Origin: Acidimicrobiales bacterium
GTDB lineage: Bacteria; Actinomycetota; Acidimicrobiia; Acidimicrobiales; Poriferisodalaceae
Direction of reading: 5' to 3'
Assembly: GCA_965116715.1 (NCBI GenBank)
Contig: OZ220724.1
Location: 156,963 to 220,962 of the forward strand
DNA length: 64,000 bases
Part shown: positions 1 to 64,000 of the stretch, one piece after another
Numbering within the stretch: the first letter of the stretch is position 1
How the letters are laid out: every line of letters begins with the position of its first letter
Notes under the pieces: model-generated
The model's input: only the letters and a program-made list of their open reading frames with translations
Databases searched by the model: none
What the model was told of the DNA's origin: nothing
Position numbers and translations under genes: made by a program

Positions 1-295
1 CATCTGCCTGAGCCGTTCGGGGTTCACCGCTCGCAGCATGGCCAGGTTCCGGCCGTCGATGCCGCTGTTGGGTCTCACACCCGAGCCTCGCACTGCGATG
101 CAGCTCTCGCTGTCCTGGGGGACGCGCCCGCTGGTCTTCGGCGAACGCCTGACCCCTGCGGAGTCGGCCCTCGAAGCGGTGCATGCTGCAACGCGGACCG
201 GCATGGTGCGCAGCGGCGACATGGTGGTGGTGGTGTCAGGCTCGAGCCCCGAGTCGCATGCCACCGACAACCTGCGCGCCATGCGAGTGCCCTGA
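1..295 (+). CDS. pyk: pyruvate kinase, C-terminal fragment (5' end lies outside the window)
   Basis: The frame is open from base 2. The translation ICLSRSGFTARSMARFRPSMPLLGLTPEPRTAMQLSLSWG...VVVVSG matches the conserved C-terminal regulatory domain of pyruvate kinases. Confidence 0.8.
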   Translation, partial: ICLSRSGFTARSMARFRPSMPLLGLTPEPRTAMQLSLSWGTRPLVFGERLTPAESALEAVHAATRTGMVRSGDMVVVVSGSSPESHATDNLRAMRVP

Positions 296-309
296 GAGGC
301 TGAGTCCCG

Positions 310-346
310 GGCCCGAGCGGCCCGTGAGCGAAGCGAACAAGAGCGG
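310..346 (+). repeat. 37-nt intergenic repeat, copy 1 (GGCCCGAGCGGCCCGTGAGCGAAGCGAACAAGAGCGG)
   Basis: Near-identical strings were read directly at 310, 367, 4351 and 63382, all in the same orientation. Confidence 0.85.
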
Positions 347-366
347 CAAGCACAGGGCGAAGCCGT

Positions 367-403
367 GGCCCGAGCGGCCCGTGAGCGAAGCGAGCTAGAG
401 CGG
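367..403 (+). repeat. 37-nt intergenic repeat, copy 2 (tandem with copy 1, 57-nt period)
   Basis: Same core as copy 1, with differences only in the last about 10 nt (GAGCTAGAGCGG). Confidence 0.85.
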
Positions 404-424
404 AGGATATGGCCGAGCCGTCTG

Positions 425-736
425 CTAGCCGGTGTCGATGTCGATATCGACGTCGATGCGGGACGGGTCGATGCGATCCGGCCCGCACAGCGGGTTGGAT
501 GGAACTTGCACCGTGCGGCCGAAGACGTCGCACGAGCAGGTCTCCTGGCAGTCCCGCAGTCCTGACCATTGCACGGCCAGCACCGCTGCGCCGCCGATCA
601 GCACCACGGAGATCAGCACTGCGAGCGCCAGCCGGCGGATCAGCCGGAGCGCGATGAAGGCGGCTAGAGCCAGAACGGCGATCCCGCCGACCAGGGCGAT
701 GCTCAGACGGTCGGCATCGAGCCATTCGGGCAGCAC
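425..736 (-). CDS. small membrane protein, unknown function
   Basis: GTG start and high third-position G+C. Two hydrophobic helices are followed by a Cys-containing tail ending in DVDIDIDTG. Confidence 0.55.
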   Translation of the reverse strand: MLPEWLDADRLSIALVGGIAVLALAAFIALRLIRRLALAVLISVVLIGGAAVLAVQWSGLRDCQETCSCDVFGRTVQVPSNPLCGPDRIDPSRIDVDIDIDTG

Positions 737-816
737 CCCATCAGAGAGTACGCAGCGTCCCGGCAGCTCACGGGGACCGCTCCCGGGCCGTTGCCAAGGC
801 GCTCAGTAGAGTCGAG

Positions 817-1314
817 GTGGCCCGTACGACGCTTCCCGAGGTTCCACCCATGGCGGCCACACCCATAGACCTGCGTCCGGGCGGCCTGCCCGAGACGGTG
901 CTGGATCCGGCTCCTCCCGCTGCCGTCGCAGCATGGGAAGCGGCGATGGCTCAGCCGGCGGCCGAACGGGGCCCCGCGCTCTCGGAGGTCGCAGCCCGCT
1001 GGCCGAGGCTGCTGGAGGCTTGGTCGGAACTGGGGCGCTGGGCGGCGAGCGAGGGCCGGCACATCGAGGCCTACGCCTATTGCCGGGTGGGTTATCACCG
1101 CGGCTTGGATGCACTGCGAGCCGCGGGCTGGCGCGGCAGCGGCTACGTCCGCTGGGCGGAGCCCACCAACAGCGGCTTCCTGTGGTCGCTGCTGGGCCTG
1201 GGGCTCTGTGCTGCTGCCATCGGCGAGCATGATGAGGCCGACCGGTGCGCCGGCTTCCTGATGCAGCTCGACCCCGGAGGCGAGCCGTCGACGGGTGAGT
1301 GGCCGCAGGCGTGA
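817..1314 (+). CDS. DUF3151-family protein (the start could instead be ATG 850)
   Basis: The motif YAYCRVGYHRGLDALRAAGWRGSGYVRW...NSGFL is typical of actinobacterial DUF3151 proteins. Confidence 0.7.
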   Translation: MARTTLPEVPPMAATPIDLRPGGLPETVLDPAPPAAVAAWEAAMAQPAAERGPALSEVAARWPRLLEAWSELGRWAASEGRHIEAYAYCRVGYHRGLDALRAAGWRGSGYVRWAEPTNSGFLWSLLGLGLCAAAIGEHDEADRCAGFLMQLDPGGEPSTGEWPQA

Positions 1315-1889
1315 AGCCCGCCGGTGTCGTGCTGTGCGGCGGCGCATCCACGCGTATGGGCAGCGACAAGGCGGGCCTGGAACTGGCGGGTCGGCCGCTG
1401 GCGCTGTGGGTAGCCGATGCGCTCTTGGCTGGGGGAGCAGACCCGGTCGTGGCACAGGGCGGCAGCCCGCCGCCGCCGCTCGTGGCCGAACCCGACAGCT
1501 CGCCACGAGCCGGCCCGCTCTCGGCCTTGATCGATGCGCTGGAGCGCCATGGCGATGTGCTCGTGTGCCCGACCGACGTGCCGACAGTTCCAGCCGAGCT
1601 GCTTGCCACGCTGGTTGAGCGCGCCCGCAGTACGGGTGCGCCGGTGGTGCTGGCTCGCAGCGATCGTACGGAGCCGCTCATCGGGCACTACGCCCGCGCA
1701 TCGCTCTCGATGCTGAGGGCAGGCCAGCGGGCCGGTGCGCGCGGGCCGAAGGAGGCCTTCGACATCGAGCGCGTCCCAGCCGTGCCGGTGGCGCCGTCCG
1801 ATGTGCTGAACGTGAACACGCCCGCCGATCTGGCAGCAGCCGAGGCGATCTTGATGGCTCGTGAAGCGGCCCAGCCGGGACTGGGCTGA
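1311..1889 (+). CDS. mobA: molybdenum cofactor guanylyltransferase
   Basis: N-terminal GVVLCGGASTRMGSDKAGL nucleotidyltransferase motif. GTG 1311 overlaps the upstream stop (GTGA). The ORF track gives an alternative GTG at 1299. Confidence 0.8.
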   Translation: MKPAGVVLCGGASTRMGSDKAGLELAGRPLALWVADALLAGGADPVVAQGGSPPPPLVAEPDSSPRAGPLSALIDALERHGDVLVCPTDVPTVPAELLATLVERARSTGAPVVLARSDRTEPLIGHYARASLSMLRAGQRAGARGPKEAFDIERVPAVPVAPSDVLNVNTPADLAAAEAILMAREAAQPGLG

Positions 1890-1894
1890 CCCGC

Positions 1895-3124
1895 ATGGCA
1901 CCGCGCAACGAACGGCGCCGCCGCGACCCGTCTCGCCAGGATGCATCCCGGCACCAATGGGTCGACACCCAGACGGACCTCGAGGCGCTGGTCGCGGATC
2001 TGCTGGCCGCTGACTGCGTCGCGGTGGACACCGAGTTCCACCGTGAGCGCAGCTACCGCCCGCAGTTGGCCCTGGTGCAGGTTTCGTTCGACGAACGGAT
2101 CGCCCTCGTCGATCCCACCACCACCGACGTGTCCGTCTTGGGTGCGGTGCTGGCGGCAGATGTCCTGGTGGTCATGCACGCCTGTGCGCAGGACATCGAG
2201 GTGCTGTCCCAGGAGTGCGACGCCATCCCGTCGAGGCTCTTCGACACACAGGTGGCCGCCGGTTTTCTGGGCATGAGCACACCGTCGCTGTCGGCGCTGA
2301 CCGACCGCTTGCTCGGCGTGCGGCTGGCCAAGGGCAACCGCCTGACCGACTGGTTCGAGCGGCCGCTGCGACCGGCCCAGCAGCGCTACGCGGCCGATGA
2401 CGTGGCGTACTTGATCCCCCTGCTCGACGAGCTGCGCTCCCGCCTGACGGCGCGGGATCGCTGGCAGTGGGCGCTCGACGAGTGCGAGCAGTGGCGTCGA
2501 CCCCCCGGCCCGCCGCCGGATCCCGCTCAAGCGTGGACCCGCATCAAGGGAGCACGCCAGCTGCGTGGATCTCAGCGAGCGGTCGCGTACCGGTTGGCCG
2601 CCTGGCGGGAGCGAACTGCGAGCGAGCGGGACATCCCCGTGCGCTTCGTGCTGTCAGACATGGCGCTGCTGTCGATTGCGCAGCGCCGGCCCCGCAGCGC
2701 CAGCGAGCTCGGGGGCTTGCGCGGCGTGGACGGCAGCCAGTTCCGCGGGGCGGCCGGTGAGCGGATCATCGCCGAGGTGACGCGCGGCCTCGACATGAAA
2801 CCGAGCGACATACCCGCCGGCGCGCTGCCGGTCGGGCCCAACGTGGACGCGGCGCTGCAGCCGGCAGTTCCCCTGGTCGGTGCCTGGGTGGACGAGGTGG
2901 CGCGTTCTGAGGGCATCGATCGCAGCTTGCTGGCGACGCGCTCCGACATAGCTGCGCTGCTCGCGGGCGAACCGACGTCGCGGCTGAGCTCCGGCTGGAG
3001 GGCCGAAGTAGTGGGCGATGGGATCAGGTCGCTGCTCGCGGGGGAAGCTGCTCTCGCCTTTGATCCGTCGGATGGCCTGCAGCTCGAGTCGCGTCCCAGC
3101 GGGTCGCCTGAGCAGCACCGATGA
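1895..3124 (+). CDS. rnd: ribonuclease D (DEDD 3'-5' exonuclease plus HRDC)
   Basis: The motifs AVDTEFHRERSYRPQLALVQV and YAADDVAYL are the Exo I and Exo III motifs of RNase D. The length fits at 409 aa. Confidence 0.85.
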   Translation: MAPRNERRRRDPSRQDASRHQWVDTQTDLEALVADLLAADCVAVDTEFHRERSYRPQLALVQVSFDERIALVDPTTTDVSVLGAVLAADVLVVMHACAQDIEVLSQECDAIPSRLFDTQVAAGFLGMSTPSLSALTDRLLGVRLAKGNRLTDWFERPLRPAQQRYAADDVAYLIPLLDELRSRLTARDRWQWALDECEQWRRPPGPPPDPAQAWTRIKGARQLRGSQRAVAYRLAAWRERTASERDIPVRFVLSDMALLSIAQRRPRSASELGGLRGVDGSQFRGAAGERIIAEVTRGLDMKPSDIPAGALPVGPNVDAALQPAVPLVGAWVDEVARSEGIDRSLLATRSDIAALLAGEPTSRLSSGWRAEVVGDGIRSLLAGEAALAFDPSDGLQLESRPSGSPEQHR

Positions 3125-3272
3125 CACGCAGCCCAATGACACGCAGCATCGGGCCTCAAACGGTAGGGTGGCAGGGCACTTCGTAGAACGCAGGGTCCCT
3201 ATCCGGCGCGGGTATGGGCGTATCTGGATGCAGGCAAGCGAAGCCTCGCAGTCGAGCACGAGGAGCCAGACG

Positions 3273-3548
3273 GTGAAGAAGGGTCGACATCGCCGCTATG
3301 AAGAGGCGCGCAAGTTCCAGCGGGCCACGGCGGAGCGTTTCACCATCGAGGACTACGACTTCGACAACTCGGATCGTTTCGGGGTGGAATTCGATGACGA
3401 GGAGTCGGCGCCCGACGACCAGTACGGCCACCTTGCCGACAAGTACGACGACTACTCGGATCTCGAGGCGAAGTACGCCGACTTCGATTCCGACGCCGAC
3501 GCTGAGTCTGAGGCCAACACAGGGGCTGCGCAGCGCGAGAGCGCCTGA
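3273..3548 (+). CDS. small basic-head, acidic-tail protein (DUF3073-like); an alternative ATG start lies at 3228
   Basis: AGGAG lies 8 nt upstream of GTG 3273. The KKGRHRRYEEARK head and D/E/Y-rich tail resemble actinobacterial DUF3073 proteins. The family assignment is tentative. Confidence 0.5.
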   Translation: MKKGRHRRYEEARKFQRATAERFTIEDYDFDNSDRFGVEFDDEESAPDDQYGHLADKYDDYSDLEAKYADFDSDADAESEANTGAAQRESA

Positions 3549-3564
3549 CTAGCTGCTCAGGCGC
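3541..3564. terminator. 8-bp hairpin spanning the stop codons of two convergent genes
   Basis: GCGCCTGA-ctagctgc-TCAGGCGC. It contains TGA 3546-3548 (plus gene) and the minus-strand TAG stop (cta on the plus strand, 3549-3551). There is no U-tract. Confidence 0.35.
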
Positions 3565-4313
3565 CGGACTGCTGGGTGGGGGAGCAGCTGGGCGGAGGCG
3601 ACGCGCTCGTCGAGTCCGGCGCGTAGCTGGCCGTAGATCTCGTCGCCGCAGATGGCAGTCAGCTCGTTGCACAGGGCGAGATAGACGGGCAGATCCCCGA
3701 CATGCGCCTCGTGCTCAGAGGTGCACCACCACGACACGTCGGTGTCGGGGCCGCCCCAGTCATGGAGTTCCCACTCCCGCACCATCGTGTAGACGTGGCC
3801 GGTGACGGTTTCGTGGTCCTCGCGGCGCAGCGGTGCCTGCCAGCAGATTTCCGGCTTCGTGTCCATGGGACGTCGCCCGGTTCGCTGCGCCAGCAGGTGG
3901 AACGCGCAGCCCGCGCCGGCGGGATGCGATGCCCGGTTCGCGAACACGCACGCTCCGTCGACGACCCGGGTACGCCACCAGCCGTCGCTGTCTTGGAACA
4001 GTGCCTCGTCGGGATCGCAGTGGTGCTGCCAGAGTTCGGTGTCCAACTCGGTCATCATCTCCCGGACGTGGGTGAGGTCGTCGTCGCCGTTGAGATAGGC
4101 CCCGTGGCTGCAGCAGCCCAGCGCCAGCTCAGGGGCCGGCAGCTCATCAATCCCCGGGCAGCCGGCGCCGTAGATGCACGTCCAGGCACTGGCGAGGAAG
4201 GTCACATCGAACAGCCAGGTGCGGTGCTCGTACGGATCCTCCAGCGAGAGCCATTCCCGGGTGTCGTGGCCCAGACTCCAGCCATCGGGACCCGCACCGA
4301 TATCAGAAGCCAT
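3549..4313 (-). CDS. conserved Cys-rich hypothetical protein (254 aa)
   Basis: Only the part from MASDIGAGPDGW is called. The upstream part of the 560-aa track ORF runs antisense through glcD. The sequence has many Cys, Trp and His residues (CIYGAGCPG, LGCCSHGAY, GAGCAFH). Confidence 0.65.
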   Translation of the reverse strand: MASDIGAGPDGWSLGHDTREWLSLEDPYEHRTWLFDVTFLASAWTCIYGAGCPGIDELPAPELALGCCSHGAYLNGDDDLTHVREMMTELDTELWQHHCDPDEALFQDSDGWWRTRVVDGACVFANRASHPAGAGCAFHLLAQRTGRRPMDTKPEICWQAPLRREDHETVTGHVYTMVREWELHDWGGPDTDVSWWCTSEHEAHVGDLPVYLALCNELTAICGDEIYGQLRAGLDERVASAQLLPHPAVRRLSS

Positions 4314-4350
4314 CCGCGTTGAGCCTACGAGGCCGAGCTTGCGAGGCCGG

Positions 4351-4387
4351 GGCCCGAGCGGCCCGTGAGCGCAGCGAACAAGAGCGG
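4351..4387 (+). repeat. 37-nt intergenic repeat, copy 3
   Basis: GGCCCGAGCGGCCCGTGAGCGCAGCGAACAAGAGCGG has one mismatch to the core. It lies in the divergent region between 3549..4313(-) and glcD. Confidence 0.85.
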
Positions 4388-4407
4388 GCAACATCGCCCG
4401 AGCTGAA

Positions 4408-5895
4408 TTGCCAAGTCGATCTGTGACACCTGTCGGGTACGGTCGGGGGGTGACTTCGGGGGACGACGCGGCGGATGCGGCCCTGCTTGCCGATCTGCAC
4501 GGCGTGATCGGCGACCGGGCGCGTGACAACGATTTCGAGCGGGGTCTGTACAGCCGGGACGGTTCGATCGAGGGCAGCCCGCCCGCAATCGTGTGCTTGC
4601 CCGAGACCGCCGTCGAGGTCGCCGAGATCGTGCATGTCTGCCGGCGCCGCGGCCGGCCATTCTTGGCCCGTGGCTCGGGAACCGGTCTGGCCGGGGGAGC
4701 CGTGCCCGTCGGCAGGCCGGTGGTGGTCGCGACGGCGAAGATGGACCGCATCGTCGAGGTCGACACCCCCAACCGTGTCGCGTGGGTCGAACCTGGAGTG
4801 CTGAACCTGGACTTGTCCAGGACGTTGGCGCCGCTGGGCTTCCATTTCGCTCCCGACCCCTCGAGCCAGCAGGTGTGCTCGATCGGCGGGAACATCGCCA
4901 ACAACTCGGGTGGGCCGCATTGCTTGGCGTACGGCGTGACGACGGCGCACATCGCAGCCCTTGAGGTGGTGCTGCCGTCGGGCGAGACCACGGTGCTCGG
5001 CGGCGTGGACGCGGAACCGGCCGGACTCGACCTGCGAGGGCTCTTCGTGGGTTCTGAGGGCACGATGGGCATCGCCACGAAGGCAGCGGTGAGACTCACG
5101 CCGAATGCGCCGTCGGTGCGCACGTTGCTGCTCGACTTCGACGATGTCCGCGAAGGCTCGGCAGCGGTCAGCGCGATCATCGCCGCCGGCCTCGTTCCCT
5201 CCGCGCTGGAGATGATGGACCAGCGTGCCATCGAGATCGTGGAGGCCTTCGCCCACGCCGGTTACCCGACCGAGGCCGCCGCAGTACTGCTGGTGGAGCT
5301 CGACGGCCTGCCGGGCGGTGTCGAAGCGGGGGTGGAGATCATCCGTGAAGTGGCGCAGCGGCATCACGCCGGCAGCGTGCGCGTGGCGGCGGACGACACC
5401 GAGCGAGCGTTGCTGTGGAAGGGCCGCAAGAACGCATTCGGCGCCGTCGCACGGATCAAGCCCGACTACTACCTGCACGACACGGTGGTGCCCCGCTCGC
5501 GGCTGACCGAGGTGCTCGAGCAGGTGTACCGGATCGCCGATGCGTATGACCTCATCGCGGTGAACGTCTTTCACGCCGGCGACGGGAACCTCCACCCGAT
5601 CCTGGCCTTCGATCGGCGCCAGCCCGGTGTCGATGAGCGCGTGAAAGCGGCTGGCAGAGACATCGTTGCGGCGTCCATCGCCGCAGGAGGGGTGCTCAGC
5701 GGCGAGCACGGGATCGGCCTGGAGAAGCGCGACTACATGGGGATGCTGTTCAGCGCCCACGACATGTACACCCAAGACCTCGTACGGGAAACGTTCGATC
5801 CGGATGGGTTCTCCAATCCGCTGAAGGTGATCCCGACGGGTTCGCGTTGCAGTGATTCGTTCCACCAGCACGTGCCCGAAGGTGCCTGGGTGTGA
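4408..5895 (+). CDS. glcD: FAD-linked glycolate oxidase subunit GlcD (start uncertain: TTG 4408, GTG 4423 or GTG 4450)
   Basis: An FAD-binding PCMH-type domain (RGSGTGLAGGAVP) and the C-terminal SGEHGIGLEK motif are present. It is followed by glcE and glcF. Confidence 0.85.
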   Translation: MPSRSVTPVGYGRGVTSGDDAADAALLADLHGVIGDRARDNDFERGLYSRDGSIEGSPPAIVCLPETAVEVAEIVHVCRRRGRPFLARGSGTGLAGGAVPVGRPVVVATAKMDRIVEVDTPNRVAWVEPGVLNLDLSRTLAPLGFHFAPDPSSQQVCSIGGNIANNSGGPHCLAYGVTTAHIAALEVVLPSGETTVLGGVDAEPAGLDLRGLFVGSEGTMGIATKAAVRLTPNAPSVRTLLLDFDDVREGSAAVSAIIAAGLVPSALEMMDQRAIEIVEAFAHAGYPTEAAAVLLVELDGLPGGVEAGVEIIREVAQRHHAGSVRVAADDTERALLWKGRKNAFGAVARIKPDYYLHDTVVPRSRLTEVLEQVYRIADAYDLIAVNVFHAGDGNLHPILAFDRRQPGVDERVKAAGRDIVAASIAAGGVLSGEHGIGLEKRDYMGMLFSAHDMYTQDLVRETFDPDGFSNPLKVIPTGSRCSDSFHQHVPEGAWV

Positions 5896-6884
5896 GTTCG
5901 CAGCCGAGCAGCGCTGGCGCGACGCCGGCAGCGGGAGCGAGCACCGGACCGATCGAAGCGGGGCCCAGCCTGGCGGCGAACATTGCTGCGGAGGTGACGG
6001 CGTTTGCACGCGAGGTCGGCGGCGACGATCCGGTCACGGTGGTGGGCGCCCGAACGCACTGGGATGTCGGCGGCGCAGCGCTTGCGGGGACGCGCGAGGT
6101 CCGCGCGCCTGCGGGGGTGTGGGAACACGAGCCGTCGGAGATGACGGTTCGCTGCGGTGCCGGCACGACGGTGGCCGAGCTGGCGGCACATCTCGCTCGT
6201 ACCGGCCAGATGGTGCCGCTCGACCCTGCCGATGGTGCGGCGACCGTGGGCGGGGTGCTGGCGTGCGGCTTCAGCGGGCACCGGCGGCTTCGCTACGGGC
6301 ACGTGCGCGATCTCGTGCTGCAGACGCGCCACGTCGACGCCGCAGGCAAGGTCGTTACTGCGGGCGGACCGACGGTCAAGAACGTCTCGGGCTACGACCT
6401 GCCCCGGCTGCTGGTGGGCTCGCTGGGAACGCTCGGCCTGCTGGCCGAGGTGATACTTCGGGCCTTGCCGGTACCGCCCGCAGCGCAATGGCTGGCCGGT
6501 GACGGAGACCCGTTCGCAGCGTTCGACGTGCTGTACCGACCCAGCAGCATCCTGTGGAACGGCTCACATGCCTGGATCCTGCTGGAGGGCGATCCCAGCG
6601 ATGTCGCTGCCGAAGCCGACCGGGTTGCGCCGTTGGGCTTCAGCCCTGCAGAAGGCGGGCCGCGCATACCTGCGGCGGGACGGGAATCGATGCGGCCGGC
6701 AGACTTGCCCGGACTCGCTGGCACCGGAGGCGAGTGGCTGGCAGAAGTCGGCGTCGGCCTGGTGCATCGAGCCGAACCGGTCGCTGCAGGAGCGGTCGCG
6801 CCGGCCAACGCAGCGTTGATGGCTGCACTGAAGCAGAGGCTGGATCCCGTTGGTCGCCTGAATCCCGGCAGGAGTGCCTGGTGA
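5892..6884 (+). CDS. glcE: glycolate oxidase FAD-binding subunit GlcE
   Basis: The GTG start overlaps the glcD stop (GTGA). It has an FAD_binding_4-like sequence and the expected position in glcDEF. Confidence 0.8.
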   Translation: MSSQPSSAGATPAAGASTGPIEAGPSLAANIAAEVTAFAREVGGDDPVTVVGARTHWDVGGAALAGTREVRAPAGVWEHEPSEMTVRCGAGTTVAELAAHLARTGQMVPLDPADGAATVGGVLACGFSGHRRLRYGHVRDLVLQTRHVDAAGKVVTAGGPTVKNVSGYDLPRLLVGSLGTLGLLAEVILRALPVPPAAQWLAGDGDPFAAFDVLYRPSSILWNGSHAWILLEGDPSDVAAEADRVAPLGFSPAEGGPRIPAAGRESMRPADLPGLAGTGGEWLAEVGVGLVHRAEPVAAGAVAPANAALMAALKQRLDPVGRLNPGRSAW

Positions 6885-8158
6885 GTTCTTCTGACACCTT
6901 CCCGCTGCAGATCGATATCGACAGCGACACGCTCGCGTCCTGCGTCGCCTGCGGCATGTGCCTGCCTCACTGCCCGACCTACCGGGTGACCGGCGAGGAG
7001 TCGGCATCGCCGCGCGGGCGCATCGCGTTGATGCGTGACGTCGTCGAGCGGGGCGAGGCCGATGCCGCGTTCGTGGAGTTCATGGACGCGTGCATCCAGT
7101 GCCGCGGCTGCGAGACGGCCTGTCCGGCGGGCGTGCAGTACGGGCAGATGATGGAAACCACCCGCGAGGCGTTGGCTGCCCAGTCCGACTACCAGCCGCG
7201 GTTGCGCCGGGTCGCGTACCGGATGCTGGGCATGCCCCGACTGCTCGGATTCGGATCCCGCTTGCTAGGAATTGCTCAACGACTCGGCGTGATGCGCTTG
7301 TTGAGTCTCTTGGGTCGTGCCCGTCCCTTCCGCCAGATTGGTGCCATGACCGCTTCGCTGCCGCGGGTGCCCGTGCGCCAAGCACCGCTGGCCGCCAGCG
7401 GCGACGATGTCTGGCTGTTCACCGGTTGTGTCATGGACGCCTGGATGCGCGACACGCACCGGGCCGTTCAGGCGGTGATCGAGGCCACTGGCGCCGGCGT
7501 CGCGCTGCCTCCGGCGCAAGCGTCCTGCTGCGGCTCGCTGCACACGCACGCGGGGTTGGGCGACGAGTCTCGCCGCCTGGCAGCTCGGACCATGGCGGCA
7601 CTGCCGGGCGACGCCCCGATCCTGGTCGACTCGGCCGGCTGCGGTGCGGCCATGAAGGAATACGGCCACCTGCTCGGAACCGACGAGGCCCGCCAGTTCG
7701 CTGCGCGCGTCCAGGACGTGCACGAGTGGCTGGCGAAGCGCATCGACGATCTGCCCGCCGTTGCGGGTGCTGCGCCTGGGCACGGCGCTGGTGATGCAGC
7801 CACGAACGGCGACGGTGCGTCACATCGAGAGCGCATTGCGGTGCAGGACCCGTGCCATCTGCGTCACGTCCAGCAGGCGCACCTGCCGGTCCGCACGGTG
7901 CTCGGCCGCTACTTCGACCTCGTCGAGCTGGATGACGACGGGCTGTGCTGCGGAGCGGGCGGGGCGTACTCCCAGCAGCACCCGGACATTGCCGGCGCCG
8001 TGCGAGACCGCAAAGTGGCTGCAATCGAGCGCACCGGAGCCAGCCTGGTCGCCAGCGCCAACCCCGGATGCACACTGCACCTGCGAGCGGTGGGCCTCGA
8101 CGTCCGCCACCCGCTGGAGATCGTGGCCGAGCGCCTGAACGGGGGCGCGCAGGCATGA
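6881..8158 (+). CDS. glcF: glycolate oxidase iron-sulfur subunit GlcF
   Basis: GTG 6881 overlaps the glcE stop. Two ferredoxin-type motifs are present (CVACGMCLPHCP, CIQCRGCETACP), plus C-terminal CCG-type repeats (GLCCGAGG). Confidence 0.85.
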   Translation: MSSSDTFPLQIDIDSDTLASCVACGMCLPHCPTYRVTGEESASPRGRIALMRDVVERGEADAAFVEFMDACIQCRGCETACPAGVQYGQMMETTREALAAQSDYQPRLRRVAYRMLGMPRLLGFGSRLLGIAQRLGVMRLLSLLGRARPFRQIGAMTASLPRVPVRQAPLAASGDDVWLFTGCVMDAWMRDTHRAVQAVIEATGAGVALPPAQASCCGSLHTHAGLGDESRRLAARTMAALPGDAPILVDSAGCGAAMKEYGHLLGTDEARQFAARVQDVHEWLAKRIDDLPAVAGAAPGHGAGDAATNGDGASHRERIAVQDPCHLRHVQQAHLPVRTVLGRYFDLVELDDDGLCCGAGGAYSQQHPDIAGAVRDRKVAAIERTGASLVASANPGCTLHLRAVGLDVRHPLEIVAERLNGGAQA

Positions 8159-8379
8159 ACGACGAGATCGCCGAGCTGGCGGATCGACTCGACGACACCG
8201 CCGAACGGCTGGCCGAGCTCAGCATCGAGCTGCTGCAGGGCGCCCTCGCGGACGCCGACACCAGCGACGAGCGTGCCCGGCTCGAGCGCAGGATCACCCG
8301 GGCCCGGCGTGCCACCCACAAGGCAGCCTCGATCCTGCGGGAGTCGATGGGGGCCTCCGAGTCCTTCGAGGACGAGTGA
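8155..8379 (+). CDS. 74-aa helical hypothetical protein, translationally coupled to glcF
   Basis: The ATG overlaps the glcF TGA (ATGA). The charged helical sequence is MNDEIAELADRLDDTAERLAELS.... No family was recognised. Confidence 0.4.
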   Translation: MNDEIAELADRLDDTAERLAELSIELLQGALADADTSDERARLERRITRARRATHKAASILRESMGASESFEDE

Positions 8380-8399
8380 CCACGGCAGGACCACGCTGC

Positions 8400-9011
8400 T
8401 CAGTAGCCGGCTGAGATCCGGTACAGCTCGCCGATGAGGTCGTCGTACTGCCCGATGGCCAGGGCCACGGCGTAGGCCGTGCCGACGGCAGCGCCGGCAA
8501 TGGCGAACGGCAGCCGGTCCAGCACCCTGCCCACGGCGGGCACCGCAGACGGAGCCACTGCGAGCAGCAGCAGCGGCAGCAGGACGCCGACCATGTAGAC
8601 GGCCATGAGCCCGAGCGTCCGCGGTCCCGCGGTCGAGGCGTCGTTCAGGATGTCGCCGAGACGCTCGCCCACGCAGGGTCGCCACAGCCAGCCCGCCAAT
8701 GCGCCGCCCGCGATGCCCGCGCCGGTGGCGAGTGGTGACGCATGGCCCGGGGCGCGCCACGCCGCCACGTAGGTGGCGCCTGCGACGATGCCGGCGATCA
8801 CCACGGCTGCACCTCGTGCCGAGACCCACCAGTGACCGGCCGCCTGCGCCCAAGCCAGCAACGTCGCGCCTGCGGTGTAGTACAGCGCCACGGTGAGCCG
8901 TGCTCTGCGGGCCACGAGCACGAGCGCCAGCCCCGGCACGAGGACAGTGAGCGTGCACGCCCACGTGATCACCCCGATGCCCTCGGTGAGGGTGTCGATG
9001 AGGGTGCTCAC
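8400..9011 (-). CDS. CcdA/DsbD-like thiol-disulfide transporter membrane protein
   Basis: It has about six hydrophobic helices with Cys in TM1 (WACTLTVLVPG) and mid-protein (WRPCVGERLG), as in CcdA. It is adjacent to a TlpA-like redoxin. Confidence 0.65.
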   Translation of the reverse strand: MSTLIDTLTEGIGVITWACTLTVLVPGLALVLVARRARLTVALYYTAGATLLAWAQAAGHWWVSARGAAVVIAGIVAGATYVAAWRAPGHASPLATGAGIAGGALAGWLWRPCVGERLGDILNDASTAGPRTLGLMAVYMVGVLLPLLLLAVAPSAVPAVGRVLDRLPFAIAGAAVGTAYAVALAIGQYDDLIGELYRISAGY

Positions 9012-9041
9012 GGCGGCAGCGCTGTCGTTCCGGCGGGGCGG

Positions 9042-9752
9042 TCAGGTCTCCGCGAGGAGCCGTTCGACGGTTGCGTAGAGCTCCCGGTAGGTGTGCGCAC
9101 CGTCGCCCCGGCGGTCGAAGCGGATCTGGTTGTCGCCGTCGATGATGTAGACGCGGGGCCAGTAGCCGGTCGGGCCTTCTTGCCAGACATGGAAGTTGTA
9201 CTTGGTGGTGTCGAGAGCGATAGGCCAGACCACGCCCAGCTCGGCTGCGGCCTCGATGATGTTGTCCACGTCGGCTTCATAGCCGAACTCGGGGGAGTGG
9301 ACGCCCACGACCTCGACGCCTCGATCTCTGAAGTCGGCGTGGAGCCGGCCCAGCGCGTCGAGCGTCTTCTTGCAGTTCCGGCAGCCGAAGGTCCAGAACT
9401 GGACGACCGTGAGGGAGTTCTGCGCTCGGATCTCCTCCAGCGAGGTTGCCTCGGTGTTGAGCCACCCGTCGAGCTTGCTGAGGGTGAACGCCGTCCCCAG
9501 TACGGGGATGGGCTCAAGTGCCTCAGTAGTCGTGGTGGTCGATGCGGCCGCAGCCGTCGTTGCTGTTGGGGACGGCACGTCCTCGACCGCCGCAGTCGTC
9601 GTGGGCGCATCGCTCGGCTCGGCTTGCGGTGCCACGGTCGGCGTGCTGGCGGTCTCAGTGACAGCCGGCTCGTCGACGGCAGTCCACACGATCAACGCGA
9701 TGCCAGCCAGCAGAACGCCAACTGCGACAGAGCGCGCAAGAGAGAACTTCAT
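9042..9752 (-). CDS. membrane-anchored TlpA/ResA-like thioredoxin-fold protein
   Basis: An N-terminal anchor and a Thr/Ala/Pro linker are followed by a redoxin domain with WTFGCRNC (CxxC). Confidence 0.8.
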   Translation of the reverse strand: MKFSLARSVAVGVLLAGIALIVWTAVDEPAVTETASTPTVAPQAEPSDAPTTTAAVEDVPSPTATTAAAASTTTTTEALEPIPVLGTAFTLSKLDGWLNTEATSLEEIRAQNSLTVVQFWTFGCRNCKKTLDALGRLHADFRDRGVEVVGVHSPEFGYEADVDNIIEAAAELGVVWPIALDTTKYNFHVWQEGPTGYWPRVYIIDGDNQIRFDRRGDGAHTYRELYATVERLLAET

Positions 9753-9787
9753 CTCAGGCGCAGCGTACGCCCCACCCGATCAGCCGC

Positions 9788-12274
9788 TTAGACGCGACTG
9801 CCGAGCGATTCGAGCGGGATGAGCTTGCGGTCGGTGGCGTTGTCGGTGGGGCGCAGCACCCGGCTGCGAACCTCGGGAGCACCGTCGGCATTCTGGTAGC
9901 CGGTGAGCCGCTGGCGGGTACGCCGTCCGAGGGGCTCGGCGAGGTCGCGGAAGTCCTGCTCGGTGAGGCCCTGGCCGTGCTGCGCGCCCGCCGCACGCGA
10001 GATGTTCTCGTCCATCAGCGTGCCGCCCAAGTCGTTGGCGCCCGCCCGGAGGATCTGCTGCGCACCCGGCGGGCCGATCTTCACCCACGACACCTGCACG
10101 TTGTCGATGAGCCCCCGGTAGGCGATCCGCGGCACAGCGTGCATCAGCAGCGTCTCGCGGAACGTCGGACCCCGGCGTGCACCCTTGCGCAGGTAGATAG
10201 GGCTGGCCATGTGCACGAACGGCAGCGGGACCCACTCGGTGAACCCGCCCGTGCGTTTCTGCAGTTCCCGGGTGGCCACGATGTGGTTGGCCCAGTTCTC
10301 CGGCTGCTCGATCGATCCGAACATGATCGTGATATTCGAGTGCAGCCCCACGGCGTGCGCCGCTTCATGGCACTCGAGCCACTCGGCAGTGTTGATCTTG
10401 TCGGGGCACAGCACCGCCCGCACCGAGTCGTCGAGAATCTCCGCGGCGGTGCCGGGCAGCGACTTCAGGCCCGCCTCCTTCAGCCGCATCAGGTAGTCCA
10501 CGAGCGATTCGCCGAGCCGCTTGGCGCCCTCGATGACCTCGAGGGCCGTGAACCCGTGCAGGTGCATGTCGGGCACGACATCGTGAATGGCCCGGCAGAC
10601 ATCGATGTAGTAATCGCCGTCGAAGCTGGGGTGGATGCCGCCTTGGAGCGTCACCTCGGTGGCGCCCAGCTCGGCAGCCTCGATCACCCGCTCTTGGATG
10701 TCGGCCAGCGTCAGCATGTAGGGCGTGCCCCGGAGGTTCAGCGACAGGGGCCCCTTGGAGAAACCGCAGAACTTGCACTTGAACGTGCAGACGTTCGTGT
10801 AGTTGATGTTGCGGTTGTGCACCCAGGTCACGATGTCGCCGACGGCTTCACGACGCAGCTCATCGGCCACTTCGCCGATGGCCACCACTTCCGGGCCGCG
10901 CGCCTCGAACAGGGTCACGATCTCGTCGTGGCCGACCTGCTGACCGGCCATGACCCCGTCGAGCACCTCTCGCACGGCCCCGCGGGCGAACGAGCGGCCG
11001 TCCATGATGTTCATGGGCAGATGACCGGCGCCGCCTGAGTACCACTGGGTGGAGTTCTCGTCAGCCACCAGCACGTCCGCGCCCGAGCCGGCGTCGAGGT
11101 TCTCCATCGTCCGCTCGGGCATCTGGCTGCCGGGGTCATCACGGCCGAGACCCTCGGCGTCGGACCGGTCCATCACCGCAAAGCGGTTGGCCTCCGCCAG
11201 CCAGCGCTGCGGGTCCAGTGCGTACTCCGGGTAGATCGTGAGCCTCGGGGCCAGCGTGAAGTCCCGTGCCTCGGTGACCTCGCGCAGGCGGTCCAGTGCC
11301 GGCCACGGGCGCTCGGGATTCACGTGGTCGGCGGTGATCGGCGAGACGCCGCCCCAGTCGTCGATGCCGCAGTCCAGCAGCCCGCCAAAGTCGTCAGAGA
11401 GGTTCGGCGGCGCCTGCAGGTGAATGTCCGCGGGGAGGATGAGGCGTGCCAACGCGAGGGCCTGCGCGTACTCGTCGGGCGGGCATGCGGGCATGTTGTG
11501 CATGGACGTGCCCGCCTTGGGCAGGAAGTTCTGCACGATGACTTCCTGGATATGGCCCCAGCGGGCGTGGCTGGCAGCGATGGCCTCCAGCGCCGCCAGC
11601 CGGTCGGCCAGCGATTCGCCGATGCCGACGAGAATCCCCGTCGTGTACGGGATGGCCAGCTCGCCGGCGGCGTCGAGCGTGGCAAGCCGTCGAGCCGGCT
11701 CCTTGTCCGGCGATCCCCGGTGGCAGTCCAGGTGGGGGTTCAGCGACTCCAGCATCATCCCCTGGCTGGGCGACACCTCGCGCAGCGCCGCCAGCTCGTC
11801 GGCGGTCATGGCACCCGGGTTGGCGTGCGGGAGCAGGCCGGTCTCGTCGCGCACGAGGCGGCACATCTCGACCAGGTAGTGGACCGTGGAGTCCCAGCCA
11901 TGGGTGCGCAGCCAGTCGGCCGCCGCGGGGTAGCGCAGCTCGGGACGCTCGCCGAGGGTGAACAGCGCCTCGTGGCAGCCCGCCCGCGCACCGCTGGCCG
12001 CGATGTCCAGCACCTGTTCTGGCGTGAGATACGGCGAGTCGAGCCGTGCCGGAGGCTGAGCGAACGTGCAGTAGCCGCACTTGTCGCGGCACAGCATGGT
12101 GAGCGGGATGAACACCTTCGGGCTGTAGGTCACCCGGGTGCCGAACATCCGGTCGCGCACGTCGGCCGCACGCTCGGCCAGCTCAGCAAGCGGCAGTGCT
12201 GCCCGAGCCAGCGACGCCGGCGTGGGCTGCGGTGCCTCGCCGGCGACGCTGTGCGGTTGGTCGAGAATGGTCAC
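9788..12274 (-). CDS. fbiC: bifunctional FO synthase (CofG plus CofH domains) for F420 biosynthesis
   Basis: Two radical-SAM cores are present (CRDKCGYCTF and CTFKCKFCGF). GTG 12274 is preceded by GGAGG. The N-terminal extension in the track ORF is rejected. Confidence 0.9.
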   Translation of the reverse strand: MTILDQPHSVAGEAPQPTPASLARAALPLAELAERAADVRDRMFGTRVTYSPKVFIPLTMLCRDKCGYCTFAQPPARLDSPYLTPEQVLDIAASGARAGCHEALFTLGERPELRYPAAADWLRTHGWDSTVHYLVEMCRLVRDETGLLPHANPGAMTADELAALREVSPSQGMMLESLNPHLDCHRGSPDKEPARRLATLDAAGELAIPYTTGILVGIGESLADRLAALEAIAASHARWGHIQEVIVQNFLPKAGTSMHNMPACPPDEYAQALALARLILPADIHLQAPPNLSDDFGGLLDCGIDDWGGVSPITADHVNPERPWPALDRLREVTEARDFTLAPRLTIYPEYALDPQRWLAEANRFAVMDRSDAEGLGRDDPGSQMPERTMENLDAGSGADVLVADENSTQWYSGGAGHLPMNIMDGRSFARGAVREVLDGVMAGQQVGHDEIVTLFEARGPEVVAIGEVADELRREAVGDIVTWVHNRNINYTNVCTFKCKFCGFSKGPLSLNLRGTPYMLTLADIQERVIEAAELGATEVTLQGGIHPSFDGDYYIDVCRAIHDVVPDMHLHGFTALEVIEGAKRLGESLVDYLMRLKEAGLKSLPGTAAEILDDSVRAVLCPDKINTAEWLECHEAAHAVGLHSNITIMFGSIEQPENWANHIVATRELQKRTGGFTEWVPLPFVHMASPIYLRKGARRGPTFRETLLMHAVPRIAYRGLIDNVQVSWVKIGPPGAQQILRAGANDLGGTLMDENISRAAGAQHGQGLTEQDFRDLAEPLGRRTRQRLTGYQNADGAPEVRSRVLRPTDNATDRKLIPLESLGSRV

Positions 12275-12759
12275 AGGACCCCTCCGTTCGTGGAGTGAAT
12301 GCTCATATCGCCGGCGTCCGAATCGCCGGAACGGCTGCGGATGCGCGTGGGGCTGACGGGTTCGTCGCAGTCGGGGCATCGGGTGGCGATCTCGAGCGGC
12401 GTGCCGCAGTCGGCATGCACCAGGACGGTCGGCGCTTCGCCGTCGTGGCACCAGCGGTCACCCCAGGCCATGAGCGCGAGCAGGCTGTTGGACAGGTCGA
12501 GGCCCTTGGGAGTCAAGACGTAGTCGTAACGGACGGGCCGATGCTGGTACGGCACCTTGGCCACCACGCCGGCGTCGGTGAGGCGGCTGAGGCGGTCGGC
12601 CAGCATGTTGCGGGCGATGCCCAGGTCGTGCTGCATGCCGCTGAACCGGCGCACGCCGCGGAACAGGTCACGCAGGATGAGCAGCGTCCAGCGATCGCCC
12701 ACGATGTCGAGGGTTGCCTGGATGGAACAGCTGGGCTGGCCCGTCGTGGCGGTCTTCAC
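12271..12759 (-). CDS. HxlR-family winged-helix transcriptional regulator
   Basis: IVGDRWTLLILRDLFRGVRRFSGMQHDLGIARNMLADRLSRL is the HxlR signature. Its stop overlaps the fbiC GTG by 4 nt. Confidence 0.85.
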   Translation of the reverse strand: MKTATTGQPSCSIQATLDIVGDRWTLLILRDLFRGVRRFSGMQHDLGIARNMLADRLSRLTDAGVVAKVPYQHRPVRYDYVLTPKGLDLSNSLLALMAWGDRWCHDGEAPTVLVHADCGTPLEIATRCPDCDEPVSPTRIRSRSGDSDAGDMSIHSTNGGVL

Positions 12760-12776
12760 GGCCGCGCACCCTAGAG

Positions 12777-12803
12777 GAGTCAGTTTCGGTTTGCAACTGA
12801 CTC
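12777..12803. promoter_or_regulatory. perfect 9-bp inverted repeat between the tal stop and the hxlR start (terminator and/or operator)
   Basis: GAGTCAGTT-tcggtttgc-AACTGACTC. Two more GAGTCAG-like copies lie at 12813 and 12826. Confidence 0.4.
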
Positions 12804-12815
12804 GACCGGCCAGAG

Positions 12816-13949
12816 TCAGACCAGCGAGTCAGCCTTCGTCTGCAGCGACACCAGCAACTCGTCGAAGCTCTTGGTGAAGGCTGCGACTCCCTGCGCCTCG
12901 AGTGTGTCTGCGACAGCGTCGAGATCGATGCCGTGCGCCGTGACGGCATCGAGCACGTAATTCGCTGCGGCTTGGTCGGCATCGACCGTGCGCCGCAGCT
13001 TGCCGTGGTCGCAGAAGGCCTCGAGTGTCGCGTCGGGCATCGTGTTCACCGTGTGCGGGCCGATGAGCTCGTCGACATACAGCGTGTCGGGATAGGCGGG
13101 GTTCTTGGTGCTCGTCGACGCCCACAGCGGACGCTGGACCTGCGCGCCGAGCGCTGCGAGACGCTCCCAGCGCGGCCCGCTGAAGATCTCGCCGAAGCGA
13201 CCGTATGCGGCCTGTGCCTGGGCGACCGCCGTGCGTCCTCGCAGCCCCAGCGCGCTGGTGGTGCCCACGGCGTCGAGCAGCCGATCCACTTCGGTGTCCG
13301 TGCGGCTCACGAAGAACGAGGCCACGCTGGCAACATCGGACAGGTCGCTCACGCCGGACGCGACACGGTCCTCCAGACCCTGCAGGTACGACTCGGCAAC
13401 CTGTTCGTAGCGAGCCACGGAGAAGATCAGCGTCACGTTGATGCTGCGACCCTCGGAGATCATCTGGCGAATGGCAGCCAGGCCTTCGAGCGTCCCGGGG
13501 ATCTTCACCATCAGATTCGGCCGCGCAATGGCCTCGTGCAGTTCCCGGGCTGCCGTGGCAGTGGCTGCAGTGTCATGGGCGAGCGATGGGTCGACTTCGA
13601 CCGACACGAAGCCATCCGTGCCGCCCGATGCCGCGTACACCCCTTCGAGCGCTCGCAGGGCGCCCCGGATGTCGCTGGTGACCAGATGCCAATACGCATC
13701 GTCAACCGATACGCCGCCGCACACGAGGTCACCGAACTGCTCGTCATAGTCCGGCGACGACTCGATGGCCTTCTGGAAGATCGACGGGTTCGAAGTGAGG
13801 CCGCGGATGCCCTGTTCGACCCAGGCGTCCAGCTCGCCGCCGGTAATCCAGCCCCGGCGCAGGTTGTCGAGCCATGGACTCTGACCGCACTCGGAGTACA
13901 GCGAGGCGAGCTTGCCGTTCGTGGTCCTGCCGCTGTCGCCGTCGATCAT
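12816..13949 (-). CDS. tal: transaldolase
   Basis: The motifs QSPWLDNLRR...GLTSNPSIFQKA and VKIPGT are transaldolase motifs. ATG 13949 is preceded by AAGAGGA. The upstream 41 codons of the track ORF are rejected. Confidence 0.9.
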   Translation of the reverse strand: MIDGDSGRTTNGKLASLYSECGQSPWLDNLRRGWITGGELDAWVEQGIRGLTSNPSIFQKAIESSPDYDEQFGDLVCGGVSVDDAYWHLVTSDIRGALRALEGVYAASGGTDGFVSVEVDPSLAHDTAATATAARELHEAIARPNLMVKIPGTLEGLAAIRQMISEGRSINVTLIFSVARYEQVAESYLQGLEDRVASGVSDLSDVASVASFFVSRTDTEVDRLLDAVGTTSALGLRGRTAVAQAQAAYGRFGEIFSGPRWERLAALGAQVQRPLWASTSTKNPAYPDTLYVDELIGPHTVNTMPDATLEAFCDHGKLRRTVDADQAAANYVLDAVTAHGIDLDAVADTLEAQGVAAFTKSFDELLVSLQTKADSLV

Positions 13950-13986
13950 GGCCGTCCTCTTCGCGATCTCGCTCCGCAGTCTCTTT

Positions 13987-15936
13987 CTAGAGCAGCTTGC
14001 GAGCTGCATCGGCGATGCTCGCGGCCGTGAAGCCGAAGTGATCCATGAGGTCACCGCCCGGTGCGCTTGCACCGAATCGATTCATGGTGACCGTGGCGTT
14101 GGCGTACCGGTCCCAGCCCATCGCTGAGGCGGCCTCCACGCCCAGAACCGGCACGCCGTCGGGGAACACGGCGGCTCGATAGTCGGGGTCTTGGGCCTCG
14201 AAGAGATCCCAACTCGGCATGGACACGACGGAACTGGCGATGCCCTCTGCGGCGAGCAGTGCGGCCGCCGCAGTGCAGCACTGCACCTCGCTGCCGGTGC
14301 CCGCCAGGATGACCGCGGGGGCCGGCGTGTCGATCAGGATGTACGCACCTCGGGCGACTTGCGCGTCGCGATCGGTGCCGTCGAGCACGGGGACGTTCTG
14401 GCGCGTCAGCACCAGCGCGGTGGGCCCGTCTCGCTCAACTGCGATCTGCCACGCCTGCGCGGTCTCGTTGGCATCGGCGGGTCTGATCACGCACAGGCCC
14501 GGGATGGCCCGCAGCGACGCGATGTGCTCGACCGGCTGATGTGTGGGGCCGTCCTCGCCGACGCCGATGGAGTCGTGCGTCCACACGAAGACGGTCTTTG
14601 CTCCGCTCAAGGCTGCCAGCCGCACCGCCGGGCGCATGTAGTCGCTGAACACCAGGAAAGTGCCGACAACGGGCAGCACGCCGCCGTGCAGCGCCATGCC
14701 GTTGGCGACGGCGCCCATGGCGTGCTCGCGGACCCCGAAATAGAGCTTGCGTCCCGCGGGGTTGGCGGCCGACAGCACTTCGGCCGTCACATTCGTGCCG
14801 GTGTTGCCGGTGAGGTCAGCCCCGCCGCTGATCAGCGCGGGCACGGCGTCCAGCGACGCGTCGAAGACGCGGTTGGCGGCGACACGGGTCGCCATCTGGG
14901 TGCCGGCCTCGAATGCCGGCAGCTCGGAGAGGCGGCCGCCCACCGCGCCAGCCGACCAGAGCGCGTCGAGCCAGGCGCGGTCGTGCCCGCTCGCAGCGAA
15001 TCGAGCCTCCCAATCGAGGCGCTCGGCGGCACCTGCCTTCCCGGCGGCTGCGTAGGCCTGCGCGACATCGTCATCCACCACGAAGGTGGCGTCGGGATCC
15101 ATGCCCATGGCCCGCTTGGCGGCAGCAATCTCGTCTGCGTCGGTGATGGCACCGTGTGCCGCCGACGTGTCGATGGCGTTGGGCATCGGGTAGCCGATGT
15201 GGGTGCGCAGGATGACCATCGACGGCCGGTCGTCGACGAGCATTGCGGAGCGCAGCGCCCCCTCGATCGCTTCGAGATCCTCGGCTGCTTCGCCGAGGTC
15301 AGCGACATGCCAGCCGTAGGCCTCAAAACGCCGGGCGGCGTCATCGCTGAGCGCCAGGTCGGTGCTGCCGTCGATGGTGATGCGGTTGTCGTCGTACACC
15401 GCGATGAGGCGGCCGAGTTGCTGGTGGCCGGCAAGGGATGCCGCTTCGTGGCTGATTCCCTCCATCAGGTCGCCGTCGCTGACGACGACGAACGTGCGGT
15501 GGTCGACGAGGTCCGCTCCCAGCCGGGCGCGCAGCCCGCGCTCGGCCAGGGCCATGCCGACGGCGTTGGCAAACCCCTGCCCGAGCGGACCGGTGGTGAC
15601 CTCTACTCCGGGGGTGAGGCCGCGCTCGGGATGGCCGGGAGTGATGGAGCCGAGCTGGCGGAAGTCGCGGATGTCGTCCAGCGTGACGCCGTAGCCCAGC
15701 AGGTGGGTCATGGCGTAGACGAGCATCGAGGCGTGGCCCGCGGACAGGATGAACCGGTCGCGGTCGGGCCAGTCGGGAGTACTGGTGTCGTAGCGCAGGA
15801 TGCGGCTGAACAGCACGTGCGCTGCGGGTGCCAGCGCCATCGCCGTGCCGGTATGGCCGCTGCTGGCTCGCATCACAGCGTCCATCGCCAATGCCCGGAT
15901 GGTATTGATCTGCCGAGCTTCGAGTGTCGTGTTCAT
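13987..15936 (-). CDS. tkt: transketolase
   Basis: It has the ThDP-binding N-terminus (SGHTGTAMALAP, GDGDLMEGISHEA) and sits immediately upstream of tal. Confidence 0.9.
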   Translation of the reverse strand: MNTTLEARQINTIRALAMDAVMRASSGHTGTAMALAPAAHVLFSRILRYDTSTPDWPDRDRFILSAGHASMLVYAMTHLLGYGVTLDDIRDFRQLGSITPGHPERGLTPGVEVTTGPLGQGFANAVGMALAERGLRARLGADLVDHRTFVVVSDGDLMEGISHEAASLAGHQQLGRLIAVYDDNRITIDGSTDLALSDDAARRFEAYGWHVADLGEAAEDLEAIEGALRSAMLVDDRPSMVILRTHIGYPMPNAIDTSAAHGAITDADEIAAAKRAMGMDPDATFVVDDDVAQAYAAAGKAGAAERLDWEARFAASGHDRAWLDALWSAGAVGGRLSELPAFEAGTQMATRVAANRVFDASLDAVPALISGGADLTGNTGTNVTAEVLSAANPAGRKLYFGVREHAMGAVANGMALHGGVLPVVGTFLVFSDYMRPAVRLAALSGAKTVFVWTHDSIGVGEDGPTHQPVEHIASLRAIPGLCVIRPADANETAQAWQIAVERDGPTALVLTRQNVPVLDGTDRDAQVARGAYILIDTPAPAVILAGTGSEVQCCTAAAALLAAEGIASSVVSMPSWDLFEAQDPDYRAAVFPDGVPVLGVEAASAMGWDRYANATVTMNRFGASAPGGDLMDHFGFTAASIADAARKLL

Positions 15937-15963
15937 GACGCCGGATTCATGAGGCTGGGTTCA

Positions 15964-17163
15964 TCATGGCGCGTCGCCGTCGGTGAACAGCGCCATTGAC
16001 GCAGTGAATCCGTGCACGTACGAGCGTGCACCGACCGGTCCGATCTCGCCGGCGCAGAACATGCCGGCCAGCTCGGCGCTGGTTCGCTCGACGATGGTCT
16101 GCGCATCGTGATGGGGCGTCTCGAACAGGTGGGTGCCACGGCCGTTGCAGGTGAACAGCAGGGCGCCTGCGGCGGACATGGCTGCCGAAGGCCGGTTCTG
16201 GAGCGCTGCGACCAAGTCCTCGTGAGCTGTGAGCGAATCTCGCACATGGAACTGCACAGTCGCTCCGATGGGGGCCTCGTCGCCGATGGCGATCGCGCCG
16301 CTCTCACGGTCGGCGCCGAGCACACCGCGGATCAGGAAGTCGCCGCGCTCGAAGTCGACCTTGCGCTCGTCGGTCACGCGGCCGACGTGCAGCCCTCGCT
16401 GCACGAGGCGCTGGTCGGCGGGGTCGAGCTTGGAGAAGGTCTGCTGCAGCCGCTCGAACGGCGGTTGGCCTCCGAGGGATCTCACCACGTTGCCCTCCGC
16501 CTCGGTGATGATGTAGGGCTGGCCGATGGGCCGGCAGCCCTGGGAGACCAGGTGGGTGACGGTCGCGCTGCCGCCCACGATCAGCGCCGCAGCGCCCGAG
16601 CGGTGCACGCCGCCGTCGACGACGATGCGGTTGCCGCCGGGCATGGGCGCTCCCGAGGACAGTCCGCCCAGCACGCTGATGCCGGGCCAGCGCTCGGCCC
16701 AGTGCGCCAGCGCCGCATCGACCGGATACGAGTAGGGATCGGCCAGCAAGATCATCGACAGGCTGCCGGCGGTGCGGACCTCGGCAATGGCAGCCTCGAG
16801 TGCCTCGTCGTCGCCAGCCGGGTCGGGCACGCCGTCCAGCAGCGTCCCTTCCAGCCTGACAGCGCGCGCTCGCGGGCCGTCGATCGCGCCCAGGCTGCCC
16901 GCCCAGAGCACGGCGGCAGTCTCTTCTTCGATCTCGCGCTCGCCAGCGGCGACCGAGCTCGCTGTCGTACCGATGAACGCACCGGGGTTGAGAAGCTCAG
17001 TCACAGCGGCCGCGATCTCGTCGGTGTTCGCCATGTGATCGCCCGAGGTGAACAGCAGCGCGACGTCGGGCTGCGCACCCAGCGACTCGAGCACGCGCCC
17101 GACGACCTCGCCGGTCGCCATGCCCGGATCGGCGTGCTGGGACAGCCCGACGGTGAACGGCAT
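15964..17163 (-). CDS. FIST-domain sensory protein (FIST_N plus FIST_C)
   Basis: The overall pattern (PDVALLFTSGDH..., LSGGAPMPGGN..., LLFTCNGRG, FCAGEIGP) matches FIST proteins. The start is set at MPFTVGLS. Confidence 0.7.
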   Translation of the reverse strand: MPFTVGLSQHADPGMATGEVVGRVLESLGAQPDVALLFTSGDHMANTDEIAAAVTELLNPGAFIGTTASSVAAGEREIEEETAAVLWAGSLGAIDGPRARAVRLEGTLLDGVPDPAGDDEALEAAIAEVRTAGSLSMILLADPYSYPVDAALAHWAERWPGISVLGGLSSGAPMPGGNRIVVDGGVHRSGAAALIVGGSATVTHLVSQGCRPIGQPYIITEAEGNVVRSLGGQPPFERLQQTFSKLDPADQRLVQRGLHVGRVTDERKVDFERGDFLIRGVLGADRESGAIAIGDEAPIGATVQFHVRDSLTAHEDLVAALQNRPSAAMSAAGALLFTCNGRGTHLFETPHHDAQTIVERTSAELAGMFCAGEIGPVGARSYVHGFTASMALFTDGDAP

Positions 17164-17177
17164 TGCTGTGTGTCCGG

Positions 17178-17633
17178 CTAACCGTTCTCGGCGGCGGGCG
17201 TGCCGGTCCAACCGCCCGCGGCCGGTGCCGTCGGCGGCGGAGCGGGATCATCTGCCGGAGGGTTCATGGTTAGCGGGACCACCACGACATCGCCCTGGTC
17301 GATGCGGCAGTGGGCCTCGATAGTCGACGGCTCGTCGAAGCCGAGCTCGGCCTGCACGAGGTTGTAGCCGAACTTGCCGGGTTCGACGCTGAGCGGTTGC
17401 ACGTTGCGCGCGACCTGCTCGTCGCCGCGCATGAATCTCACCTCGAGCGCTGCAAGTCCGGTGTGGTCTGCGGGGCAGCGCACCAGCACGAGCATGTGCG
17501 GGTTGATCGTCACAGGGAACGGCCCGGGGGCCGCCATCGAGAAGTGAACGCCGCCAAGATCGATGCGTGCAGCGCCGCCCGCGGCCTGGCGCATGTCGAA
17601 GTGCTCGATGAACAAGGCGGACATGATCTGCAC
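17178..17633 (-). CDS. hypothetical protein with a Pro/Ala-rich tail
   Basis: It has high third-position G+C, the same strand as the FIST gene and a 14-nt gap to it. No motif was recognised. Confidence 0.5.
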   Translation of the reverse strand: MQIMSALFIEHFDMRQAAGGAARIDLGGVHFSMAAPGPFPVTINPHMLVLVRCPADHTGLAALEVRFMRGDEQVARNVQPLSVEPGKFGYNLVQAELGFDEPSTIEAHCRIDQGDVVVVPLTMNPPADDPAPPPTAPAAGGWTGTPAAENG

Positions 17634-17725
17634 GCTGTGGATCGTAGGCGTGCGGGATGCCCGTCAGGCGAACGCATTTCAGCGAGCCGGTCAAACCCGG
17701 CGCTCGGCCTCGTAGATTGCCCGCC

Positions 17726-18184
17726 ATGGCACAGAGCGAGAAGTTCGATGGCGAATACGGACCGAGCACGTGGGGCTGGGTACGGGAGCAGGCGGACGCG
17801 TATGAGGCGTCGAACGGCAGCGACGCCAACACGCTGCGTGACACCGGGCTGCCGATCATCGTGATGACCACCGTCGGGCACCGCACCGGCTTGGTGCGCA
17901 AGGTTCCGCTGATGCGCGTGGAGCACGAGGGCGAGTACGCAATCGTCGGCTCCAAGGGTGGGGCACCGGCGCATCCGGGCTGGTACCACAACCTCATGGC
18001 AGACCCGACCGTGCTCATCCAGGACGGGCCCGAGCCGTTCGAGACCACGGTGCGCCTCATCTCCGGCGCTGAGCGTGACGAGTGGTGGGAGCGGTGTGTC
18101 GCCGCGTTCCCGCCCTATGCCGAGTACCAGGCCAAAACCGACCGCGAGATCCCCGTTTTCATCTCCGCGCGGCCGGGGTCCTAG
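17726..18184 (+). CDS. deazaflavin (F420)-dependent nitroreductase-family protein (Ddn-like)
   Basis: GHRTGLVRKVPLMRVEH...GGAPAHPGWYHNL...ERDEWWERCVAAFPPYAEYQAKTDREIPVF is the characteristic family signature. Confidence 0.8.
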   Translation: MAQSEKFDGEYGPSTWGWVREQADAYEASNGSDANTLRDTGLPIIVMTTVGHRTGLVRKVPLMRVEHEGEYAIVGSKGGAPAHPGWYHNLMADPTVLIQDGPEPFETTVRLISGAERDEWWERCVAAFPPYAEYQAKTDREIPVFISARPGS

Positions 18185-18215
18185 CAGCTACAAGCTGCAG
18201 CCCGCCAGGCCCGTC

Positions 18216-19400
18216 TCAGCGGGCGAGCAGCTGGCGGTAGACGTTCGCTGCTCGTTCGAGCTCTGCGATCTCGACCCATTCGATCGCTTGGTGGGCCTGA
18301 TCGATGGAGCCCGGGCCGAACACCACGATCTGGTCGGCCACCTCGCCGTAGCGCAGTGCGTTCGTGCCGAAGTCGGCCACGGCGGGGCTGTTGCCTGACA
18401 TCTCCGCGAGAGCCGTGACCAGATCGCTTCCTGGGGCCTGAAAGAAGGCGTTCTCGCCCATGTCGTTCGCCAGCTGGACCTTCACCCGCGCCGGCAGCGC
18501 TGCGGCGCGCACCAACTCGGTGAGGCGGGCGAACTCGGTCTGGTAGTCCTCGCCGTCGGCGATGCGTCTGCCGACGTACAGCTCGCAATGGTCGGGGATG
18601 ATGTTGCGGGCCCGCCCGCCGGCCATCTCGTTGACCGACACCGTGCCTGCCCCGAGCACGCCGACCTCGTGCTGGCTCGCCAAGCGCTCCTGCTCGGCGT
18701 CGATGGCGGCGATGATGCGGGCGCCTGCGGACAGCGCATTGATGCCGAGGTGGGGCTTGGACGAATGCGCTGCACGCCCCTCGACCTCGACTTCGAGGCC
18801 CAGGCCGCCCTTGTGGCCGTAGACCGGCACGCACATCGTGGGCTCGGCAACCACGATCTGCTCGCGGCGCTCGCCGCGCTCCGTCAAGCGGTCCCGGTAT
18901 GCCCCTGCACCTGCCAGGCCGCCGCCTTCCTCGGAGATCGTTCCCACCAGCTCGATGGTGCACATTGGCCGGCGACCTGCAGCCGCCATCTCGCCCAGCA
19001 CGGCGAGCGCCACGGCCATGGTTGCCTTGGTGTCGACGGAGCCTCGTCCCCAGACTCGTCCGTCGCTGATGCGGCCGTCGAAGGGATCGCCCTCCATGTG
19101 CTCGACGCCGACGGTGTCGAGGTGGACGTCGACGGCGAGCATGCGCTCGGTCTGACCGGCGAAGCGGGCATACACGTTGGGACGCCCGGGCTCGATCTCG
19201 TCGAGCTCGACCTCGGCGCCCAGCGCTGCCGCTCGTTCAGCCACCCAGTTGGCCATGTCGGCCTCGGCCACCGTGCCCGAGCGCGGCCCATGATGCAGCG
19301 GGTTGACGCTGGGGATGCGCACCATCTCGCTCAACAGCTCAGCTATGGATTGGCCGGTGGCAATGCCGTTCATCGTGCCTGTCGCCTCGCCGTCGCTCAT
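18216..19400 (-). CDS. M20-family metallopeptidase (ArgE/DapE-like deacylase)
   Basis: The motifs SVNPLHHGP..., LDTVG, RGSVDTK and ISEEGGG are M20 metal-binding motifs. Confidence 0.8.
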   Translation of the reverse strand: MSDGEATGTMNGIATGQSIAELLSEMVRIPSVNPLHHGPRSGTVAEADMANWVAERAAALGAEVELDEIEPGRPNVYARFAGQTERMLAVDVHLDTVGVEHMEGDPFDGRISDGRVWGRGSVDTKATMAVALAVLGEMAAAGRRPMCTIELVGTISEEGGGLAGAGAYRDRLTERGERREQIVVAEPTMCVPVYGHKGGLGLEVEVEGRAAHSSKPHLGINALSAGARIIAAIDAEQERLASQHEVGVLGAGTVSVNEMAGGRARNIIPDHCELYVGRRIADGEDYQTEFARLTELVRAAALPARVKVQLANDMGENAFFQAPGSDLVTALAEMSGNSPAVADFGTNALRYGEVADQIVVFGPGSIDQAHQAIEWVEIAELERAANVYRQLLAR

Positions 19401-19438
19401 GAGTCACCTCGTCGTGGCGGAGCGTACGCGCAGCGTGA

Positions 19439-20899
<1,461 letters not shown>

Positions 20900-20961
20900 T
20901 CGTTGCTACGCGTTGAGGCGCCTCGCACGGCATAGGCGGCCGCAGCCGCTACCGTTACTCG

Positions 20962-21029
20962 TGGACGTCACGGGAATCGAACCCGTCGCTGCTTGGCTCA
21001 GAATCCACCAGCGGCACCATGCGACGCCC
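20962..21029 (-). pseudogene. 68-nt tRNA-like element (degenerate tRNA or tRNA remnant)
   Basis: On the minus strand, GGGCGTC pairs 7/7 (one G-U) with GACGTCC. A canonical T-arm (ACGGG-TTCGATT-CCCGT) is present. No canonical D-arm or 5-bp/7-nt anticodon arm can be drawn, and the element is about 5 nt too short. Confidence 0.4.
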
Positions 21030-21050
21030 GATGAGTCAACCGACTCGCTT

Positions 21051-21077
21051 GGGCCGCACCGTGTTTCGGTGCGGCCC
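21051..21077 (-). terminator. 10-bp GC hairpin downstream of the 212-aa island gene
   Basis: GGGCCGCACC-gtgtttc-GGTGCGGCCC, 35 nt beyond the stop at 21112. There is no clear U-tract. Confidence 0.5.
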
Positions 21078-21111
21078 AAGACTTTCATGGCGACATCGTC
21101 TCGATGAGGGT

Positions 21112-21750
21112 TCAGTATGAGTCGATACCTCCGTCGTCGGTCTCATAGACGATGTCCAGGACCGCGTTCAGGGCCGTCAGCCACTTCTCGCGGTCCTCGA
21201 TTTGCCACGAGTCACCTGCCCGCGGGAGTTTGTTGACGAGTGCTTGAATCGCTGGATCGAGGCGTGGGGCCGCTGCTGCAGGCGTCTCCTCGGCTTCGTC
21301 ACGGGTGCGTCCGGGCTTGCGCGTCGTTGAGCGCGTAGCCGAAGCTCGAGGCACCGAGAAGTGGGGCGAGACGCTGACTTCGCAATACTGAGCAGCCTGC
21401 AGAAAGAACCGGATCGCCTTATCGCGAGTGCTGCCGCGGTAACCGAACTCAGTCTCGAACAGTTCACCCAGTTGCTTGCCGGTCCCGCTCCTGCGTGAGA
21501 GTTCCATGGCGGTTCCGTATCGGGCTTCGATGGCCTCGGCCAACCAAGATCGCATCTCGTTCTCGCCCATTCGGACAACTTGACTCAGCCGTTCGGTCGA
21601 AGCGTCTTCCTCACCCATAACGAGGTCGAAGAAGCGCAAAGCGATGAGCAGTTGCGATTGGCCTCCACCAGACATGTTCTTCAAGACCGATGCGTCGATC
21701 CTGCCGGGCAGTTCGTCGGGGGCTTCTGCCATGCGCTGGAGAAACCGCAT
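21112..21750 (-). CDS. 212-aa hypothetical protein (island gene)
   Basis: The ORF is intact in the lower-GC region. A helical N-terminal half (LLIALRFFDLV..., AIRFFLQAAQY) is followed by a charged linker and a short C-terminal domain. It is divergent from the methyltransferase. Confidence 0.6.
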   Translation of the reverse strand: MRFLQRMAEAPDELPGRIDASVLKNMSGGGQSQLLIALRFFDLVMGEEDASTERLSQVVRMGENEMRSWLAEAIEARYGTAMELSRRSGTGKQLGELFETEFGYRGSTRDKAIRFFLQAAQYCEVSVSPHFSVPRASATRSTTRKPGRTRDEAEETPAAAAPRLDPAIQALVNKLPRAGDSWQIEDREKWLTALNAVLDIVYETDDGGIDSY

Positions 21751-22122
21751 GAAAGTAACAAATGCGATGTAGGGCGGTCGCGCCTAGTCAACCTGTACTG
21801 CCGACATCATGACTCCTCGTCTGCCATTTCTGCCATACCGACAGAGCATGGTGCTATCTGCCAGGAGTGGCAACGTTCCCGCAGAATGGCACGAAGTCGA
21901 TCAATCTGCCGTAATCGAGCAGGACGGCTCTGGGTGTCCGCGATCATTTCCGATCCGAATGTCCACGTTCAAACTCACTTGTTCGTCTTTCTCGTACGCA
22001 GCGAGCTGAGCGCGGACAAGCCCTACGTGAACTCGCATGGGCTTGTCGGGGACGCGGGTAGTCGGTTCGTGTAACACCCCATACGTACGTTCGTCAATTG
22101 TCCGCTCGTGCAAGGAGGACCC

Positions 22123-23520
22123 ATGTCACGATCGATAACTCGGTGTGCCGTCGTTGGCCGCCAGCATCACCTACCCGGCATTTGGGTGTCGTCTACGGTC
22201 GGCAATGTGGCTGAGGCTCCTCGACCGCCGACCAACGGCTCGATGAACACCCTGCTTGCGTGCGATGCCCCAGCGCACGATTGGTACCGGTTCGTCCTGT
22301 CGTTTCCGCCGCACCTGGTGCGTGACTACGCGGCTCGGTTTGAGCTTGCGGATGACGCAGTCGTTCTCGACCCCTTCTGCGGGACGGGTACCACGCTGGT
22401 CGAGGCTAAGAAGGCGGGTATCACCAGCATCGGTGTTGAAGCGATGCCGATGTCGAAGTTCGCAGCCCAGGTCAAGACTGATTGGGCGCCTGACCCCGAC
22501 GGTTTGGCCGACCACGCGAATCTCGTCGCCGAGAAGGCGTTGGCGAATCTGGCGGCGGATCGGCTGAGCGATGAGCCGGGTGTTCTGCCGGTTGAGAGCC
22601 GGCAATTGCGCAGCTTGGACTCCGACGCAGCCAAGCTGCTCATCAAGGACTCAATCAGCCCGCTGCCGTTGCACAAGGCACTTGTCCTGCGGGAAGCGCT
22701 CAATGGCGAGCGAGCAGCTGGGTTCACCGGCCATGAACAGCTTGCCTTCGCCCGTGTGCTCCCAACCGAGGTCGGCAACCTCCGGTTCGGCCCTGAAGTC
22801 GGAGTTGGCTCGCGGCGCGATGACGCAGCCGTGGTCGCGCCCTGGCTCGACCGTGTGCTGACTATGACCGATGACCTGCGGATTTTGGGCGCGTGCGACG
22901 GTACGTCTGCGGTAGTAGTTCCAGGAGATGCTCGCGACGTCGCATCGTGCGTTCCAGTCGAGAGTGTGGATGCCGTCATCACGTCGCCCCCGTATCCCAA
23001 CGAGAAGGACTACTCGCGGACAGTCCGTCTCGAGTCAGTGTTGTTGGGTTACCTCACGGACCGGGCAAGCCTGCGAAGCACGAAGCGCGAACTGCTCCGC
23101 TCGAACACCCGTGGCGTCTACCGCGACGACGATGACTCTGCTTGGGTCGTCAACGACAAGCGCGTGCAAGAACTCGCAGCCCAGATCGAGGAACGCCGCA
23201 TTGCTCTCGGCAAGGACTCGGGCTTCGAGCGCATGTACCACCGCGTCACGAAGCTGTACTTCGGCGGCATGGCGCGTCATCTGTCATCGCTGCGAGACGT
23301 ACTGCGACCCGGAGCTCGCCTTGCATACGTCGTTGGCGACCAGGCGTCCTATCTGCGAGTGATGATCCGTACTGGCCAGATCCTCGCCGGTATCGCCGAG
23401 CGATGTGGCTACGAGGTAGAAGGAATCGATCTGTTCAGAACTCGACCGGCCACTGCTACGCGGGACCAGCTTCGCGAAGAAGTTCTCCTGCTGCGGTGGC
23501 CCGGCCCACGGGGCAGGTGA
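22123..23520 (+). CDS. DNA methyltransferase, N4-C/N6-A class, alpha-type motif order
   Basis: AAGGAGG lies 5 nt before ATG 22123. Motif I is VLDPFCGTGTT (22368-22395). Motif IV is TSPPYP (22981-22998), about 200 aa downstream. Confidence 0.85.
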   Translation: MSRSITRCAVVGRQHHLPGIWVSSTVGNVAEAPRPPTNGSMNTLLACDAPAHDWYRFVLSFPPHLVRDYAARFELADDAVVLDPFCGTGTTLVEAKKAGITSIGVEAMPMSKFAAQVKTDWAPDPDGLADHANLVAEKALANLAADRLSDEPGVLPVESRQLRSLDSDAAKLLIKDSISPLPLHKALVLREALNGERAAGFTGHEQLAFARVLPTEVGNLRFGPEVGVGSRRDDAAVVAPWLDRVLTMTDDLRILGACDGTSAVVVPGDARDVASCVPVESVDAVITSPPYPNEKDYSRTVRLESVLLGYLTDRASLRSTKRELLRSNTRGVYRDDDDSAWVVNDKRVQELAAQIEERRIALGKDSGFERMYHRVTKLYFGGMARHLSSLRDVLRPGARLAYVVGDQASYLRVMIRTGQILAGIAERCGYEVEGIDLFRTRPATATRDQLREEVLLLRWPGPRGR

Positions 23521-23524
23521 GGAG

Positions 23525-24364
23525 GTGGCACCACAGAGTGAGACTCTGGCTCAGCGGCTGATCGCCAAAATCTTCGCTGATCGCTACCGACCCGGCATGC
23601 GCGAAGTGCCGTTTCCTCGTGATGACATCGTCGCAGCGGCTGAGGCGCCGGGCGAAGCTCGCCCGAAGAACATCGGCGACATCGTGTATTCGCTGCGCTA
23701 CCGCATGGATCTCCCGCCCTCCCTCCGGGAGGAAGCGCCACTGGGCCATGAATGGGCAATCTTCCCCGGCGGCAACGCCGTCTACGTGTTGCGTCTCGTG
23801 CCGGTCAACCTGATCAAACCGCGCGACGGCCTGCGAGTCGTGAAGCTGCCCGATGCGACACCGGGTGTCATCAGCAGCTACGCGATGTCCGACGAGCAGG
23901 CATTGCTCGCTCGTGTTCGGTACAACCGTCTGCTCGATGTGTTCACCGGACTGGCGTGTTCGTCTCTGCAAAGCCATCTGCGTACGTCTGTCACGATCGA
24001 GAACGCCATCACCGGCAAGCCAAGCAGCTCGCAGGTCGAGACGGACGAGCTGTACGTGGGGCTCGATGAGCACGGTGCCCACTACGTCTTGCCGGTGCAG
24101 GCCAAGGGTGGCAGCGACGCGCTGAGCGTCATCCAGATTTGGCAGGACTTCCGCGTTGCTGAGCAGAAGTTTCCCGAGCTTCGGCCGCGACCCGTAGCAG
24201 CGCAATTTATGGACAACGACGACATCGCGCTCTTCGAGTTCAGTGAGCACGATGGGGAGATCACGATTGAACGTGAGCGCCACTACCGGCTGATTGAACC
24301 CGATGAGCTCTCTTCGGAAGACCTACGGTCCTATCGGGCGGCATCCGAGTCGGCAAGACACTGA
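23525..24364 (+). CDS. putative type II restriction endonuclease (PD-(D/E)xK-like)
   Basis: GTG lies 4 nt after the methyltransferase stop, with GGAG in between. The string ETDELYVGLDEHGAHYVLPVQAKGG (24036-24112) fits a D...(E/Q)xK nuclease core. No family name could be assigned by eye. Confidence 0.55.
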   Translation: MAPQSETLAQRLIAKIFADRYRPGMREVPFPRDDIVAAAEAPGEARPKNIGDIVYSLRYRMDLPPSLREEAPLGHEWAIFPGGNAVYVLRLVPVNLIKPRDGLRVVKLPDATPGVISSYAMSDEQALLARVRYNRLLDVFTGLACSSLQSHLRTSVTIENAITGKPSSSQVETDELYVGLDEHGAHYVLPVQAKGGSDALSVIQIWQDFRVAEQKFPELRPRPVAAQFMDNDDIALFEFSEHDGEITIERERHYRLIEPDELSSEDLRSYRAASESARH

Positions 24365-24623
24365 GCGAAGCAGGCAAACGCCAGCCTTCGTTGGACACCC
24401 CGAAGTGCAGAGCCAGTCAAGCCGCATGCTGCGATTCGGCCGATGGGGATCCGGCGGACTGGCCGAGCATCATGCAGGTGACGGAAGCCTGGTCCGAGGC
24501 CAGAACCCACCGAATTACTTGGGTGGTGGAAGGTATTCGTCCACCTGAGAGGTTTCCTGACGTGACATTCCGCGGTTGCGCTGGTGACGGGGACCAGAGG
24601 TCCACAGCTATCTCACGCTCCGC

Positions 24624-27125
24624 CTAACGATTGCCGCTCCGCTTCCTGGCCTGTTGCTTGGCGGGCTTCGTGTCGTTCATCTCTTCGATGGACTTGAGCC
24701 CGGCCTCCTCGACTAGGGCGTCGAGTTCTGGGTCCTGGCTTGGGGGCGAATTGTCATAGACACCTCCGACTGGTCTCAACCCGTCACTCGAGCCGAACAC
24801 GATGGCCGCGCCGAATGCACATTGAAGCTGGTGCTTCTTGAGGAAGACATATGCCTCGATGCGCTCCGCGTCGGCTTCCGAAGCAAACGCTCGCGGCAAC
24901 GAAGTGAGCACGATCACGTGGCTTCGATCCCGACGGTCACCGGCGGCGATGGTGAAGCTGTGACTCTTGTCGTCGTCGGCTGTCAACTGCCTCAACCGGC
25001 CGATCATGGCCCCGAATTCTTCCTGCTCGTCCGTTGAGTAGCTGAGCAAGGTCGCGCCGATGTTCAGCCATCCGGGCGATTTCCGCCGCGCAAGATCGTC
25101 GATGACTTGCGCGACGGTCGGGTCGATGGGCAGCGCCGGACGCTCAGTAGGCACTTCTCGACGTCCGTAGCGATACGCGAACCAAGCGTCGAGATCGTCG
25201 GTTCGGCTGAACAGAAACCGAGGCACCTGCTTGTTGTACTGATCGCGGTCTGCTTCATCGGGCGCGCCTAGCTGGGGCAGCTCTGCAAATCGCTGGTCCG
25301 GGTCTGGGTTCACATACAGGCCGGTGGTCAAGAACTCCATGAACAGGTCGAGTTCGTCCATTGAGTAGTTGAACCTCGTTGTGTCGGGTTCGGTGCGGCG
25401 CCGTAGATACAGAACGAACTCAGACGGCCTCTGGACGACTTCGCTGATGACGCGCAGGTCTTGAAGCGAGACAGTCCATGGCACGGCATCGTCGCTCAGC
25501 AGCCCGTGGTCGATCAAATCGCTCGTCGTTGTCACGAAACCCGAGGTGTCCTCAAGTGTCATAGCGACGAGGAGTACTTCGCGTACATGACTCAGGTCGA
25601 GCCACGTATCGTCACGAAGGCGAAGCCCGCCATCGTTGGAGATGCGTTGCCTCAGCCGCTTCGCTTGCTCAGCGGCGCGTGTGATGAGCTTCGATAGGTC
25701 TTGTCTCAGGAGCGTCGGATCGCCGCTGCGGGCATCGGGCCGCAACGAACCTGACTTGGCCTCTACAACGACCGCTATGTCGTCGGCGAGCAGCACCGCA
25801 TCGGTTTCGCCCACGCTGGTGTAGCCCGCTGGGCCGGCAGCTGGCTCGTCGGTGCCTTCGACGGGCACGAAATACCGGATGTTTCTGTGGACGTCGGTGG
25901 CTGAGAGCAGCCCGGCCAACAGCTCGACGGATCGCTGCTCCAAGTACTTCGCCCGATGATCCGAATAGGTGCGCCATCGCTCCGAGTCCGCTCCCGACTT
26001 CGCAGCGGGTTTGAGAGCGGTCTCGATCCTCTCGCGTATGCAGTGAATGCCGTTCACACCGTGGGGGAGCACGGTCTTGCCGTCTCCGCTCGACAGCAGC
26101 GGTCGTATCCGCATCGGGGACTGCGACTCGAAGAACTGCTGCGCAGCTTCGTTCGGATCACCGCTTGTGTCGCTGTACACGAAGCAATCCACGACGGCTG
26201 CGACCGCGTCGATGCCCAGGTCAGCTTCCTCGGCGAGCTCGAGCACGTCGAAAGCTGATGCATCAGCGACATCGGCGATGAGTGCTGCGAACTGCTGACG
26301 CTGCGCGCCATCGTCGAACCCGCCAGATGTCTTGCTGATGAGTCGCCGCAGCCGCCAGCAGACTCGAGCCAAGAACCCCAGCCGGTTCACTGCCATCCCG
26401 GTGCGTCCGGCCAAGTACAAAGCAAAGGCGCGATCTCCGATGCGTTCGACTGCGTCGAATACCGCGCAAGCATCCTGCACCGTGAATCCGAGCTTGTCGG
26501 TGCAAACTTGTTCGATCTCAGCCGATCCAAACAGGCCGGCGAGTATCTCTCTTGCAATGTGGTCATGCGTGGGATTGCGGAAGTAAATCTCCTTGCCCCG
26601 CGCGTTCGAGGCCACCATGCCAAGAGGGGCGTCGGCATTGGTCGTGACAATGAAGTTTTGCGCCGCCTCCTGCCGGAACCGAAGCGACGCAAGGTCCACG
26701 ATCTCAACGGCTGCTGACAGCAACGAATCTTCTCTGTCTGGGCGTGCCGCGCCAGAGCTGCCTGATGCGGCGACTATCAGTGAGATGAGCTCGACCGTGG
26801 CCACCGTCCCCTCGTGGGTCGACTCTCGGAATGTGTTGGGGTCATGCGCCAATTCCAAGATGCGCACGACAGTCAGTACATGGAATGGGTCGAATGGTCG
26901 CGCCAGCTCAGCAATCGCCTCAACGGCCGCGCGTGCATCTCGTGATAGCGCCTCCATGCAGTCCTCGACGCGCGAATGGGCGCTCGCGTAGTGGCGGAGC
27001 AGCCTCTGGTGTTCCTGAAACCGTCTCAAGATGAGATCCTCGGCACCCGGAGTCAGACTCACGATGCCCTGCGGCGGATCACTCGCCGGGGAACGCTGCC
27101 GATTTAGCGACCACCTTGTCACCAC
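24624..27125 (-). CDS. 833-aa orphan protein with a central NERD-like PD-(D/E)xK motif
   Basis: A single long ORF in the lower-GC region. The string VGETDAVLLADDIAVVVEAKSGS (about 25745-25815) resembles the NERD nuclease core. No Walker A motif was seen. The start codon is uncertain (GTG 27125 or downstream). Confidence 0.65.
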   Translation of the reverse strand: MVTRWSLNRQRSPASDPPQGIVSLTPGAEDLILRRFQEHQRLLRHYASAHSRVEDCMEALSRDARAAVEAIAELARPFDPFHVLTVVRILELAHDPNTFRESTHEGTVATVELISLIVAASGSSGAARPDREDSLLSAAVEIVDLASLRFRQEAAQNFIVTTNADAPLGMVASNARGKEIYFRNPTHDHIAREILAGLFGSAEIEQVCTDKLGFTVQDACAVFDAVERIGDRAFALYLAGRTGMAVNRLGFLARVCWRLRRLISKTSGGFDDGAQRQQFAALIADVADASAFDVLELAEEADLGIDAVAAVVDCFVYSDTSGDPNEAAQQFFESQSPMRIRPLLSSGDGKTVLPHGVNGIHCIRERIETALKPAAKSGADSERWRTYSDHRAKYLEQRSVELLAGLLSATDVHRNIRYFVPVEGTDEPAAGPAGYTSVGETDAVLLADDIAVVVEAKSGSLRPDARSGDPTLLRQDLSKLITRAAEQAKRLRQRISNDGGLRLRDDTWLDLSHVREVLLVAMTLEDTSGFVTTTSDLIDHGLLSDDAVPWTVSLQDLRVISEVVQRPSEFVLYLRRRTEPDTTRFNYSMDELDLFMEFLTTGLYVNPDPDQRFAELPQLGAPDEADRDQYNKQVPRFLFSRTDDLDAWFAYRYGRREVPTERPALPIDPTVAQVIDDLARRKSPGWLNIGATLLSYSTDEQEEFGAMIGRLRQLTADDDKSHSFTIAAGDRRDRSHVIVLTSLPRAFASEADAERIEAYVFLKKHQLQCAFGAAIVFGSSDGLRPVGGVYDNSPPSQDPELDALVEEAGLKSIEEMNDTKPAKQQARKRSGNR

Positions 27126-27447
27126 CCCAACATAGAGAAGTCGTGCCGCGGCAGCCTGAAGAATTATGCGTACGCGGACGTCGATGTAGCGGCGTTAGCG
27201 CAAGGCACGCAATGGAGGACATCTGGACGAAATCCTGTTTCGCTTGGCTGGCCGGTTCAGACGGGTCGGTGGTCGCCGGCCCGTCGTACGTGGCGACCAG
27301 AGTCCATCTCAAGTGCGTGGCCAGATCGATCAGGTCGCCTTCAGATCATCTTCAGGACGCGCTGCCGGGGACACTGATCAGCAACTCTCACGCGGGAACA
27401 GCGACGTCGGCCTCGCCCGAATTTGCAGTTCGTAACATTCGCCGCTC

Positions 27448-27966
27448 ATGCGGCGGCCTGAAATCACCAACCTCTATTCCTGCGAGTTCTCACCAACCCG
27501 CAATCGATTGTTGCTCAGCGTCGTAGTGGCACTCGTCATGACGACGGCAGTCGGCTGCACACCTCCGGCAACTCCTCTCGACCTAGTGAACGTCGATGTG
27601 GAGGTCGCTGGCCCATCGGTCGAACGGTGCAACATCGAGGGTGAAGCGTTCAAGGCAGCTGCGGAGCATGCCGACGCGGTGGACCGCAGAGCCAACGATG
27701 AGGCAGCAGTGCGGGAGCTTCTGGACGAAGCCGAGCGCACTGGCGACTACGGCAGGGTGAACGGTCTGCTGCTCGAACACGTGGCAGCGTTCGAGGGATC
27801 AGCTGTAGCGATGACGCGAGCCGTTGACATGTGCTCATCGTTCTGGAAGCAGGATGAGATCGAAGCTCTGCGAGACAGAATCGAACTCATCGAGCAAACG
27901 ACCCATGATCTCTGTCTGCTATACGACCTTCTCTACTCAGAACATGGGTTGGAGCTCGAATGCTGA
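27448..27966 (+). CDS. putative lipoprotein (helical, Cys-containing)
   Basis: A signal peptide with lipobox (LLLSVVVALVMTTAVGC) is followed by a helical acidic domain. Confidence 0.5.
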   Translation: MRRPEITNLYSCEFSPTRNRLLLSVVVALVMTTAVGCTPPATPLDLVNVDVEVAGPSVERCNIEGEAFKAAAEHADAVDRRANDEAAVRELLDEAERTGDYGRVNGLLLEHVAAFEGSAVAMTRAVDMCSSFWKQDEIEALRDRIELIEQTTHDLCLLYDLLYSEHGLELEC

Positions 27967-28150
27967 CACCGGACACGGTTCTGTCCGATGGCTGTTCGCT
28001 ATGGGCGGCCAGCTGATCAACCGCGGCGGTAGGCCGACCCTGCGGCCCCCTGGCTGGCGGCCTTGGGCCACAACCTTCAACATCGCGCACCCACACATAC
28101 TCAGCTTGCTCCAACGCTGCTGAGCGACTTCCCAGCGCCAAACAGCGCGG

Positions 28151-30415
28151 CTAGGCGGACCTACTCGCGGTGCCGTTGCGGAAGCCGTCGAGGATGTCGT
28201 TGAACGTGGTGCTGGGCCGCATGGCGGCTTCGGCGAGCGCGGGATCGGGCAGGTAGTAGCCGCCGAGCTCGACTGGCACGCCCTGGCACTCCACGAGCTC
28301 GGCGAGGATCTGACTCTCGTTGGCCGCCAGTGCAGCCGCCAGCGTGGCGAATCGCTCTGCGAGATCGGCGTCGGTCCCTTGGCGGGCCATCTCATCGGCC
28401 CAGTGCTTGGCGAGATGGAAATGGCTGGCCCGGTTGTCGGGCTCGTTCACCCGACGGCTCGGAGCACGGCCCTCGGCCAGCCAGGTGCCGATGGCAGCGT
28501 CGAGCGTGTCCGCGAGCAGCTGCGCAGCGGCGTTGCCGGCCACCCGGGCGAGATGCTCGAGCGAGACCGCCAGTGCGAGGAACTCGCCCAGGCTGTCCCA
28601 CCGCAGGTGGTTCTCGGCCACCATCTGCTGCACGTGCTTGGGCGCCGAACCTCCGGCACCGGTCTCGAAGAGGCCGCCGCCTGCCATGAGCGGCACCACC
28701 GACAGCATCTTGGCCGAGGTGCCCAGTTCGAGGATTGGGAACAGGTCGGTGTTGTAGTCGCGCAGCACGTTGCCAGTCACCGAGATGGTGTCCTCGCCGC
28801 GCCGGATGCGTTCCAGCGAGAAGCGACACGCCTCGGCAGGCGCCAGCGTGCGGATGTCCAGGTCGCCAATGGTCGGGTCTGCACTCCGGCGCTCGCCCAG
28901 GCGGGCGTTGACCTTGGCGAGGAGCTGCCCATCGTGAGGCCGGTCGGCATCCAGCCAGAACGCGACCGCAGCACCAGTGAGCTGGCCTCGTTCGACGGCC
29001 AGGTCCACCCAGTTGGCGATGGCTGCGTCCTTGGTGGTGCACATGCGCCAGATGTCGCCTTCGGCGACCTGGTGGCTCATCAGCACCTCGCCCGATTCGG
29101 TGACGACGCGCATGGTCCCCGCGGTGTCGATCTCGTAGGTCTTGTCGTGGCTGCCGTACTCCTCGGCTTTCTGTGCCATCAGGCCCACGTTGGGCACCGA
29201 TCCCATGGTCGTGGGATCGAATGCGCCATTCGCACGGCAGTCGTCGATGACTGTCTGGAACACGCCCGAGTAGCTGGAGTCGGGGATGACGGCCTTGGTG
29301 TCCTGCTGGTTGCCCTCGGCGTTCCACATCTGGCCCGACGAGCGGATCATTGCCGGCATGGACGCGTCGACGATGACGTCGCTCGGCACATGCAGGTTGG
29401 TGATGCCGCGGTCCGAGTCGACCATGGCCAGCCTGGGGCGCTCGGCGAGCGTGGCGGCGATGTCGGCCTCGATGGCCTCGCGCTGTACTGCGGGCAGCGA
29501 TTCGACGGCGGACAGCACGTTCGCCCAGCCGTCGTTGGGGTCTGCGCCCGCCGCGGCGAGCGCTTCGCCGTGCCGGTCGAACACCGGTGCGAAGAACGCC
29601 CGCACGGCATGCCCGAAGACGATCGGGTCGGAGACCTTCATCATGGTGGCCTTCAGGTGCAGCGAGAACAGCACGCCGCCCGAGCGGGCGTCGGCAATCT
29701 GCTCGTCGAGGAACTCGCGCAGTGCGGCGACCGACATGAAGGTGGAGTCGACGACATCGCCGGCACCTACCGGGACCTTGCGCATCAGGCGCACGTTCCC
29801 CTCGTCGTCCACGTGCTCGATGCTCAGTGAGCCTGCACCGTCTGCGGTGACCGACTGCTCATTGGAGCGGAAATCGCCGCCGGACATCGTCGACACGTGG
29901 CTGCGGCTCTGCTGCGACCAGGCGCCCATGGAGTGGGGGTACTGGCGCGCGTACTCCTTGACGGCGCGGGGCGCGCGGCGATCGGAGTTGCCCTCGCGCA
30001 GCACCGGGTTCACCGCCGAGCCCTTCACGCGGTCAAAGCGCTCGCGGATCTCATGCTCGGAGGCGTCTGCGGGGTCGTCGGGATAGTCGGGGACTGCGTA
30101 GCCCTTCGATTGCAGCTCGACGACGGCGTCCTTGAGCTGGGGGACCGAGGCGGAGATGTTCGGCAGCTTGATGATGTTGGCGCCGCGATCGTGGGTCCAC
30201 TCGCCGAGTTCGCCGAGCGCATCGCCGATTCGCTGGTGGGGCTCGAGCATGTCGCCGAAAGCCGCGATGATCCGCCCTGCCAGCGAGATGTCGCGTGTCT
30301 CGACGTCGATGCCTGCGGCATCGGTGAACGCCGTGATGATCGGCAGCAGCGAGTAGGTGGCCAGCGCCGGTGCCTCGTCGGTGTGCGTGTAGACGATCTT
30401 CGATGTCGAGTTCAC
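28151..30415 (-). CDS. icd: monomeric NADP-dependent isocitrate dehydrogenase
   Basis: It is 754 aa long. The N-terminus [21 protein letters not shown] is typical of monomeric IDH. Confidence 0.9.
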
Positions 30416-30582
30416 GGCACGCTCCTGATTCGTTGCATTCGTCGGGTGCCCCTCAGCGGGCGCCGAAGGTGTCGGGACGGCGATGCGACGCTACCGCGAG
30501 CCTGTGACAGGCTGCGGGGAGACCTGTGCGCAATCGTTCCGTGGGCGCGTGCGGGCGCTGAGTCGGCCCGCGGGTGCGGCGT

Positions 30583-32136
30583 TCAGCCAGCCACGTGCGC
30601 CGCGGCGGAGCTTCCCGCCAGGCGGCCGAACACTGCCCCTGCCGAGAGGCCCGAGCCTCCCGGGTAGTTGCCGTAGAACAGGCCGCCCACCAGCTCGCCT
30701 GCGGCATAGAGGCCGGTGATCGGGCGCAGGTCGGTGTCCATCACGCATCCGGTCTGGTCGATGCGCAGGCCGCCGAATGTGAAGGTCAGCCCGCATGTGA
30801 CTCTGAACGCAGTGAAGGGCGGCGTCTCGATCGGCATCGCCCAGTTGGTCTTGTCGGGGCTCAGGCCCCTGGTGCGGCGGCCATCGAGCACGTTCGGATT
30901 GAATTCGACGCTGCGGTCCACGGCAGCGTTGAACTCGGCGATGGTCGCGAGTGCCCCTTCGGTGTGCACGTCCTCCATGCGGGCGCAGAGCTCTTCGATG
31001 GTGTTCGCGGTCACCTTGGTGACCTGGCGGATGCGGTACTCGTCGCGCAGCAGGTGACCGGTGCTGGCGTCGAAGACCTGCCAGGCCGAGTGCCCCGGCT
31101 GGGCCAGGATCTCCCGTCCGTAGCGGGCGTAGGTGTAGTTGCGGAAGTCGGCGCCCTCGTCCACGAAGCGCTCACCCTGCTGGTTCAGCACTATCGCGAA
31201 CGGGTAGCTGTGCTTCTGGAAGCCGTCGCCCACGGCGAGGTCGCCGAACTCGGGCGCGTTGTAGTCCCAGGCCACGGCGTGGGCGCCGCTCCAGTTGCCG
31301 TACGGCATTGCGCCGGCCTCGAGCGCCATGGCGATGCCGTCGCCGGTGTTGAAGCGGGTGCCGCGCACCTTGGCGAGATCCCAGCCCGGGCCGAGGTAGC
31401 GGGTGCGCCACTCGGCGTTGGCTTGGAATCCGCCGGCTGCCAGCACGACTGCGCTGCATGCGACATCGACCGTGCGCACTCCTGCACGCGCAGCCGTGTC
31501 TGCCTCGGGCCCGTCAGTGCCGTGCAGCCGAACTCGGAGGCCGCACACGGCTCCGGCGTCATCAGTCAGCAGCGAACGCGCCGCAGCCTCGTGCCACAGA
31601 TCGATCTCGTTGCGGGCCAGCGCCGCTCGCAGCGATTCCACGAGACCCTCGCCGCCGCCCACTGACTCCACCGTGAGGCCGCCCCAGAACCTGAAGCGCC
31701 CGTCCACCTTGAAGGCCTGGCGTCCCCAGATCGGCGCGAAGCGCACGCCGTGGCTGGCCATCCACATCAGCGTGTCCTTGCTGCGGGTGACGAGCGTGTC
31801 AGCCAGCTCAGGATCGCAGCGGTAGTCGGTGATGCGGCCGAGATCGGCGTAGAACTGCTCCTCGGTGTAGGTGCCGAAGTCGGTCATCTCCACTTCGGCG
31901 TCGGTGAGATCGGGCATCAGCGCACGCAGGTCCTCGACACCGTCGTAGGCGCAGCGGATCGCACCGGCGGTGAAGCGGCTGTTGCCGCCGGCTTCGGCCT
32001 CGGGCGCTCGCTCCAGCACCAGCACCCTGGCGCCGCCCTCGCAGGCGGCCAGAGCGGCGCACATGGCCGCATTGCCAGCGCCGACGACCACCACGTCGTA
32101 GCGCTGTGCTTGCGGGGTCCCACCGGTCTCGCTCAC
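30583..32136 (-). CDS. FAD-binding dehydrogenase (TcuA / fumarate-reductase flavoprotein-like)
   Basis: A dinucleotide fold (YDVVVVGAGNAAMCAALAA) and a C-terminal GLYAAGE motif are present. The GTG 32136 start was chosen, and its RBS is weak. Confidence 0.7.
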   Translation of the reverse strand: MSETGGTPQAQRYDVVVVGAGNAAMCAALAACEGGARVLVLERAPEAEAGGNSRFTAGAIRCAYDGVEDLRALMPDLTDAEVEMTDFGTYTEEQFYADLGRITDYRCDPELADTLVTRSKDTLMWMASHGVRFAPIWGRQAFKVDGRFRFWGGLTVESVGGGEGLVESLRAALARNEIDLWHEAAARSLLTDDAGAVCGLRVRLHGTDGPEADTAARAGVRTVDVACSAVVLAAGGFQANAEWRTRYLGPGWDLAKVRGTRFNTGDGIAMALEAGAMPYGNWSGAHAVAWDYNAPEFGDLAVGDGFQKHSYPFAIVLNQQGERFVDEGADFRNYTYARYGREILAQPGHSAWQVFDASTGHLLRDEYRIRQVTKVTANTIEELCARMEDVHTEGALATIAEFNAAVDRSVEFNPNVLDGRRTRGLSPDKTNWAMPIETPPFTAFRVTCGLTFTFGGLRIDQTGCVMDTDLRPITGLYAAGELVGGLFYGNYPGGSGLSAGAVFGRLAGSSAAAHVAG

Positions 32137-32238
32137 GCCGGGCGAGCCTATGTGGGCTGTCTGCTCAGCGCCCGCAGCGCGTCGAATCCCCTCTGCATCG
32201 GATCGGTGCACGCCGCACTGGCGACCTACGCTGCGGCG

Positions 32239-33393
32239 ATGAGCGAGACCCAGACTTCCGAGGCCGGCTCTGATGCGCCGGTGGTGATCGACCACGAACG
32301 CCTGGCGAGCTTCATCGCCGAGATCTTCCGCCATACGGGATGTTCAGATGCCGAATCAGAGCGGATCGGCACGAGCCTCGTGGGCGCCAACCTTGCGGGC
32401 CACGACAGCCACGGGGTGATCCGCTCCGCGCTGTATGTGGAGCTGTTGGCGAATGGCGTTCAGCTCGCCGATCAGGAGATCAAGGTGCTGATCGACTCGG
32501 GTGCCCTGCTGCTGGTGGACGGTCAGTACGGCATGGGCCAGACCGTCGGGCCTGCCGCAGTCGAGCTGGGCATCGAGCGCTGTTCCGAACTCGGCGTTGC
32601 GGTGGTGGGATTGCGCAACGCCGGCCATCTCGGCCGCATCGGCGAGTACGCCGAGATGGCTGCCGCCGAAGGCCTGGTCTCGGTGCATTTCGTGAACGTG
32701 GCCAACAGCCGGCTGGTGGCGCCGTTCGGCGCCAAGGCGCGGCGGATGGGCACCAATCCCTGCGCCTATGGCGCACCTGTCGCCGGACGCCGCCCCGTCA
32801 TCCACGACTTCGCGACGTCCGTCGTGGCCGAGGGCAAGGCCATGGTGGCGCTGCACGGCGGGCCGGCCGTGCCCAGCAATGCCCTGGTGTCCGGTGACGG
32901 CGAGATCACCGGCGATCCGCGGGTGCTGTACACGTTCGAAGAGGGCCAGCGACCGAATTCGATGGACGGACCGGGTGCGCTGCGGGCGATGGGCGAACAC
33001 AAGGGCTCGGGCATCTCGGTGATGTGCGAGCTGCTGGCCGGTGCGCTCACCGGCACGGGCACAGCAGGGCCGCGTCGGGTTCGCTTCGCCAACGGCATGC
33101 TCTCGGTGTACGTCGACCCGTCCCAGATCGACCCGTCGCACTCGGAGTCAGGCGTCGGCGAGACCGACGACGGGTACCACGGCATCGCAGCGGACTATCT
33201 CGACTGGTTCTACGACGCCGACGCGATCGATCCCGACGAAGGGGTGAAGCTGCCCGGCGATGTCGAGCACGAGCGGCGGCAGCACCGCATGGCCAACGGC
33301 ATCACCCTTCCCGCCGAGACCTGGGAGAGCATCTGCGGGGGCGCCCGCGCCGCCGGCGTCCCCGAAGCAACGATCGCGGCTGCCGCCGGCTGA
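32239..33393 (+). CDS. Ldh2-family (malate/L-lactate/sulfolactate-type) dehydrogenase
   Basis: The motifs GHDSHGV, NAGHLGRIGEYAE and EHKGSGISVMCELLAG are present. The upstream part of the track ORF is antisense to the neighbouring gene. Confidence 0.8.
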   Translation: MSETQTSEAGSDAPVVIDHERLASFIAEIFRHTGCSDAESERIGTSLVGANLAGHDSHGVIRSALYVELLANGVQLADQEIKVLIDSGALLLVDGQYGMGQTVGPAAVELGIERCSELGVAVVGLRNAGHLGRIGEYAEMAAAEGLVSVHFVNVANSRLVAPFGAKARRMGTNPCAYGAPVAGRRPVIHDFATSVVAEGKAMVALHGGPAVPSNALVSGDGEITGDPRVLYTFEEGQRPNSMDGPGALRAMGEHKGSGISVMCELLAGALTGTGTAGPRRVRFANGMLSVYVDPSQIDPSHSESGVGETDDGYHGIAADYLDWFYDADAIDPDEGVKLPGDVEHERRQHRMANGITLPAETWESICGGARAAGVPEATIAAAAG

Positions 33394-33417
33394 ACGCGGC
33401 GCGCCGACGCAGCGGCG

Positions 33418-34275
33418 CTACTCGTCCAAGGTGGGGCCCGTGCCTTGGACGCGGGTCTGGCGCATGTAGCGGCGCCAGCGGTCGGCGTCGTAGCCGGCGC
33501 CGCGGTGCAGCAGGCAGCGGTTGTCGTAGATGACGACGTCGCCGGGGCTCCAGCGGTGCGCGTACTCGTCCTGGGGACGGGTGGCGGCTTCGTTCAGCTC
33601 GTCGATGAGCCGGCGGCTGTCGACGCCGTGCCAGCCGACGATCGACCGGGCGTGCGAGCCGGCGTAGTAGTTCCGCAGGCCGTTGGCGGGGTTGGTGCGC
33701 ACGAGCCGCTGGGGGATCGGCGGCAGCGAGGCAGCGTGGTTCGGATCCACCGGGGCGACCTGGGTGCGGCTGAACACGTAGTCGTGCAGCACCACCAGGT
33801 CGTCGATCTCGGCCTGGCGCTCGGCGCTGAGCCTGGCGTACGCGGCGCGCTGGCTGGCATACAGCGTCTCGCCGCCCTCGCCGGGCACCTCGTAGGCGCA
33901 CAGGATCGACACGTACGACGGCACGAGGCGGAACGACGAGTCCGAGTGCCAGAGGTTGTTGCCCTTCTGGTTCTGCGTCAGCGGGTGGTTCTCGTCGCGC
34001 TTGGCGTCGGAGTCGATGACGTTGCCGATCGTGCCGAAGTACTCAACCTTGCCCGTCTTGCCGAAGACCACATGGTTCGGCTCGGGTTCGCCGAGGCTGC
34101 GCGTGAGCGCCAGCTGCGCCTCGTCGGACATCTGCTGGTCCACGAAATGCAGCAGCGAGTACGTGTCGACGGCTTCGTGCAACTCGGCAACCGCCGCTGC
34201 TCCGAGCGGCTGCGACAGGTCGAAGCCGCTGACCTTGGCGCCGAAATCGGGATGGATGGGCTCGAACGTCAGCAC
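33418..34275 (-). CDS. TauD/TfdA-family Fe(II)/2-oxoglutarate dioxygenase
   Basis: WHSDSSF (HxD) and a downstream His-containing segment (LHDYVF) are candidates for the 2-His-1-carboxylate facial triad; the distal iron-ligand His was not pinned down. GGGGAGG precedes GTG 34275. Confidence 0.8.
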
Positions 34276-34342
34276 TGGCGCCTCCCCTCGTTGATCGGCA
34301 CAGCAGCCCCGGCCGTCAATTCTGGCCGACAGTCGCTGGCCG

Positions 34343-36457
34343 TCAGCTCTCGTGGCGGGCCAGCGAGACGCCCTCGGCAGCCAGCCGCTCCAGCAGCGGG
34401 CTCGGCGTCCAGTGGTCGCCGCCCAGGGTCTCGTCGTAGTGACGGATGCGACCCAGCACCTCGTCCAGCCCGATCTCGTCGGCCCAGTACATCGGCCCGC
34501 CGGTGTAGATCGGCCAGCCGTAGCCGTTGATCCAGGTGACGTCCACGTCGCTGCCCCGCAGCGCGATGCCCTCGTCGAGGATCTTGGCGCCCTCGTTGAC
34601 CATCGGGTACAGGCAGCGTTCGAGGATCTCCTGGTCGGTGACATCCCGCAGCACGGCCCCTCGCGCAGCGGCGAAGTCGCGGATGATCTGCTCGACCTCG
34701 GGGTCGGGGGTGGATGCCCGGGTGTCGGGGTCGTAGGTGTAGTAGCCGCGGCCGTTCTTCTGGCCCCGACGGCCCGACTCGCACAGCACCTCCCGCACGG
34801 TCGAGCTCGACGAGGTTGCCTCGTTCCAGCCGACGTCGAGCCCGGCCAGGTCGCTCATGGCGAACGGCCCCATGGGGAAGCCGAAGTCGTACACAACCTT
34901 GTCGATCTGGGCCGGTGTGGCGCCCTCCAGCAGCATCTTCTCGGCCTCGATGCCCCGCATGAACAGCATCCGGTTGCCGATGAATCCGTAGCAGACGCCG
35001 CACAGCACCGGCGTCTTGCCGATGCGCTTGCCAATCGACATGGCAGTGGCGATGGCAGTGTGCGAGGTGGCGTCGCCGCGCACGACTTCGAGCATCCGCA
35101 TGACGTTGGCGGGGGAGAAGAAGTGCATGCCCACGACGGCCTCGGGCCGTGACGTGGCCGATGCAATCTCGTTGACATTGAGCGCAGAGGTGTTGCTGGC
35201 CAGCACGGCGCCCGGTTTGCAGATCGCATCGAGTTGAGCGAACACGTCCTTCTTGAGGTCCATGTTCTCGAAGACGGCCTCGATCATCAGGTCGCAGTCG
35301 GCGAAGTCGCCCATGTCGGTCGAGCCAGACAGCAGGTCCATGCGGGTCTGCACGTCGTCGGAGGAGATGCCGCCCCGCGCCGCGGTCCGCTCGTAGTTCC
35401 GCCGCACCACGCCGAGGCCGCGCTCGAGGCTGGCTTCGTCGCGCTCCACGAGCGTGACCGGGATGCCGATGTTGGCGAAGTTCATGGCGATGCCGCCGCC
35501 CATCGTGCCGGCGCCCAGGATGCCGACACGCGCGATGTCCACCTGTGGCGTGTCGCGGGGCACGTCGGGCACCTTCTGGGCTGCTCGCTCGGCGAAGAAG
35601 TAGTACTGCTGGGCGTTGGCCTGCGAGCTGCCCATCAGCTCGCCGAAGATGCGCTGCTCGGCGGCGAGTCCCGCCTCGAAGTCGCCGCTCGCGCCGGTTT
35701 CGACTGCTGCCTCCACGCAGCGGACGATGCAGTCGGGTGCTTCGAAGCCGCGCGTCCGGCGGGCGATCGAGGCCCGGAAGGCGGCGAACTGCTCGGCGCC
35801 GAAGCCTTCGAGGCGATCGTTGCGGTCGCGGATGCGCGGGCGTGGCATGCCTTCTGCGACCGCCCGTCGGGCGAACGCCACCGCCCCAGCTTCGAGTTCG
35901 GCCAGCGATTCGCCGACGATCTCGTTGATCAGGCCGCATTCGAGCGCCTCAGATGCGCCGATGGGATCGCCGCTGACGATGATCTCGAGCGCCCGCTGCG
36001 GACCGGTGATGCGCGGCAGGCGCTGGGTACCGCCACCGCCCGGCAGCAGGCCCAGTTTCACCTCGGGCAGGCCGAACTGTGCCGAGCTGATCGCGACGCG
36101 GAAGTGCGCGCACAGCGCCACCTCCAGCCCGCCGCCGAGCGCTGTGCCGTGAATGGCGGCCACCACGGGCTTGCTGCAGTTCTCCATGGCTTCCTGCCCG
36201 GGCACCAGGCCCGGCGGTTTGGGCGGCTGGGAGAACTCGGTGATGTCTGCACCGGCGATGAAGGTCCGCCCGTCACAGATGAGCACGATGGCGGTCGCGT
36301 CGCTGGCTTCCGCTGCAGCCATGCCGTCGATGAGGCCCTGGCGCACGTGGTAGCTCAGCGCGTTGACGGGAGGGTTGTTGACGATGAGCAATGCCACGTC
36401 GTCGCGGCGCTCAAGGCGGACTGACTCGGTGATCTGGCTCTGATCCTGGGTTGTCAT
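34343..36457 (-). CDS. fused enoyl-CoA hydratase / 3-hydroxyacyl-CoA dehydrogenase (FadB/FadJ-like)
   Basis: A crotonase N-terminal domain (NNPPVNAL) is joined to an NAD-binding [14 protein letters not shown] domain. The start is set at MTTQDQ. Confidence 0.85.
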
Positions 36458-36555
36458 GGGCCGCAGCGTACGCAACGACAGCCCTGCACGACCGGGCCAC
36501 GACATGCGAACCCAAATTCTCCCCGGTGCGGGTGGAGCCCGGCGATACGATTCGC

Positions 36556-37629
36556 ATGACTCGGGTGCTGCTGCGGCTCCGAGACACTTCAGATGGAGCG
36601 CCGGTGACCGAAAAGCCCGACCCGTTCACGGTCCCGTTCGGGACCATCTTCTGCGACTGGATGACGACGGCGCGCGCCGATGACGGGCCGTACGTCTACG
36701 GGGGCGTAGCAGAGCCCTTCGGCGATTTCTCGATCAGCCCCGCGGCGCATGTGCTGCACTACGGCAGCGCCATCTTCGAAGGGCTCAAGGCACACCGTCA
36801 GGTCGATGGGTCATTGGCGATCTTCCGGCTGGACAGCCATGTCGCCCGCATGGTCGCGAGCGCGGAACGGCTGCGGCTGCCAGCCATTGACGGCGACGTG
36901 CTGCATCAGATGTCCATTGATGCAGTCGAGGCGAATGCCGGCGAAGTGCCCGATCCGCCCGGATCGCTGTACATCCGCCCGACGCTGATCGGCACCGAGC
37001 CCGACATCGGCGCCGCAGCCCGCCCGACTCGCAGCGCGCTGCTCTATGTTGTGAACTGCCCGGTGGGCGACTACTTCAAGGGCGGCGTTCGGCCCCTCAC
37101 CTTGCTGGTGGAGACCGAGATTCCCCGCACGGTCCCGCAGTTCGGCATGGTGAAGTGCGGCGGGAACTACGCGATGGCGCTCGCACCGACGCTCGATGCG
37201 ATGGCCGGCAACGAGGCCATCGATCAGATGCTGTTCGCCACGGATGGGGACATCACCGAGACCGGGGCGTCGAACTTCTTCCTGGCTGACGACGAGCGAG
37301 TGGTGACCCGCCATCTCGACGAGTCGTTCCTGCACGGCGTCACCCGTGCGTCGGTGATCGAGCTCGCTGCCTCTCTGGGCTACGAGGTCGAGGAGCGGTC
37401 GATCGACCCCGAGGAACTCGTTGACTGGGCTGAGCGAGGAGAGGCCTTCCTGTCCGGAACCGCCGCGGTGCTCGCGCCCGTCGGCACCATCCTGTACGAG
37501 GGCAAGACGCTCACCGTGGGCGACGGTCAGCCGGGTCACAACACCATGCGGCTGCGCCAGGCACTCGTCGACATCCAGATCGGCGCTGCGCCCGACCCCT
37601 TCGGCTGGCGCACGCCGGTGAAGGGCTGA
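36556..37629 (+). CDS. ilvE: branched-chain amino acid aminotransferase (fold type IV)
   Basis: The motifs YGSAIFEGLKA, IRPTLIG, KCGGNYA and TGASNFF are class IV aminotransferase motifs. Confidence 0.85.
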   Translation: MTRVLLRLRDTSDGAPVTEKPDPFTVPFGTIFCDWMTTARADDGPYVYGGVAEPFGDFSISPAAHVLHYGSAIFEGLKAHRQVDGSLAIFRLDSHVARMVASAERLRLPAIDGDVLHQMSIDAVEANAGEVPDPPGSLYIRPTLIGTEPDIGAAARPTRSALLYVVNCPVGDYFKGGVRPLTLLVETEIPRTVPQFGMVKCGGNYAMALAPTLDAMAGNEAIDQMLFATDGDITETGASNFFLADDERVVTRHLDESFLHGVTRASVIELAASLGYEVEERSIDPEELVDWAERGEAFLSGTAAVLAPVGTILYEGKTLTVGDGQPGHNTMRLRQALVDIQIGAAPDPFGWRTPVKG

Positions 37630-37634
37630 GCTTC

Positions 37635-38222
37635 GTGGCCGGCCAGGACGCCGATCGCATCGTGTCCTGGACCGCGATGGAGCACGGGACGGCCGAGGAC
37701 TACGAGTTCCTGGATCAGCAGCACTACGCACACGTCCGATCCGGGCTGGTCGACAACCTGCTGAACATCCTGCAGTGCCTACGCGGACCCACGCTGGGCT
37801 ACCCGATCGATCGCTACGACCACAGCCTGCAATCGGCAACGAGGGCGCTGCGGAATGGCGAATCGACGGACCTGGTGGCCGCGGCCCTGCTGCATGACAT
37901 CGGCGACGCCTTCGCGCCGGAGAATCACAGCGCCGCCGGCGCCGCCGTGCTGCAGCCCTATGTCGACGAGCGCACCCACTGGGTGATCGCCCACCACGGG
38001 CTCTTTCAGGGCTACTACTACTTCCACCACCTCGGCGGCGACCGCGACGCCCGCGAGCGGTACCTGGGATCACCCCACTACGACGCCTGCGTGGATTTCT
38101 GCCAGAACTACGACCAGAACTGCTTCGATCCGAAGTACCCCAACCTGGCGGCAGAGGACTTCCGCCCTCTGCTCGAAGAGGTCTTCAGCCGCCACTCACA
38201 ACTTCCCGCCACTGCCCCCTGA
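37635..38222 (+). CDS. HD-domain protein of the PhnZ/MIOX-like (possible di-iron oxygenase) type
   Basis: HSLQSATRALRNGESTDLVAAALLHDIGD parallels the HSLQ...ALLHDLG motif of PhnZ-type HD proteins. The C-terminal part has YDQNCFDP. Confidence 0.65.
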   Translation: MAGQDADRIVSWTAMEHGTAEDYEFLDQQHYAHVRSGLVDNLLNILQCLRGPTLGYPIDRYDHSLQSATRALRNGESTDLVAAALLHDIGDAFAPENHSAAGAAVLQPYVDERTHWVIAHHGLFQGYYYFHHLGGDRDARERYLGSPHYDACVDFCQNYDQNCFDPKYPNLAAEDFRPLLEEVFSRHSQLPATAP

Positions 38223-38262
38223 TCTGAACGCGGCCAGCACGGCCATCACAGGCTGAGTCGCT

Positions 38263-38652
38263 TCACCACAGGGTGGCGATGGGGAACTCCCCGAACGCCC
38301 GGTCGGCGGTCACGAGGGTCAGCGATTCGCGCTCGGCCTGCGCTGCCAGCATCCGGTCGAACGGATCCTTGTGTGCAGCGTCATAGCTGCCTGCCATCAG
38401 TGCTTGCTCGTGTATGACTGGAAGATGCAAGAAGCCGTCTGCGGTGACTGATGCGCCGAAGTGTGGAACGAGGTCGCTGAATTCACCCAGCCGGTCCATC
38501 CTCGCCTTGGTTGCCATCTCCCATGCGCTCACGGCGCTCGCAAACACCAGGGTTTCCTCGTCTGAGATCGCTTCGCGGGCGACTGCTGAGAGTGACGGAT
38601 GATCAGCCCACCACCACAGCAGCGCATGCGTGTCGAGCAGGAGGTCGTTCAT
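38263..38652 (-). CDS. vapC: type II toxin VapC (PIN domain)
   Basis: The sequence LLLDTHALLWW...DPFDRMLAAQA...LVTAD carries PIN acidic residues. Its ATG overlaps the antitoxin stop (ATGA). Confidence 0.85.
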   Translation of the reverse strand: MNDLLLDTHALLWWWADHPSLSAVAREAISDEETLVFASAVSAWEMATKARMDRLGEFSDLVPHFGASVTADGFLHLPVIHEQALMAGSYDAAHKDPFDRMLAAQAERESLTLVTADRAFGEFPIATLW

Positions 38653-38891
38653 TCGCCCTCCCAAAGGGCGAGTTCATCGTCAGGCAAGGGGTCGAAGAAC
38701 TCCGGCGGGATCTTGATCCCGCGAAACCTGCCAGGCATCCGCCGGGTTGGCGCAGGCACGTACGGCACGAGGCGGGCACACGGCTTGCCCGCCCGCGCTA
38801 TCACGATCTCCTCACCCGCCTCAACTCGGCTGAGCAGCTTCGACAGGTGCGTCTTGGCTTCATGCACATTCACGGTGTGTGATCGTTCCAC
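38649..38891 (-). CDS. Phd/YefM-type antitoxin
   Basis: VNVHEAKTHLSKLLSRVEAGEEIVIARAGKPCARLVP is a typical Phd/YefM N-terminal domain. Confidence 0.8.
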   Translation of the reverse strand: MERSHTVNVHEAKTHLSKLLSRVEAGEEIVIARAGKPCARLVPYVPAPTRRMPGRFRGIKIPPEFFDPLPDDELALWEGE

Positions 38892-38940
38892 AGACTTTCA
38901 GCCCTTTCAAATGATTTTCATTAGTCGTGTCGTTATAAAC

Positions 38941-38961
38941 TTAGTCTAATGACTAGACTAA
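38941..38961. promoter_or_regulatory. palindrome in the AT-rich region upstream of the TA operon (candidate antitoxin operator)
   Basis: TTAGTCTA-atgac-TAGACTAA lies 50-70 nt upstream of the antitoxin start, in the only AT-rich patch of this neighbourhood. Confidence 0.4.
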
Positions 38962-39045
38962 TACCCGAAACGCGCTATGGATCATTCTCAGAACGCGCTG
39001 TGGCGCGTCGCGGGGCCAGCGACACTGCTGCTGGGCAGTGGCGGG

Positions 39046-39669
39046 CTAGAGGCGGGTGATGGTGTCGCCGGCGCGGACGGTGCCGGGCTGGACGACACGG
39101 CAGTTGACGCCTCGCATGCGCAACGCCTGGCCTTCGCCGGTGTTCACGAAACGCAGGGCGTCGCGGCCGAAGCGGGCGGCGAACTTGGCGCAGCCTCGGT
39201 GCGGCTTCGCCGTGACCTCCAAGATGGCGTCGCCGAGCCTCAGCTGGGTGCCGGCGGCCAGCGTGGAGTGGCTGATGTCGAGGTCCGCGTAGATCTGATC
39301 GCCGGCGAGCGGCCAGCGTTCGACCGGTCCGATGACGGCGGCTGCCGCGCGAGAGCTCATGATGGTGATCTGGGCGTCGGGGTGCGGTCCGCCGTCGGGC
39401 GATGTCGGTGAGCCCCGCTGGTCCCACGTGTCGCCCGCGATGCCTTGGGCGTGACTGATTTCGGCCTCTTCGAGCACCTCGCGGGCATCCTCTGCAGGGC
39501 GCCGCACGATGAGTTCGATCGTCCCGCCGTCGGCGGGCGCCTCGCGAATGTGACCGAGCGTTGCCTCCAGCTCGGCCGTGCTGCGGTGGCGGGCCGGAGC
39601 GCCGCCCGCACTCCCGGCGGCGGTGGTGGTTGCTGCTGGTGCGCTCATCGATGTACTTCCCGAAGTCAT
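39046..39669 (-). CDS. MOSC domain-containing protein
   Basis: The C-terminal motif KPHRGCAKFAARFG...RMRGVNCRVVQPGTVRAGD is a MOSC beta-barrel motif. Confidence 0.8.
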   Translation of the reverse strand: MTSGSTSMSAPAATTTAAGSAGGAPARHRSTAELEATLGHIREAPADGGTIELIVRRPAEDAREVLEEAEISHAQGIAGDTWDQRGSPTSPDGGPHPDAQITIMSSRAAAAVIGPVERWPLAGDQIYADLDISHSTLAAGTQLRLGDAILEVTAKPHRGCAKFAARFGRDALRFVNTGEGQALRMRGVNCRVVQPGTVRAGDTITRL

Positions 39670-39710
39670 GTCGGCGGATACAGGCGCTGAAGGCCAACTC
39701 CAGCGCAGGA

Positions 39711-42700
39711 TTATCGCGCCCCGGCGGGCTCAGCCGAAGTGAATTCCAGCTGTAGGTCGCGCGCCACTGCGTCGGGGCTTCGCGCTGCGGGGTCGCCGTA
39801 ACCGCCGCCGCCCGGGAACTCCACGATCAGGCGGCGGTCGCCGGGAATCACCGAACGCCCCTTGGCACGCACCTCGGTGCCGTCGTCGAGCGACAGGCGT
39901 CCCAGCGCTCCGGGTGCACCGCCGTGCCGCCCGCGCGCGGGGAAGACCGTCCGTTCGTAGGTCGCGCTGATCGAGAAGTCTCTTCCTTGGCGGTTCTCCA
40001 GCTCGATGACCTGGCCGAGCCCACCCCGGTACATGCCCCCTCCGCCGGAGTCGGTGCGGAACTCCTTGCGCCAGAACACGAGCGGCGAACCGATCTCGTT
40101 CACCTCTACCGGCATGTTGCGAACACCGCTCGGGAACGCTGTCGCCGACAACCCGTCTGCCTGCGGGCGGGCGCCGGCACCGCCCGAATGGAAGCTCATC
40201 AGGATGTACCGCTCGAGCCTGCGGCGCGCCTCATGGTCGGCCTCGTCGTCATGTCCGATACGACCGGTGCCGGATTGCCCGACCGTCGTACGCGAGCGAT
40301 TCGTCGAGCCGACTCCGGTGTCGGGCTCCCACATGCCGGTGCCGAGCAGGTTCCACAGCGACGATGTGCCCTCCGCGGGCACCCGCTCGGGCACCACTTG
40401 GCTCAGGCATCCGAACACGGCGTCGGGGAGCAGCTGGCCCATGACGTGACGCACGTTCACCGCTGCTGGATGGGGCGCATTGAGAATGCAGCCCTCCGGT
40501 GCTCGGACGCGCACGGCGTCGAGCGAGCCTGTGTTGTTCGGGATATCGGGGCCGATGATGCAGCGCACGCCGAATGACGTGTAGGCGTCGGTGTAGGCCA
40601 TCGGCACATTGATGCCCCAGCTCGACTGGGGCCCAGTGCCGGCGAAGTCCACGTCGATGCCGTCATCGCCGACGGTCAGCGAGCACACGATGTCGATGTG
40701 CTGCTCCATGCCGTCGACTCGCATCGTCGAGTCCCACGTGCCCGGTGGCAGCTCGCCGATCGCATCGAGCATGGCCCGGTGCGACGACGTGATGATGTGG
40801 TCGGCCAGCTCGTCCAAGTCAGCCATGCCGTATTCGTCCATCATCGAGATGAGGCGAGCAGCGCCGGTCTCGTTGCAAGCAGCCAGCGAGTGGATGTCGC
40901 CGACGACCTGCACCGGGTCGCGGACGTTGGCCTCGATGATCGCCACCACATTCGGGTCGAACACGCCGTCGGTCGCGAACTTCAGGATCGGCAGGTACAG
41001 GCCCTCGTGGTACACCTCCTTCGAGTCGGTGGTGAACCCGGCACCGCCGATGTCCACCACGTGGCTCGTGCAGGCGAACAGCGCCACCAGCTCGCCGCGC
41101 AGGAAGGCCGGCGTGACCACCACGATGTCGAACAGGTGGCCAGTGCCCTTCCACGGGTCGTTGGTGAGGAAGATGTCGCCGGGGCGCATCTCCGACGCCG
41201 GGTAGCGATCCAGGAAGTGCAGCACCGAGTAGGCCATGGAGTTCACGTGGCCCGGTGTGCCCGTGACCGACTGGGCGAGCATCCGCCCCTGTGGGTCGAA
41301 GATGCCCGCCGACAGGTCGCCGGCTTCGCGGGTGGAGGTGCTGAAGGCAGCACGCACGAGCGCCCGTGCCTGCTCCTCGGTCACCGAGATGAGGCGGTTC
41401 CACTGCACGCCGAGCCGCACCGCGTCGAGGTCTGCAGCGGCATCGGCTGCGGTCCGCGGCTGCTGCGGCGCCGAGACGCCGGTGAGCCGCAGATGGCCGC
41501 CGACCGTGACCGTTGCCGCCGCTCCAGCGGGCACCAAGGTCGTGGTCTGATCCTCGGTGACCAGCGCAGGCCCTGCTAGCCACGCGCCTTCGATGAGGGC
41601 GTCGCGCTCGAAGACCGCATGGGGGACGGCCCGGCCGGTTGCGGTATCGGTGACCAGCGCCGTCGCGTCGGAGGCGACCGGCTCGACTGCGACGGCTGGG
41701 TGCAGGGAAACGGCGGCAGCCTGAGGGGTGCGGACTTCCAGCAGCCAGCTCAGCACTTCGATCTCGAGGTTGCCGATGTGGCGCGTGTAGAGCTGCTGGT
41801 AGGCCTTGGTGAATGCGGTGCGCAGCTGGTTGCGAACCTCGGCGTCGCTCGGGTTATCGATGTCGTCGGCGAGCAGCGCTGCGGCGTCGACGTCGACGGT
41901 GATCTCATGGCCTTGACCGCGGTACCGCATCAAGGCCCGCGCATGGGTGACCGTCTCGGCACCGGGCGCGGCAGCGTGCACGATCGCGTTCGACTCGGCG
42001 GCCATCTCGCGCAGCAGGCCCGCCAGGTTCGCTGCGGTCAGCTCGCTCACCCGGGCATGGCGTGTGCGCACCGATTCGTGAGCGACAGGCGCCGCCAGGA
42101 AGCCGATGGCCGACCCCACGCCTGCCCCCGCTGGCACCACGATGTCGTCAATGCCCAGCTTGGCAGCCACCCGCGCAGCGTGCAGCGACGCCGCGCCGCC
42201 GAAGGCGATGAGCGTCCCGCTGCTGATGTCGCAGCCTTGATCTGCTGCGTGAACGCGACCGGCGTTGGCCATGTTCTCGTCGACCACTTCGGAGATGCCG
42301 ATGGCAGAGACGGTCGTCTGCAGGCCCGACGGTTCCGCCAGCGCGGTCCCGACGGCCTTGGCGGCGGCGTCGACGTCGAAGGTCAATGTGCCGCCGGCGA
42401 ACCGTTCCGGCGCCAGCCGGCCCAGCACGGCATCGGCGTCGGTCACCGTCGGCTCGATTCCGCCACGCCCGTAGGCGGCGGGACCCGGTTCGGAACCGGC
42501 GCTGGCCGGACCGACAGTGATGCGCCCGAGCGCATCGAGGCTGGCGATGGAGCCGCCGCCGGCGCCGATCTCGACCATCTCGATCACCGGCAGACGCAGC
42601 GGGAGCCCGCTGCCGGCCAGGAAGCGGTACTCGCGGCCCACCTCGAACTCACGGCTCGTGCGGGGATGACCGCCCTCGACGATGCACAGCTTCGCCGTGG

Positions 42701-43589
42701 TGCCGCCCATGTCGAAGCTGAGGGCTCGTTCGCAGCCGAGGCCTCGGGCAATTCCCGAGGCGAGCAGAGCGCCGCCCGCGGGCCCGCTCTCGATCAACCG
42801 GACCGGGAAGCGCAGCGCCTCGGCGAGCGTTCCCAGCCCGCCGCCTGAGGTCATGAGGAACACCTCGCAGCCCAATCCCAGCGCTGCGAGCCGCGCATCG
42901 AGGTCGGTCAAGTACTGCCTCACCAGCGGTGCGATGTAGGCGTTGGCGCATGCAGTGGAGAAGCGTTCGTATTCCCGGATCTCGGGGCAGACCTCGCTGG
43001 AGATGGTGACGGTCGCCTCGGGCCAACAGCCGGCCAGGATCTCGGCGGTGCGCTGCTCGTGGCGGGCATCGAGATACGAGTGCAGGTAGCCGACGGCGAC
43101 GCTGGTGACGCCGTCGGCCGCGAGCGACGCTGCTGCGGCCCGGACGGCATCTTCGTCGAGCGGCAGCAGCACACTGCCGTCGGCGGCGAGGCGCTCGGGA
43201 ATGCCGATGCGACGGTTGCGCGGCACCAGCGGCTCGGGCCGGCGCATGTACAGGTCGTACTGCTCGAACCGGTTCTCATGGGCCATCTCGACTGAGTCGC
43301 GGATGCCTTGGGTCGTCAGCAGCGCCGTGCGTGCGCCCCGGCGCTCGATGAGCGCGTTGGTGGCGAGCGTGGTGCCGTGGATGAACACTTCCACCTCGCC
43401 GGGCCCGACGCCTGCGGTTGCAAGAACGGTCTGGACGCCGTCGAGCACGGCATCGGCCGGCGCCTCCGGGGTTGTCAGCACCTTCGTGGTGTGGAGCTGA
43501 CCGGGGGCACCCTCAGCGCCGACCTCGAGCGCGATGTCGGTGAATGTGCCGCCGATGTCGGCCGCGAGCCGAGCGCGCCTGGGGGCCAT
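39711..43589 (-). CDS. fused hydantoinase A/B-type 5-oxoprolinase (about 1292 aa)
   Basis: The HyuA N-terminus (ADIGGTFTDIAL) and a HyuB-type C-terminal half lie in one ORF. The start is set at MAPRRARLAADIGG. The upstream 87 codons are rejected because they are antisense to ribH. Confidence 0.85.
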   Translation of the reverse strand: MAPRRARLAADIGGTFTDIALEVGAEGAPGQLHTTKVLTTPEAPADAVLDGVQTVLATAGVGPGEVEVFIHGTTLATNALIERRGARTALLTTQGIRDSVEMAHENRFEQYDLYMRRPEPLVPRNRRIGIPERLAADGSVLLPLDEDAVRAAAASLAADGVTSVAVGYLHSYLDARHEQRTAEILAGCWPEATVTISSEVCPEIREYERFSTACANAYIAPLVRQYLTDLDARLAALGLGCEVFLMTSGGGLGTLAEALRFPVRLIESGPAGGALLASGIARGLGCERALSFDMGGTTAKLCIVEGGHPRTSREFEVGREYRFLAGSGLPLRLPVIEMVEIGAGGGSIASLDALGRITVGPASAGSEPGPAAYGRGGIEPTVTDADAVLGRLAPERFAGGTLTFDVDAAAKAVGTALAEPSGLQTTVSAIGISEVVDENMANAGRVHAADQGCDISSGTLIAFGGAASLHAARVAAKLGIDDIVVPAGAGVGSAIGFLAAPVAHESVRTRHARVSELTAANLAGLLREMAAESNAIVHAAAPGAETVTHARALMRYRGQGHEITVDVDAAALLADDIDNPSDAEVRNQLRTAFTKAYQQLYTRHIGNLEIEVLSWLLEVRTPQAAAVSLHPAVAVEPVASDATALVTDTATGRAVPHAVFERDALIEGAWLAGPALVTEDQTTTLVPAGAAATVTVGGHLRLTGVSAPQQPRTAADAAADLDAVRLGVQWNRLISVTEEQARALVRAAFSTSTREAGDLSAGIFDPQGRMLAQSVTGTPGHVNSMAYSVLHFLDRYPASEMRPGDIFLTNDPWKGTGHLFDIVVVTPAFLRGELVALFACTSHVVDIGGAGFTTDSKEVYHEGLYLPILKFATDGVFDPNVVAIIEANVRDPVQVVGDIHSLAACNETGAARLISMMDEYGMADLDELADHIITSSHRAMLDAIGELPPGTWDSTMRVDGMEQHIDIVCSLTVGDDGIDVDFAGTGPQSSWGINVPMAYTDAYTSFGVRCIIGPDIPNNTGSLDAVRVRAPEGCILNAPHPAAVNVRHVMGQLLPDAVFGCLSQVVPERVPAEGTSSLWNLLGTGMWEPDTGVGSTNRSRTTVGQSGTGRIGHDDEADHEARRRLERYILMSFHSGGAGARPQADGLSATAFPSGVRNMPVEVNEIGSPLVFWRKEFRTDSGGGGMYRGGLGQVIELENRQGRDFSISATYERTVFPARGRHGGAPGALGRLSLDDGTEVRAKGRSVIPGDRRLIVEFPGGGGYGDPAARSPDAVARDLQLEFTSAEPAGAR

Positions 43590-43651
43590 CCGCCCAGCGT
43601 AGGCGCGCCGTCCTGGGGCGCCCCCTGTGGTCAGGGGGGTACCGTGCAGGC

Positions 43652-44137
43652 GTGGCGAGCGGCGATCAGCGGGCCAGCAGGCCACCGGCAGGGGCTGGTG
43701 CGGGGCTGCGCGTCGGCGTCGTGCGAGCGGCGTGGAATCGCGACATCGTGGATCGGCTGGCGGCTGGCGCCCAGCGCGGCCTGGACGAGCTCGGTGTCGC
43801 TGAGACGACCGAGGTGATGGTGCCCGGTTGCTTCGAGATCCCATTCGCATCGCAGGTGCTGGCTCGCAGCGGGCATGTCGATGCGATCGTGGTCATCGGG
43901 GCGGTGATCCGCGGGGAGACGACCCACTACGAGCTGGTCAGCGAGGGCGCCGCGCAGGGCGTGATGGCCGTTCAGCTCGACACAGGTGTGCCGGTCGGTT
44001 TCGGCTTGGTCACGGTGGAGAACAGCGAACAAGCCGTGGCCCGCAGCGAGGGCGCTGGCGGCCACAACGTCGGCGAGGAAGCGGCCTATGTGGCGGTGTC
44101 GATGGCGCTGCTCGCCCGCGACTTCCCTGCAGGCTGA
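43652..44137 (+). CDS. ribH: 6,7-dimethyl-8-ribityllumazine synthase
   Basis: The motifs VPGCFEIPFASQ, GAVIRGETTHYE and GFGLVTVEN are lumazine synthase motifs. GTG 43652 was chosen to give about 161 aa. Confidence 0.85.
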   Translation: MASGDQRASRPPAGAGAGLRVGVVRAAWNRDIVDRLAAGAQRGLDELGVAETTEVMVPGCFEIPFASQVLARSGHVDAIVVIGAVIRGETTHYELVSEGAAQGVMAVQLDTGVPVGFGLVTVENSEQAVARSEGAGGHNVGEEAAYVAVSMALLARDFPAG

Positions 44138-44154
44138 GCAACCGGACGCGTGCC

Positions 44155-45144
44155 CTACGCAGGGTCGGGGCGCATCCGCACAAGCACCTTGCCCACGGCT
44201 TCGCGTTCGTCGAGGAGCCGGTAGGCCTCGGCGCTCTGCTCGAAGGGCAGCACCTGGCCGATCGGCGGCTTCACCGCTCCCGATGCGATCATGCCGAGCA
44301 GGCGCTCGTGAATGCCGGCGGGGATCGTCGGGTCGGCCGCCACAGCCTCGCCCCAGGCGGCGCCGACCAGGCTCACGTTGCGCAGCAGCAGCCGGTTCAC
44401 CTTCACCGTCGGGATCTCGCCCGCGGCAAACCCGACCACGACGAGCCGTCCGAAGCGTGCCAGCGCCCGGATGCCGTCGAGGAAGCGATCGCCGCCGACA
44501 GGGTCATAGGTCATGTCGACGCCCCGACCGCCGGTGAGCTCGCGCACCTCGTCCTTCCAGGAGTCGCTGATGAGCACGATGTGATCGGCGCCCGCTGCCC
44601 GGGCGATCTCACCCTTGGCCTCGGTGGAGACCAGGCCGATCACGGGACCGGCGCCCACGCCCTTGGCCACCTGAATGCCCGAGGTGCCCACGCCACCCGA
44701 GGCGCCGAGCACCAGCACCGATTCGCCCTCGCGCAGCCCTGCCCGGTCGATCATGCAGAACACGGCGGTCTGGTAGTTCATGACCAGGGCGGCGCCCTCT
44801 TCGAAGCTCAGCTCCGGGGGCAAGGCGAAGAGGTCACGCGGCTTGGTCGCCACCACCTCGGCCAGGCAGCCATTGGACCACACGCACACCCGGTCGCCGG
44901 GTGCGTAACCCGAGTCGGCGGGTGCCGAGCGCACAACGCCCGCGGCTTCGATCCCCGGTCGGAAGGGAGGGTCGGGACGGTACTGGTAGAGGCCTTGGCT
45001 CTGGAGCAGATCGGGGAAGGACACGCCGCCGCAGACGATGTCGACGACCACCGATGCGCCGTTCGCATCGGCGACCGGTTCGGGAGCGTCGACCACGGCG
45101 ACGCCCGCTGGGCCGGTGAGGGACTGGATTTCCAATGCACGCAT
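44155..45144 (-). CDS. NADPH:quinone oxidoreductase-like medium-chain dehydrogenase
   Basis: MRALEIQSLTGP..., GASGGVGTSGIQVAKG and the C-terminal GKVLV motif are present. The start is set at MRALEI. Confidence 0.8.
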   Translation of the reverse strand: MRALEIQSLTGPAGVAVVDAPEPVADANGASVVVDIVCGGVSFPDLLQSQGLYQYRPDPPFRPGIEAAGVVRSAPADSGYAPGDRVCVWSNGCLAEVVATKPRDLFALPPELSFEEGAALVMNYQTAVFCMIDRAGLREGESVLVLGASGGVGTSGIQVAKGVGAGPVIGLVSTEAKGEIARAAGADHIVLISDSWKDEVRELTGGRGVDMTYDPVGGDRFLDGIRALARFGRLVVVGFAAGEIPTVKVNRLLLRNVSLVGAAWGEAVAADPTIPAGIHERLLGMIASGAVKPPIGQVLPFEQSAEAYRLLDEREAVGKVLVRMRPDPA

Positions 45145-45257
45145 GGCGTCACTGTGCCACAGGAGCGCTATCCGGGCCGCTGGTACTGTTGGCCGCGCAG
45201 CGAGCCCGCACCGGGGCGACCAGGCGTGCGGGCGCTCAACGGGAGGCAACCAGAGCG

Positions 45258-46400
45258 ATGCGGTACTACTCGTGCGATTCACACGTGGTCGAGGCAGCCG
45301 AGATCTATGCGGGATTGACGGACAGGTTCGGCGATCGGGCACCGTTCATCAGCAAGGACTACAACGACAAGCCGGGCACGTGGCTCGTGCTGCCGGGCGG
45401 CATCCGTCCCGTGCCGGTGGGCCGGCTGGGCATCGCCGGCGCCAGCCTCTCCGACCCGGCCACCCACGCCCGCATCGAGAAGGGCTACGACGGCTTCAAT
45501 CCCGGCGTCATGGACCCGACTGCTCGTCTGGACGAGCAGGCCCAGGACGGCATTGTGGGCGAGGTCATGTACCCGAGCCTGTCGATGTTCACGTTCGCGA
45601 TTCCCGACGACGAGGTGCGCGACGCCGCCTTCCGGAATCACAACGACTGGGTGCTCGACTACTGCTCGGTGGACCGCAATCGCCTCATCGGCGTCGGCTG
45701 CCTGCCCTTGCCCGACGTGGAGCGGGCCATCGCCGAGATCGACCGTTCAGCCCAGCTCGGCGTGCGCGGTTTCGCCATCCCTGCCCATGTCGACCCTGCG
45801 AAGCCCTACTGCCACCCCGACTTCGACCCGTTTTGGGCGCGGGCCCAAGAATTCGGCGTGCCGCTCACCATGCACATCTTCACCGGCTCGAGCCTCGAGG
45901 GCGGCATGCCCGAGCACTGGGGCACGCCGGGCGGCCACCTGAAGGGCTACACGCTGGCGCACACGACCATCGCCAACACGATCATCGATCTGATCTGCGG
46001 CGGCGTCGTGGAGCGTTTCCCCGATCTGCGCTTCGTCTGTGCCGAGTACGAGACGGGCTGGGTCGGCCACTTCAAGCAGCGCCTCGACCATGCGGCGTAT
46101 CGCACGCCCTGGGAGGTGTCCGACGAGCTCACCATGAAGCCGTCGGAGTACTTCGACCGGAACTTCTGGGTCACGTTCGAGGACGACGTGGAGGGCGTCG
46201 CGACACGGCACTCGATCGGTGTCAGCAACCTGCTGTGGGGCAACGACTACCCCCACCACGACTCGATCTGGCCGAACTCGCGGCCGATCCTCGACGAGAT
46301 CCTCTCGGGTGTTCCTGACGACGAGAAGGAACAGATGGTCTGGAGCAACGTCCTCGAGCTCTACAGCCTCGACCCCGATTCGCTCCCGGCGGCCGCCTGA
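45258..46400 (+). CDS. amidohydrolase-2 family protein (ACMSD-like metal-dependent hydrolase)
   Basis: The N-terminus has CDSHV and the C-terminus has LLWGNDYPHHDS. GGGAGG precedes ATG 45258. Confidence 0.8.
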   Translation: MRYYSCDSHVVEAAEIYAGLTDRFGDRAPFISKDYNDKPGTWLVLPGGIRPVPVGRLGIAGASLSDPATHARIEKGYDGFNPGVMDPTARLDEQAQDGIVGEVMYPSLSMFTFAIPDDEVRDAAFRNHNDWVLDYCSVDRNRLIGVGCLPLPDVERAIAEIDRSAQLGVRGFAIPAHVDPAKPYCHPDFDPFWARAQEFGVPLTMHIFTGSSLEGGMPEHWGTPGGHLKGYTLAHTTIANTIIDLICGGVVERFPDLRFVCAEYETGWVGHFKQRLDHAAYRTPWEVSDELTMKPSEYFDRNFWVTFEDDVEGVATRHSIGVSNLLWGNDYPHHDSIWPNSRPILDEILSGVPDDEKEQMVWSNVLELYSLDPDSLPAAA

Positions 46401-46422
46401 GCGCTGAGCTGGCCGCTCGGGG

Positions 46423-47274
46423 CTACGCCCCGATGAGCGGTTCCAGGTGAGCGCGGATGGCCTTGGCGACCCGCTCGCCGTTCTCCATCGGTCCGAAGTG
46501 GCTCAGCTCGGCGAATGCCTCGAGGCGGCCGTTGCCGAGCGACTCGGCGATGGGCTGCGCGACCTGGGGCGGGATGGTGTTCCACATGGCGGGGGAGTCG
46601 CCACGAGCGACGACGGTCGGGCAGGTCACGGCGCCGAAGGCGCTGTAGTCCACGGGCTCGCCGGACTCGTAGATGCGGGCCTCGGTGTCACCCGAGCACG
46701 ACAGCCGCACTGCGTCGTCGCCTGAGGGATAGGTGCCGATCTCCACATACGCCCTGACTGCCTGAGGCTCGCATCCTGCAAAGGGCGGCTTGGACATGAA
46801 TCGGTCATATGCCTCGTCGACTGTGGCGAAGCGGATGCGTCTGCGCCTCGAAGCCACCACGAGTTCGTGGTCGGAATCGGGCATGGGAAAGCCGTCGGGC
46901 ACCAGCACCGGCTCGTACAGGTACAGGCCCCGGTAGCTGCCCGGATGCTGCAGCTCAGCCAGCAGCAGGCTGGCGGCGCCCAGCGAGTGGCCGACGGCCA
47001 GCAGCGGCTCGCCGCCCAAGGCGTTCACTGCGGTCAGCACCTCTTCGGTGAAGCGCGCCCGCTCGACCGACATGTCGTCGTGCTGTGGACGTGAGGCGCC
47101 GTGCCCCCGGAAGTCCAGTCCCCAGCACCGGAACGTGTCCTGCAAGTGAGGCACCACGGTGGCCCACATGCCGGCATTGAGGCCGTTGCCGTGCGTCATG
47201 AGCAGGGGCGTTCCGTGCCCGCCCAGATCGTGGAGCACGGCATGCTCGCCGTCGGAGGTGGTCAGCCGCATCAT
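46423..47274 (-). CDS. alpha/beta hydrolase
   Basis: It has HGNGLN and the nucleophile elbow GHSLGA. Confidence 0.75.
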   Translation of the reverse strand: MMRLTTSDGEHAVLHDLGGHGTPLLMTHGNGLNAGMWATVVPHLQDTFRCWGLDFRGHGASRPQHDDMSVERARFTEEVLTAVNALGGEPLLAVGHSLGAASLLLAELQHPGSYRGLYLYEPVLVPDGFPMPDSDHELVVASRRRRIRFATVDEAYDRFMSKPPFAGCEPQAVRAYVEIGTYPSGDDAVRLSCSGDTEARIYESGEPVDYSAFGAVTCPTVVARGDSPAMWNTIPPQVAQPIAESLGNGRLEAFAELSHFGPMENGERVAKAIRAHLEPLIGA

Positions 47275-47371
47275 CGTCGTGGCACGTTAGTTGCCTGCTC
47301 CGCGATTGTCGTGTCCAGGGGCGAGACCGGTTTCCCTGACGCCGCTGCCGCGCCGCGGGCAGACTGACGCC

Positions 47372-48094
47372 ATGGCGAACTTCACACACGGCTCCGCAGA
47401 CATTCACTACGACGATCACGGCTCCGGCTTCCCGCTGTTGCTCATTGCCCCCGGGGGAATGCGATCTGCAGCGTCGTTCTGGGAGCACACGCCGTGGAAC
47501 CCGATCACCCAACTCTCCGACCGGTACCGGGTGATAGCGATGGACCAGCGCAACGCCGGCCGCTCCACGGCCCCCATCTCCGCCGATGATGGCTGGACCA
47601 CCTACACGGCCGACCAGCTCGCGCTCATGGACCATCTCGGCTGCGAGCAGTTCCACCTGGCGGGCATGTGCATCGGCGGTCCTTACATCATGGGGCTGAT
47701 CCAGGCAGCGCCCGAGCGGGTGGCGAGCGCCACGCTGTTCCAGACCATCGGGCTCGACGAGAACCGTGACGCTTTCTACGACATGTTCGACGACTGGGCG
47801 CAGGCGATCCGCGACGGGCACCCCGAAGCCGACGACGCGGCTTGGACTCAGTTCCGCTCGAACATGTACGACGGCGACAACTTCCTGTTCAACGTGGACC
47901 GGGATTTCGTCGCGACCGTCCAGACGCCGCTGCTGGTGCTGCTTGGCAATGACCTGTACCACCCCGAGTCGTCGTCGCGCATCGTCCACGACGCCGCACC
48001 CAACTCCACGCTGATCGAAGACTGGATGGACGGCGACGCCCGGACAGCGGCGATGGACCAATTCGCCGCCTTCCTCGCCACCCACACCCCCTGA
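47372..48094 (+). CDS. alpha/beta-fold protein with a Cys at the nucleophile-elbow position
   Basis: It has LLLIAPGGM and the elbow GMCIGG, with Cys where Ser is usual. The start is set at MANFTHG. Confidence 0.7.
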   Translation: MANFTHGSADIHYDDHGSGFPLLLIAPGGMRSAASFWEHTPWNPITQLSDRYRVIAMDQRNAGRSTAPISADDGWTTYTADQLALMDHLGCEQFHLAGMCIGGPYIMGLIQAAPERVASATLFQTIGLDENRDAFYDMFDDWAQAIRDGHPEADDAAWTQFRSNMYDGDNFLFNVDRDFVATVQTPLLVLLGNDLYHPESSSRIVHDAAPNSTLIEDWMDGDARTAAMDQFAAFLATHTP

Positions 48095-48145
48095 ACGGAG
48101 GATCGTGCCTGCTCCGCAGCAGGCGGGGCGCATTAGCTTGCGCGC

Positions 48146-48973
48146 ATGACTTCCGCAGGCAGTTCAGACAGTTCCACGAGTGCCGACCGTCGGCTGGACG
48201 GCAAGGTGGCGGTGGTCACCGGGGCGAGCCGGGGCATCGGCGAAGCCAGCGCGCGAGCGCTGGACGCCGCGGGCGCTCGGGTGGTGCTGACGGGCCGGAC
48301 GACGGCAGATCTCGAACGCGTCGCAGACGAGCTGCTGCATGATCCGGTCGTCCTGACGGCCGATCTCGCTCCCGCCGGAGCCGGCACCGACCTGGCCCGG
48401 CGCATCCTGGGCGAGGTCGACGGCGTCGACGTGCTGGTCAACAACGCAGGCATTCCCATGCGCCGGACTCCCGCACAGCTCACTGAGGCTGACTTCGACT
48501 TGGTCTTCTCGATCAACGTGCGCTCGCTGGTGATGCTGAGCATCGGGCTGGCACCGTCGATGACTGCTCGCGGCGGGGGATCGGTGATCAACATCAGCTC
48601 GGTCGCCGGCGTGCACGGGCCGCTCGGCCGTGTCGCCTATGCCGGCACCAAAGGTGCCGTCGATGCGATGACCCGAGCGCTCGCAGCGGACTGGGGCCCC
48701 GGCGGCATCCGGGTGAACTCGATAGCGCCGGGTCTGATTGCGACCGCCATCTGGGAGGAAGCACGCAACAACGTGCCGGGCCTCATCGACGACCTTGCCG
48801 GTCAGATTGCCCTCAAGCGCTGGGGCTTCGGCGACGACATCGCCGACGTCGTGCTGTTCTTCGCATCGGATGCATCCCGCTACGTCACCGGCGAGACGCT
48901 GGTGGTGGACGGCGGGCTGGCTCGTGTCACGGCCTCGAACGCCCCGCCGGCACTGCCTGAGCTCGAGGACTAA
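48146..48973 (+). CDS. short-chain dehydrogenase/reductase (SDR)
   Basis: It has TGASRGIG, NNAG and the YAGTK catalytic motif. Confidence 0.85.
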   Translation: MTSAGSSDSSTSADRRLDGKVAVVTGASRGIGEASARALDAAGARVVLTGRTTADLERVADELLHDPVVLTADLAPAGAGTDLARRILGEVDGVDVLVNNAGIPMRRTPAQLTEADFDLVFSINVRSLVMLSIGLAPSMTARGGGSVINISSVAGVHGPLGRVAYAGTKGAVDAMTRALAADWGPGGIRVNSIAPGLIATAIWEEARNNVPGLIDDLAGQIALKRWGFGDDIADVVLFFASDASRYVTGETLVVDGGLARVTASNAPPALPELED

Positions 48974-49091
48974 GCAGCGCCTGGACGCGCGGAGGGCGCC
49001 GGACCGCAGTCCGGCGCCCTCCGTTGTGCGCCTGAGCCGTCAGCCCTGCCGGGCTGCGGCTGCGTTCAGTTGTCTACGCAGCGGCGCGTGC
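48788..49091 (+). repeat. left copy of an approximately 304-bp direct repeat (SDR 3' end, terminator and last about 25 nt of proX)
   Basis: It aligns base-for-base with 51803-52106. The last 100 nt or so are identical. The first 200 nt carry scattered substitutions. Confidence 0.85.
48992..49021. terminator. 13-bp perfect hairpin, bidirectional terminator (left copy)
   Basis: GAGGGCGCCGGAC-cgca-GTCCGGCGCCCTC, 19 nt after the SDR stop. Confidence 0.6.
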
Positions 49092-49119
49092 CCCGTCGCT
49101 GGCGACTCAACTGAGGATG

Positions 49120-49428
49120 TCATCGCAGAGAGCCCTCGCAGGCGCTTTGCGCGTCGAATCCGGCAAGTATCCAGTCCCGTCGGGCATGGCGAATCGATTC
49201 CTCGGAGTGTTGGTGTTCCTCTTCCGAGAGAATCGTCGTCGATTCATTCGTCGCCTGTTCGTGCCCCGCCATGTGGGCTTCAACCAGATCACCGTAGTGC
49301 TCCTCTGCATCCAGTTGTGCTTCGACCGCCGCCTCACACTTTGCAGAACCGTCTGTTGCCGAACACGCCGCCATCAGGGCGACTAGCGCGATGCTGGCTG
49401 CCCGGGCAACCCGAATTGGGATGGACAT
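49120..49428 (-). CDS. small putative lipoprotein (102 aa)
   Basis: A signal peptide with lipobox (ASIALVALMAAC) is followed by an acidic, His-rich helical domain. Only the last 102 codons of the 251-aa track ORF are credible. Confidence 0.45.
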   Translation of the reverse strand: MSIPIRVARAASIALVALMAACSATDGSAKCEAAVEAQLDAEEHYGDLVEAHMAGHEQATNESTTILSEEEHQHSEESIRHARRDWILAGFDAQSACEGSLR

Positions 49429-49516
49429 GCGAACTAGACCGCCACGGGCTGGTTGCTGCAGGCATTCTGCGCCTGCGTTGCCGAGCAGCCACAGAAGGCT
49501 TCGTGGATGAATCCGG

Positions 49517-49742
49517 TCACTGGTGGCCGAGACTTCTGGGGCAGACGAACAGCGGCGCAACTGCGCACGCCACGGTGTACCAGTGCGTGTGCCAGACCGG
49601 AACGCTCTGATATGTGCGATCGCAACGCCAGATAAGCGTTGGCTTTCGCGTGTAGACCGGCGCACCCTGCGAGTCGTAGTCAACAACAAGCACATAGTCA
49701 GTGACATATCGGCAGTTGGTCTCGACCAACTCTTGTGCGTAC
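49517..49742 (-). pseudogene. C-terminal part of a small secreted-protein gene split by the IS982 element
   Basis: The reading frame ...YAQELVETNCRYVTDYVLVVDYDSQGAPVYTRK...SLGHQ* is protein-like and abuts the left IS end. Confidence 0.4.
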
Positions 49743-50771
49743 CTAGATGGTTAGTTCCAAGGGGTGGGGTCCACCGGTTAGGGGGTGAGGGTGTCCAAGC
49801 TCGGGGTGTGTATTCACGCCTCGATCTTGGAGGTTCTTGGCATGGGCCCGGACTTGGACACCCTCGCGACTGCACTGTATGTGAGGATCGATGACCTGTT
49901 GGCAGCGAATCCCGGTTGGGCGCCGAAGCGGCCCGAGGTGGGGATCGCGCCGAGGCTGACCGACGCGGAGCTGGTCACCTTGGCGGTGGTCTCGGCGCTT
50001 TTGGGCTATGACAACGAATCGCAGTTCGTGCGCTTCGCGCATGAGCATCTGCGGCCGTGGTTCCCGTATGTGCCCAACCGCGACGGCTACAACAAGCGGC
50101 TGCGGCGCTGCGCCGACACGATCGCCCGGGTCATTGCTGCTTTGGCGCGCGAGTGCGTCTCGTGGAACGACGACGTCTGGCTGGTGGACTCCACCCCCGT
50201 GGGGTGCGGCACCAGCCGCGAGACCGCCAAGCGCTCGGGCCTCGCCGACTGGGCCGAATACGGCTGGTGCGCGTCGCATTCCCGCTATTTCTGGGGCCTG
50301 CGGCTGCACCTGATCGCGACCCCCGCAGGGCTGCCGGTCGCCTTCGCGCTCGCCGGAGCCAAAGCCGACGAACGCGACGTCTGCGCCGCCATGATCGACC
50401 AAGCCGGCCTGGGCCGACGGGGCCAGACCCTCATCGCCGACAAGGGCTACCGCTCCCAAGCCTTCGAGACCGGCCTCAGCTCGGCCGGCATCACCATGCT
50501 GCGGCCCGCCACCCGCACCGAGACCCCGCGGCCCGGTGCCAAGCTCCTGCGCCCGCTGCGCCAGATCATCGAATCGATCAACTGGACACTCAAAGGCCAA
50601 CTCAGCCTCGAACGCCACCGCGGCCGCACCCGCACAGGCGTCGCCGTCCGCATCGCCACCCGCCTGCTCGCCCTCACCGCCGCCATCTGGCACAACGAGA
50701 CCTACCACCCCCACCGGCCACCACGCTCACTGACCGCCTACGACCACTAACCCTTGGAACTAACCATCTAG
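49743..50771 (+). mobile_element. IS982-family insertion sequence (1029 bp)
   Basis: It has perfect 21-bp terminal inverted repeats (CTAGATGGTTAGTTCCAAGGG) at 49743-49763 and 50751-50771. They enclose one DDE transposase ORF. Confidence 0.85.
49842..50750 (+). CDS. IS982-family DDE transposase
   Basis: The sequence DDLL...LTDAELVTLAV...LVDSTPV...IADKGY...IESINWTLKGQL is typical of IS982 transposases. GGAGG lies 7 nt before ATG 49842. The track ORF begins at 49785. Confidence 0.85.
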   Translation: MGPDLDTLATALYVRIDDLLAANPGWAPKRPEVGIAPRLTDAELVTLAVVSALLGYDNESQFVRFAHEHLRPWFPYVPNRDGYNKRLRRCADTIARVIAALARECVSWNDDVWLVDSTPVGCGTSRETAKRSGLADWAEYGWCASHSRYFWGLRLHLIATPAGLPVAFALAGAKADERDVCAAMIDQAGLGRRGQTLIADKGYRSQAFETGLSSAGITMLRPATRTETPRPGAKLLRPLRQIIESINWTLKGQLSLERHRGRTRTGVAVRIATRLLALTAAIWHNETYHPHRPPRSLTAYDH

Positions 50772-50898
50772 TGTCGGCACTAGCCGGATTCGCGCCGACT
50801 ATGCCGACGAGCGTGGTTGCCAACATCAGAGCGGCTAGCACGACCGCCAAGGGACGACGCAGCGCCCACAGGCGTCCGTCACGGTTGATTAACTTCAC
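50772..50898 (-). pseudogene. N-terminal (signal peptide) part of the IS-disrupted secreted-protein gene
   Basis: AAGGAGG lies 5 nt before GTG 50898. The sequence VKLINRDGRLWALRRPLAVVLAALMLATTLVGIVGANPASAD then runs into the right IS end. Confidence 0.45.
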
Positions 50899-50945
50899 AT
50901 CTGCCTCCTTGTAGGGGATTAGTTGGATTTCCCTACACTGGGAGC

Positions 50946-51689
50946 GTGGATGTATCGTTTCAGACAGGACCGCGCGAGCCGAGGGCGGTTGCGTACGCAC
51001 GGGTGTCCACCGGAGCGCAGGCCGACTCCGGGCTGGGAGTCGCCGCGCAGCACCGAGCGATCGCTGCGGCCGCTGCGGAACGAGGTTGGGATGTGGTGGG
51101 CGCATTCACCGACGGCGCTGTGTCAGCGACCATCGAACCTCAGCGCCGCCCACAGCTCTCGGAGGCACTCAAGCTGCTTGCCACCGGTGGCGCCGACATG
51201 CTGATTGCGGCACGGCTGGACCGCTTTGCCCGCTCGATGCGCGATTTGATGTGGTTGTTGGACATCGCGGATGATCAGGGTTGGCAGCTACTGGGCCTCG
51301 ATGTCATCGTGGACCCCAAGACTCCGATCGGTTCCTTCCTACGCACCGTGCTCGGTGCGTTTGCGGAACTCGACCGCGCCGTGATCAGCGAGCGTACGAC
51401 TGCGGCCCTGTCAGTAGCGAAGAGCCGCGGAACTCGGTTGGGACGCCCCTGCCAGCAACCACAAGAAGCAATGGACCTAGCTGTGACCATGCGCGCCGAA
51501 GGGAACAGCTATCGCCAGATCGGCAGAGCCCTCCAAGACCGCGGCCTGCGCACAGCACAGGGGTGCAGTACTTGGCACGCCGCCACCGTGCGATCCCTGA
51601 TCAATAGCGCTCGTCTCGATGCGGAAGCCGCTGCGAACAGAGTCGCTCTCCAAGCCATCGAGCGTCTCGCATTGGCCGAGAACACTTGA
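50946..51689 (+). CDS. small serine recombinase (resolvase/invertase family with a C-terminal HTH)
   Basis: AVAYARVSTGAQ holds the catalytic Ser. The motifs DRFARS and ELDRAVISERT are present, and the C-terminal segment NSYRQIGRAL is an HTH. Confidence 0.85.
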   Translation: MDVSFQTGPREPRAVAYARVSTGAQADSGLGVAAQHRAIAAAAAERGWDVVGAFTDGAVSATIEPQRRPQLSEALKLLATGGADMLIAARLDRFARSMRDLMWLLDIADDQGWQLLGLDVIVDPKTPIGSFLRTVLGAFAELDRAVISERTTAALSVAKSRGTRLGRPCQQPQEAMDLAVTMRAEGNSYRQIGRALQDRGLRTAQGCSTWHAATVRSLINSARLDAEAAANRVALQAIERLALAENT

Positions 51690-51802
51690 CAGCCGCACCA
51701 GCCGGGTGTAGATAAACGAACATATACGCTACGCATATAGGCCGTGTCTGGGCCTGTGATTCGCCTTGGGACGTAGCTACGGGATCCCGGGCGAGCCTCG
51801 TT

Positions 51803-51988
51803 GACAACCTTGCCGGTCAGATTGTCCGCAGGCGCTGGGGCTTCGGCGACGACATCGCTGATGTGGTGCTGTTCTTCGCATCGGATGCATCCCGCTACGT
51901 CACCGGCGAGACGCTGGAGGTGGACGGCGGGCTGGCTCGTGTCACGGCCTCGAACGCCCCGCCGGCCCTGCCGGATCTCGAGGACTGA
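51803..51988 (+). pseudogene. orphan 3' fragment of an SDR gene (part of the right direct repeat)
   Basis: It translates in frame to ...NLAGQIVRRRWGFGDDIADVVLFFASDASRYVTGETLEVDGGLARVTASNAPPALPDLED*, which closely parallels the C-terminus of the SDR at 48146..48973 with a few substitutions. It has no 5' part. Confidence 0.8.
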
Positions 51989-52007
51989 ACCGCACCCGAA
52001 CGCGCGA

Positions 52008-52035
52008 AGGGCGCCGGACCGCAGTCCGGCGCCCT
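52008..52035. terminator. 12-bp hairpin, bidirectional terminator (right copy)
   Basis: AGGGCGCCGGAC-cgca-GTCCGGCGCCCT lies between the SDR fragment and the proX stop. Confidence 0.6.
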
Positions 52036-52088
52036 CCGTTGTGCGCCTGAGCCGTCAGCCCTGCCGGGCTGCGGCTGCGTTCAGTTGT

Positions 52089-53309
52089 CTACGCAGCGGC
52101 GCGTGCTGCGTCGAGCCAGGCGTCAACCGTGGCCCGGTTGTTGGCAATCCACTGGATGGCGATGTCACGCGGCGGTGTGCCCCCGTCTTGTTCGACGTTG
52201 GCCAACGCCACGTCGATGACCGACAGCGTCACAGCGTCGAACAATGCTTCGGCAGCCGGGTTCGCCGCCAGGAAGTTGTTGTTCGCAGTCACCTGGATGT
52301 CGGCGGCGATCCAGCCGAGCTGGCACAGGCCGTCAGCGGACGTACCCGCGGACGGGCACGCGTCTGGGCCGATCTGTGCGTTGACCGGTGAGCCGTCGGA
52401 GCCGAGCTGGCTCCACTGCTCACCGCCCTCAAGTCCCAGCGGGTTGGAGTCGTCGATCACGTTCTCGACGCCCATCCAATACACATTGTCGCCCGGGCGC
52501 AGCTGCGTCAGATACGCCGTGGGAGTCCATGTGTACATCACCATCGCCTTGCCATCGTCAGCGTTGTCAACCGCTTGGGCGAACATCGCGTCGTAGCCGG
52601 CTTTGACTTGCTGGATGTTGTCCCAGCTGCTGAATGCGATCTGACTCTCGATGATGTCGTCGCAGGTCCAGTCCTCGGGGCAGCCGAAGATATCGGCGAC
52701 GCCGTTGCCCGGATCAGCGTCGACCTCGTCGAACGCGGCAAGCGCATCGGCGTTGCGGTTGAGCTCATCCATGGTGTAGACGCCGTACTCGTCGGCGAAT
52801 GCCTTCGTGACCAGGAAGCCCTGGAGCCCACCGGCCACCATCTCTTCGCCGACGATGGTCACATGCTCCTTCACGAGCGAACCATCGGGCAGCTCGTTCT
52901 CCAGCCACGAGAGGTGGCCCGGGTACCAGCTGTTGGGCCAGTAGTCCATTTCGCCCAAGGCCATGGCGGTGTAGCCATTGCTCGGGCCGAGCTCGATCTC
53001 GGCCGGGTCGGACACCTCGTAGCCCAGTTCCTCGAGCAGCAGCTTGTAGAGCTCAGCTTGGAAGTAGCCACTGGACCAATTGGCCCGGCCGGCCAGAACC
53101 GAGACGCCCTCGCCAGGCGTCATCGACATCTCTTCCATCGGCTCTGTAGCTGCCGGCTCTTCTTCGACCATGGCTTCGGTCGTGGCGGCAGGAGCCTCGG
53201 TCTCGGCAGTTTCCGTGGCATCGCCGTCACCGTCGTCGCCGCACGCGGCAGCGAACAGTGCGAAGGCTGCTAGTAGCAACAGCAGCTTGGTCCATCGTTT
53301 CGATTTCAT
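52089..53309 (-). CDS. proX: glycine betaine/proline betaine ABC transporter substrate-binding lipoprotein
   Basis: A lipobox (LFAAACG) and an acidic linker are followed by an OpuAC-type domain (ANWSSGYFQAELYK..., YWPNSWYPGH). Confidence 0.85.
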   Translation of the reverse strand: MKSKRWTKLLLLLAAFALFAAACGDDGDGDATETAETEAPAATTEAMVEEEPAATEPMEEMSMTPGEGVSVLAGRANWSSGYFQAELYKLLLEELGYEVSDPAEIELGPSNGYTAMALGEMDYWPNSWYPGHLSWLENELPDGSLVKEHVTIVGEEMVAGGLQGFLVTKAFADEYGVYTMDELNRNADALAAFDEVDADPGNGVADIFGCPEDWTCDDIIESQIAFSSWDNIQQVKAGYDAMFAQAVDNADDGKAMVMYTWTPTAYLTQLRPGDNVYWMGVENVIDDSNPLGLEGGEQWSQLGSDGSPVNAQIGPDACPSAGTSADGLCQLGWIAADIQVTANNNFLAANPAAEALFDAVTLSVIDVALANVEQDGGTPPRDIAIQWIANNRATVDAWLDAARAAA

Positions 53310-53500
53310 CTCGGAGATCCTCCCTGATCTGCGACAGATTGCGTCACGCGGTGCACCGTGTTGAGACCACGCATGTACGGCGCCGTTCGCCCGGCTCGAC
53401 GAGGGCTCCTTGTGCAGCAGCGTAGTCGGGTCATGTGCGCGCCTAACACCTTAGACCGCGCATACGTGTTCGGAGTGCTTGTTCCGGTGCGGGACAATTC

Positions 53501-56155
53501 CTAACCGGTGCTGGCAGGAATATCGCCGTACACCTTGTTGCGTTCAAACTCAGCGAGGGTGGCGCGGCTCGAGGCGAAGATCGTTGCACCGGCGGACAAT
53601 GCGACCACCGCGCCCACGCCCGACACGAAGTTCACCTCTGCTACCCGGGCGATCGACGCGATCCAGCCCGCCGGTCCGAGCGCGATGGCCATGCCCACGC
53701 CTCCCACCACCGTGCTCCAGCGATAGCGGCGCCCCTCGTCGATGCCGAACACTCCGATGGCAGGCAGGACCAGGCCCAGCACCGCCAAGCCCGCCAGCAG
53801 CGTCCAGATGCCTAGGCGCGAGCCGTCGCTTTGGTAGCCGTTGAAGATGACATCGCCCTTGCGCTCCGCCTCCGACAGTTTCGTTTGGAACGTGGTACTC
53901 GCCGAACTCTCCGCAGTCTTGGCCTCAATCTCGGCATTGCGCAGCTCCTCCGCGCGTGCGAGGTTTCCGGCGGCCTCTTCCGCCTTCGCCGCAGCGGACA
54001 GTTCTCGGGCCTCGCGGGCCCAGTCCAGCGCCTCGTCCCTGAGCGCGTCGAGTTCGGCCTGAAGTTCGGGGCCGACGACAGAACCCGTCCTGGTGTCGAA
54101 ACTCCAGCCCGAGTACGTGCCCATGACCAGCAGCAGCACGGCGAACATGCAGCCGACCAATCTGCCCCAACCGATACGAGCAGTGAGCGGACGTCGCGCT
54201 GTCATGGGAGCGCTCCAGAGCCAGGAGACTGCGCCTGCAACCGCGACCATGCCGGCGGCCACGGCGACCCATACCCCGAGACCGGTTGAGTGAAGTGCCG
54301 CAGCGCTCGGCGGGTTGGTGAGCAGGAACGCCAGCGACAGGCCCAGCGCACCTGAGGCGAACAGCACGGCACCGTGTGGTCCGAACCAAGGCGGAGTCTC
54401 GCCGGGTCTCACGAGCATCATGGCAGCCGACCACAGCAGAGCTGTGGCGAGCGCGGCCATGAAGATGCCGTACCAGGAGCCGCCCGACGGCGACACGCCA
54501 TTGAAGCTGTTGGACAGGAAGCGAGTCTCGCCAGTGCAGGCCAACTCCGAGGATTCTTCACTGGTGCCAAGCGGATCGAGCTGGGCGGCGTCCACCCACT
54601 CGCCGGCGCACTCCTCGGTGCGCAGGTCGGCGTCATCGAACCTGGCCCACGCCGAGACCCGACCTGCGTCGACGCTCCACGGCAACAACAGCGCGATCAG
54701 CATGATCAGCGCGCCCGCGCCCGCAAAGATGACCGAGACTCGCTCGCGGCGCGAGGCCGGAGCGAATTCCTCGGGGGGCGGCTCAGGCTCCTCGGCGAGC
54801 ATGGAGGCTTTCTGATTGGCCGCAGACTCAGCCGCTTCCAACAGCTTTTCGGGTGTGCGCCGATTGGACCACGCCTTGCCGATGCGCGAGAGCAGGTTGC
54901 TGCTGTCCGCGTCCGTTTGGCTGATCCTGTCGAGCACGACTGCCACCAGAAAGAAGGCCAAGCCACCGGAAACGCCGAGGGCAATGTCCTGATTCTGGAT
55001 GCCTTGGTACAGCAACCGGCCCAAGCCGCCCGCGCCCATGATGGCGGCGATGCCAAGCATGGAGATCGACAGCAGCAGCGTCTGGTTGAGGCCGGTCATG
55101 ATCGCCGGCCGCGCGAGCGGCAGCTGGACATCGAAGAGCACTCGGCGCTCCGGCGCTCCGTATGCGCGGGCTGCCTCCACGACGTCCTCGGGCACTTGTC
55201 TGATGCCGAGATTGGTGAGCCGGATCAGCGGAGGCAGAGCGAAGGTCATCGTGACCATCGTCGCTGACACGAACCCGATCCCGAAGAAGTAGATGAACGG
55301 CAGCATGTACACGAATGAGTGCACCACCTGCATGGCGTCCAAGACCGGTCTGACCACGGTCCATGCCCCGTCGACCCGGCCACAGAGCACGCCGATCGGG
55401 ATGCCTACGATCACGCACAAGAGCACCGCGACCGCAATGAAGCCGAGCGTACGTGCCGTTTCCACCCAGTATTCGGCCCCCAGCAGGCCGCAGCCGACGA
55501 GCGCCGTTGCTGACATAGCGCCCACCATGAAGCCCCGTACCAACCAGCCGATGGCGAACACCATCAGGCACACGGTGATCCACGACATCTCCACGAGCCA
55601 CTGGTCGACGATCAAGTCCAGGAGCCTGGCGAAGGGCCACTTGATGACCTGGAGGGTCTGGTCGAGGTTGTTCTCCACCCAGCGCACGGTTTGCTCGCCC
55701 CAGTCACCGACCGGGATCGTCCACTGATCGAGGACGGTGTTCTGGCGCACTTGCGAGACAAGGCCCGAACTGCACTCCAGCAACTCGCCGTCTTCGTCGA
55801 CGATGGCGTTGACGCATTCGAGCGGTTCGCCCTCTTGGGAAAACTTGCGCCGACCCGAAGCAATCAGTTCATTCGGCCGGGTCCGATACCACAGCACCGC
55901 CAGCAGCCCCAATATCCCGCCGCTGGTGACACCCCATCTGCGGCTCTTGATGCCGCCGGCCACCATCAGCATGGGAATCGCGAACAGCGCGATCACCACT
56001 AGCCACTCGAAGCCAACCTGGAACCAGTCGATGATCACATCGCCGGCCTCAGGACTGGTGACCGTATCGATGAAGCGGTCGATGAAGTGTCCCTGCTGCT
56101 CAGTGGCATCGGCCTGCGCGAGCACACTGGCGCCGGTGTTCGTGAACGCGCTCAC
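53501..56155 (-). CDS. proW: glycine betaine ABC permease (ProW/OpuAB core) with a large N-terminal extension and a C-terminal extension of about 450 aa
   Basis: The core has the EAA-type loop (EDVVEAARAYGAPERRVLFDVQLPLARP). After DRISQ come about 450 more residues with several hydrophobic helices and an Ala/Glu-rich coiled segment. Confidence 0.8.
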   Translation of the reverse strand: MSAFTNTGASVLAQADATEQQGHFIDRFIDTVTSPEAGDVIIDWFQVGFEWLVVIALFAIPMLMVAGGIKSRRWGVTSGGILGLLAVLWYRTRPNELIASGRRKFSQEGEPLECVNAIVDEDGELLECSSGLVSQVRQNTVLDQWTIPVGDWGEQTVRWVENNLDQTLQVIKWPFARLLDLIVDQWLVEMSWITVCLMVFAIGWLVRGFMVGAMSATALVGCGLLGAEYWVETARTLGFIAVAVLLCVIVGIPIGVLCGRVDGAWTVVRPVLDAMQVVHSFVYMLPFIYFFGIGFVSATMVTMTFALPPLIRLTNLGIRQVPEDVVEAARAYGAPERRVLFDVQLPLARPAIMTGLNQTLLLSISMLGIAAIMGAGGLGRLLYQGIQNQDIALGVSGGLAFFLVAVVLDRISQTDADSSNLLSRIGKAWSNRRTPEKLLEAAESAANQKASMLAEEPEPPPEEFAPASRRERVSVIFAGAGALIMLIALLLPWSVDAGRVSAWARFDDADLRTEECAGEWVDAAQLDPLGTSEESSELACTGETRFLSNSFNGVSPSGGSWYGIFMAALATALLWSAAMMLVRPGETPPWFGPHGAVLFASGALGLSLAFLLTNPPSAAALHSTGLGVWVAVAAGMVAVAGAVSWLWSAPMTARRPLTARIGWGRLVGCMFAVLLLVMGTYSGWSFDTRTGSVVGPELQAELDALRDEALDWAREARELSAAAKAEEAAGNLARAEELRNAEIEAKTAESSASTTFQTKLSEAERKGDVIFNGYQSDGSRLGIWTLLAGLAVLGLVLPAIGVFGIDEGRRYRWSTVVGGVGMAIALGPAGWIASIARVAEVNFVSGVGAVVALSAGATIFASSRATLAEFERNKVYGDIPASTG

Positions 56156-57408
56156 ATGAACACCTCCCGCTCGAAGCCTTCTATGAGCCCCTCGACCCGG
56201 CCCATCTCCTCCATGATCAACCGAGGGTCGACGTTGCCGATGAGCTTGCCGTCGTCGTCGACGACTGCGATGGACAGGCCGCGTCCCGCGGCCGCATACA
56301 GCTCATTGAGCGTGGCGTCAGGCCCGCACTTGTCAAAATCGGTTCTCAGCGCCTTCTTGAGGTCATTGCTGCCCATGCTGCGAGCCCGCAGGCCGTCGGC
56401 AGCCGTCAGCAGCGAGATCGGTTTGCCGGATGAGTCACAGCAGAAGCGGCCGGCGATGTCCTGGCAGAGCGTGAGTGCATCGCTGAGCGACATGTCGGCG
56501 GGGATCGGCCGGGGCTCGGACATCACCTCGTGCGCCTTGATGACCCGTCCCTGGTCAACGTCTTGGACGAACTCGGCCACGTAGCCGGTGGCGGGCTCGG
56601 TCAGGATTTCCTCGGGTGTGCCGATCTGCACGACGGCACCGTCTTTCATGATGCAGACCCGGTCGCCGATGCGCAGCGCTTCGTTGAGATCGTGAGTGAT
56701 GAACAGGATCGTCTTGTGGACCTCGTTCTGGATCTCCATCATCTCGTCCTGCATCTGACGCCGGATGAGCGGGTCGAGCGCGCTGAAGGCTTCGTCCATG
56801 AGCAGGATGTCCGGATCGGAGGCCAGCGCTCGCGCCAGGCCGACGCGCTGCTGCATGCCGCCGGAGAGCTGGGCGGGCCGGTGGTCCGCGAATGCCGCGA
56901 GTCCCACCAGCGACAGCGCCCGCATGGACGCGTCATTTCGGTCGGAGCGTTCGACCTTCTGCACTTTGAGCCCGTAGCCGACGTTGTCGATCACGCTGCG
57001 GTGCGGGAACAGGGCGAAATGCTGGAAGACCATGCCCATCTTCTCCCGGCGGAATTCCTGCAGGTCGGTGCCGTCGAGCTTCTGCACATCGACGCCGTCC
57101 ACCAGCACCTCGCCGTGAGTGACGTCGTGCAGCTTGTTGACCATCCGGATGGCGGTCGACTTGCCTGAGCCGGACAGGCCCATCACCACGAAGATCTCGC
57201 CCCGATTCACGGAGAAGTTCACGTCGGTGAGCCCGACGACGTGACCCGAGAGCCGTTGGACGTCGTTCTTGGGCACGCCTGAGCGGGCCAGCTCGAATGC
57301 ACGGCCTCTGGGCTGCGGCCCGAAGATCTTGTAGACCTCGCTGAGTCGGATGATCTCGTCGCCCTCGGCAGCGCCGTTGGTCGGGCTGTTGGCCGCGTCG
57401 TCGCTCAT
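56152..57408 (-). CDS. proV: glycine betaine ABC transporter ATPase with tandem CBS domains
   Basis: Walker A (GLSGSGKST), the signature LSGGMQQRV and Walker B (LLMDEAFSALD) are present. The stop overlaps the proW ATG (ATGA). The start is set at MSDDAAN. Confidence 0.85.
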   Translation of the reverse strand: MSDDAANSPTNGAAEGDEIIRLSEVYKIFGPQPRGRAFELARSGVPKNDVQRLSGHVVGLTDVNFSVNRGEIFVVMGLSGSGKSTAIRMVNKLHDVTHGEVLVDGVDVQKLDGTDLQEFRREKMGMVFQHFALFPHRSVIDNVGYGLKVQKVERSDRNDASMRALSLVGLAAFADHRPAQLSGGMQQRVGLARALASDPDILLMDEAFSALDPLIRRQMQDEMMEIQNEVHKTILFITHDLNEALRIGDRVCIMKDGAVVQIGTPEEILTEPATGYVAEFVQDVDQGRVIKAHEVMSEPRPIPADMSLSDALTLCQDIAGRFCCDSSGKPISLLTAADGLRARSMGSNDLKKALRTDFDKCGPDATLNELYAAAGRGLSIAVVDDDGKLIGNVDPRLIMEEMGRVEGLIEGFEREVFM

Positions 57409-57511
57409 GCGTCCCCCTGGTGTGTCCCGTGCCACGTTAGGCGCGCTCCGTGAACCGGTCGGTAACCCGCAAGCGCTGATGGCTCGTGGCGGCCGTGACC
57501 TGTGAGAATGT

Positions 57512-58825
57512 ATGGCCGTGACGCGCCTTGGGTTCCTGCTGGACAGCGGCGCGTGCATCGGCTGCCACGCGTGCACCGTGGCGTGCAAGAGCGAGCACGA
57601 TGTGCCGCTCGGCGTCAACCGCACGTGGGTCAACTACGTCGAGACCGGTGAGTTCCCGCAGACGCAGCGGCACTTCGCAGTGATGCGCTGCAACCACTGC
57701 GACGATGCACCCTGCATCGCGATCTGCCCGACCGGAGCGCTGTTCCGGGCGTCCAACGGCGTGGTGGACTTCGACGACTCCCGCTGCATCGGCTGCAAGG
57801 GCTGCATGAACGCGTGCCCGTACGACGCGCTGTACATCTCGCCGGCGACGGGCACGGCGCACAAGTGCAACTTCTGCCAGCACCGCCTCGAGGTCGGACT
57901 CGAGCCCTCGTGCGTGTCGGTCTGCCCGACTCGGGCAATCACCGTGGTCGATCACGATGACCCGGCGGACCCGGCCGCAGATCGCATCCGCTCCGAGAAT
58001 CTGCCGGTACGGGCGCCTGAGCGGCGCACCCTGCCGAAGGTGCACTACGCCGGCACCGTGCCCGAGGCCCTGGACCCGCTGGCTCGACCGGTGGCCGACG
58101 ACGGGTTGATCTGGGCGGACTGGACCGGCAGCGCCTCCTGGCCCGCCGCCGCGCCCGCAGCGCCGGCGGCACGCACGGCCTACACGGTGCCGCACGACGA
58201 GCCGTGGGGCACAAAGGTGGCCGGCTACATGGTCACGAAGGGCGTGGCGGCCGGCGTGATGCTGTGGGCCGCTGCCGCTGCGCTGCTGGGCTGGGACGAT
58301 CGTGCCGCAGTCGCCACGGGCCCCGCCGTGATCGCCTTGGTGGCGCTGGCGGTGACGGGCGTGCTGCTCATTGCCGACCTGAAGCGGCCTGAGCGTTTCT
58401 GGTACCTGTTTGCCAAGGGACGGCTTCGCAGCTGGATCACTGCAGGAGCGTGGGTGATCATGATCGACGCAGCGCTGGTGACGCTGTGGGGCATCGCGGG
58501 CCTGTGGGGAGGCTCGACTTGGTTTGTGGCGCTGATCGGCCCGACGGCGGTGTTCTCGGTGCTGACCGCTGCCTACACCGCATTGCTGCTGCGCCAATGC
58601 CGCGGCCGGGTGCAGTGGGCAGATCGATCAGCGTCGGCGCTCATCGGCCGGCTGGTCGCCGAAGCGCTGCTGGCCGGAGGCGTGGTGTGGGCGGCCTTCC
58701 TTGCGCTGCGAGCCAACCCGATTGCCTTCATGTGGGCCCCGGTGGTGGCCGCAGGGGTTCTGGTGTGGCTGTGGTGGCATGACCGGGAGTTCCTGCGTGC
58801 AGCACAGGCGGTTCCCCTCTCATGA
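57512..58825 (+). CDS. four-cluster [4Fe-4S] subunit fused to a membrane anchor of about 6 TM helices (DmsB/TtrB-like plus NrfD/TtrC-like)
   Basis: Four Cys groups are present (CIGCHACTVAC, CNHCDDAPCIAIC, CIGCKGCMNAC, CNFC...CVSVC). They are followed by about six hydrophobic helices in the same ORF. Confidence 0.8.
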   Translation: MAVTRLGFLLDSGACIGCHACTVACKSEHDVPLGVNRTWVNYVETGEFPQTQRHFAVMRCNHCDDAPCIAICPTGALFRASNGVVDFDDSRCIGCKGCMNACPYDALYISPATGTAHKCNFCQHRLEVGLEPSCVSVCPTRAITVVDHDDPADPAADRIRSENLPVRAPERRTLPKVHYAGTVPEALDPLARPVADDGLIWADWTGSASWPAAAPAAPAARTAYTVPHDEPWGTKVAGYMVTKGVAAGVMLWAAAAALLGWDDRAAVATGPAVIALVALAVTGVLLIADLKRPERFWYLFAKGRLRSWITAGAWVIMIDAALVTLWGIAGLWGGSTWFVALIGPTAVFSVLTAAYTALLLRQCRGRVQWADRSASALIGRLVAEALLAGGVVWAAFLALRANPIAFMWAPVVAAGVLVWLWWHDREFLRAAQAVPLS

Positions 58826-61707
58826 ACGAGCCCCCCGTGAGCGAGCAGGATTCCCCGCCAGGTCCAGCGGTGCAACTCGGTTCCGCCGCTCCACACGACC
58901 GATGGCATGACTGGTCGGAGCTGGACGCCGCGGCGTGGCCGGAACGCGTCGAGCGCAACTACACCCTGGTGCCCACCACCTGCTTCAACTGCGAGGCGGC
59001 GTGCGGCCTGGTCGCGTACATCGACCGCGACACCGACGAGGTCGTTCGTTTCGAAGGCAACCCCGAGCATCCCGCCTCCCGGGGTCGCAACTGCGCCAAG
59101 GGTCCTGCCACGATCAACCAGGTTCACGACACCGAGCGCATCCTGTACCCGCTGCGTCGGACGGGTGAGCGCGGCGGCGGCGGGTGGGAACGTGTCAGCT
59201 GGGACGAAGCGCTGACCGAGATCGCTGCGCGCATCCGGACGGCCATTGTCGAGGGCCGCCGCGACGAGATCATGTACCACGTCGGCCGGCCGGGCGAAGA
59301 CGGCTACACCGAGCGTGTGCTCACCGCGTGGGGCATCGACGGGCACAACAGCCACACCAACGTCTGCTCCTCCAGCGCCCGGGTCGGGTACGCGACGTGG
59401 ATGGGCCACGATCGGCCCTCGTCGGACTTCGCCAATGCCGAGGTGATCTTCCTGATCTCGAGCCACCTCGAGGCTGGGCACTACTTCAACCCGCACGCCC
59501 AGCGCATCATCGAGGCCCAGCAGCGGGGAGCGACGGTGATCTGCGTCGATCCGAGGCTGTCGAACACGGGCGCCAAGGCCGATCACTGGCTGCCGGCGTG
59601 GCCCGGCACCGAACCGGTCCTGCTGCTGAGCCTGGCCCACCTGTTGCTGGAAGCCGGCACGTGGGACCGCGCCTTCGTTCACCGCTGGGCGAACTGGCAG
59701 ACCTACCTGGCCGAGACCCGGCCCGACTTGCCGCCGACCTTCGAGTCGGTGGAAGTGGCGCTGCGCGACGCATACGCCGAGTACACCCCGGAGCGAGCTG
59801 CAGAGCTGTGCGGGGTGGACGCGGATGAGCTGCGCGAGATCGCGCGCGCCATCGGCGGTGCGCTGGGACGCTTCGCATCCCACAACTGGCGCGCCGCCGG
59901 CGCGGGCAACCTCGGCGGCTGGCAGACCGCACGATGCCTGTTCCTGCTCAACGTGCTCACCGGGTCGGTCGGCACCGTGGGGGGCACCACCGGTGCTGGC
60001 TGGCACAAGATGAAGCCGGCGCCGCCGCTGCGGCCGCCGCCGGTGGAGCACTGGAACGAGCTGTCGTGGCCGCGTGAGTACCCGCTCTGCCACCACGAGA
60101 TGTCGATTTTGCTGCCGCACTTCCTGCGCGAGGGCAGGGGCAAGCTCGACACGTACTTCACCCGCGTCTACAACCCGGTGTGGACGAACCCCGACGGGTT
60201 CAGCTGGCTCGAGACGCTGAGCGACCCCGAACGGGTGGGCTGTCATGTTGCGCTGACGCCGACGTGGTCGGAGACCGCCTGGTTTGCCGACTACGTGCTG
60301 CCGATGGGCGTGGGCTCGGAACGCCATGACCTGGCATCGTTCGAGACGCATGCAGGCCAGTGGCTGGGCTTCCGCCAGCCGGTGATGCGCCGCTATGCCG
60401 AACTGCGGGGGGCCGAGCTCGGCCCCGAGACCCGCACCCACGAATTCAACCCAGGCGAGGTCTGGGAGGAGAACGAGTTCTGGATCGACCTGTCGTGGCG
60501 GATCGATCCCGATGGCTCGCTCGGCATCCGGCAGTGGTTCCAGAGCCCATCGCGCCCGGGCGAGCCCATCAGCATCGACGAGTACTACGAGGCGATCTTC
60601 GCCGACGAGGTGCCGGGCCTGGCCGACGACGCGGCTGCTGCGGGGCAGACGCCGCTCGAGTTCATGCGCGACCGGGGCGCCTACGCCGTGCGCGGCGATC
60701 CCTACGGCCACCACGAGCGGGTCGTGCAGCCGGCGCAGCTCGCCGGCACGGTGCTGGGCGACGATGCCGTCTACCGGCCGTCGCGTGACACCCTCCGCGG
60801 CGCCGCCGCGTCGCTGCCGCCGCTCGGCGACGGCTCAGTGGCGGTGCAGGTTGCAGGGGCGGCCCGTCAGGGGTTCCCGACGCCCTCGCGCAAGCTGGAG
60901 CTGTATTCCACGACGCTGGCCGAATGGGGCTGGCCTGAGCATGCGACACCCGGCTGGATTCCCAGCCATGTCCACTGGCAGCAGCTCGACCTGGCCGGCA
61001 ACGAGCGGATCCTGGTGCCGACGTTCCGCATCCCGACGCTCATCCACACCAGGTCGGCGAACGCCAAGTGGCTGGCGGAGATCAGTCACCGCCATCCGCT
61101 GTGGATCCACCCGTCCGATGCCGAGGCGCTCGGCATCGAGGTGGGCGGCCTCGTGCGCATCAGCACCCGCATCGGCCATTTCGTCATCTCGGCCTGGCGC
61201 ACCGAGGGCATCCGGCCCGGAGTGGTGGCAGCCTCGCACCACATGGGTCGCTGGCGACTGGATTCCGGCGAGCCTTCCGGCGGATCGGCTGGCCGCGCTG
61301 ACGGCGGCGGACCGAAGTCCTGGGCTGGCGGTCCGGCGGAGATCGATCGAGACGGCACTACGTGGCGGCTGCGGCGCCGGGGAACGATGGCACCGTTCGC
61401 TTCCGACGACCCCGACTCTGAACGGGTGTGGTGGAACGACACCGGCGTCCACCAGAACCTCACGTTCTCGGTGCAGCCCGACCCGATCTCGGGCATGCAG
61501 TGCTGGCACCAACGGGTGCGGGTGAAACCGGCCGAGCCCGGCGACAGCTACGGCGATGTCGTGGTCGACACCGCGCTGGCTCGTGAGGCGTACGAGGAAT
61601 GGCTGGCGATGACGCGACCGGCCCCCGGCCCCGGCGGGCTGCGTCGCCCGACGTGGCTGGCGCGCCCGATGAAGCCTCGCGCTGAGGTCTACCGGCTCAG
61701 CTCCTGA
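58822..61707 (+). CDS. molybdopterin (bis-MGD) oxidoreductase catalytic subunit, 961 aa, with no Tat signal
   Basis: The ATG overlaps the upstream stop (ATGA). An N-terminal FS0 motif (CFNCEAACG...C) and an MopB-type sequence are present. There is no twin-arginine leader. Confidence 0.85.
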   Translation: MNEPPVSEQDSPPGPAVQLGSAAPHDRWHDWSELDAAAWPERVERNYTLVPTTCFNCEAACGLVAYIDRDTDEVVRFEGNPEHPASRGRNCAKGPATINQVHDTERILYPLRRTGERGGGGWERVSWDEALTEIAARIRTAIVEGRRDEIMYHVGRPGEDGYTERVLTAWGIDGHNSHTNVCSSSARVGYATWMGHDRPSSDFANAEVIFLISSHLEAGHYFNPHAQRIIEAQQRGATVICVDPRLSNTGAKADHWLPAWPGTEPVLLLSLAHLLLEAGTWDRAFVHRWANWQTYLAETRPDLPPTFESVEVALRDAYAEYTPERAAELCGVDADELREIARAIGGALGRFASHNWRAAGAGNLGGWQTARCLFLLNVLTGSVGTVGGTTGAGWHKMKPAPPLRPPPVEHWNELSWPREYPLCHHEMSILLPHFLREGRGKLDTYFTRVYNPVWTNPDGFSWLETLSDPERVGCHVALTPTWSETAWFADYVLPMGVGSERHDLASFETHAGQWLGFRQPVMRRYAELRGAELGPETRTHEFNPGEVWEENEFWIDLSWRIDPDGSLGIRQWFQSPSRPGEPISIDEYYEAIFADEVPGLADDAAAAGQTPLEFMRDRGAYAVRGDPYGHHERVVQPAQLAGTVLGDDAVYRPSRDTLRGAAASLPPLGDGSVAVQVAGAARQGFPTPSRKLELYSTTLAEWGWPEHATPGWIPSHVHWQQLDLAGNERILVPTFRIPTLIHTRSANAKWLAEISHRHPLWIHPSDAEALGIEVGGLVRISTRIGHFVISAWRTEGIRPGVVAASHHMGRWRLDSGEPSGGSAGRADGGGPKSWAGGPAEIDRDGTTWRLRRRGTMAPFASDDPDSERVWWNDTGVHQNLTFSVQPDPISGMQCWHQRVRVKPAEPGDSYGDVVVDTALAREAYEEWLAMTRPAPGPGGLRRPTWLARPMKPRAEVYRLSS

Positions 61708-61718
61708 CGGCGGGGGCG

Positions 61719-62471
61719 TCAGCTCGGCTTGTGCGCCTTGCGGGAGCCTGCCTCCCAGTCCTCCATCTCGGGCGCGTCCGTGATGGTGCCCAGCACGTTC
61801 AGCTGCGGGGCTTCGCGCAGCGAACGCTTCAGCTCAGCAAAGCCCGGGAAGCGCGCCAGCTCGATGACGGCGTTCCACAGCGGCACGGCCTGCTCGTCGG
61901 AGGGCACCCGCGAGATCACCGGGCCGAAGAACGACAGGCCGTCGGGCGGCTCGAACGTGATGATCGGCGTGCCGACGTCTCGTCCGGTGCGGCTCAGGGC
62001 GAGCTCTGTCTCGGCTTCGATTTCGGCATCCCACGTCTCGTCGTCGACCGTTGCAGCGAAGTCCGTCGGCAGACCGGCAGTAGCCAGCGCCTCTGCCGTG
62101 TGCTCGGCCGTGCCGATGCGATCCCGCAGGCCCGAGCCCTTGGGCATCTCCCAGTAGTGCTGGCCCATCGCGTCGTACAGCGGGCCCATGACGTCACGAC
62201 CCAGTTCGGCTCGCACCTTGGCGGCGACGCGCAGCATCCGCAGGCCCGCGGTATGGCCCTGCTCGTACCCGGCGGGAAACTCGGTGGCGTAGTCGCGGTC
62301 CTTGTTCAGGATGCGCAGCGAGATGAAACGCCAGTCCACCGAGTAGCCCGTCTGGGCAACCACCTTCTCGACCCAGCGCGACGTGATCCAGGCAAAGGGG
62401 CACACCGGATCCCAGAAGAACTCGAGGTCGGGAGGTGCCTCAGCGCCTCCGCCTGCCCGTGTAGTACTCAT
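61719..62471 (-). CDS. DsbA-fold protein of the mycothiol-dependent Rv2466c type
   Basis: FFWDPVCPFAWITSRWVEKV...SLRILNKDRDY...GTPIITFEPP...FFGPVISRVP parallels Rv2466c-like proteins. The active site reads CPFA rather than CPWC. Confidence 0.75.
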   Translation of the reverse strand: MSTTRAGGGAEAPPDLEFFWDPVCPFAWITSRWVEKVVAQTGYSVDWRFISLRILNKDRDYATEFPAGYEQGHTAGLRMLRVAAKVRAELGRDVMGPLYDAMGQHYWEMPKGSGLRDRIGTAEHTAEALATAGLPTDFAATVDDETWDAEIEAETELALSRTGRDVGTPIITFEPPDGLSFFGPVISRVPSDEQAVPLWNAVIELARFPGFAELKRSLREAPQLNVLGTITDAPEMEDWEAGSRKAHKPS

Positions 62472-62503
62472 GCGCGCATGGCTAGCACATCGGCTCTGTC
62501 GAC

Positions 62504-63448
62504 ATGAGTGGCCGCGACAGCGACGTGCCGGCGCCGGAACTGGTCGAGGTGGCCGACGGCGTCGAGCTCGCGCTGCATCGACTGGGCGGCGACGGGCCGC
62601 CGCTGCTGTTCGTGCACGCCACCGGCTTCAACGGCCGAACCTACGGTCCGCTCACGAGCCGCCTGACCGAGCACTTCACCGTCTGGGCGCCTGACCTGCG
62701 CGCTCACGGCTGGAGCCCGCCGCCCGCTGATCGGGACTTCCTCTGGACGACGCTGGCCAATGACCTGCTGGGCATCGTGGACCATTTGGGCATCGCTCAC
62801 GGCGAACTGGACTGCGTCGGGCATTCCATCGGCGCAGCGACGCTGCTGCTGGCCGATGCGCAGCGGCCCGGCACCATCCGGCGCATGTACGGCTACGAAC
62901 CGGTCGTGTGGCGTATCGAAGACCAATTCGGCCCGGGAGAGAACCCGTTGATCGCGCTCACCACGAAGCGCCGGGAGACATTCGCCTCACGCGGCGAAGC
63001 CTTCGAGCGATTCGCAGCGCGCCCGCCGTTCAGCGGTGTGCGAGCCGATGCGCTGGCGAGCTACGTCGCCCATGGGTTCGAGGACCTGCCCGACGGCGCC
63101 GTGCGGCTGCGCTGCCGTGCCGCAGACGAGGCAGCGACCTATGACGGCGAGTGGGTCTCCACGACGGTTCGACTCGAGGGCAGCCACACGCCGGTCGTCA
63201 TCGGCAAGGGATTGGAGATGACCTTCGAGGACGTCGGGGTGCCCGCGCATGAGGTGTTGAAGAACTCCCGGCTCATCACCTACCACGGCCTGGGACACTT
63301 CGGGCCGTTCGAAGCGCCCGATGTGGTTGCGTCAGACGCATTGGCGACGGTGCAAGAAGCTGAGCCGGCAGGCGAAGCTGTGGCCCGAGCGGCCCGTGAG
63401 CGAAGCGAACAAGAGCGGAAAGCAAGTGGTGCTCATGTGGAGGGCTGA
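62504..63448 (+). CDS. alpha/beta hydrolase (the last about 22 codons are read through the 37-nt repeat)
   Basis: It has LLFVHATGF and the nucleophile elbow GHSIGA. The C-terminal VARAARERSEQERKASG is encoded by repeat copy 4. Confidence 0.75.
   Translation: MSGRDSDVPAPELVEVADGVELALHRLGGDGPPLLFVHATGFNGRTYGPLTSRLTEHFTVWAPDLRAHGWSPPPADRDFLWTTLANDLLGIVDHLGIAHGELDCVGHSIGAATLLLADAQRPGTIRRMYGYEPVVWRIEDQFGPGENPLIALTTKRRETFASRGEAFERFAARPPFSGVRADALASYVAHGFEDLPDGAVRLRCRAADEAATYDGEWVSTTVRLEGSHTPVVIGKGLEMTFEDVGVPAHEVLKNSRLITYHGLGHFGPFEAPDVVASDALATVQEAEPAGEAVARAARERSEQERKASGAHVEG
63382..63418 (+). repeat. 37-nt repeat, copy 4
   Basis: It is identical to the copy 1 core. The 5' flank GGCGAAGCTGT also matches the copy 2 flank GGCGAAGCCGT. 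Confidence 0.85.
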
Positions 63449-63466
63449 CCTGACGGCTGTGCCAGC

Positions 63467-64000
63467 TCAGGAACCGGTGGCCACACATTCCGAGACGAAG
63501 TCGACCAGATAGTCGGCGATGCGCTCGGGCTGGTCGCGATGCGCGACGTGGCCGCAATCGGCGAGCAGGTGGCCGGTCGCGTTCGGCGCTGACTGGACGA
63601 TCGTCGACACCTGCGCTTCGGTTCCGTACTGGTCGCCCTCGCCCTGCAGCACCAGGACCGGGCAGGCGATGCGCTCGAGCAGCGGTCGGATGTCCCAGTG
63701 GCGAAACCGCGGGGTCAGCCAGACGTCTCGCCAGCGCTCGAAGGCGAGGCGCGGATGGTCGTGGTGGCGCGCTAGCCCCGAGATCACCTGCTCGCGCTGG
63801 CCGTCGATGCTGCGTATGCCGTCAATGCAGATGTCCTCGATGAACGAGTGCGGCGCAATCACGGCCACGCCGAGCGGCATCACCGACCCGAGCCCGGCTG
63901 CGATCAGCGAGATGGATGCACCGTCGCTGTGGCCGATGAGGATGGTGCGACCGATGCCGAGTTGGTCGAGCACGACGGGCAGCGCCTCGGTGGCCTCGCG
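63467..64000 (-). CDS. alpha/beta hydrolase, partial (5' end lies outside the window)
   Basis: The elbow GHSDGA and the C-terminal GHVAHRD (catalytic His) are present. The frame stays open to the window edge. Confidence 0.7.
   Translation of the reverse strand, partial: REATEALPVVLDQLGIGRTILIGHSDGASISLIAAGLGSVMPLGVAVIAPHSFIEDICIDGIRSIDGQREQVISGLARHHDHPRLAFERWRDVWLTPRFRHWDIRPLLERIACPVLVLQGEGDQYGTEAQVSTIVQSAPNATGHLLADCGHVAHRDQPERIADYLVDFVSECVATGS

Follow-up and report, generated by a model that had tools for sequence, protein, structure and literature searches.

In the window, the 64,000-nucleotide stretch of Acidimicrobiales DNA that we analysed, two convergent core genes, argG and icd, enclose a block that an initial annotation, made from the letters alone, had read as an acquired defence island. 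Does this block have a foreign origin, how did it come to lie at this site, and which of its genes could take part in defence?

Composition and gene content of the argG-icd interval

The position of the block between argG and a monomeric icd is confirmed by Pfam matches, and the claim that it is richer in A/T than its flanks is borne out by both windowed GC and per-gene GC3, each of which deviates sharply from the flanks. GC is 0.613 in the block (21000-28150) against 0.681 across the remainder of the window, and this is the minimum among all segments of 7150 bp (mean 0.671, sd 0.020), a minimum that begins exactly at 21001. GC3 of all five block genes lies at 0.66-0.74, as against 0.85-0.88 for argG (0.853), icd (0.879) and an M20 peptidase gene. 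The gap between island genes and adjacent genes amounts to 0.12-0.22 in three of three genomes, namely that of the window and two related Ilumatobacteraceae, L084 and L085, in which the homologous genes are also low in GC3. Core proteins of these two comparison genomes are 88-95% identical to those of the window (91-95% for argG and 88-91% for icd). The five genes listed at the outset are all present as open reading frames (212 aa, a methyltransferase, its nuclease partner, 833 aa and 172 aa), and the interval reads as follows:

19511-20899, plus strand: argG (argininosuccinate synthase; PF00764 and PF20979), core gene, left flank
20858-20899, plus strand: left direct-repeat copy (attL-like), the argG 3' end including the stop codon
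20962-21029, minus strand: tRNA-like RNA element with a cloverleaf-like fold
21033-21080, minus strand: two hairpins 3' of the 212-aa gene, one of 5 bp (21033-21046) and a perfect one of 14 bp (21048-21080)
21112-21750, minus strand: 212-aa protein, distantly DUF5343-related, left-most gene of part 1
21751-22107, no strand: divergent intergenic region between the 212-aa and methyltransferase genes, the lowest-GC stretch (0.56-0.57)
22108-23520, plus strand: type II DNA methyltransferase, N6/N4 family (PF01555, PADLOC MTase_II, phrog_18146)
23525-24364, plus strand: type II restriction endonuclease (REase), 279 aa (PADLOC REase_II PDLC03404)
24438-24468, plus strand: right direct-repeat copy (attR-like remnant of the argG 3' end), matching 20858-20888
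24624-27125, minus strand: 833-aa protein with a PD-(D/E)xK core (longest open reading frame)
27448-27966, plus strand: 172-aa predicted small lipoprotein, with a signal and lipobox-like ...TAVGC read from the sequence
28151-30415, minus strand: monomeric icd (isocitrate dehydrogenase; PF03971, E=0), core gene, right flank

The block falls into two parts. Part 1 (20.86-24.47 kb) comprises the tRNA-like RNA, the 14-bp hairpin, the 212-aa gene and the type II restriction-modification (R-M) pair; part 2 (24.47-28.15 kb) comprises a 2.65-kb single-gene cassette coding for the 833-aa protein and an unrelated lipoprotein gene. Synteny, which had been named as a means of telling an island from ordinary core genes, divides along the same line. 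The order icd-REase-methyltransferase-212-aa gene-argG is present in L084 and L085/L086, so synteny is conserved for these three island genes and not for the 833-aa and 172-aa genes, which are the only ones specific to the window genome; the 833-aa gene is missing from the site in both L084 and L085.

The 172-aa gene, the lowest of the block in GC3 (0.659), is not part of the 833-aa cassette. No matches to it were found in loci with 833-aa homologues or in plasmids, and its product has no family match in Pfam, PADLOC, NCBIfam or PHROGs, with a sub-threshold similarity to Lpp/OprI (14.6 bits against 43).

The 833-aa protein and its relatives

What kind of protein does the single-gene cassette encode? 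Later starts in other gene callers shorten the product to 812 or 777 aa. Its description as an orphan is refuted by a large family of ~800-aa homologues, comprising thousands of sequence clusters, for which we found no matching model in Pfam, PADLOC or NCBIfam. An all-helical N-terminal domain (residues ~28-410) is followed by a central PD-(D/E)xK core (E440, D442, E455, K457 and Q487) and an alpha/beta C-terminal domain; across 49 sequences, with identities as low as 23%, no change is seen at D442, E455, K457 or Q487. The AF2 model (pLDDT 87.3, pTM 0.88) has no global match in a Foldseek search of the PDB, and its local matches are to the nucleases R.BspD6I, Can2, Cas4 and McrC. Core residues and model together point to a predicted nuclease with a nuclease-like core.

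The initial annotation had also called the protein NERD-like, which is apt for the PD-(D/E)xK core and not for the protein itself, for which Pfam gives no NERD match. The core has in common with NERD (PF08378) a restriction-endonuclease-like fold with a D...ExK motif, and two of the 49 sequences match NERD weakly (best E = 1.2e-3), whereas the window protein shows no match at E<=0.1. The NERD protein of HEC-02 requires an ABC ATPase partner (bioRxiv 10.1101/2024.01.29.577857); the 833-aa protein differs in being a single large protein without such a partner. With GAPS1 it has in common a stand-alone gene, a PD-(D/E)xK core and a location in mobile islands, and the catalytic Asp and Lys are spaced by 15 residues in both (D313/K328 in GAPS1, D442/K457 here). 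Weak similarity to the GapS1 core (profile positions 214-357) is seen in eight of the 49 relatives, but their scores of 14-18 bits lie far below the cut-off of 320, and the window protein has no match; the GAPS1 model moreover has 455 positions, as compared with ~800 aa that include large N- and C-terminal domains lacking a PDB counterpart.

By analogy with GAPS1, a single-protein PD-(D/E)xK system for which sensor-effector logic has been shown experimentally, we predict that the 833-aa protein could act as a self-contained sensor-effector. In this scheme an infection cue would be detected by the large helical N-terminal region together with the C-terminal domain, whereupon the central D442/E455/K457 nuclease would break down nucleic acid and so halt the replication of phage.

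The genomic contexts of 833-aa homologues that we examined are mostly defence or mobile-element neighbourhoods. GmrSD-like genes adjoin homologues in two loci, a PifA-like gene (1e-56) adjoins a homologue, and further neighbours are a RES toxin, NACHT or STAND proteins, and Wadjet JetC with JetD; no relatives were found in viral contigs. On the Gordonia plasmid pGKT2 a homologue with 33% identity lies between HmaA and HmaB/HmaC, overlapping the HmaA stop codon. Such an arrangement underlies the 'guilt by embedding' reasoning applied to the Hma-embedded candidates (HEC/PDC), and Hma-embedded genes had anti-phage activity in seven of nine cases tested (bioRxiv 10.1101/2024.01.29.577857). The 833-aa family differs from these candidates in that it matches none of their models in PADLOC v2.0.0, and the window gene in that it adjoins a type II R-M pair, outside any Hma.

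Could the protein instead be a nuclease of mobile elements with no immune role, and take part, for example, in maintaining plasmids, in processing DNA after transfer, in recombination or telomere functions, or in competition between elements? Its gene would then be found in defence islands only because both belong to the accessory genome. Consistent with such a role, one homologue adjoins a relaxase and MobC on Arthrobacter p2MP, one is the terminal gene of a linear Streptomyces plasmid, with ParA and ParB close by, and one is flanked by IS elements on a Mycobacterium plasmid; the protein's failure to match PADLOC fits as well. However, recognised defence genes occur in most of the contexts examined, the pGKT2 homologue is inside an Hma operon, and the window gene is chromosomal with no plasmid functions nearby. 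The gene also moves with its own upstream region, as is typical of stand-alone defence genes: the mobile unit spans 24635-27279, and DNA homology to three other loci (L093, L094 and L081) is confined to the open reading frame and ~90-155 bp upstream of it. A purely mobile-element function is possible, and we regard it as somewhat unlikely. On neighbourhood and fold, the 833-aa gene is a good new candidate defence gene.

The restriction-modification pair and the 212-aa gene

The DNA methyltransferase and nuclease partner of part 1, as originally proposed, were verified as an R-M pair by Pfam and PADLOC profile searches. The methyltransferase matches PF01555 at 41.4 bits (cut-off 26.7), with Pfam matches to methyltransferase families only, as well as PADLOC MTase_II (PDLC03224, 1.2e-33) and phrog_18146 (7.9e-34). 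Its start is probably the ATG at 22123, and other gene callers give a length of 465 aa; motif I, DPFCGTGTT (residues 88-96), precedes an SPPY motif that suggests N4-cytosine methylation. The co-oriented REase gene begins 5 bp past the methyltransferase stop codon, and its product matches PDLC03404 (3.9e-96) over profile positions 7-259 of 260. Its homologues, with 45-49% identity, are found on small plasmids of Klebsiella and Salmonella and on replicons of Paracoccus and Sinorhizobium. Judged from these matches, the pair is a complete type II system. In systems of this class the methyltransferase marks a short host motif and the endonuclease cuts unmarked incoming DNA, and as a member of the class the pair would be expected to do the same here. 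Adjacent, co-oriented genes for a methyltransferase and a separate ~280-aa endonuclease are common to type II systems, as are plasmid-borne relatives in other phyla; the pair differs in its travelling companions, a tRNA-like RNA and the conserved 212-aa gene related to DUF5343. A search that took in the ten small intergenic open reading frames gave no controller (C) protein.

The accompanying 212-aa protein has no match in Pfam, PADLOC, NCBIfam or PHROGs. A GSTRDKAIRF motif is invariant among the nine homologues found, the most distant of which (P0014, 36% identity) matches DUF5343 (PF17278) at 2.4e-8. This conserved core is common to DUF5343 and the 212-aa family, but the window protein itself falls below detection by Pfam; no mention of DUF5343, a family without known function, was found in the literature searched. 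At one locus (L091) a 51%-identical relative has a truncated integrase on one side and a genuine tRNA-Arg(CCT) on the other, and at another (L106) a ~50%-identical relative adjoins an IS1595 transposase. Two motifs in the divergent intergenic region, TCTGCCATACC (21829-21839) and GTTCCCGCAGAATGGCAC (21875-21892), are conserved in all three genomes, even in L085, whose neighbouring gene differs.

Between the window and its relatives, dN/dS of the part 1 island genes is 0.07-0.10 (0.07 for the REase, 0.07-0.10 for the 212-aa gene), indicating purifying selection. The dS values of the REase and the 212-aa gene are far above those of core genes, and the shared module may therefore have moved between lineages instead of being simply inherited. 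Since the R-M pair, which lacks mobility genes, has been retained for long (dS near or beyond 1), part 1 might be mainly a selfish addiction module, with R-M maintained by post-segregational killing and not for phage defence. Related REases are carried by tiny plasmids of 4-5 kb, for which addiction is the usual explanation of R-M. Yet addiction is inseparable from defence by sequence and the two roles are not exclusive, and further defence-type genes have accumulated at the site, which suggests that immunity has been selected for; a mainly selfish module seems unlikely to us.

Proposed integration at the argG 3' end

How did these genes come to lie beside argG? The observation that the block lacks an integrase holds: Pfam gave no match for the 212-, 279-, 833- and 172-aa products or for the ten small intergenic open reading frames, and no integrase, excisionase or transposase was found in or beside the block. 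The accompanying statement that no flanking direct repeat was seen is corrected by a search of the junctions, which revealed a duplicated argG 3' end. The last ~45 bp of argG form the left att-like repeat. The window pair is eroded (27/31 match), and its right copy is truncated on the right side, exactly at the start of part 2. In L085 the spacer between the REase gene and icd holds a 29/31 copy of 20872-20902, stop codon included; this right copy is full-length, and 5 bp separate it from the icd stop codon. The repeat score was reached by one of 5000 shuffles for the window and by none of 5000 for L085, and the repeat is undetectable in L084. No repeats were found to flank part 2. Att-flanked integrative islands, which insert into a gene's 3' end and restore it, have in common with this block a target-gene repeat at both borders, foreign composition, defence cargo and cargo that differs between relatives, whereas the block differs from them in having no integrase or excisionase and a repeat that is eroded, and lost in L084.

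The left border also carries the tRNA-like element, which stands as a structure, with a 7-bp acceptor stem and a canonical T arm (GGTTCGATTCC), and not as a tRNA: the D arm is stunted (3 bp), the anticodon arm is aberrant, ARAGORN calls no tRNA, and the best Rfam match, tRNA-Sec, reaches 18.4 bits where the gathering score is 47. A true tRNA was rejected on the last two results. The strong hairpin noted beside it, of 14 bp, is real, with a folding energy of -30.6 kcal/mol (z = -7.5, with none of 200 shuffles equally stable). The two hairpins are likely the terminator of the 212-aa gene; a U-tract is absent. Element and hairpins are kept in L084 and L085 (42 of 42 predicted pairs, with compensatory changes in two), and the 14-bp stem is invariant across the three genomes while its loop varies.

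Since the tRNA-like element lies at the edge of the island with its acceptor stem and T arm intact, it, and not the argG 3' end, might have been the integration site of a tRNA-targeted island whose tRNA has since decayed; the relative of the 212-aa gene between a truncated integrase and tRNA-Arg(CCT) fits such a scenario. However, tRNA-targeting integrases insert at the 3' side of the tRNA, whereas the island here is located 5' of the element. The element occurs once in the window, with no second copy of its 3' half, sits inside the argG-type repeats and is unlike the tRNA-Leu downstream of argG in other family members, and the compensatory changes fit a functional RNA and not a decaying relic. 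We consider this scenario improbable. Vertical inheritance of lineage-specific genes, with low GC3 due to low expression and no island at all, would agree with the synteny of the trio in three genomes, the strong purifying selection on it and the lack of a mobility gene, but is disfavoured as very improbable by the second copy of the argG 3' end that two genomes carry beyond the trio, the GC3 offset in all three, the REase homologues on plasmids of Proteobacteria, the varying cargo and the absence of island genes within 10 kb of argG in all 80 more distant Actinomycetota loci.

The R-M profiles, the composition, the plasmid-borne REase homologues, the 80 argG loci and the att-like duplication thus support an acquired defence island. 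The trio of 212-aa, methyltransferase and REase genes lies at the same site in two relatives, and part 1 is therefore an old, retained acquisition. In the sequence of events that we propose, an element would have integrated at the argG 3' end, duplicating its last ~30-45 bp into att-like direct repeats; its integrase would since have been lost, leaving part 1 as a remnant that related genomes have kept in place under purifying selection, and part 2 would have arrived later, interrupting the right-hand repeat. We infer this integration rather than see it, because an empty argG-icd site was looked for and none was found. The site behaves like a defence hotspot, as an OLD-family nuclease gene (Old 8e-20) lies at a different point of the interval in L085.

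Taken together, the block is probably a composite, horizontally acquired defence islet, made up of an older R-M module and a newer 833-aa cassette. The islet is of a known kind, and its novelty is one candidate defence gene, that of the 833-aa protein.

A low-GC block between argG and icd

Sliding-window GC drops from 0.65-0.72 to 0.56-0.64 across ~21.0 to 28.1 kb of the window, and the interval 21000-28150 has a GC content of 0.613 compared with 0.681 elsewhere; among all 7150-bp windows of the 64 kb (mean 0.671, sd 0.020) this block is the lowest, the minimum starting at 21001. The initial annotation had placed a low-GC block with deviant codon usage between argG and a monomeric icd, and both parts of that description hold: GC3 is 0.66-0.74 in the genes of the block and 0.85-0.88 in the flanking core genes, which include the M20 peptidase gene (0.858), and the flanks match PF00764/PF20979 and PF03971 (E=0) respectively. 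The features of the region are:

19511-20899 (+), argG, left flank; GC3 0.853
20858-20888, left copy of a direct repeat, at the 3' end of argG
20962-21029 (-), tRNA-like element
21112-21750 (-), gene for a 212-aa protein; GC3 0.695
22108-23520 (+), DNA methyltransferase gene; GC3 0.707
23525-24364 (+), REase gene; GC3 0.736
24438-24468, right copy of the direct repeat
24624-27125 (-), gene for an 833-aa protein; GC3 0.722
27448-27966 (+), gene for a 172-aa putative lipoprotein; GC3 0.659
28151-30415 (-), icd, monomeric isocitrate dehydrogenase, right flank; GC3 0.879

The top matches of argG (up to 81% identity) are from Ilumatobacteraceae and Ilumatobacter MAGs, and two metagenomes, one from ENA (on a contig of 3.66 Mb) and one from JGI, also contain the window sequence. 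Other low-GC patches occur in the window (mean 0.67): GC is 0.57 at 38600-38999, within 38200-39200, and 0.62-0.63 in 1-kb windows at ~49001, 52501 and 55501. The stretch 38.2-39.0 kb holds short ORFs only.

The DNA methyltransferase and nuclease partner proposed earlier are borne out by database matches. The 470-aa ORF of the methyltransferase scores 41.4 bits with N6_N4_Mtase (PF01555), above the threshold of 26.7, and is also matched by PADLOC MTase_II (1.2e-33) and by a family of phage DNA methyltransferases (7.9e-34). The REase (279 aa), whose gene starts 5 bp past the methyltransferase stop on the same strand, gives a full-length match to PADLOC REase_II (PDLC03404, 3.9e-96, profile positions 7-259 of 260). 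In the translated methyltransferase, motif I (DPFCGTGTT, residues 88-96) lies ~200 residues before ITSPPYPNE, which contains the SPPY motif; from general knowledge of methyltransferase motifs, this order suggests the alpha arrangement and the SPPY motif suggests N4-cytosine methylation. Judged by sequence, the two adjacent genes have the make-up of a type II R-M system, with cleavage and methylation specificity being predicted properties; in such a system self DNA would be methylated and unmethylated DNA cut. Relatives of the REase with 45-49% identity (tblastn) are found on 4-5 kb Klebsiella/Salmonella plasmids, a Paracoccus plasmid and a Sinorhizobium replicon, which indicates a type II system that circulates horizontally; the one small plasmid examined carries a ColRNAI-type replicon, and the Klebsiella relatives might be Kpn2I-like. 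A PDB sequence search with the REase returned nothing relevant, and Pfam identified no controller protein, excisionase or HTH domain in ten small intergenic ORFs.

Probable insertion at the argG terminus and the history of the R-M module

The longest two-copy direct repeat of the region (family D3) pairs the 3' end of argG with a copy 74 nt downstream of the REase stop. Shuffle tests gave 1/5000 against the spacer between the REase and 833-aa genes and 0/500 against the whole 3.8 kb, so the earlier remark that no flanking direct repeat was seen no longer holds for the first part of the block (20.86-24.47 kb), the only part that the repeat brackets. Together the two copies span at least 45 bp of the argG terminus. 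A comparable repeat occurs in L085, which, with L086 and L084, is one of the related Ilumatobacteraceae loci that we reached via homologs of the 212-aa protein. The 47-nt spacer between REase and icd in L085 contains CGGCGGGCTGGACGAGCTCGACACCTAGCCG, which is identical at 29/31 positions to the argG 3' end of the window, stop codon included, and at 26/30 to the argG end of L085 itself (0/5000 shuffles for both comparisons). The repeat is no longer detectable in L084.

Duplication of the argG terminus is a signature of site-specific integration at a gene 3' end, and the first part of the block thus reads as an att-bracketed insertion. Under this model, an empty site would have ...CGGCGGGCTGGCCGAGCTCGACACCTAG once, directly next to the icd stop. 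The right copy in the window ends after ...CTGGCCGAGC, where strain-specific DNA starts; as it is broken off at this very point, the second part of the block (24.47-28.15 kb) appears to have come later and to have disrupted the right repeat. No repeats, direct or inverted, were found around the second part, and att-like direct repeats are thus present for the first part only. The earlier remark that no integrase was evident stands, in that Pfam detects no recombinase domain (integrase or transposase) in the five proteins or the ten small intergenic ORFs. No empty argG-icd site was recovered among 80 more distant argG loci, at which distance argG-icd adjacency is not conserved. None of these 80 loci has icd, the M20 peptidase gene or island genes within 10-kb flanks, which makes the arrangement clade-specific.

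Core proteins of L084 and L085 are 88-95% identical to those of the window (M20 90-92%, argG 91-95%, icd 88-91%). The gene order of L084, icd / REase / methyltransferase / 231-aa homolog / argG / M20, is that of the window, with the REase and icd stops 42 bp apart, and the pairing of methyltransferase and REase is kept in both L084 and L085. L085 and L086 carry the trio of 212-aa, methyltransferase and REase genes and, between the methyltransferase and a 228-aa homolog, a further AAA_15/AAA_21 protein of 647 aa (L085 7537-9480; L086 4158-6101). The top PADLOC profile for this protein is OLD (8e-20), and GajA, AriA and PtuA match more weakly. Presence within the block is therefore variable among close relatives. 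The picture of a block absent from related genomes applies to the 833-aa and 172-aa genes, which are missing from L084 and L085, and fails for the trio, which is common to all three genomes and hence an old shared feature. As L085 has an OLD-family gene in the same interval, the site collects different defence genes, and the extra nucleases are lineage-specific additions at two different points between argG and icd.

The low GC3 of the trio (0.68-0.74) is kept in all three genomes, and the trio is under purifying selection (dN/dS 0.07-0.10, equally low for REase and methyltransferase). Its dS, from 0.97 to saturation, is higher than the 0.33-0.81 of the core genes, with the excess strongest for the REase. 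Exchange of module alleles between lineages could have raised these values, and so could weaker codon bias. Among the three genomes, dS is saturated for the REase (~2.6) and 0.6-1.0 for the adjacent methyltransferase, and this contrast at equal dN/dS points to a mosaic history within the R-M module.

The third gene of the trio has few relatives. The 212-aa protein is unmatched in Pfam, PADLOC, NCBIfam and PHROGs, and has nine homologs in a set of 5.8 billion proteins. The most distant of them (P0014, 36% identity, linked to the window protein at 1.7e-12) matches DUF5343 (PF17278) at 2.4e-8, a family that the window protein itself does not match; a GSTRDKAIRF core is invariant in the family alignment. 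In L091 (9112-11002) a 51%-identical relative is flanked on one side by a truncated integrase of phage type (161 aa) and on the other by a genuine tRNA-Arg(CCT), the 3' end of which points toward it; a DDE transposase is nearby, and the locus resembles the border of a classical island integrated at a tRNA. A ~50%-identical relative (L106) adjoins an IS1595 transposase. On a Hainich groundwater contig (L087, 1-20738), the locus around the DUF5343-matching homolog resembles that of a phage or plasmid and includes a GH108 lysozyme, a fusion of methyltransferase and Mrr/NA-iREase1, an HNH gene and a protein of 4508 aa that combines SLT, ResIII/AAA_34 and helicase domains. The family is mobile-element associated and not R-M specific. 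Plasmid and phage collections hold no relatives of the protein, and a metagenome scan with the family alignment recovered two distant loci only and no new hotspot variants. Upstream of the gene, the motifs TCTGCCATACC (21829-21839) and GTTCCCGCAGAATGGCAC (21875-21892) are conserved in all three genomes, even in L085 where the gene opposite is of the OLD family and not the methyltransferase; they may be its promoter or operator. As a guess, the protein may be regulatory or DNA-binding.

Downstream of the 212-aa gene, the block was said to begin beside a tRNA-like element and a strong hairpin. The hairpin is real: just upstream of the element and on its strand, a 5-bp hairpin is accompanied by a perfect one of 14 bp (z = -7.5), the latter starting 31 nt past the stop of the 212-aa gene with no U-tract after it, from which we infer a factor-independent, I-shaped terminator. 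The element folds into a 7-bp acceptor stem, a 3-bp D-arm stub, a long and imperfect arm resembling an anticodon arm (8-nt loop) and a canonical T arm. It is not a tRNA gene by the programs used: ARAGORN predicts 0 genes in the window, and the best Rfam score is 18.4 bits for tRNA-Sec as against 47, with no tRNA found in 8 kb at E<=1 or in 221 nt at E<=10. The element is single-copy in the window and gives no alignment with the tRNA-Leu that other family members have downstream of argG, and its pattern has no match in viral contigs. The ~130-nt segment of element and hairpins is far better conserved in L084/L085 than the surrounding spacer. Its predicted pairs are kept 42/42 in the three sequences, two being compensated (C-G to U-A and U-A to C-G), though three sequences are too few for statistics. 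The element is enclosed by the argG-type repeats, its 5' end facing the island, and is thus cargo and not an attachment site. It could be a functional non-coding RNA of the R-M module, a reading less likely than that of the 833-aa protein as a defence family.

The 833-aa protein and its family

The 833-aa protein had been described as an orphan, which it is not. A word-indexed search finds five close homologs only (57-100% identity), the same five with a broad alignment, whereas a profile searched exhaustively against 1.84 billion cluster representatives recovers 2342 relatives at E<=1e-3, of which 1395 remain at <=1e-10 and 387 at <=1e-30, so that the protein belongs to a large family. Most relatives are 750-850 aa long and match end to end. 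Public names are 'hypothetical protein' or, in some Streptomyces plasmids, 'preprotein translocase subunit SecA', a probable mis-annotation; the latter label is carried by the homolog on a linear plasmid of Streptomyces goshikiensis (L109, NZ_CP115938.1 867-3221) and by hits H18-H21. In three linear plasmids (H17-H19) the match lies no more than ~3.3 kb from the plasmid end, and H17, the one examined, has it as its first annotated gene.

In a 49-sequence alignment reaching down to 23% identity, E396, D442, E455, K457, Q487, R490, D556, L557, E591, D593 and P663 are invariant, and the family has a putative D-x12-ExK nuclease signature together with further conserved acidic residues. An AlphaFold2 model built on this alignment has a pLDDT of 87.3 and a pTM of 0.88 (a 5-sequence alignment gave pLDDT 40.6), and divides into an N-terminal region of helices (28-410), an alpha/beta core in the middle and a C-terminal domain of mixed structure, with D442, E455 and K457 on strands 437-447 and 450-457. 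Foldseek returned no global match to the model in PDB or BFVD (none at E<=1e-3). The matches were local only, at E > 1e-3, and all to PD-(D/E)xK nucleases: the small subunit of R.BspD6I (probability 1.0, TM 0.53 normalised to target), Can2, Cas4 SSO0001, VC1899, McrC and viral Cas4/RecB-like proteins. With a D...(D/E)xK motif on a modelled restriction-endonuclease-like core, the protein falls, by motif and model, in the PD-(D/E)xK superfamily, and nuclease activity is predicted.

The window protein itself matches nothing in Pfam, PADLOC, NCBIfam, PHROGs or PDB sequence searches, and no family of PADLOC-DB v2.0.0, the HEC/PDC families included, is matched by the 833-, 212- or 172-aa proteins. 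Two specific assignments were considered. GapS1 (NF047931) leaves the window protein unmatched. Eight of the 49 relatives do touch this model (NCBIfam antiphage_GapS1, best 8.4e-6), over its nuclease core (profile positions 214-357 of 455), but at 14-18 bits against a cut-off of 320 and with 833 aa as against ~455 aa. The label NERD-like given by the initial annotation survives as regards the shared PD-(D/E)xK core and falls as regards family membership, there being no match to PF08378 at E<=0.1 and weak ones in two of the 49 relatives (best 1.2e-3). PADLOC gives one weak CARF_PDDEXK match and another weak PtuA match among the 49.

When the window is compared with five other loci, similar DNA is confined to 24635-27279, covering the ORF and 90-155 bp upstream of it, and each locus has different flanks. 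The 172-aa gene is not part of this mobile unit, and its product has no detectable relatives at the loci of 833-aa homologs or in the plasmid collection. Elsewhere, the neighbours of the homologs are as follows.

Neighbours of 833-aa homologs at other loci
L081: giant NACHT/AAA_16 protein, transposases, DUF4238, DUF6602
L082: GmrSD-like gene (PADLOC HEC-05/PDC-M55C) and Schlafen/AlbA_2 protein
L092: a second, independent GmrSD_N neighbour
L093: RES toxin
L097 (Gordonia sp. KTR9 plasmid pGKT2, NC_018580.1 103474-115649): homolog between HmaA (E=0) and HmaB/HmaC
L099: PifA-like KAP NTPase (1e-56)
L107: NACHT and TniQ
L108: Wadjet JetC and JetD, serine recombinase, DUF4238

Further homologs adjoin IS elements or plasmid functions. 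On pGKT2 the start of the homolog overlaps the HmaA stop. Payne and colleagues found genes embedded in Hma operons to be often defence systems, with 7/9 of those tested active (bioRxiv 10.1101/2024.01.29.577857); the 833-aa family lies outside their HEC/PDC models (PADLOC v2.0.0). Viral contigs searched with the family alignment yielded no relatives.

DUF4238 lies within a few kb of the homolog on a metagenome contig (L081, 17517-18758) and in Micromonospora (L108, 14351-15343), and may be a recurrent neighbour. In L081 and L082 an unannotated same-strand gene follows the homolog (447 aa, 12364-13707, with a 4-bp overlap, and 310 aa, 10488-11420, respectively). Neither has a PADLOC match, and the window has no counterpart, the 833-aa gene there converging on the REase gene.

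A composite defence islet

What is directly established is the gene content, the assignment of the R-M pair to its families, the fold class and catalytic motif of the 833-aa protein, the layout of the repeats and a cargo that varies between relatives. The initial reading of the block as an acquired defence island is essentially right, with the refinement that the block is composite, its older half being conserved in close relatives and bracketed by att-like repeats. There is nothing unusual in a defence islet that carries a type II R-M system; the 833-aa family is, on its sequence features and neighbourhoods, a credible new defence candidate.

How the 833-aa protein would work may be pictured by comparison with GAPS1, its closest experimentally studied analogue, the likeness being in possible working only and not in family membership. 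GAPS1 is a single PD-(D/E)xK protein in which D313 and K328 are essential, and which is triggered by the T7 capsid protein, with dormancy as the result (bioRxiv 10.1101/2023.03.28.534373). The 833-aa protein would likewise be a stand-alone sensor-nuclease. We tentatively propose, at a confidence that falls somewhat short of even, that it represents a new and widespread single-protein anti-phage/anti-plasmid family (at least 387 clusters at the strictest threshold) in which structurally unprecedented helical and alpha/beta domains would gate a GAPS1/NERD-like PD-(D/E)xK nuclease, and which would enter defence hotspots, even Hma operons, as a 2.65-kb single-gene cassette.

The locus shows defence genes piling up at one chromosomal site of an under-studied actinobacterial lineage, the Ilumatobacteraceae, where an old R-M module occupies the 3' end of argG and the extra nucleases gained differ between genomes. 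Its main value lies in the 833-aa protein, member of a large family absent from Pfam, NCBIfam and PADLOC; given a confident model, a clear catalytic motif and consistent defence neighbourhoods, it is ready for experimental testing, and would bring to Actinomycetota the small set of single-protein PD-(D/E)xK sensor-effectors to which GAPS1 belongs.

Follow-up and report, generated by a model that had tools for sequence, protein, structure and literature searches.

GAPS1 of Vibrio parahaemolyticus (WP_005477165.1) is a validated single-protein, capsid-triggered PD-(D/E)xK defence system in which D313 and K328 are essential and the outcome is dormancy (bioRxiv 10.1101/2023.03.28.534373). Upx is an anti-phage PD-(D/E)xK nuclease, a single large polypeptide that lacks an NTPase, is activated by phage proteins and has its nuclease regulated by its non-catalytic domains (PMC13099982, PMC13601566). 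NERD and Shedu proteins belong to the same PD-(D/E)xK clan, and share with the family described below the D...ExK beta-hairpin, the joining of a nuclease to variable sensory modules and the location in or beside BREX and R-M loci (PMC12839542).

Here we describe a protein encoded in a 64 000-nucleotide stretch of DNA from an Acidimicrobiales bacterium (GCA_965116715.1, OZ220724.1:156963-220962; hereafter the window). It comes from a large and unnamed family of single-polypeptide PD-(D/E)xK proteins of ∼ 800 aa, which we consider most likely (at a probability of roughly 0.6) to act in stand-alone anti-phage or anti-plasmid defence as an autoinhibited sensor-nuclease.

The GapS1 core (NF047931) was the sole curated family with detectable sequence similarity to these proteins. 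It matched 9 of 54 family members (best E = 4.5e-6), in an alignment limited to profile positions ∼ 192–355 of 455, i.e. to the alpha1-beta3-alpha2 core, and with scores (11 bits for the window protein, 24.9 bits for the best member) that place the family outside GapS1 at its 320-bit cut-off. Both are one-protein systems with a PD-(D/E)xK core that follows a non-catalytic region, both occur in defence islands and on mobile elements, and in both the catalytic Asp and Lys are spaced by 15 residues (D313/K328 in GapS1, D442/K457 in the window protein). However, GapS1 is a protein of ∼ 455 aa whose nuclease is close to the C-terminus, whereas the window family has ∼ 800 aa, a central nuclease and, after the core, some 280 conserved residues that GapS1 lacks.

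Upx was the top Foldseek match among solved structures (9wuf; probability 1.00 over 598 columns, but E = 1.5e-3, TM 0.22/0.17 and an rmsd of 13 A). In sequence, the PADLOC upx models were negative for the window protein and for the 54 members, and the family profile gave noise-level matches alone against the PDB sequences, the Upx entry 9wuf being unmatched at E ≤ 10. Upx has 1272 aa with its canonical core at the extreme C-terminus, where it ends the protein, whereas the core of the window protein is central (residues 361–556) and is followed by the conserved 280-residue extension (PMC13099982). The second, minimal nuclease at the N-terminus of Upx and its middle domain are both absent from the window family. 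Judged only by lengths, the C-terminal domain of Upx (residues 715–1272, with D1161 about 446 residues in) may correspond to residues 1–556 of the window protein (with D442).

The preliminary description of the locus had called the nuclease core NERD-like. Of this claim, the PD-(D/E)xK centre stands on conservation and fold (see below) and the NERD assignment does not: NERD (PF08378) left the window protein unmatched at E ≤ 1 and matched 3 of the 54 members, at best with E = 0.013, so that the likeness appears to be one of clan level only. Shedu (SduA, DUF4263) was absent from the Pfam and PADLOC matches of the window protein and the 54 members. NERD and Shedu proteins also differ from the family in architecture, the conserved C-terminal module of the latter setting it apart. 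Weak structural similarity links the core, and possibly the C-terminal region, to Can2, Card1/VC1899 and Cas4 SSO0001; unlike nucleases of these types, the family has no CARF or SAVED sensor, Fe-S cysteines or CRISPR association (CARF_PDDEXK gave one faint HMM match among family members), and in place of a QxxxY motif it has Q487xxR490.

The island and its large open reading frame

The gene lies in a low-GC island with the following features:

20900..28150, unstranded: low-GC island between argG (19511–20899, plus strand) and icd for monomeric isocitrate dehydrogenase (28151–30415, minus strand)
22108..23520, plus strand: type II DNA methyltransferase (Pfam N6_N4_Mtase; PADLOC MTase_II, E = 1e-33)
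23525..24364, plus strand: type II restriction endonuclease, convergent with the nuclease gene (PADLOC REase_II PDLC03404, E = 3.9e-96)
24624..27125, minus strand: whole open reading frame of 833 aa with a GTG start, the stop codon at 24624–24626 and GC3 of 0.72, like other island genes

The GC content of the island is ∼ 61% against 68–70% in the flanks, and GC3 is 0.70–0.74 against ∼ 0.85, which bears out the earlier view that the gene sits on foreign DNA; the window copy was horizontally acquired. The island edges carry no tRNA gene, integrase gene or convincing att repeats, the direct repeats there being short and at chance level. The R-M pair with which the gene was said to be convergent was recovered in Pfam and PADLOC as the type II methyltransferase and endonuclease listed above. 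The methyltransferase is an island neighbour that lies outside the nuclease family.

The 833-aa reading frame proposed at this place is present on the minus strand, with a GTG start. Its start codon is ambiguous: besides GTG 27125 there are GTG 27062 (V22, giving 812 aa), which is the start used by a 100%-identical homologue (P0001), and ATG 26957 (M57, giving 777 aa), which is preceded by the best Shine-Dalgarno sequence of the three candidates (GAGGA). The window protein had no matching entries in Pfam, PADLOC v2 or the PDB sequences. No AAA or P-loop family was found among Pfam models, and the pattern [AG]xxxxGK[ST] was negative over the whole protein, in agreement with the earlier statement that it has no Walker A motif.

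The nuclease core and the regions around it

Along the protein we distinguish the following parts, listed from the N-terminus:

26256..27062, minus strand: N-terminal all-helical region, residues ∼ 22–290 (AF2 secondary structure; conservation 0.7–1.7 bits)
26559..26579, minus strand: RNPTHDH string, residues 183–189 (no HEPN motif, by column conservation)
26046..26255, minus strand: probable winged-helix-like segment, residues ∼ 291–360 (AF2 pattern; marginal profile matches)
25458..26045, minus strand: PD-(D/E)xK nuclease core, residues ∼ 361–556 (invariant residues, AF2 topology, Foldseek, GapS1 HMM)
25743..25823, minus strand: central motif of the preliminary description, YTSVGETDAVLLADDIAVVVEAKSGSL, residues 435–461, a beta2-turn-beta3 hairpin with D442, E455 and K457
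24966..25457, minus strand: post-nuclease, mostly helical region, residues 557–720 (conservation; separate AF2 model)
24627..24965, minus strand: C-terminal alpha/beta domain, residues 721–833, beta-beta-alpha-beta-beta (AF2, conservation)

Both strings quoted in the preliminary description, the central motif and RNPTHDH, thus occur in the protein. In the family alignment, whose members share 23–77% identity, R391, E396, D442, E455, K457, Q487 and R490 are each conserved in 87 of 87 sequences and E440 in 86; the D...ExK signal is far above chance. The AF2 model of the full-length protein (pLDDT 90.4, pTM 0.91) has a helix at residues 381–407, strands at 411–420, 437–447 and 450–457, a helix at 470–498 and a strand at 516–523. 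This alpha-beta-beta-beta-alpha-beta order surrounds the invariant residues and is that of the restriction-endonuclease-like core of the PD-(D/E)xK fold. The layout runs from alpha1 (R391, E396) through beta1, beta2 (E440, D442), beta3 (E455, K457) and alpha2 (Q487, R490) to beta4 and beta5, with the Asp on beta2, the (D/E)xK on beta3 and an acidic residue (E396) on alpha1. After Upx, the Foldseek matches in the PDB were the BspD6I small subunit, VC1899, Cas4, Can2, R2 endonuclease and CidB. Structure prediction and Foldseek, by which it had been proposed to look for a nuclease fold, thus point to PD-(D/E)xK. Judged by conservation and predicted fold, the protein has at its centre a true and catalytically intact PD-(D/E)xK nuclease site.

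The N-terminal helical region, a candidate sensor or regulatory module, is the least conserved stretch of the family, with pLDDT mostly above 85 save for residues 252–268. The segment that follows, with the family consensus 'FTaaElAeatGl..etVeavLd.F', is probably winged-helix-like, a weak assignment that draws on a strand-helix-helix-strand pattern at residues 291–317 of the AF2 model and on marginal profile matches to winged-helix proteins (E = 0.09–0.9).

The stretches on either side of the core had been described as showing no recognizable motif. On the downstream side this does not hold, since conservation in the family peaks at residues 451–600, where the invariant R577, E591 and D593 are located. 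These form part of a second charged cluster that is invariant in the family (Y573, R576, R577, D590, E591, D593, T642, D646 and P663), the string YLRRRTEP...DELDLF within the post-nuclease region being encoded at 25341–25409 of the window. The separate AF2 model of this region has a pLDDT of 94, and Foldseek found no significant fold match for it among solved structures. In the C-terminal domain, Y759, K763 and Q766 are near-invariant; its structural resemblance to Cas4 and RecB is weak and it has no D...ExK triad. For residues 541–833 taken together, the matches to Cas4, MGME1 and ACE1 were likewise weak (best E = 4.8e-3, TM ≤ 0.3). The C-terminal region is probably not a degenerate duplicate of the nuclease core, to which it has no profile similarity (hhalign probability 0.1%), but the weak structural resemblance may point to one. 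Foldseek found no recognizable sensor fold in the N- or C-terminal modules.

Across the family alignment, conservation is high in the catalytic and post-catalytic core, while the N-terminus and the last domain vary. Variable ends around a conserved catalytic core are the typical pattern of sensor-effector immune proteins. We tentatively suggest that the 280 conserved post-nuclease residues may form a new module, either a second catalytic site or a switch that senses a ligand or a phage protein and gates the PD-(D/E)xK site, although we would put the chance of this well below even. A second catalytic site would parallel Upx, which is a dual nuclease.

Distribution of the family and its genomic neighbours

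The protein had been taken for an orphan. It is not, because the family is large: exhaustive phmmer searches found 2019 clusters (at 50% identity) at E ≤ 1e-3, mostly full length, of which 1027 remained at E ≤ 1e-10 and 270 at E ≤ 1e-30. The family has no model in Pfam, PADLOC or NCBIfam, and its members bear the annotation "hypothetical protein" or, erroneously, SecA. The label 'preprotein translocase subunit SecA' of homologues on Streptomyces plasmids is a misannotation: the SEC-C motif is absent from these proteins and the family motifs are present. No phage or viral origin was apparent, with 0 tblastn matches in 50 697 phage records and 0 in IMG/VR, and BFVD gave small PD-(D/E)xK nucleases alone.

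GapS1 is found mainly in Gammaproteobacteria, whereas the sampled members of the window family are almost all from Actinomycetota, a taxonomic range that is biased, like the sample of genomic contexts, toward this phylum because the genome scan used peptide patterns of close relatives. The genes are chromosomal as well as plasmid-borne, with homologues on 11 plasmids. To our knowledge, phage defence has been little explored in Actinomycetota, where the majority of the predicted defence families still await validation. [quoted passage not shown]

BLASTP clustering of the genes within ±6 positions at 46 loci yielded no conserved partner gene, which agrees with the single-gene organization proposed earlier. 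A phmmer comparison of 21 same-strand downstream genes revealed no common downstream partner, and the ∼ 1000-aa upstream genes of several loci, tried as a partner, belong to more than one family.

Several homologues lie inside or next to known defence loci. One is part of a type I R-M operon, in the order hsdM, hsdS, AAA_15/21 ATPase and UvrD helicase, family member, hsdR. The ATPase and helicase pair of this operon is Gabija-like, and Mrr_cat is found nearby. The homologue on Gordonia pGKT2 is located within a helicase / DUF1156 methyltransferase / DUF499 ATPase operon that is BREX-related (PMC12839542), and another homologue directly follows a Type ISP enzyme and precedes a NERD protein. Further loci combine the gene with Wadjet JetC/JetD and DUF4238, with GmrSD and SLFN/AlbA_2, or with a NACHT/AAA_16 giant protein and transposases.

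Among the 102 proteins encoded within two genes of family members in 45 genomes, strong PADLOC matches comprised REase_III and MTase_III of Type III R-M, LmuB of Lamassu, a CBASS cyclase, MkoA and MkoC of Mokosh, PifA, Dsr1, GajA, PDC-S45 and PDC-S37. At E ≤ 1e-35 these amount to at least 11 proteins, assuming a separate protein for each family match. With 0.65% of proteins as the PADLOC background, the binomial P is ∼ 1e-10, a rough figure for which gene calling was heuristic, HMM counts were aggregated and the background rate came from the literature. Pfam matches among the same 102 neighbours included integrases, rve and IS110 transposases, resolvases and RepSA. The homologues thus favour defence islands and mobile elements; they are found in such contexts and not in housekeeping ones, the neighbourhood comparison by which the preliminary description had proposed to judge its idea. 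Other mobile-element cargo also typically resides in defence islands.

Alternative readings and a possible mechanism

The absence of any conserved methyltransferase partner beside this single gene, together with the probable winged-helix-like segment ahead of the nuclease, would also suit a solitary restriction endonuclease, e.g. a modification-dependent Type IV enzyme, that reads DNA directly and cuts foreign DNA without a protein trigger or harm to the host. We regard this as rather unlikely, and equally so that the winged-helix-like and C-terminal modules recognize a DNA feature as such an enzyme would require. The repeated location beside or within R-M, BREX-related and Type ISP loci, the Type IV neighbours (GmrSD, Mrr_cat and mREase_IV) and the presence of BspD6I among the Foldseek matches are in its favour; however, the winged-helix assignment is weak, neither modified-base readers (SRA, EVE, YTH or DUF3427-like) nor Type IV families turned up in the Pfam and PADLOC searches, and GAPS1 and Upx, the nearest relatives of known biology, are triggered by proteins and not by DNA modification. 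Less credence still is due to a nuclease for maintenance, recombination or repair that forms part of the cargo of plasmids, ICEs and IS-rich islands and serves, for example, in end processing or plasmid competition, and we hold it to be clearly improbable. The 11 plasmid homologues, the adjoining integrases, transposases, resolvases and pSAM2-type RepSA, and the weak structural resemblance that both core and C-terminal region bear to processing nucleases of the Cas4, RecB and MGME1 types speak for it, but helicase, recombinase and replication genes show no conserved association with the family, the gene is absent from phage and viral contigs, and homologues occupy defence operons (the gap between hsdS and hsdR; the BR/Hma system) and not transfer or replication modules.

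A toxin or addiction nuclease that stabilizes the island, by post-segregational killing or with an unrecognized antitoxin, and that contributes to defence at most as a side effect, is very unlikely. Its location on horizontally acquired DNA beside an R-M pair fits this proposal, an R-M pair being itself an addiction module, and at about half of the loci the next gene downstream is on the same strand, of small or medium size, and could be a variable partner. However, these downstream genes are mutually unrelated, such a gene is absent at the window copy, where the convergent restriction endonuclease comes next, and a multidomain protein of ∼ 800 aa with a variable N-terminus is atypical of toxin-antitoxin toxins. 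The suggestion that RNPTHDH fits the Rx4-6H pattern and marks a HEPN RNase domain, which would turn the protein into a dual RNase/DNase, is so improbable as to be nearly dismissed. R183 is indeed nearly invariant (85/87), with Asn next to it in 47/87, and sits in a loop flanked by two helices, but at position 187 Tyr is found in 76/87 sequences and His in 5/87, and position 189 is His in 40/87 and elsewhere Ser, Asp, Glu or Arg. The string R-x(4-6)-H has 8 occurrences in the protein, compared with ∼ 4.5 in shuffled sequences. Because the pattern is that frequent by chance and the His columns are not conserved, it carries no meaning here; HEPN families or structures were found nowhere among the Pfam and Foldseek matches, and conservation of the sequence effectively refutes the HEPN reading.

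If, as we favour, the protein is an autoinhibited defence nuclease, its central domain would be a metal-dependent phosphodiesterase in which D442 and E455 hold the metal, K457 serves as the catalytic Lys and E396, R391, Q487 and R490 play supporting parts. In the resting cell, the nuclease would be restrained by the N-terminal helical and winged-helix-like region and by the 280 conserved residues at the C-terminus. It would then be freed by an infection cue, which may be a phage protein, as proposed in view of GAPS1 (capsid) and Upx (terminase, gp16), or an unusual nucleic-acid structure. The freed nuclease would degrade phage and/or host nucleic acid, probably DNA, and phage replication would be halted, possibly at the cost of growth arrest.

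The family recurs in the auxiliary-defence-gene slots of R-M, BREX-related and Type ISP loci. With its proposed function validated, it would extend the few NTPase-free single-polypeptide sensor-nucleases (Upx, GAPS1) by a new architecture, provide a set of point mutants for the study of gating (D442, E455 and K457 versus R577, E591 and D593) and allow better annotation of thousands of genes. Should the post-nuclease residues prove to be a second catalytic site or a switch, the family would stand for a type of single-protein immunity that is new in its mechanism and widespread among Actinomycetota.

A predicted nuclease family, mostly of Actinomycetota

As the preliminary description had it, an open reading frame of 833 aa lies at 24624-27125; it is on the minus strand and begins with GTG. 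The position of the start codon is uncertain: a metagenomic protein 100% identical to the window protein begins at V22, two homologues use the equivalent of M57 and the best Shine-Dalgarno sequence (GAGGA) belongs to M57, despite which residues 28-56 were modelled with high confidence by AlphaFold2. Pfam, PADLOC and the sequences of the PDB gave no matches for the window protein, its only trace being a sub-threshold NCBIfam match to 'antiphage GapS1' (residues 442-500, E = 0.13).

The protein had been taken for an orphan, which turned out not to be the case. A word-indexed search yielded no more than five close homologues (57-100% identity). When 1.84 billion cluster representatives were searched exhaustively with phmmer, 2019 proteins matched at E ≤ 1e-3, 1027 at E ≤ 1e-10 and 270 at E ≤ 1e-30, with nearly all of the best matches aligning end to end over about 760-850 aa. 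Public sources label these homologues 'hypothetical protein'. The exceptions are five copies on Streptomyces plasmids, including that of Streptomyces goshikiensis (L054, 867-3221), which RefSeq lists as 'preprotein translocase subunit SecA'; this label is wrong and is a propagating misannotation, because these proteins have neither the SEC-C motif nor any similarity to SecA.

Scanning a single genome for each species yielded 45 loci, all of them in Actinomycetota: Acidimicrobiia, with a Ca. Poriferisodalis copy at 74% identity among them, and Micromonospora, Streptomyces, Microbacterium, Arthrobacter, Nocardia, Rhodococcus and other genera. This range is a lower bound because the scan patterns were derived from close relatives. 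There was also a weak match on a plasmid of Salimicrobium (Bacillota). Homologues were carried by 11 plasmids, and none was found on phage records or viral contigs.

Nuclease core and flanking modules

The core quoted in the preliminary description, YTSVGETDAVLLADDIAVVVEAKSGSL, occupies residues 435-461 (window 25743-25823). In an alignment of 87 sequences with 23-77% identity to the window protein, R391, E396, D442, E455, K457, Q487, R490, L557, R577, E591 and D593 are invariant and E440 is kept in 86. The AlphaFold2 model built with this alignment (pLDDT 90.4, pTM 0.91) places E396 on a long helix (381-407), D442 on strand 437-447, E455 and K457 on the next strand (450-457), and Q487 and R490 on the following helix (470-498), after which come further strands. 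The modelled layout is the canonical alpha-beta-beta-beta-alpha-beta of PD-(D/E)xK enzymes, so that the proposed nuclease core is upheld by both its invariant catalytic columns and its predicted topology.

A Foldseek search of the full model against the PDB gave no matches below E = 1e-3. At the top stood the defence nuclease Upx, solved by cryo-EM (9wuf; E = 1.5e-3, prob 1.00, 598 columns, TM 0.22). The small subunit of BspD6I came next (prob 1.00, TM-target 0.51), and after it VC1899, Cas4 SSO0001, Can2, the R2 retrotransposon endonuclease and CidB. The ranking of these matches is coherent: those listed after Upx are all PD-(D/E)xK enzymes. The viral structure library yielded nothing but small nucleases of the RecB, Cas4 and exonuclease VIII-like kinds.

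The N-terminal 300 residues carry 0.7-1.7 bits per column, compared with a peak of 2.3-2.6 at residues 451-600; the poorly conserved stretch ~22-290 is helical. From their modelled secondary structure and from marginal profile matches to winged-helix proteins, residues ~291-360 (family consensus 'FTaaELAeaTGl..etVeavLd.F') probably form a segment of that type. The string RNPTHDH is present at residues 183-189; its suggested fit to a HEPN motif did not hold. R183 is kept in 85 of the 87 sequences, the H187 column is Tyr in 76 and the H189 column is His in only 40, and the protein contains eight R-x(4-6)-H patterns vs about 4.5 in shuffles. HEPN was rejected because the His columns are not kept and the pattern is frequent by chance. 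The Walker A motif is absent, as previously stated.

Beyond the core lies a second invariant or nearly invariant charged set (Y573, R576, R577, D590, E591, D593, T642 and D646), with Y759, K763 and Q766 nearer the C-terminus. Modelled separately, residues 541-833 reached a pLDDT of 94; their fold search gave no matches below E = 1e-3, the best being of the Cas4/RecB type (4ic1, E = 4.8e-3, prob 0.75, TM ≤ 0.3), with MGME1, ACE1 and CidB also among the weak ones. Profile-profile comparison of this region with the core gave a probability of 0.1%, and D...ExK is absent from its beta-strands. No other part of the protein is as novel as this C-terminal module.

Genomic neighbourhoods

The window gene lies within a ~7 kb island (about 20.9-28.15 kb) between argG and the gene for monomeric isocitrate dehydrogenase (icd), with a GC content of 61% vs 68-70% in the flanks and a GC3 of 0.69-0.74 vs about 0.85 in flanking genes. 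No tRNA, integrase, convincing att repeats or flanking direct repeats were found at the island.

Restriction-modification genes of the island
within 22108-24364, plus strand: type II methyltransferase (PADLOC MTase_II, E = 1e-33)
within 22108-24364, plus strand: type II restriction endonuclease, 279 aa (PADLOC REase_II PDLC03404, E = 3.9e-96), convergent with the window gene

The pair is complete, with a 4-nt gap between its genes; the HMM matches of the methyltransferase (470 aa, N6/N4) are split between residues ~55-128 and residues ~253-459. Two small island ORFs had no matches in the libraries searched (Pfam, PADLOC and NCBIfam for the first): one of 212 aa (21112-21750, minus strand, GC3 0.69) and one of 164 aa (21580-22074, plus strand) that overlaps it and failed the GC3 coding filter. 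They may be further cargo of the island, or a controller of the R-M pair. What looks like a bidirectional terminator, a perfect inverted repeat of 14 bp around a 5-nt loop (21048-21080), lies between argG and the 212-aa ORF. Divergent from the window gene is a 172-aa ORF (27448-27966, plus strand) whose signal resembles that of lipoproteins (…ALVMTTAVGC…) and which faintly matches the Lpp/OprI alanine zipper (E = 0.035); having failed the GC3 coding filter, it is only a possible gene. Elsewhere in the window, GC dips to 0.64-0.66 (vs ~0.69-0.71) at ~37000-39000 and ~48000-57000, with negative GC skew at 49-57 kb; further DNA may have been gained horizontally at these places. An ORF of 1379 aa is found at 39711-43850 (minus strand).

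Annotated contexts of the homologues are consistently defence or mobile.

Homologue contexts
giant NACHT/AAA_16 protein, DDE and rve transposases, DUF4238, DUF6602
GmrSD, SLFN/AlbA_2
Wadjet JetC/JetD, serine recombinase, ResIII helicase, DUF4238
metagenomic contigs L051-L053, 3812-15691: family member P0030 inside a type I R-M operon
Gordonia sp. KTR9 plasmid pGKT2 (L055), 103474-115649: BREX-related (Hma/BR) operon
directly 3' of a 1596-aa Type ISP enzyme and 5' of a NERD protein
Lsr2 as neighbour

In the metagenomic operon, three inserted genes separate hsdS from hsdR: those for an AAA_15/AAA_21 ATPase, a UvrD-like helicase (with the ATPase, a Gabija-like pair) and the family member. Mrr_cat is found close by, and the arrangement clearly exemplifies the nesting of defence genes in an R-M operon. 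On pGKT2, WP_014924725.1 lies between a helicase and a DUF1156 methyltransferase/DUF499 ATPase, and may occupy the 'auxiliary nuclease' slot (PMC12839542).

Among 102 neighbours (within 2 genes, ≥ 249 aa, 45 loci), strong PADLOC matches included REase_III, MTase_III, LmuB (3e-175), CBASS cyclase (3e-118), MkoA, MkoC, PifA, Dsr1, GajA, PDC-S45 and PDC-S37, with PbeA, mREase_IV, DpdF and REase_I also matched; Pfam matches included ResIII, Phage_integrase, rve, Resolvase, IS110, SIR2_2, SLFN_AlbA_2 and RepSA. With the published PADLOC rate of 0.65% of proteins as background, at least 11 of the 102, taken as distinct at E ≤ 1e-35, give a binomial P of about 1e-10, which is only rough because matches were aggregated by family and gene calls were heuristic.

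A GC3-aware ORF picker supplied the gene calls for 46 loci. BLASTP clustering of the ±6 neighbours found no conserved partner gene, the only recurrent neighbours being IS-type genes. About half of the loci have a same-strand gene immediately 3' (L001 12364-13707, overlapping the family gene by 4 nt; L002 10488-11420; L049 13018-14220; and 18 others). These 21 genes showed no mutual relationship even by phmmer, and the three examined had no Pfam matches; they may mark a hypervariable accessory slot, or coincidence.

Relation to known defence nucleases

The earlier 'NERD-like' reading survives as a clan-level likeness at best (3 of 54 members, at E ≥ 0.013), the window protein itself having no NERD match. 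PADLOC gave isolated faint PD-(D/E)xK matches among members (CARF_PDDEXK, E = 5e-4, in one) and none to Upx or Shedu. The most consistent signal was GapS1, matched by 9 of 54 members (best E = 4.5e-6) over profile positions ~192-355 of 455, which cover the nuclease core of the family only. Since the core alone aligns, at ≤ 25 bits vs a 320-bit cut-off, membership of GapS1 was rejected, yet the two cores are, as judged from sequence, homologous.

The kind of system is already known: Upx, GAPS1 and Shedu are single-protein PD-(D/E)xK defence nucleases. In GAPS1, a validated single-protein defence, D313 and K328 are essential, the trigger is the T7 capsid protein and the outcome is dormancy (bioRxiv 10.1101/2023.03.28.534373). 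Upx is a 1272-aa monomer with a canonical core (D1161, E1176, K1178) at its extreme C-terminus, a nuclease regulated by its other domains, and phage gp16 and terminase as activators (PMC13099982, PMC13601566). In the libraries and papers searched, no description was found of the present family, its central-core architecture or its conserved C-terminal module.

The PD-(D/E)xK nucleases of this family are multidomain, stand-alone proteins that have no NTPase and reside among defence genes. By analogy with its nearest functional counterparts, the most economical mechanism would combine sensing and nuclease function in a single polypeptide: the nuclease would be autoinhibited at rest, and an infection cue would set it free. 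A sensor role would suit the variable N-terminus, and the role of a gate or second site would suit the invariant post-nuclease cluster. The main rival is a solitary restriction enzyme that senses DNA directly, such as Type IV; maintenance of mobile elements and a toxin role are less likely than either. The family well merits experimental validation, above all in Actinomycetota.

Follow-up and report, generated by a model that had tools for sequence, protein, structure and literature searches.

A small serine recombinase cassette between mosaic 318-bp direct repeats of an SDR/proX junction in Ca. Poriferisodalis

Insertion of DNA between two copies of a duplicated target sequence is the textbook result of Campbell integration, and clear natural cases in which an orphan copy can be dated are, to our knowledge, uncommon. 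Actinomycete integrative elements of the pSAM2 and SLP1 type have att identity segments of 50–110 bp at the 3′ ends of genes or tRNA genes, use tyrosine integrases, and replicate or conjugate. Recombinases of resolvase size have, as far as we know, rarely been shown to integrate DNA. In the phiRSM phages, a small serine recombinase resembling resolvases and invertases integrates at the 3′ end of a tRNA (Askora et al., 2011, via PMC3816273), and the attP/attB core is 13 nt long (PMC3816273). Here, we describe a locus of Ca. Poriferisodalis at which a cassette with such a recombinase lies between two long copies of a host gene junction. All positions refer to the window, i.e., the whole stretch of 64,000 nucleotides analysed.

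The repeat pair and its insert

Repeat search and pairwise comparison delimited direct repeats of 318 bp at 48781–49098 (left copy) and 51796–52113 (right copy), which are spaced by 3,015 bp and enclose an insert of 2,697 bp; the first detection had returned 300 nt at 93% identity. The initial annotation, which had proposed a 2.7-kb insertion between direct repeats, was thus right about insertion and duplication, but its repeats of roughly 304 bp (48788–49091 and 51803–52106) were drawn too short. Each repeat contains, in order, the 3′ end of a gene for an SDR-family oxidoreductase, two terminator hairpins and the last 25 nt of proX. As had been recognized before, the left copy completes SDR and the right copy completes proX: the SDR gene (48146–48973, plus strand) is intact, with its last 193 nt inside the left repeat, and so is proX (52089–53309, minus strand; OpuAC glycine-betaine binding protein), whose 3′ end is supplied by the right repeat. 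What is left over is an orphan SDR 3′ fragment inside the right repeat (51796–51988) and an orphan proX end of eight codons and the stop (49074–49098, minus strand; 25 nt with two mismatches, CC versus TG at 49092–49093). The first hairpin, T1 (48990–49023), is a perfect palindrome of 34 nt with a 15-bp stem (15+4+15), not the 13-bp hairpin initially annotated. It is followed by a second strong stem-loop, T2 (49035–49061), which in the left copy lies downstream of the minus-strand lipoprotein gene described below. In the right repeat, T1 is found at 52005–52038 and T2 at about 52050–52076.

The two copies form a mosaic. They differ at 22 sites, of which 20 lie within the initial 212 nt and the last two beyond a 99-nt stretch free of differences (in left-copy numbering 48785, 48787, 48791, 48810, 48813, 48816, 48844, 48847, 48850, 48903, 48952, 48958, 48961, 48972, 48974, 48976, 48979, 48982, 48984, 48992, 49092 and 49093). 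The distal stretch of about 100 nt noted earlier as identical is a block of 99 nt (48993–49091 in the left copy) with zero differences in the pairwise alignment, and T1 stands at its start. The switch is abrupt, with six differences in the 19 nt before the block and none within it. For all 20 left-hand differences to lie within the first 212 of 311 positions, simple, uncorrected arithmetic gives (212/311)^20, i.e., approx. 5e-4. A possible leftward extension of the repeat by approx. 60 nt at approx. 60% identity is weak (z = 3.6; 36 of 5000 shuffles), and a search for a rightward extension gave nothing significant.

With a GC content of 56–64% compared to 67–70% in the flanks, the insert is foreign-looking. 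Its genes are those initially described, namely a lipoprotein gene, a secreted-protein gene disrupted by an IS, and a serine recombinase gene. The lipoprotein (49120–49428, minus strand; 102 aa, lipobox LMAAC) is cassette cargo and has no match in Pfam or NCBIfam. The gene for a small Cys/His-rich secreted protein (“sec” family) is severed by the IS into a C-terminal part (49517–49746, minus strand) and an N-terminal part with signal peptide (50768–50898, minus strand), which join in frame when a single CTAG is retained. The IS itself (49743–50771, plus strand; 1,029 bp) belongs to the IS982 family and has perfect inverted repeats of 21 bp; its transposase (49785–50750) scores 171 bits on NF033520 (NCBIfam cut-off 130), and the genome has ten copies with a reported identity of 100%. 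The element entered the cassette secondarily and recently, and did not create the 318-bp repeats. The divergent region between the sec and recombinase genes is intact and holds an inverted repeat, GTAGGGGA-N10-TTCCCTAC (50910–50937). At the other end of the recombinase gene, a promoter-like motif P (51685–51741, plus strand), TTGACA-N17-TAGATA followed by an AT-rich AACGAACATATACGCTACGCATAT leader, overlaps the end of rec at its stop codon and is oriented into the right repeat. The motif had no match in Rfam, and a simple promoter/terminator scan returned nothing useful.

The recombinase gene, rec (50946–51689, plus strand), encodes 247 aa with a YARVS catalytic-serine motif and is predicted to be a small serine recombinase of the resolvase/invertase type. 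It is full length compared with its homologs in the genus, whose open frames mostly measure 240–330 aa. The catalytic domain is N-terminal (PF00239, E = 1.2e-33, residues 14–163), the nucleophilic serine can be read from the sequence in AYARVSTGAQ, and the best solved relatives are the Gin invertase and the gamma-delta/Tn3 resolvases. A weak PF07508 match at residues 174–221 may represent a small C-terminal DNA-binding domain. We rejected a truncated large serine integrase, since the genus homologs are of similar length, and the large integrases themselves (phiC31/Bxb1/CcrAB; >400 aa with recombinase domain, zinc ribbon and coiled coil) are far longer than rec, which also scores far below the cut-offs of the CcrA/B/C and XisF models. 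An IS607-type serine transposase does not fit, as the catalytic domain of rec is N-terminal and NF033518 gives 22.9 bits against a cut-off of 110. Nor is the insert a tyrosine-integrase island or AICE: no tyrosine integrase ORF lies between the repeats, and ORFs and domain search revealed no rep or tra genes there.

Collapse or expansion of a repeat during assembly would be a trivial origin of such a structure, and nothing beyond the general risk with repeats speaks for it. The genome is a single 3.61-Mb contig, and a second assembly of 3.659 Mb is 100% identical over the whole structure. Further, sequencing runs of 2015, 2023 and 2025 yielded contigs specific to the left-copy and the right-copy variants and to both insert junctions with 0 mismatches, the copy-specific contigs of these three independent runs having similar, flank-like depth. 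In a read-level search for a circle or an unoccupied site, Logan contigs broke at the repeat and gave no 3,015-bp joint, no reads spanned the identical block, and the 1% sampled from the sole raw-read run (Hi-C) contained none from the studied organism; neither a circle nor an empty-site molecule nor a donor was encountered. An assembly artefact is effectively refuted and has a vanishingly small probability. Comparing the SDR–proX junction in relatives, as suggested initially, revealed a single junction and no insert in 15 congeners. Of the two findings that the initial annotation had named as refuting it, neither appeared: no assembly had a single copy, and no relative carried the duplicated arrangement with the insert missing. 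A search of runs X6–X8 for a closely related strain with an empty site found only a relative at approx. 94% identity, which has no cassette.

The cassette family and a second long-repeat insertion

Judged by sequence, the insert belongs to a family of cassettes found across Ca. Poriferisodalis. We define the family by linkage of a rec homolog to genes for a lipoprotein and a small Cys/His-rich secreted protein and to the P motif in the form TTGACA-N17-TAnnnW-ACGAACRT; the recombinase has approx. 240 aa and the element approx. 1.7 kb. Homologous modules are present in G003 and G018, and the studied genome has another one besides the insert. Within its 3.6 Mb, the P motif is confined to two sites, each at a cassette; across the genus, it is present at no fewer than 11 cassette loci. 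A literature search on the genus name found no papers. Comparison of the pdtaS locus for defining the cassette ends was dropped because it was confounded by a local rearrangement.

In G003, G018 and the second cassette of the genome, the lipoprotein and recombinase genes adjoin as convergent neighbors 14–90 nt apart, whereas in the studied insert they lie at opposite ends with the sec/rec divergent region intact. Since genes adjacent elsewhere are here separated by the chromosome, a circular or tandem intermediate is implied. Family members are inserted after GACTGA stop codons or beside tRNA genes (3′ end of tRNA-Glu or tRNA-Leu), and their usual junction is the promoter-leader end abutting a GACTGA stop. 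Neither junction of the studied insert is of this kind.

The related species G040 provides a second case, with independent direct repeats of 227 bp derived from the 3′ end of an aminotransferase gene and with the same topology and mosaic. Here, the identical block measures 83 nt and lies in orphan coding sequence under no evident constraint, and one junction, at the intact gene, is a normal cassette junction. The order is common to both cases: a diverged part, 83–99 identical nucleotides, a 2-nt mismatch and a short tail. By inspection only, the two identical blocks have no motif in common. Ordinary insertions of the family, at the tRNA-Glu site and at the aminotransferase site in G041, G033 and G034, have no long repeat or target mimic, and a search of the latter three for orphan aminotransferase fragments found none; the 318-bp repeat therefore needs something beyond the recombinase. 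Long repeats near rec homologs were surveyed at 28 other loci, and true duplication of a host gene was seen only in G040. Most of these loci (G002, G015, G039, G017, G041, G001) have tandem or paralogous cassettes or internal protein repeats instead. The second case in another species suggests that long-repeat insertion has not been a single accident but happens repeatedly in this cassette family.

Decay of the orphan copy and routes of entry

The orphan SDR end differs from the resident one at 14 of 194 coding positions, compared to 29 or more from each of 15 other species. The amino acid differences reported initially (IALKRW/IVRRRW, LVVDGG/LEVDGG) are correct; in total, seven to eight replacements in the orphan affect residues invariant in 16 of 16 other sequences, accompanied by about four to five silent changes. 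The stop codon is TAA in the resident gene and TGA in the right copy as well as in 15 of 15 relatives. Read from these comparisons, the changes in the orphan look like those of a non-functional fragment decaying neutrally and not like those of a diverging ortholog. As the orphan is nearest to the resident copy and has lost invariant residues, an origin of the second copy from the junction of a related strain, as initially proposed, is not supported.

The Campbell-type reading of the initial annotation otherwise keeps its footing in the real insertion between target repeats, the empty sites, the foreign insert and the permuted gene order. The target repeats correspond to one resident and one incoming copy, the left joining the 5′ part of SDR and the right joining proX, and unoccupied sites in the 15 congeners have a single copy. 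We therefore consider an old single-crossover integration of a circle carrying the cassette and a piece of the junction as the best explanation, in which we place somewhat less than even confidence. We infer a circular DNA in which one cassette unit (lipoprotein, small secreted protein, recombinase, promoter P) would have been joined to an SDR/proX piece of approx. 320 bp. This circle would have recombined once with the chromosomal junction through host homologous recombination (Campbell-type, “ends-in”), presumably depending on RecA, and the single crossover would have left a copy of the junction on either side of the cassette. The piece brought in by the circle would come from the same lineage, e.g., from an earlier aberrant excision or a circularised conspecific fragment, and not from a diverged strain. 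The event would be old, with the orphan SDR fragment decaying neutrally thereafter and the resident copy remaining under selection; the IS982 element would have split the secreted-protein gene later. The central 99 nt may be identical because the crossover or gap repair took place there, or because the hairpins now serve four genes, probably SDR and lipoprotein on the left and rec and proX on the right. The normal cassette junction in G040 is expected if a circle acquired DNA next to an integrated copy and then entered again through homology. On the other hand, this explanation requires an earlier step joining junction DNA to the cassette, neither junction at the studied locus is the usual one of the family, and the common order of the two independent cases is more regular than random homologous crossovers predict.

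With an intact recombinase and a perfect palindrome inside the block of identity, a site-specific mechanism is conceivable. The cassette's own recombinase, which appears intact with its catalytic motif, may have integrated a circle whose attP mimics the target gene end, making the repeats attL and attR. Strand exchange would occur inside the identical block, e.g., at the 15+4+15 palindrome T1 here and at the GACTGA stop in G040. The need to recognise both partner sites would keep the block identical and leave the rest of the mimic free to decay. That the same mosaic arose twice independently fits this mechanism, and exchange exactly at GACTGA would yield both junctions observed in G040. The fixed places of the family, after GACTGA stops and beside tRNA genes, fit as well: the SDR gene also ends in GAC TGA, and a related island in G008 lies directly after that stop. 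Nevertheless, we regard site-specific integration as possible but unlikely. Ordinary insertions do without a mimic or long repeat, the conserved promoter-leader end at the studied locus does not abut a GACTGA stop, and the two blocks lack a common motif (by inspection only). Moreover, known serine recombinase sites are short, about 30–50 bp (about 120 bp for res), and attP/attB pairs share few bases. A precedent for resolvase-type integrases at a tRNA 3′ end is given by the phiRSM phages (PMC3816273).

That the copies are mutually closest and the orphan changes look neutral, at this locus and likewise in G040, would also follow if the copies had been identical at birth. In a one-step duplicative insertion by illegitimate recombination, a linear cassette fragment could have been joined “ends-in” through microhomology, or a replication template switch could have produced a 318-bp tandem duplication and trapped the cassette at the point of joining; the orphan parts would then have decayed in place. 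Neither route requires a donor that had captured the junction. Where the copies are identical, there are two strong hairpins useful in both, and in the closest species compared, G014, the region of the 99-nt block has 3 differences in 98 positions versus 20 in 194 in the coding part, so zero differences could reflect constraint. However, the identical 83 nt of G040 are orphan coding sequence, the switch at the studied locus is abrupt, and two independent rare events would have to strike the same cassette family, which makes this origin rather improbable.

The orphan SDR fragment starts right beside the conserved promoter-leader end of the cassette, as would be expected if the cassette had first entered SDR at codon 212. 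The right copy would then be the original gene end, and import of an intact SDR end with terminators from a conspecific cell would have restored the gene left of the cassette, in line with a functional left copy and a neutrally decaying orphan. Such a repair is very improbable: it would take two rare events, including an illegitimate join 25 nt inside proX, it offers no reason for the identical block, and it leaves G040, where the normal junction is at the intact gene, unaccounted for.

Significance and comparison with described systems

The cassette family spreads small secreted proteins and lipoproteins through genomes of an uncultured sponge symbiont. With two long-repeat insertions, fixed GACTGA/tRNA points and an outward promoter, it offers a testable system, which could show a small serine recombinase and host homologous recombination cooperating to move cargo; this is relevant to bacteria without obvious plasmids or phages. 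A further, doubtful possibility is that we are dealing with undescribed integrative cassettes of approx. 1.7 kb with a resolvase-sized recombinase, which enter after GACTGA or tRNA ends with P pointing outward and can carry a 230–320-bp target copy as attachment site, giving long mosaic direct repeats with an identical block of approx. 85–100 bp for recognition and crossover and with an arm that decays. We know of no target-mimic integration by serine recombinases; if the model were true, it would be a new way for small serine recombinases to choose sites.

The nested element resembles other members of the IS982 family in its length of about 1 kb, its 21-bp inverted repeats and its multiple copies, but is only a late passenger with no part in making the 318-bp repeats. 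As in pSAM2 and SLP1, the host is actinobacterial, insertion is at gene 3′ ends, and a segment of roughly 100 bp is identical in what would be attL and attR; in contrast to these elements, tyrosine integrase, rep and tra are absent here, and diverged homology continues 5′ of the identical segment. The phiRSM phages have in common with the family a recombinase of approx. 240 aa with an N-terminal catalytic domain of the same type, and the family is found at tRNA-Glu/tRNA-Leu 3′ ends or after stops. They are phages with a 13-nt core, whereas we find a secreted-protein cassette of approx. 1.7 kb, with repeats of 227–318 bp in two cases and a predicted recombinase activity. Campbell integrants, such as suicide plasmids or transducing circles of the lambda-gal type, match in having direct repeats as long as the common homology, one intact and one orphan gene end on each side and a site that is empty in relatives, and the identical central block with diverged arms at the studied locus corresponds to what gap repair with a crossover leaves. 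They differ in that the studied insertion is natural, old and fixed in the population, that the piece of homology is only about 320 bp and from the same lineage, and that the passenger, on a circle we infer, is a recombinase cassette without a replication gene.

Two copies of the SDR/proX junction and the insert between them

As the initial annotation had proposed, the junction between the SDR gene and proX is present twice in the window, in the same orientation and at a spacing of 3,015 bp, with an insert in between. Base-by-base comparison delimits a left copy at 48781-49098 and a right copy at 51796-52113, each 318 bp long, with 22 differences in total. The left copy completes an intact SDR gene (48146-48973) and, at its end, has an orphan proX tail of 25 nt. 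The right copy opens with an orphan 3′ fragment of the SDR gene and completes an intact proX (52089-53309, minus strand). Twenty of the 22 differences lie within 48785-48992 and the remaining two at 49092-49093, leaving 99 nt (48993-49091) with none at all. This identical block holds a 34-nt perfect palindrome and a second strong hairpin. The junction hairpin described initially is present in both copies, with a stem of 15 bp instead of 13 bp. Further left of the repeat, about 60 nt of possible weak homology were found (z=3.6; 36 of 5000 shuffles); a rightward extension was looked for and is unsupported.

The insert (49099-51795; 2,697 bp) carries a lipoprotein gene (102 aa), a gene for a small Cys/His-rich secreted protein and a gene for a serine recombinase (247 aa) with a resolvase domain at the N-terminus; among solved proteins, the recombinase is closest to Gin invertase and the gamma-delta/Tn3 resolvases. 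The secreted-protein gene is split by an IS982-family element (49743-50771; 1,029 bp, 21-bp inverted repeats), and its halves are in frame when one CTAG is kept. As this element is reported at 100% identity in ten genome copies (the window and nine other places), it is a recent secondary hit. CTAG is found at both ends of the element in every case. Excluding the element, the insert has a GC content of 56-64% compared with 67-70% in the flanks, and its sequence is found nowhere else in the organism's own genome. Metagenomes of a ~94% relative that lacks the cassette (runs X6-X8) contain the element as well, 99.9% identical.

The repeat structure is not an assembly artefact, an explanation that we regard as practically excluded. 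The genome is a single 3.61-Mb contig, and a separately deposited assembly of 3.659 Mb is 100% identical over the whole repeat-insert structure. In three runs (2015, 2023 and 2025), contigs with 0 mismatches cover the left-copy variants, and separate 0-mismatch contigs span the transitions from the left repeat to the lipoprotein gene, from the recombinase to the right-copy variants, and into proX; the depth of the insert is about that of the flanks. The concern raised initially is thus settled by the identical second assembly and the copy-specific contigs. The suggested comparison with relatives revealed a single, insert-free junction in 15 congeneric species; judging by the source-database names of homologous proteins, the genus is Candidatus Poriferisodalis, a sponge symbiont.

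Origin of the second copy

The left and right copies differ at 14 of 194 coding positions. The right copy shows at least 29 coding differences to every other species and the left copy 20 to the nearest one (G014), so the copies are each other's closest relatives and change occurred mostly on the branch of the right copy. A comparison by codon shows 7-8 amino-acid replacements in the right copy at residues that are uniform among the 15 other species and the left copy (G>S, I>V, D>N, A>V, L>R, K>R, V>E, E>D), together with about 4-5 silent changes. The few derived changes of the left copy are silent only, including TGA>TAA at the stop codon (48971-48973), which is TAA in the functional copy only, the orphan and the 15 congeners having TGA. 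Judged from these substitutions, the right copy bears the signature of a fragment that would have been without function for essentially its entire separate history. Such decay implies that the duplication is old and was built from this lineage's own sequence. The initially proposed origin from a related strain is not supported: the orphan is nearest to the resident copy and has lost invariant residues, a pattern unlike that of a functional gene end brought in from a diverged strain. A gene-repair scenario is considered very improbable.

Of 311 positions, only the first 212 contain any of the 20 left-hand differences, a clustering with a chance of about 5e-4 by our own, uncorrected arithmetic; six lie in the 19 nt between the SDR stop and the identical block, the most variable stretch of the repeat. 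One explanation for the block is mechanical: it would be the place of the crossover or of a gap filled in from the partner. The other is constraint, i.e., two hairpins useful in both copies, which are now downstream of the SDR and lipoprotein genes on the left and of the recombinase gene and proX on the right. Compared with G014, the stretch of the block is far better conserved (3 of 98 positions differ) than the coding part (20 of 194).

A family of recombinase cassettes and its insertion points

Of 32 genomes of the genus, 26 contain recombinase homologues, whose open frames are mostly 240-330 aa; hence, the recombinase of the window is full length. In G003, G018 and at a second locus of the organism's own genome, the recombinase adjoins homologues of the insert's secreted protein and lipoprotein in the order secreted protein, (small membrane protein), lipoprotein, recombinase, the latter convergent with the lipoprotein gene at a gap of 14-90 nt. 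This second cassette (C1:2324252-2325970; L059 2253-3971) includes the membrane-protein gene and a 45% identical recombinase, and occupies the interval from the stop codon of a histidine-kinase gene to the tRNA-Glu(ttc) 3′ end. In at least ten congeners this interval is cassette-free and only about 16-85 nt long. A long flanking repeat was looked for at this site and not found. The recombinase homologues nearest in sequence (59-61% identity; G003 L052, G018 L051, G038 L053) are all three located beside DUF3107-pdtaS, where the gene order differs from that of the own genome (L060) in having a diacylglycerol-kinase-like gene on the opposite side. This difference is a hint of local rearrangement adjoining the recombinase. 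At another locus (G039 L070, 3712-4653 and 7929-9173), a recombinase is bracketed by an intact and a 5′-truncated DUF4143-type AAA ATPase gene, 97% identical over at least 300 nt, an arrangement that probably reflects cassette units in tandem and not a duplicated target.

One cassette end is marked by a conserved, outward-oriented promoter-leader motif composed of TTGACA-N17-TAnnnW, then ACGAACRT and, in the majority of copies, CTCTGACCAGC. The promoter is sigma-70-like (TTGACA-N17-TACAAT ACGAACGTTTC ... CTCTGACCAGC). No Rfam family matches it. Exactly two copies exist in the 3.6-Mb genome, both at cassettes (window 51685-51741; L059 2021-2057, minus strand), and at least 11 cassette loci elsewhere carry it; in L068 of G040 it lies at 6905-6941 (minus strand). 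In normal insertions this end abuts GACTGA stop codons in three unrelated host genes, encoding the histidine kinase, an aminotransferase and a 628-aa protein (positions: L059, approx. 1917; L068, 6815; leader ends in L054, L055 and L057); GACTGA may therefore be a target motif. The SDR gene ends in GAC TGA, too (48968-48973, now with TAA, and 51983-51988). In G008, a 7.8-kb island (L036, 1254-9093) without recombinase or repeat follows directly after the SDR stop, ahead of the terminator hairpin, and encodes four large (616-686 aa) Cys/His-rich secreted proteins with Pro/Thr repeats, of the same family as the secreted protein of the insert. Given this position, the SDR/proX junction is a recurrent target for such cargo.

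The window cassette is unusual in that the normal family junction is absent at both ends. Its lipoprotein and recombinase genes form opposite ends of the insert, the divergent region between secreted-protein and recombinase genes is uninterrupted, and the motif lies 3′ of the recombinase gene, whose stop codon it overlaps. At the tRNA-Glu site, the promoter of the motif would, in a circular form of the cassette, read through the junction into the recombinase gene. A short metagenome contig (L062, Logan, 1638 bp) has the motif directly upstream of a 79% identical recombinase and, at 1424-1638, a degenerate second motif and then the initial 28 codons of a further recombinase gene (MLRAVSYARVSAG...), which suggests tandem recombinase units in this cassette lineage. 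From the permuted genes and these motif arrangements, the window cassette is best read as one unit excised from a circle or tandem array at a non-standard point. The circular intermediate postulated initially is supported by the displaced genes and motif, and the 318-bp repeats are not explained by the usual reaction of the recombinase.

A second case and the mechanism of duplication

A second, independent direct repeat was found in G040, where 227 bp of the 3′ end of a class-III aminotransferase gene occur twice (L068, 6589-6815 and 8576-8802), 1,987 bp apart and 94% identical, with a recombinase homologue and a secreted-protein gene in between. Its mosaic corresponds to that of the window: about 130 diverged nt, 83 identical nt, a 2-nt mismatch, 11 nt and the end. 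Both copies have lineage-specific states in common relative to ten other species, and the orphan carries three replacements at invariant residues. The gene is cassette-free in 27 genomes. G041, G033 and G034 have the same junction of gene stop, leader, promoter and recombinase as G040; a repeat was looked for there and not found. Beside the intact gene, G040 has this normal family junction, as expected if a circle of an integrated cassette plus 227 nt of flanking gene re-entered an empty site by homology; a recombinase exchange exactly at the GACTGA stop would yield the identical product.

The reading we favor, with somewhat less than even confidence, is an old Campbell-type integration: a circular DNA, in which the cassette was joined to a junction piece from this lineage, would have entered the chromosomal SDR/proX junction by a single crossover. 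The main rival, which we hold to be unlikely, is site-specific integration via a target-mimicking attP, with the identical block as recognition and crossover region. It is favored by the mosaic recurring in the window and G040, the intact recombinase, the palindrome in the block and the fixed insertion points of the family, and resolvase-type integrases have a precedent in phiRSM phages (PMC3816273). A duplicative insertion in a single step, with subsequent decay in place, fits the copies' close kinship and neutral decay but accounts poorly for the identical block in G040, and is rated as decidedly unlikely.

Campbell integration and IS982 elements are already known. New are a genus-wide family of resolvase-sized recombinase cassettes with secreted proteins and a conserved outward promoter, their integration behind GACTGA stops or tRNA ends, and mosaic target duplications of 227-318 bp in two independent cases.
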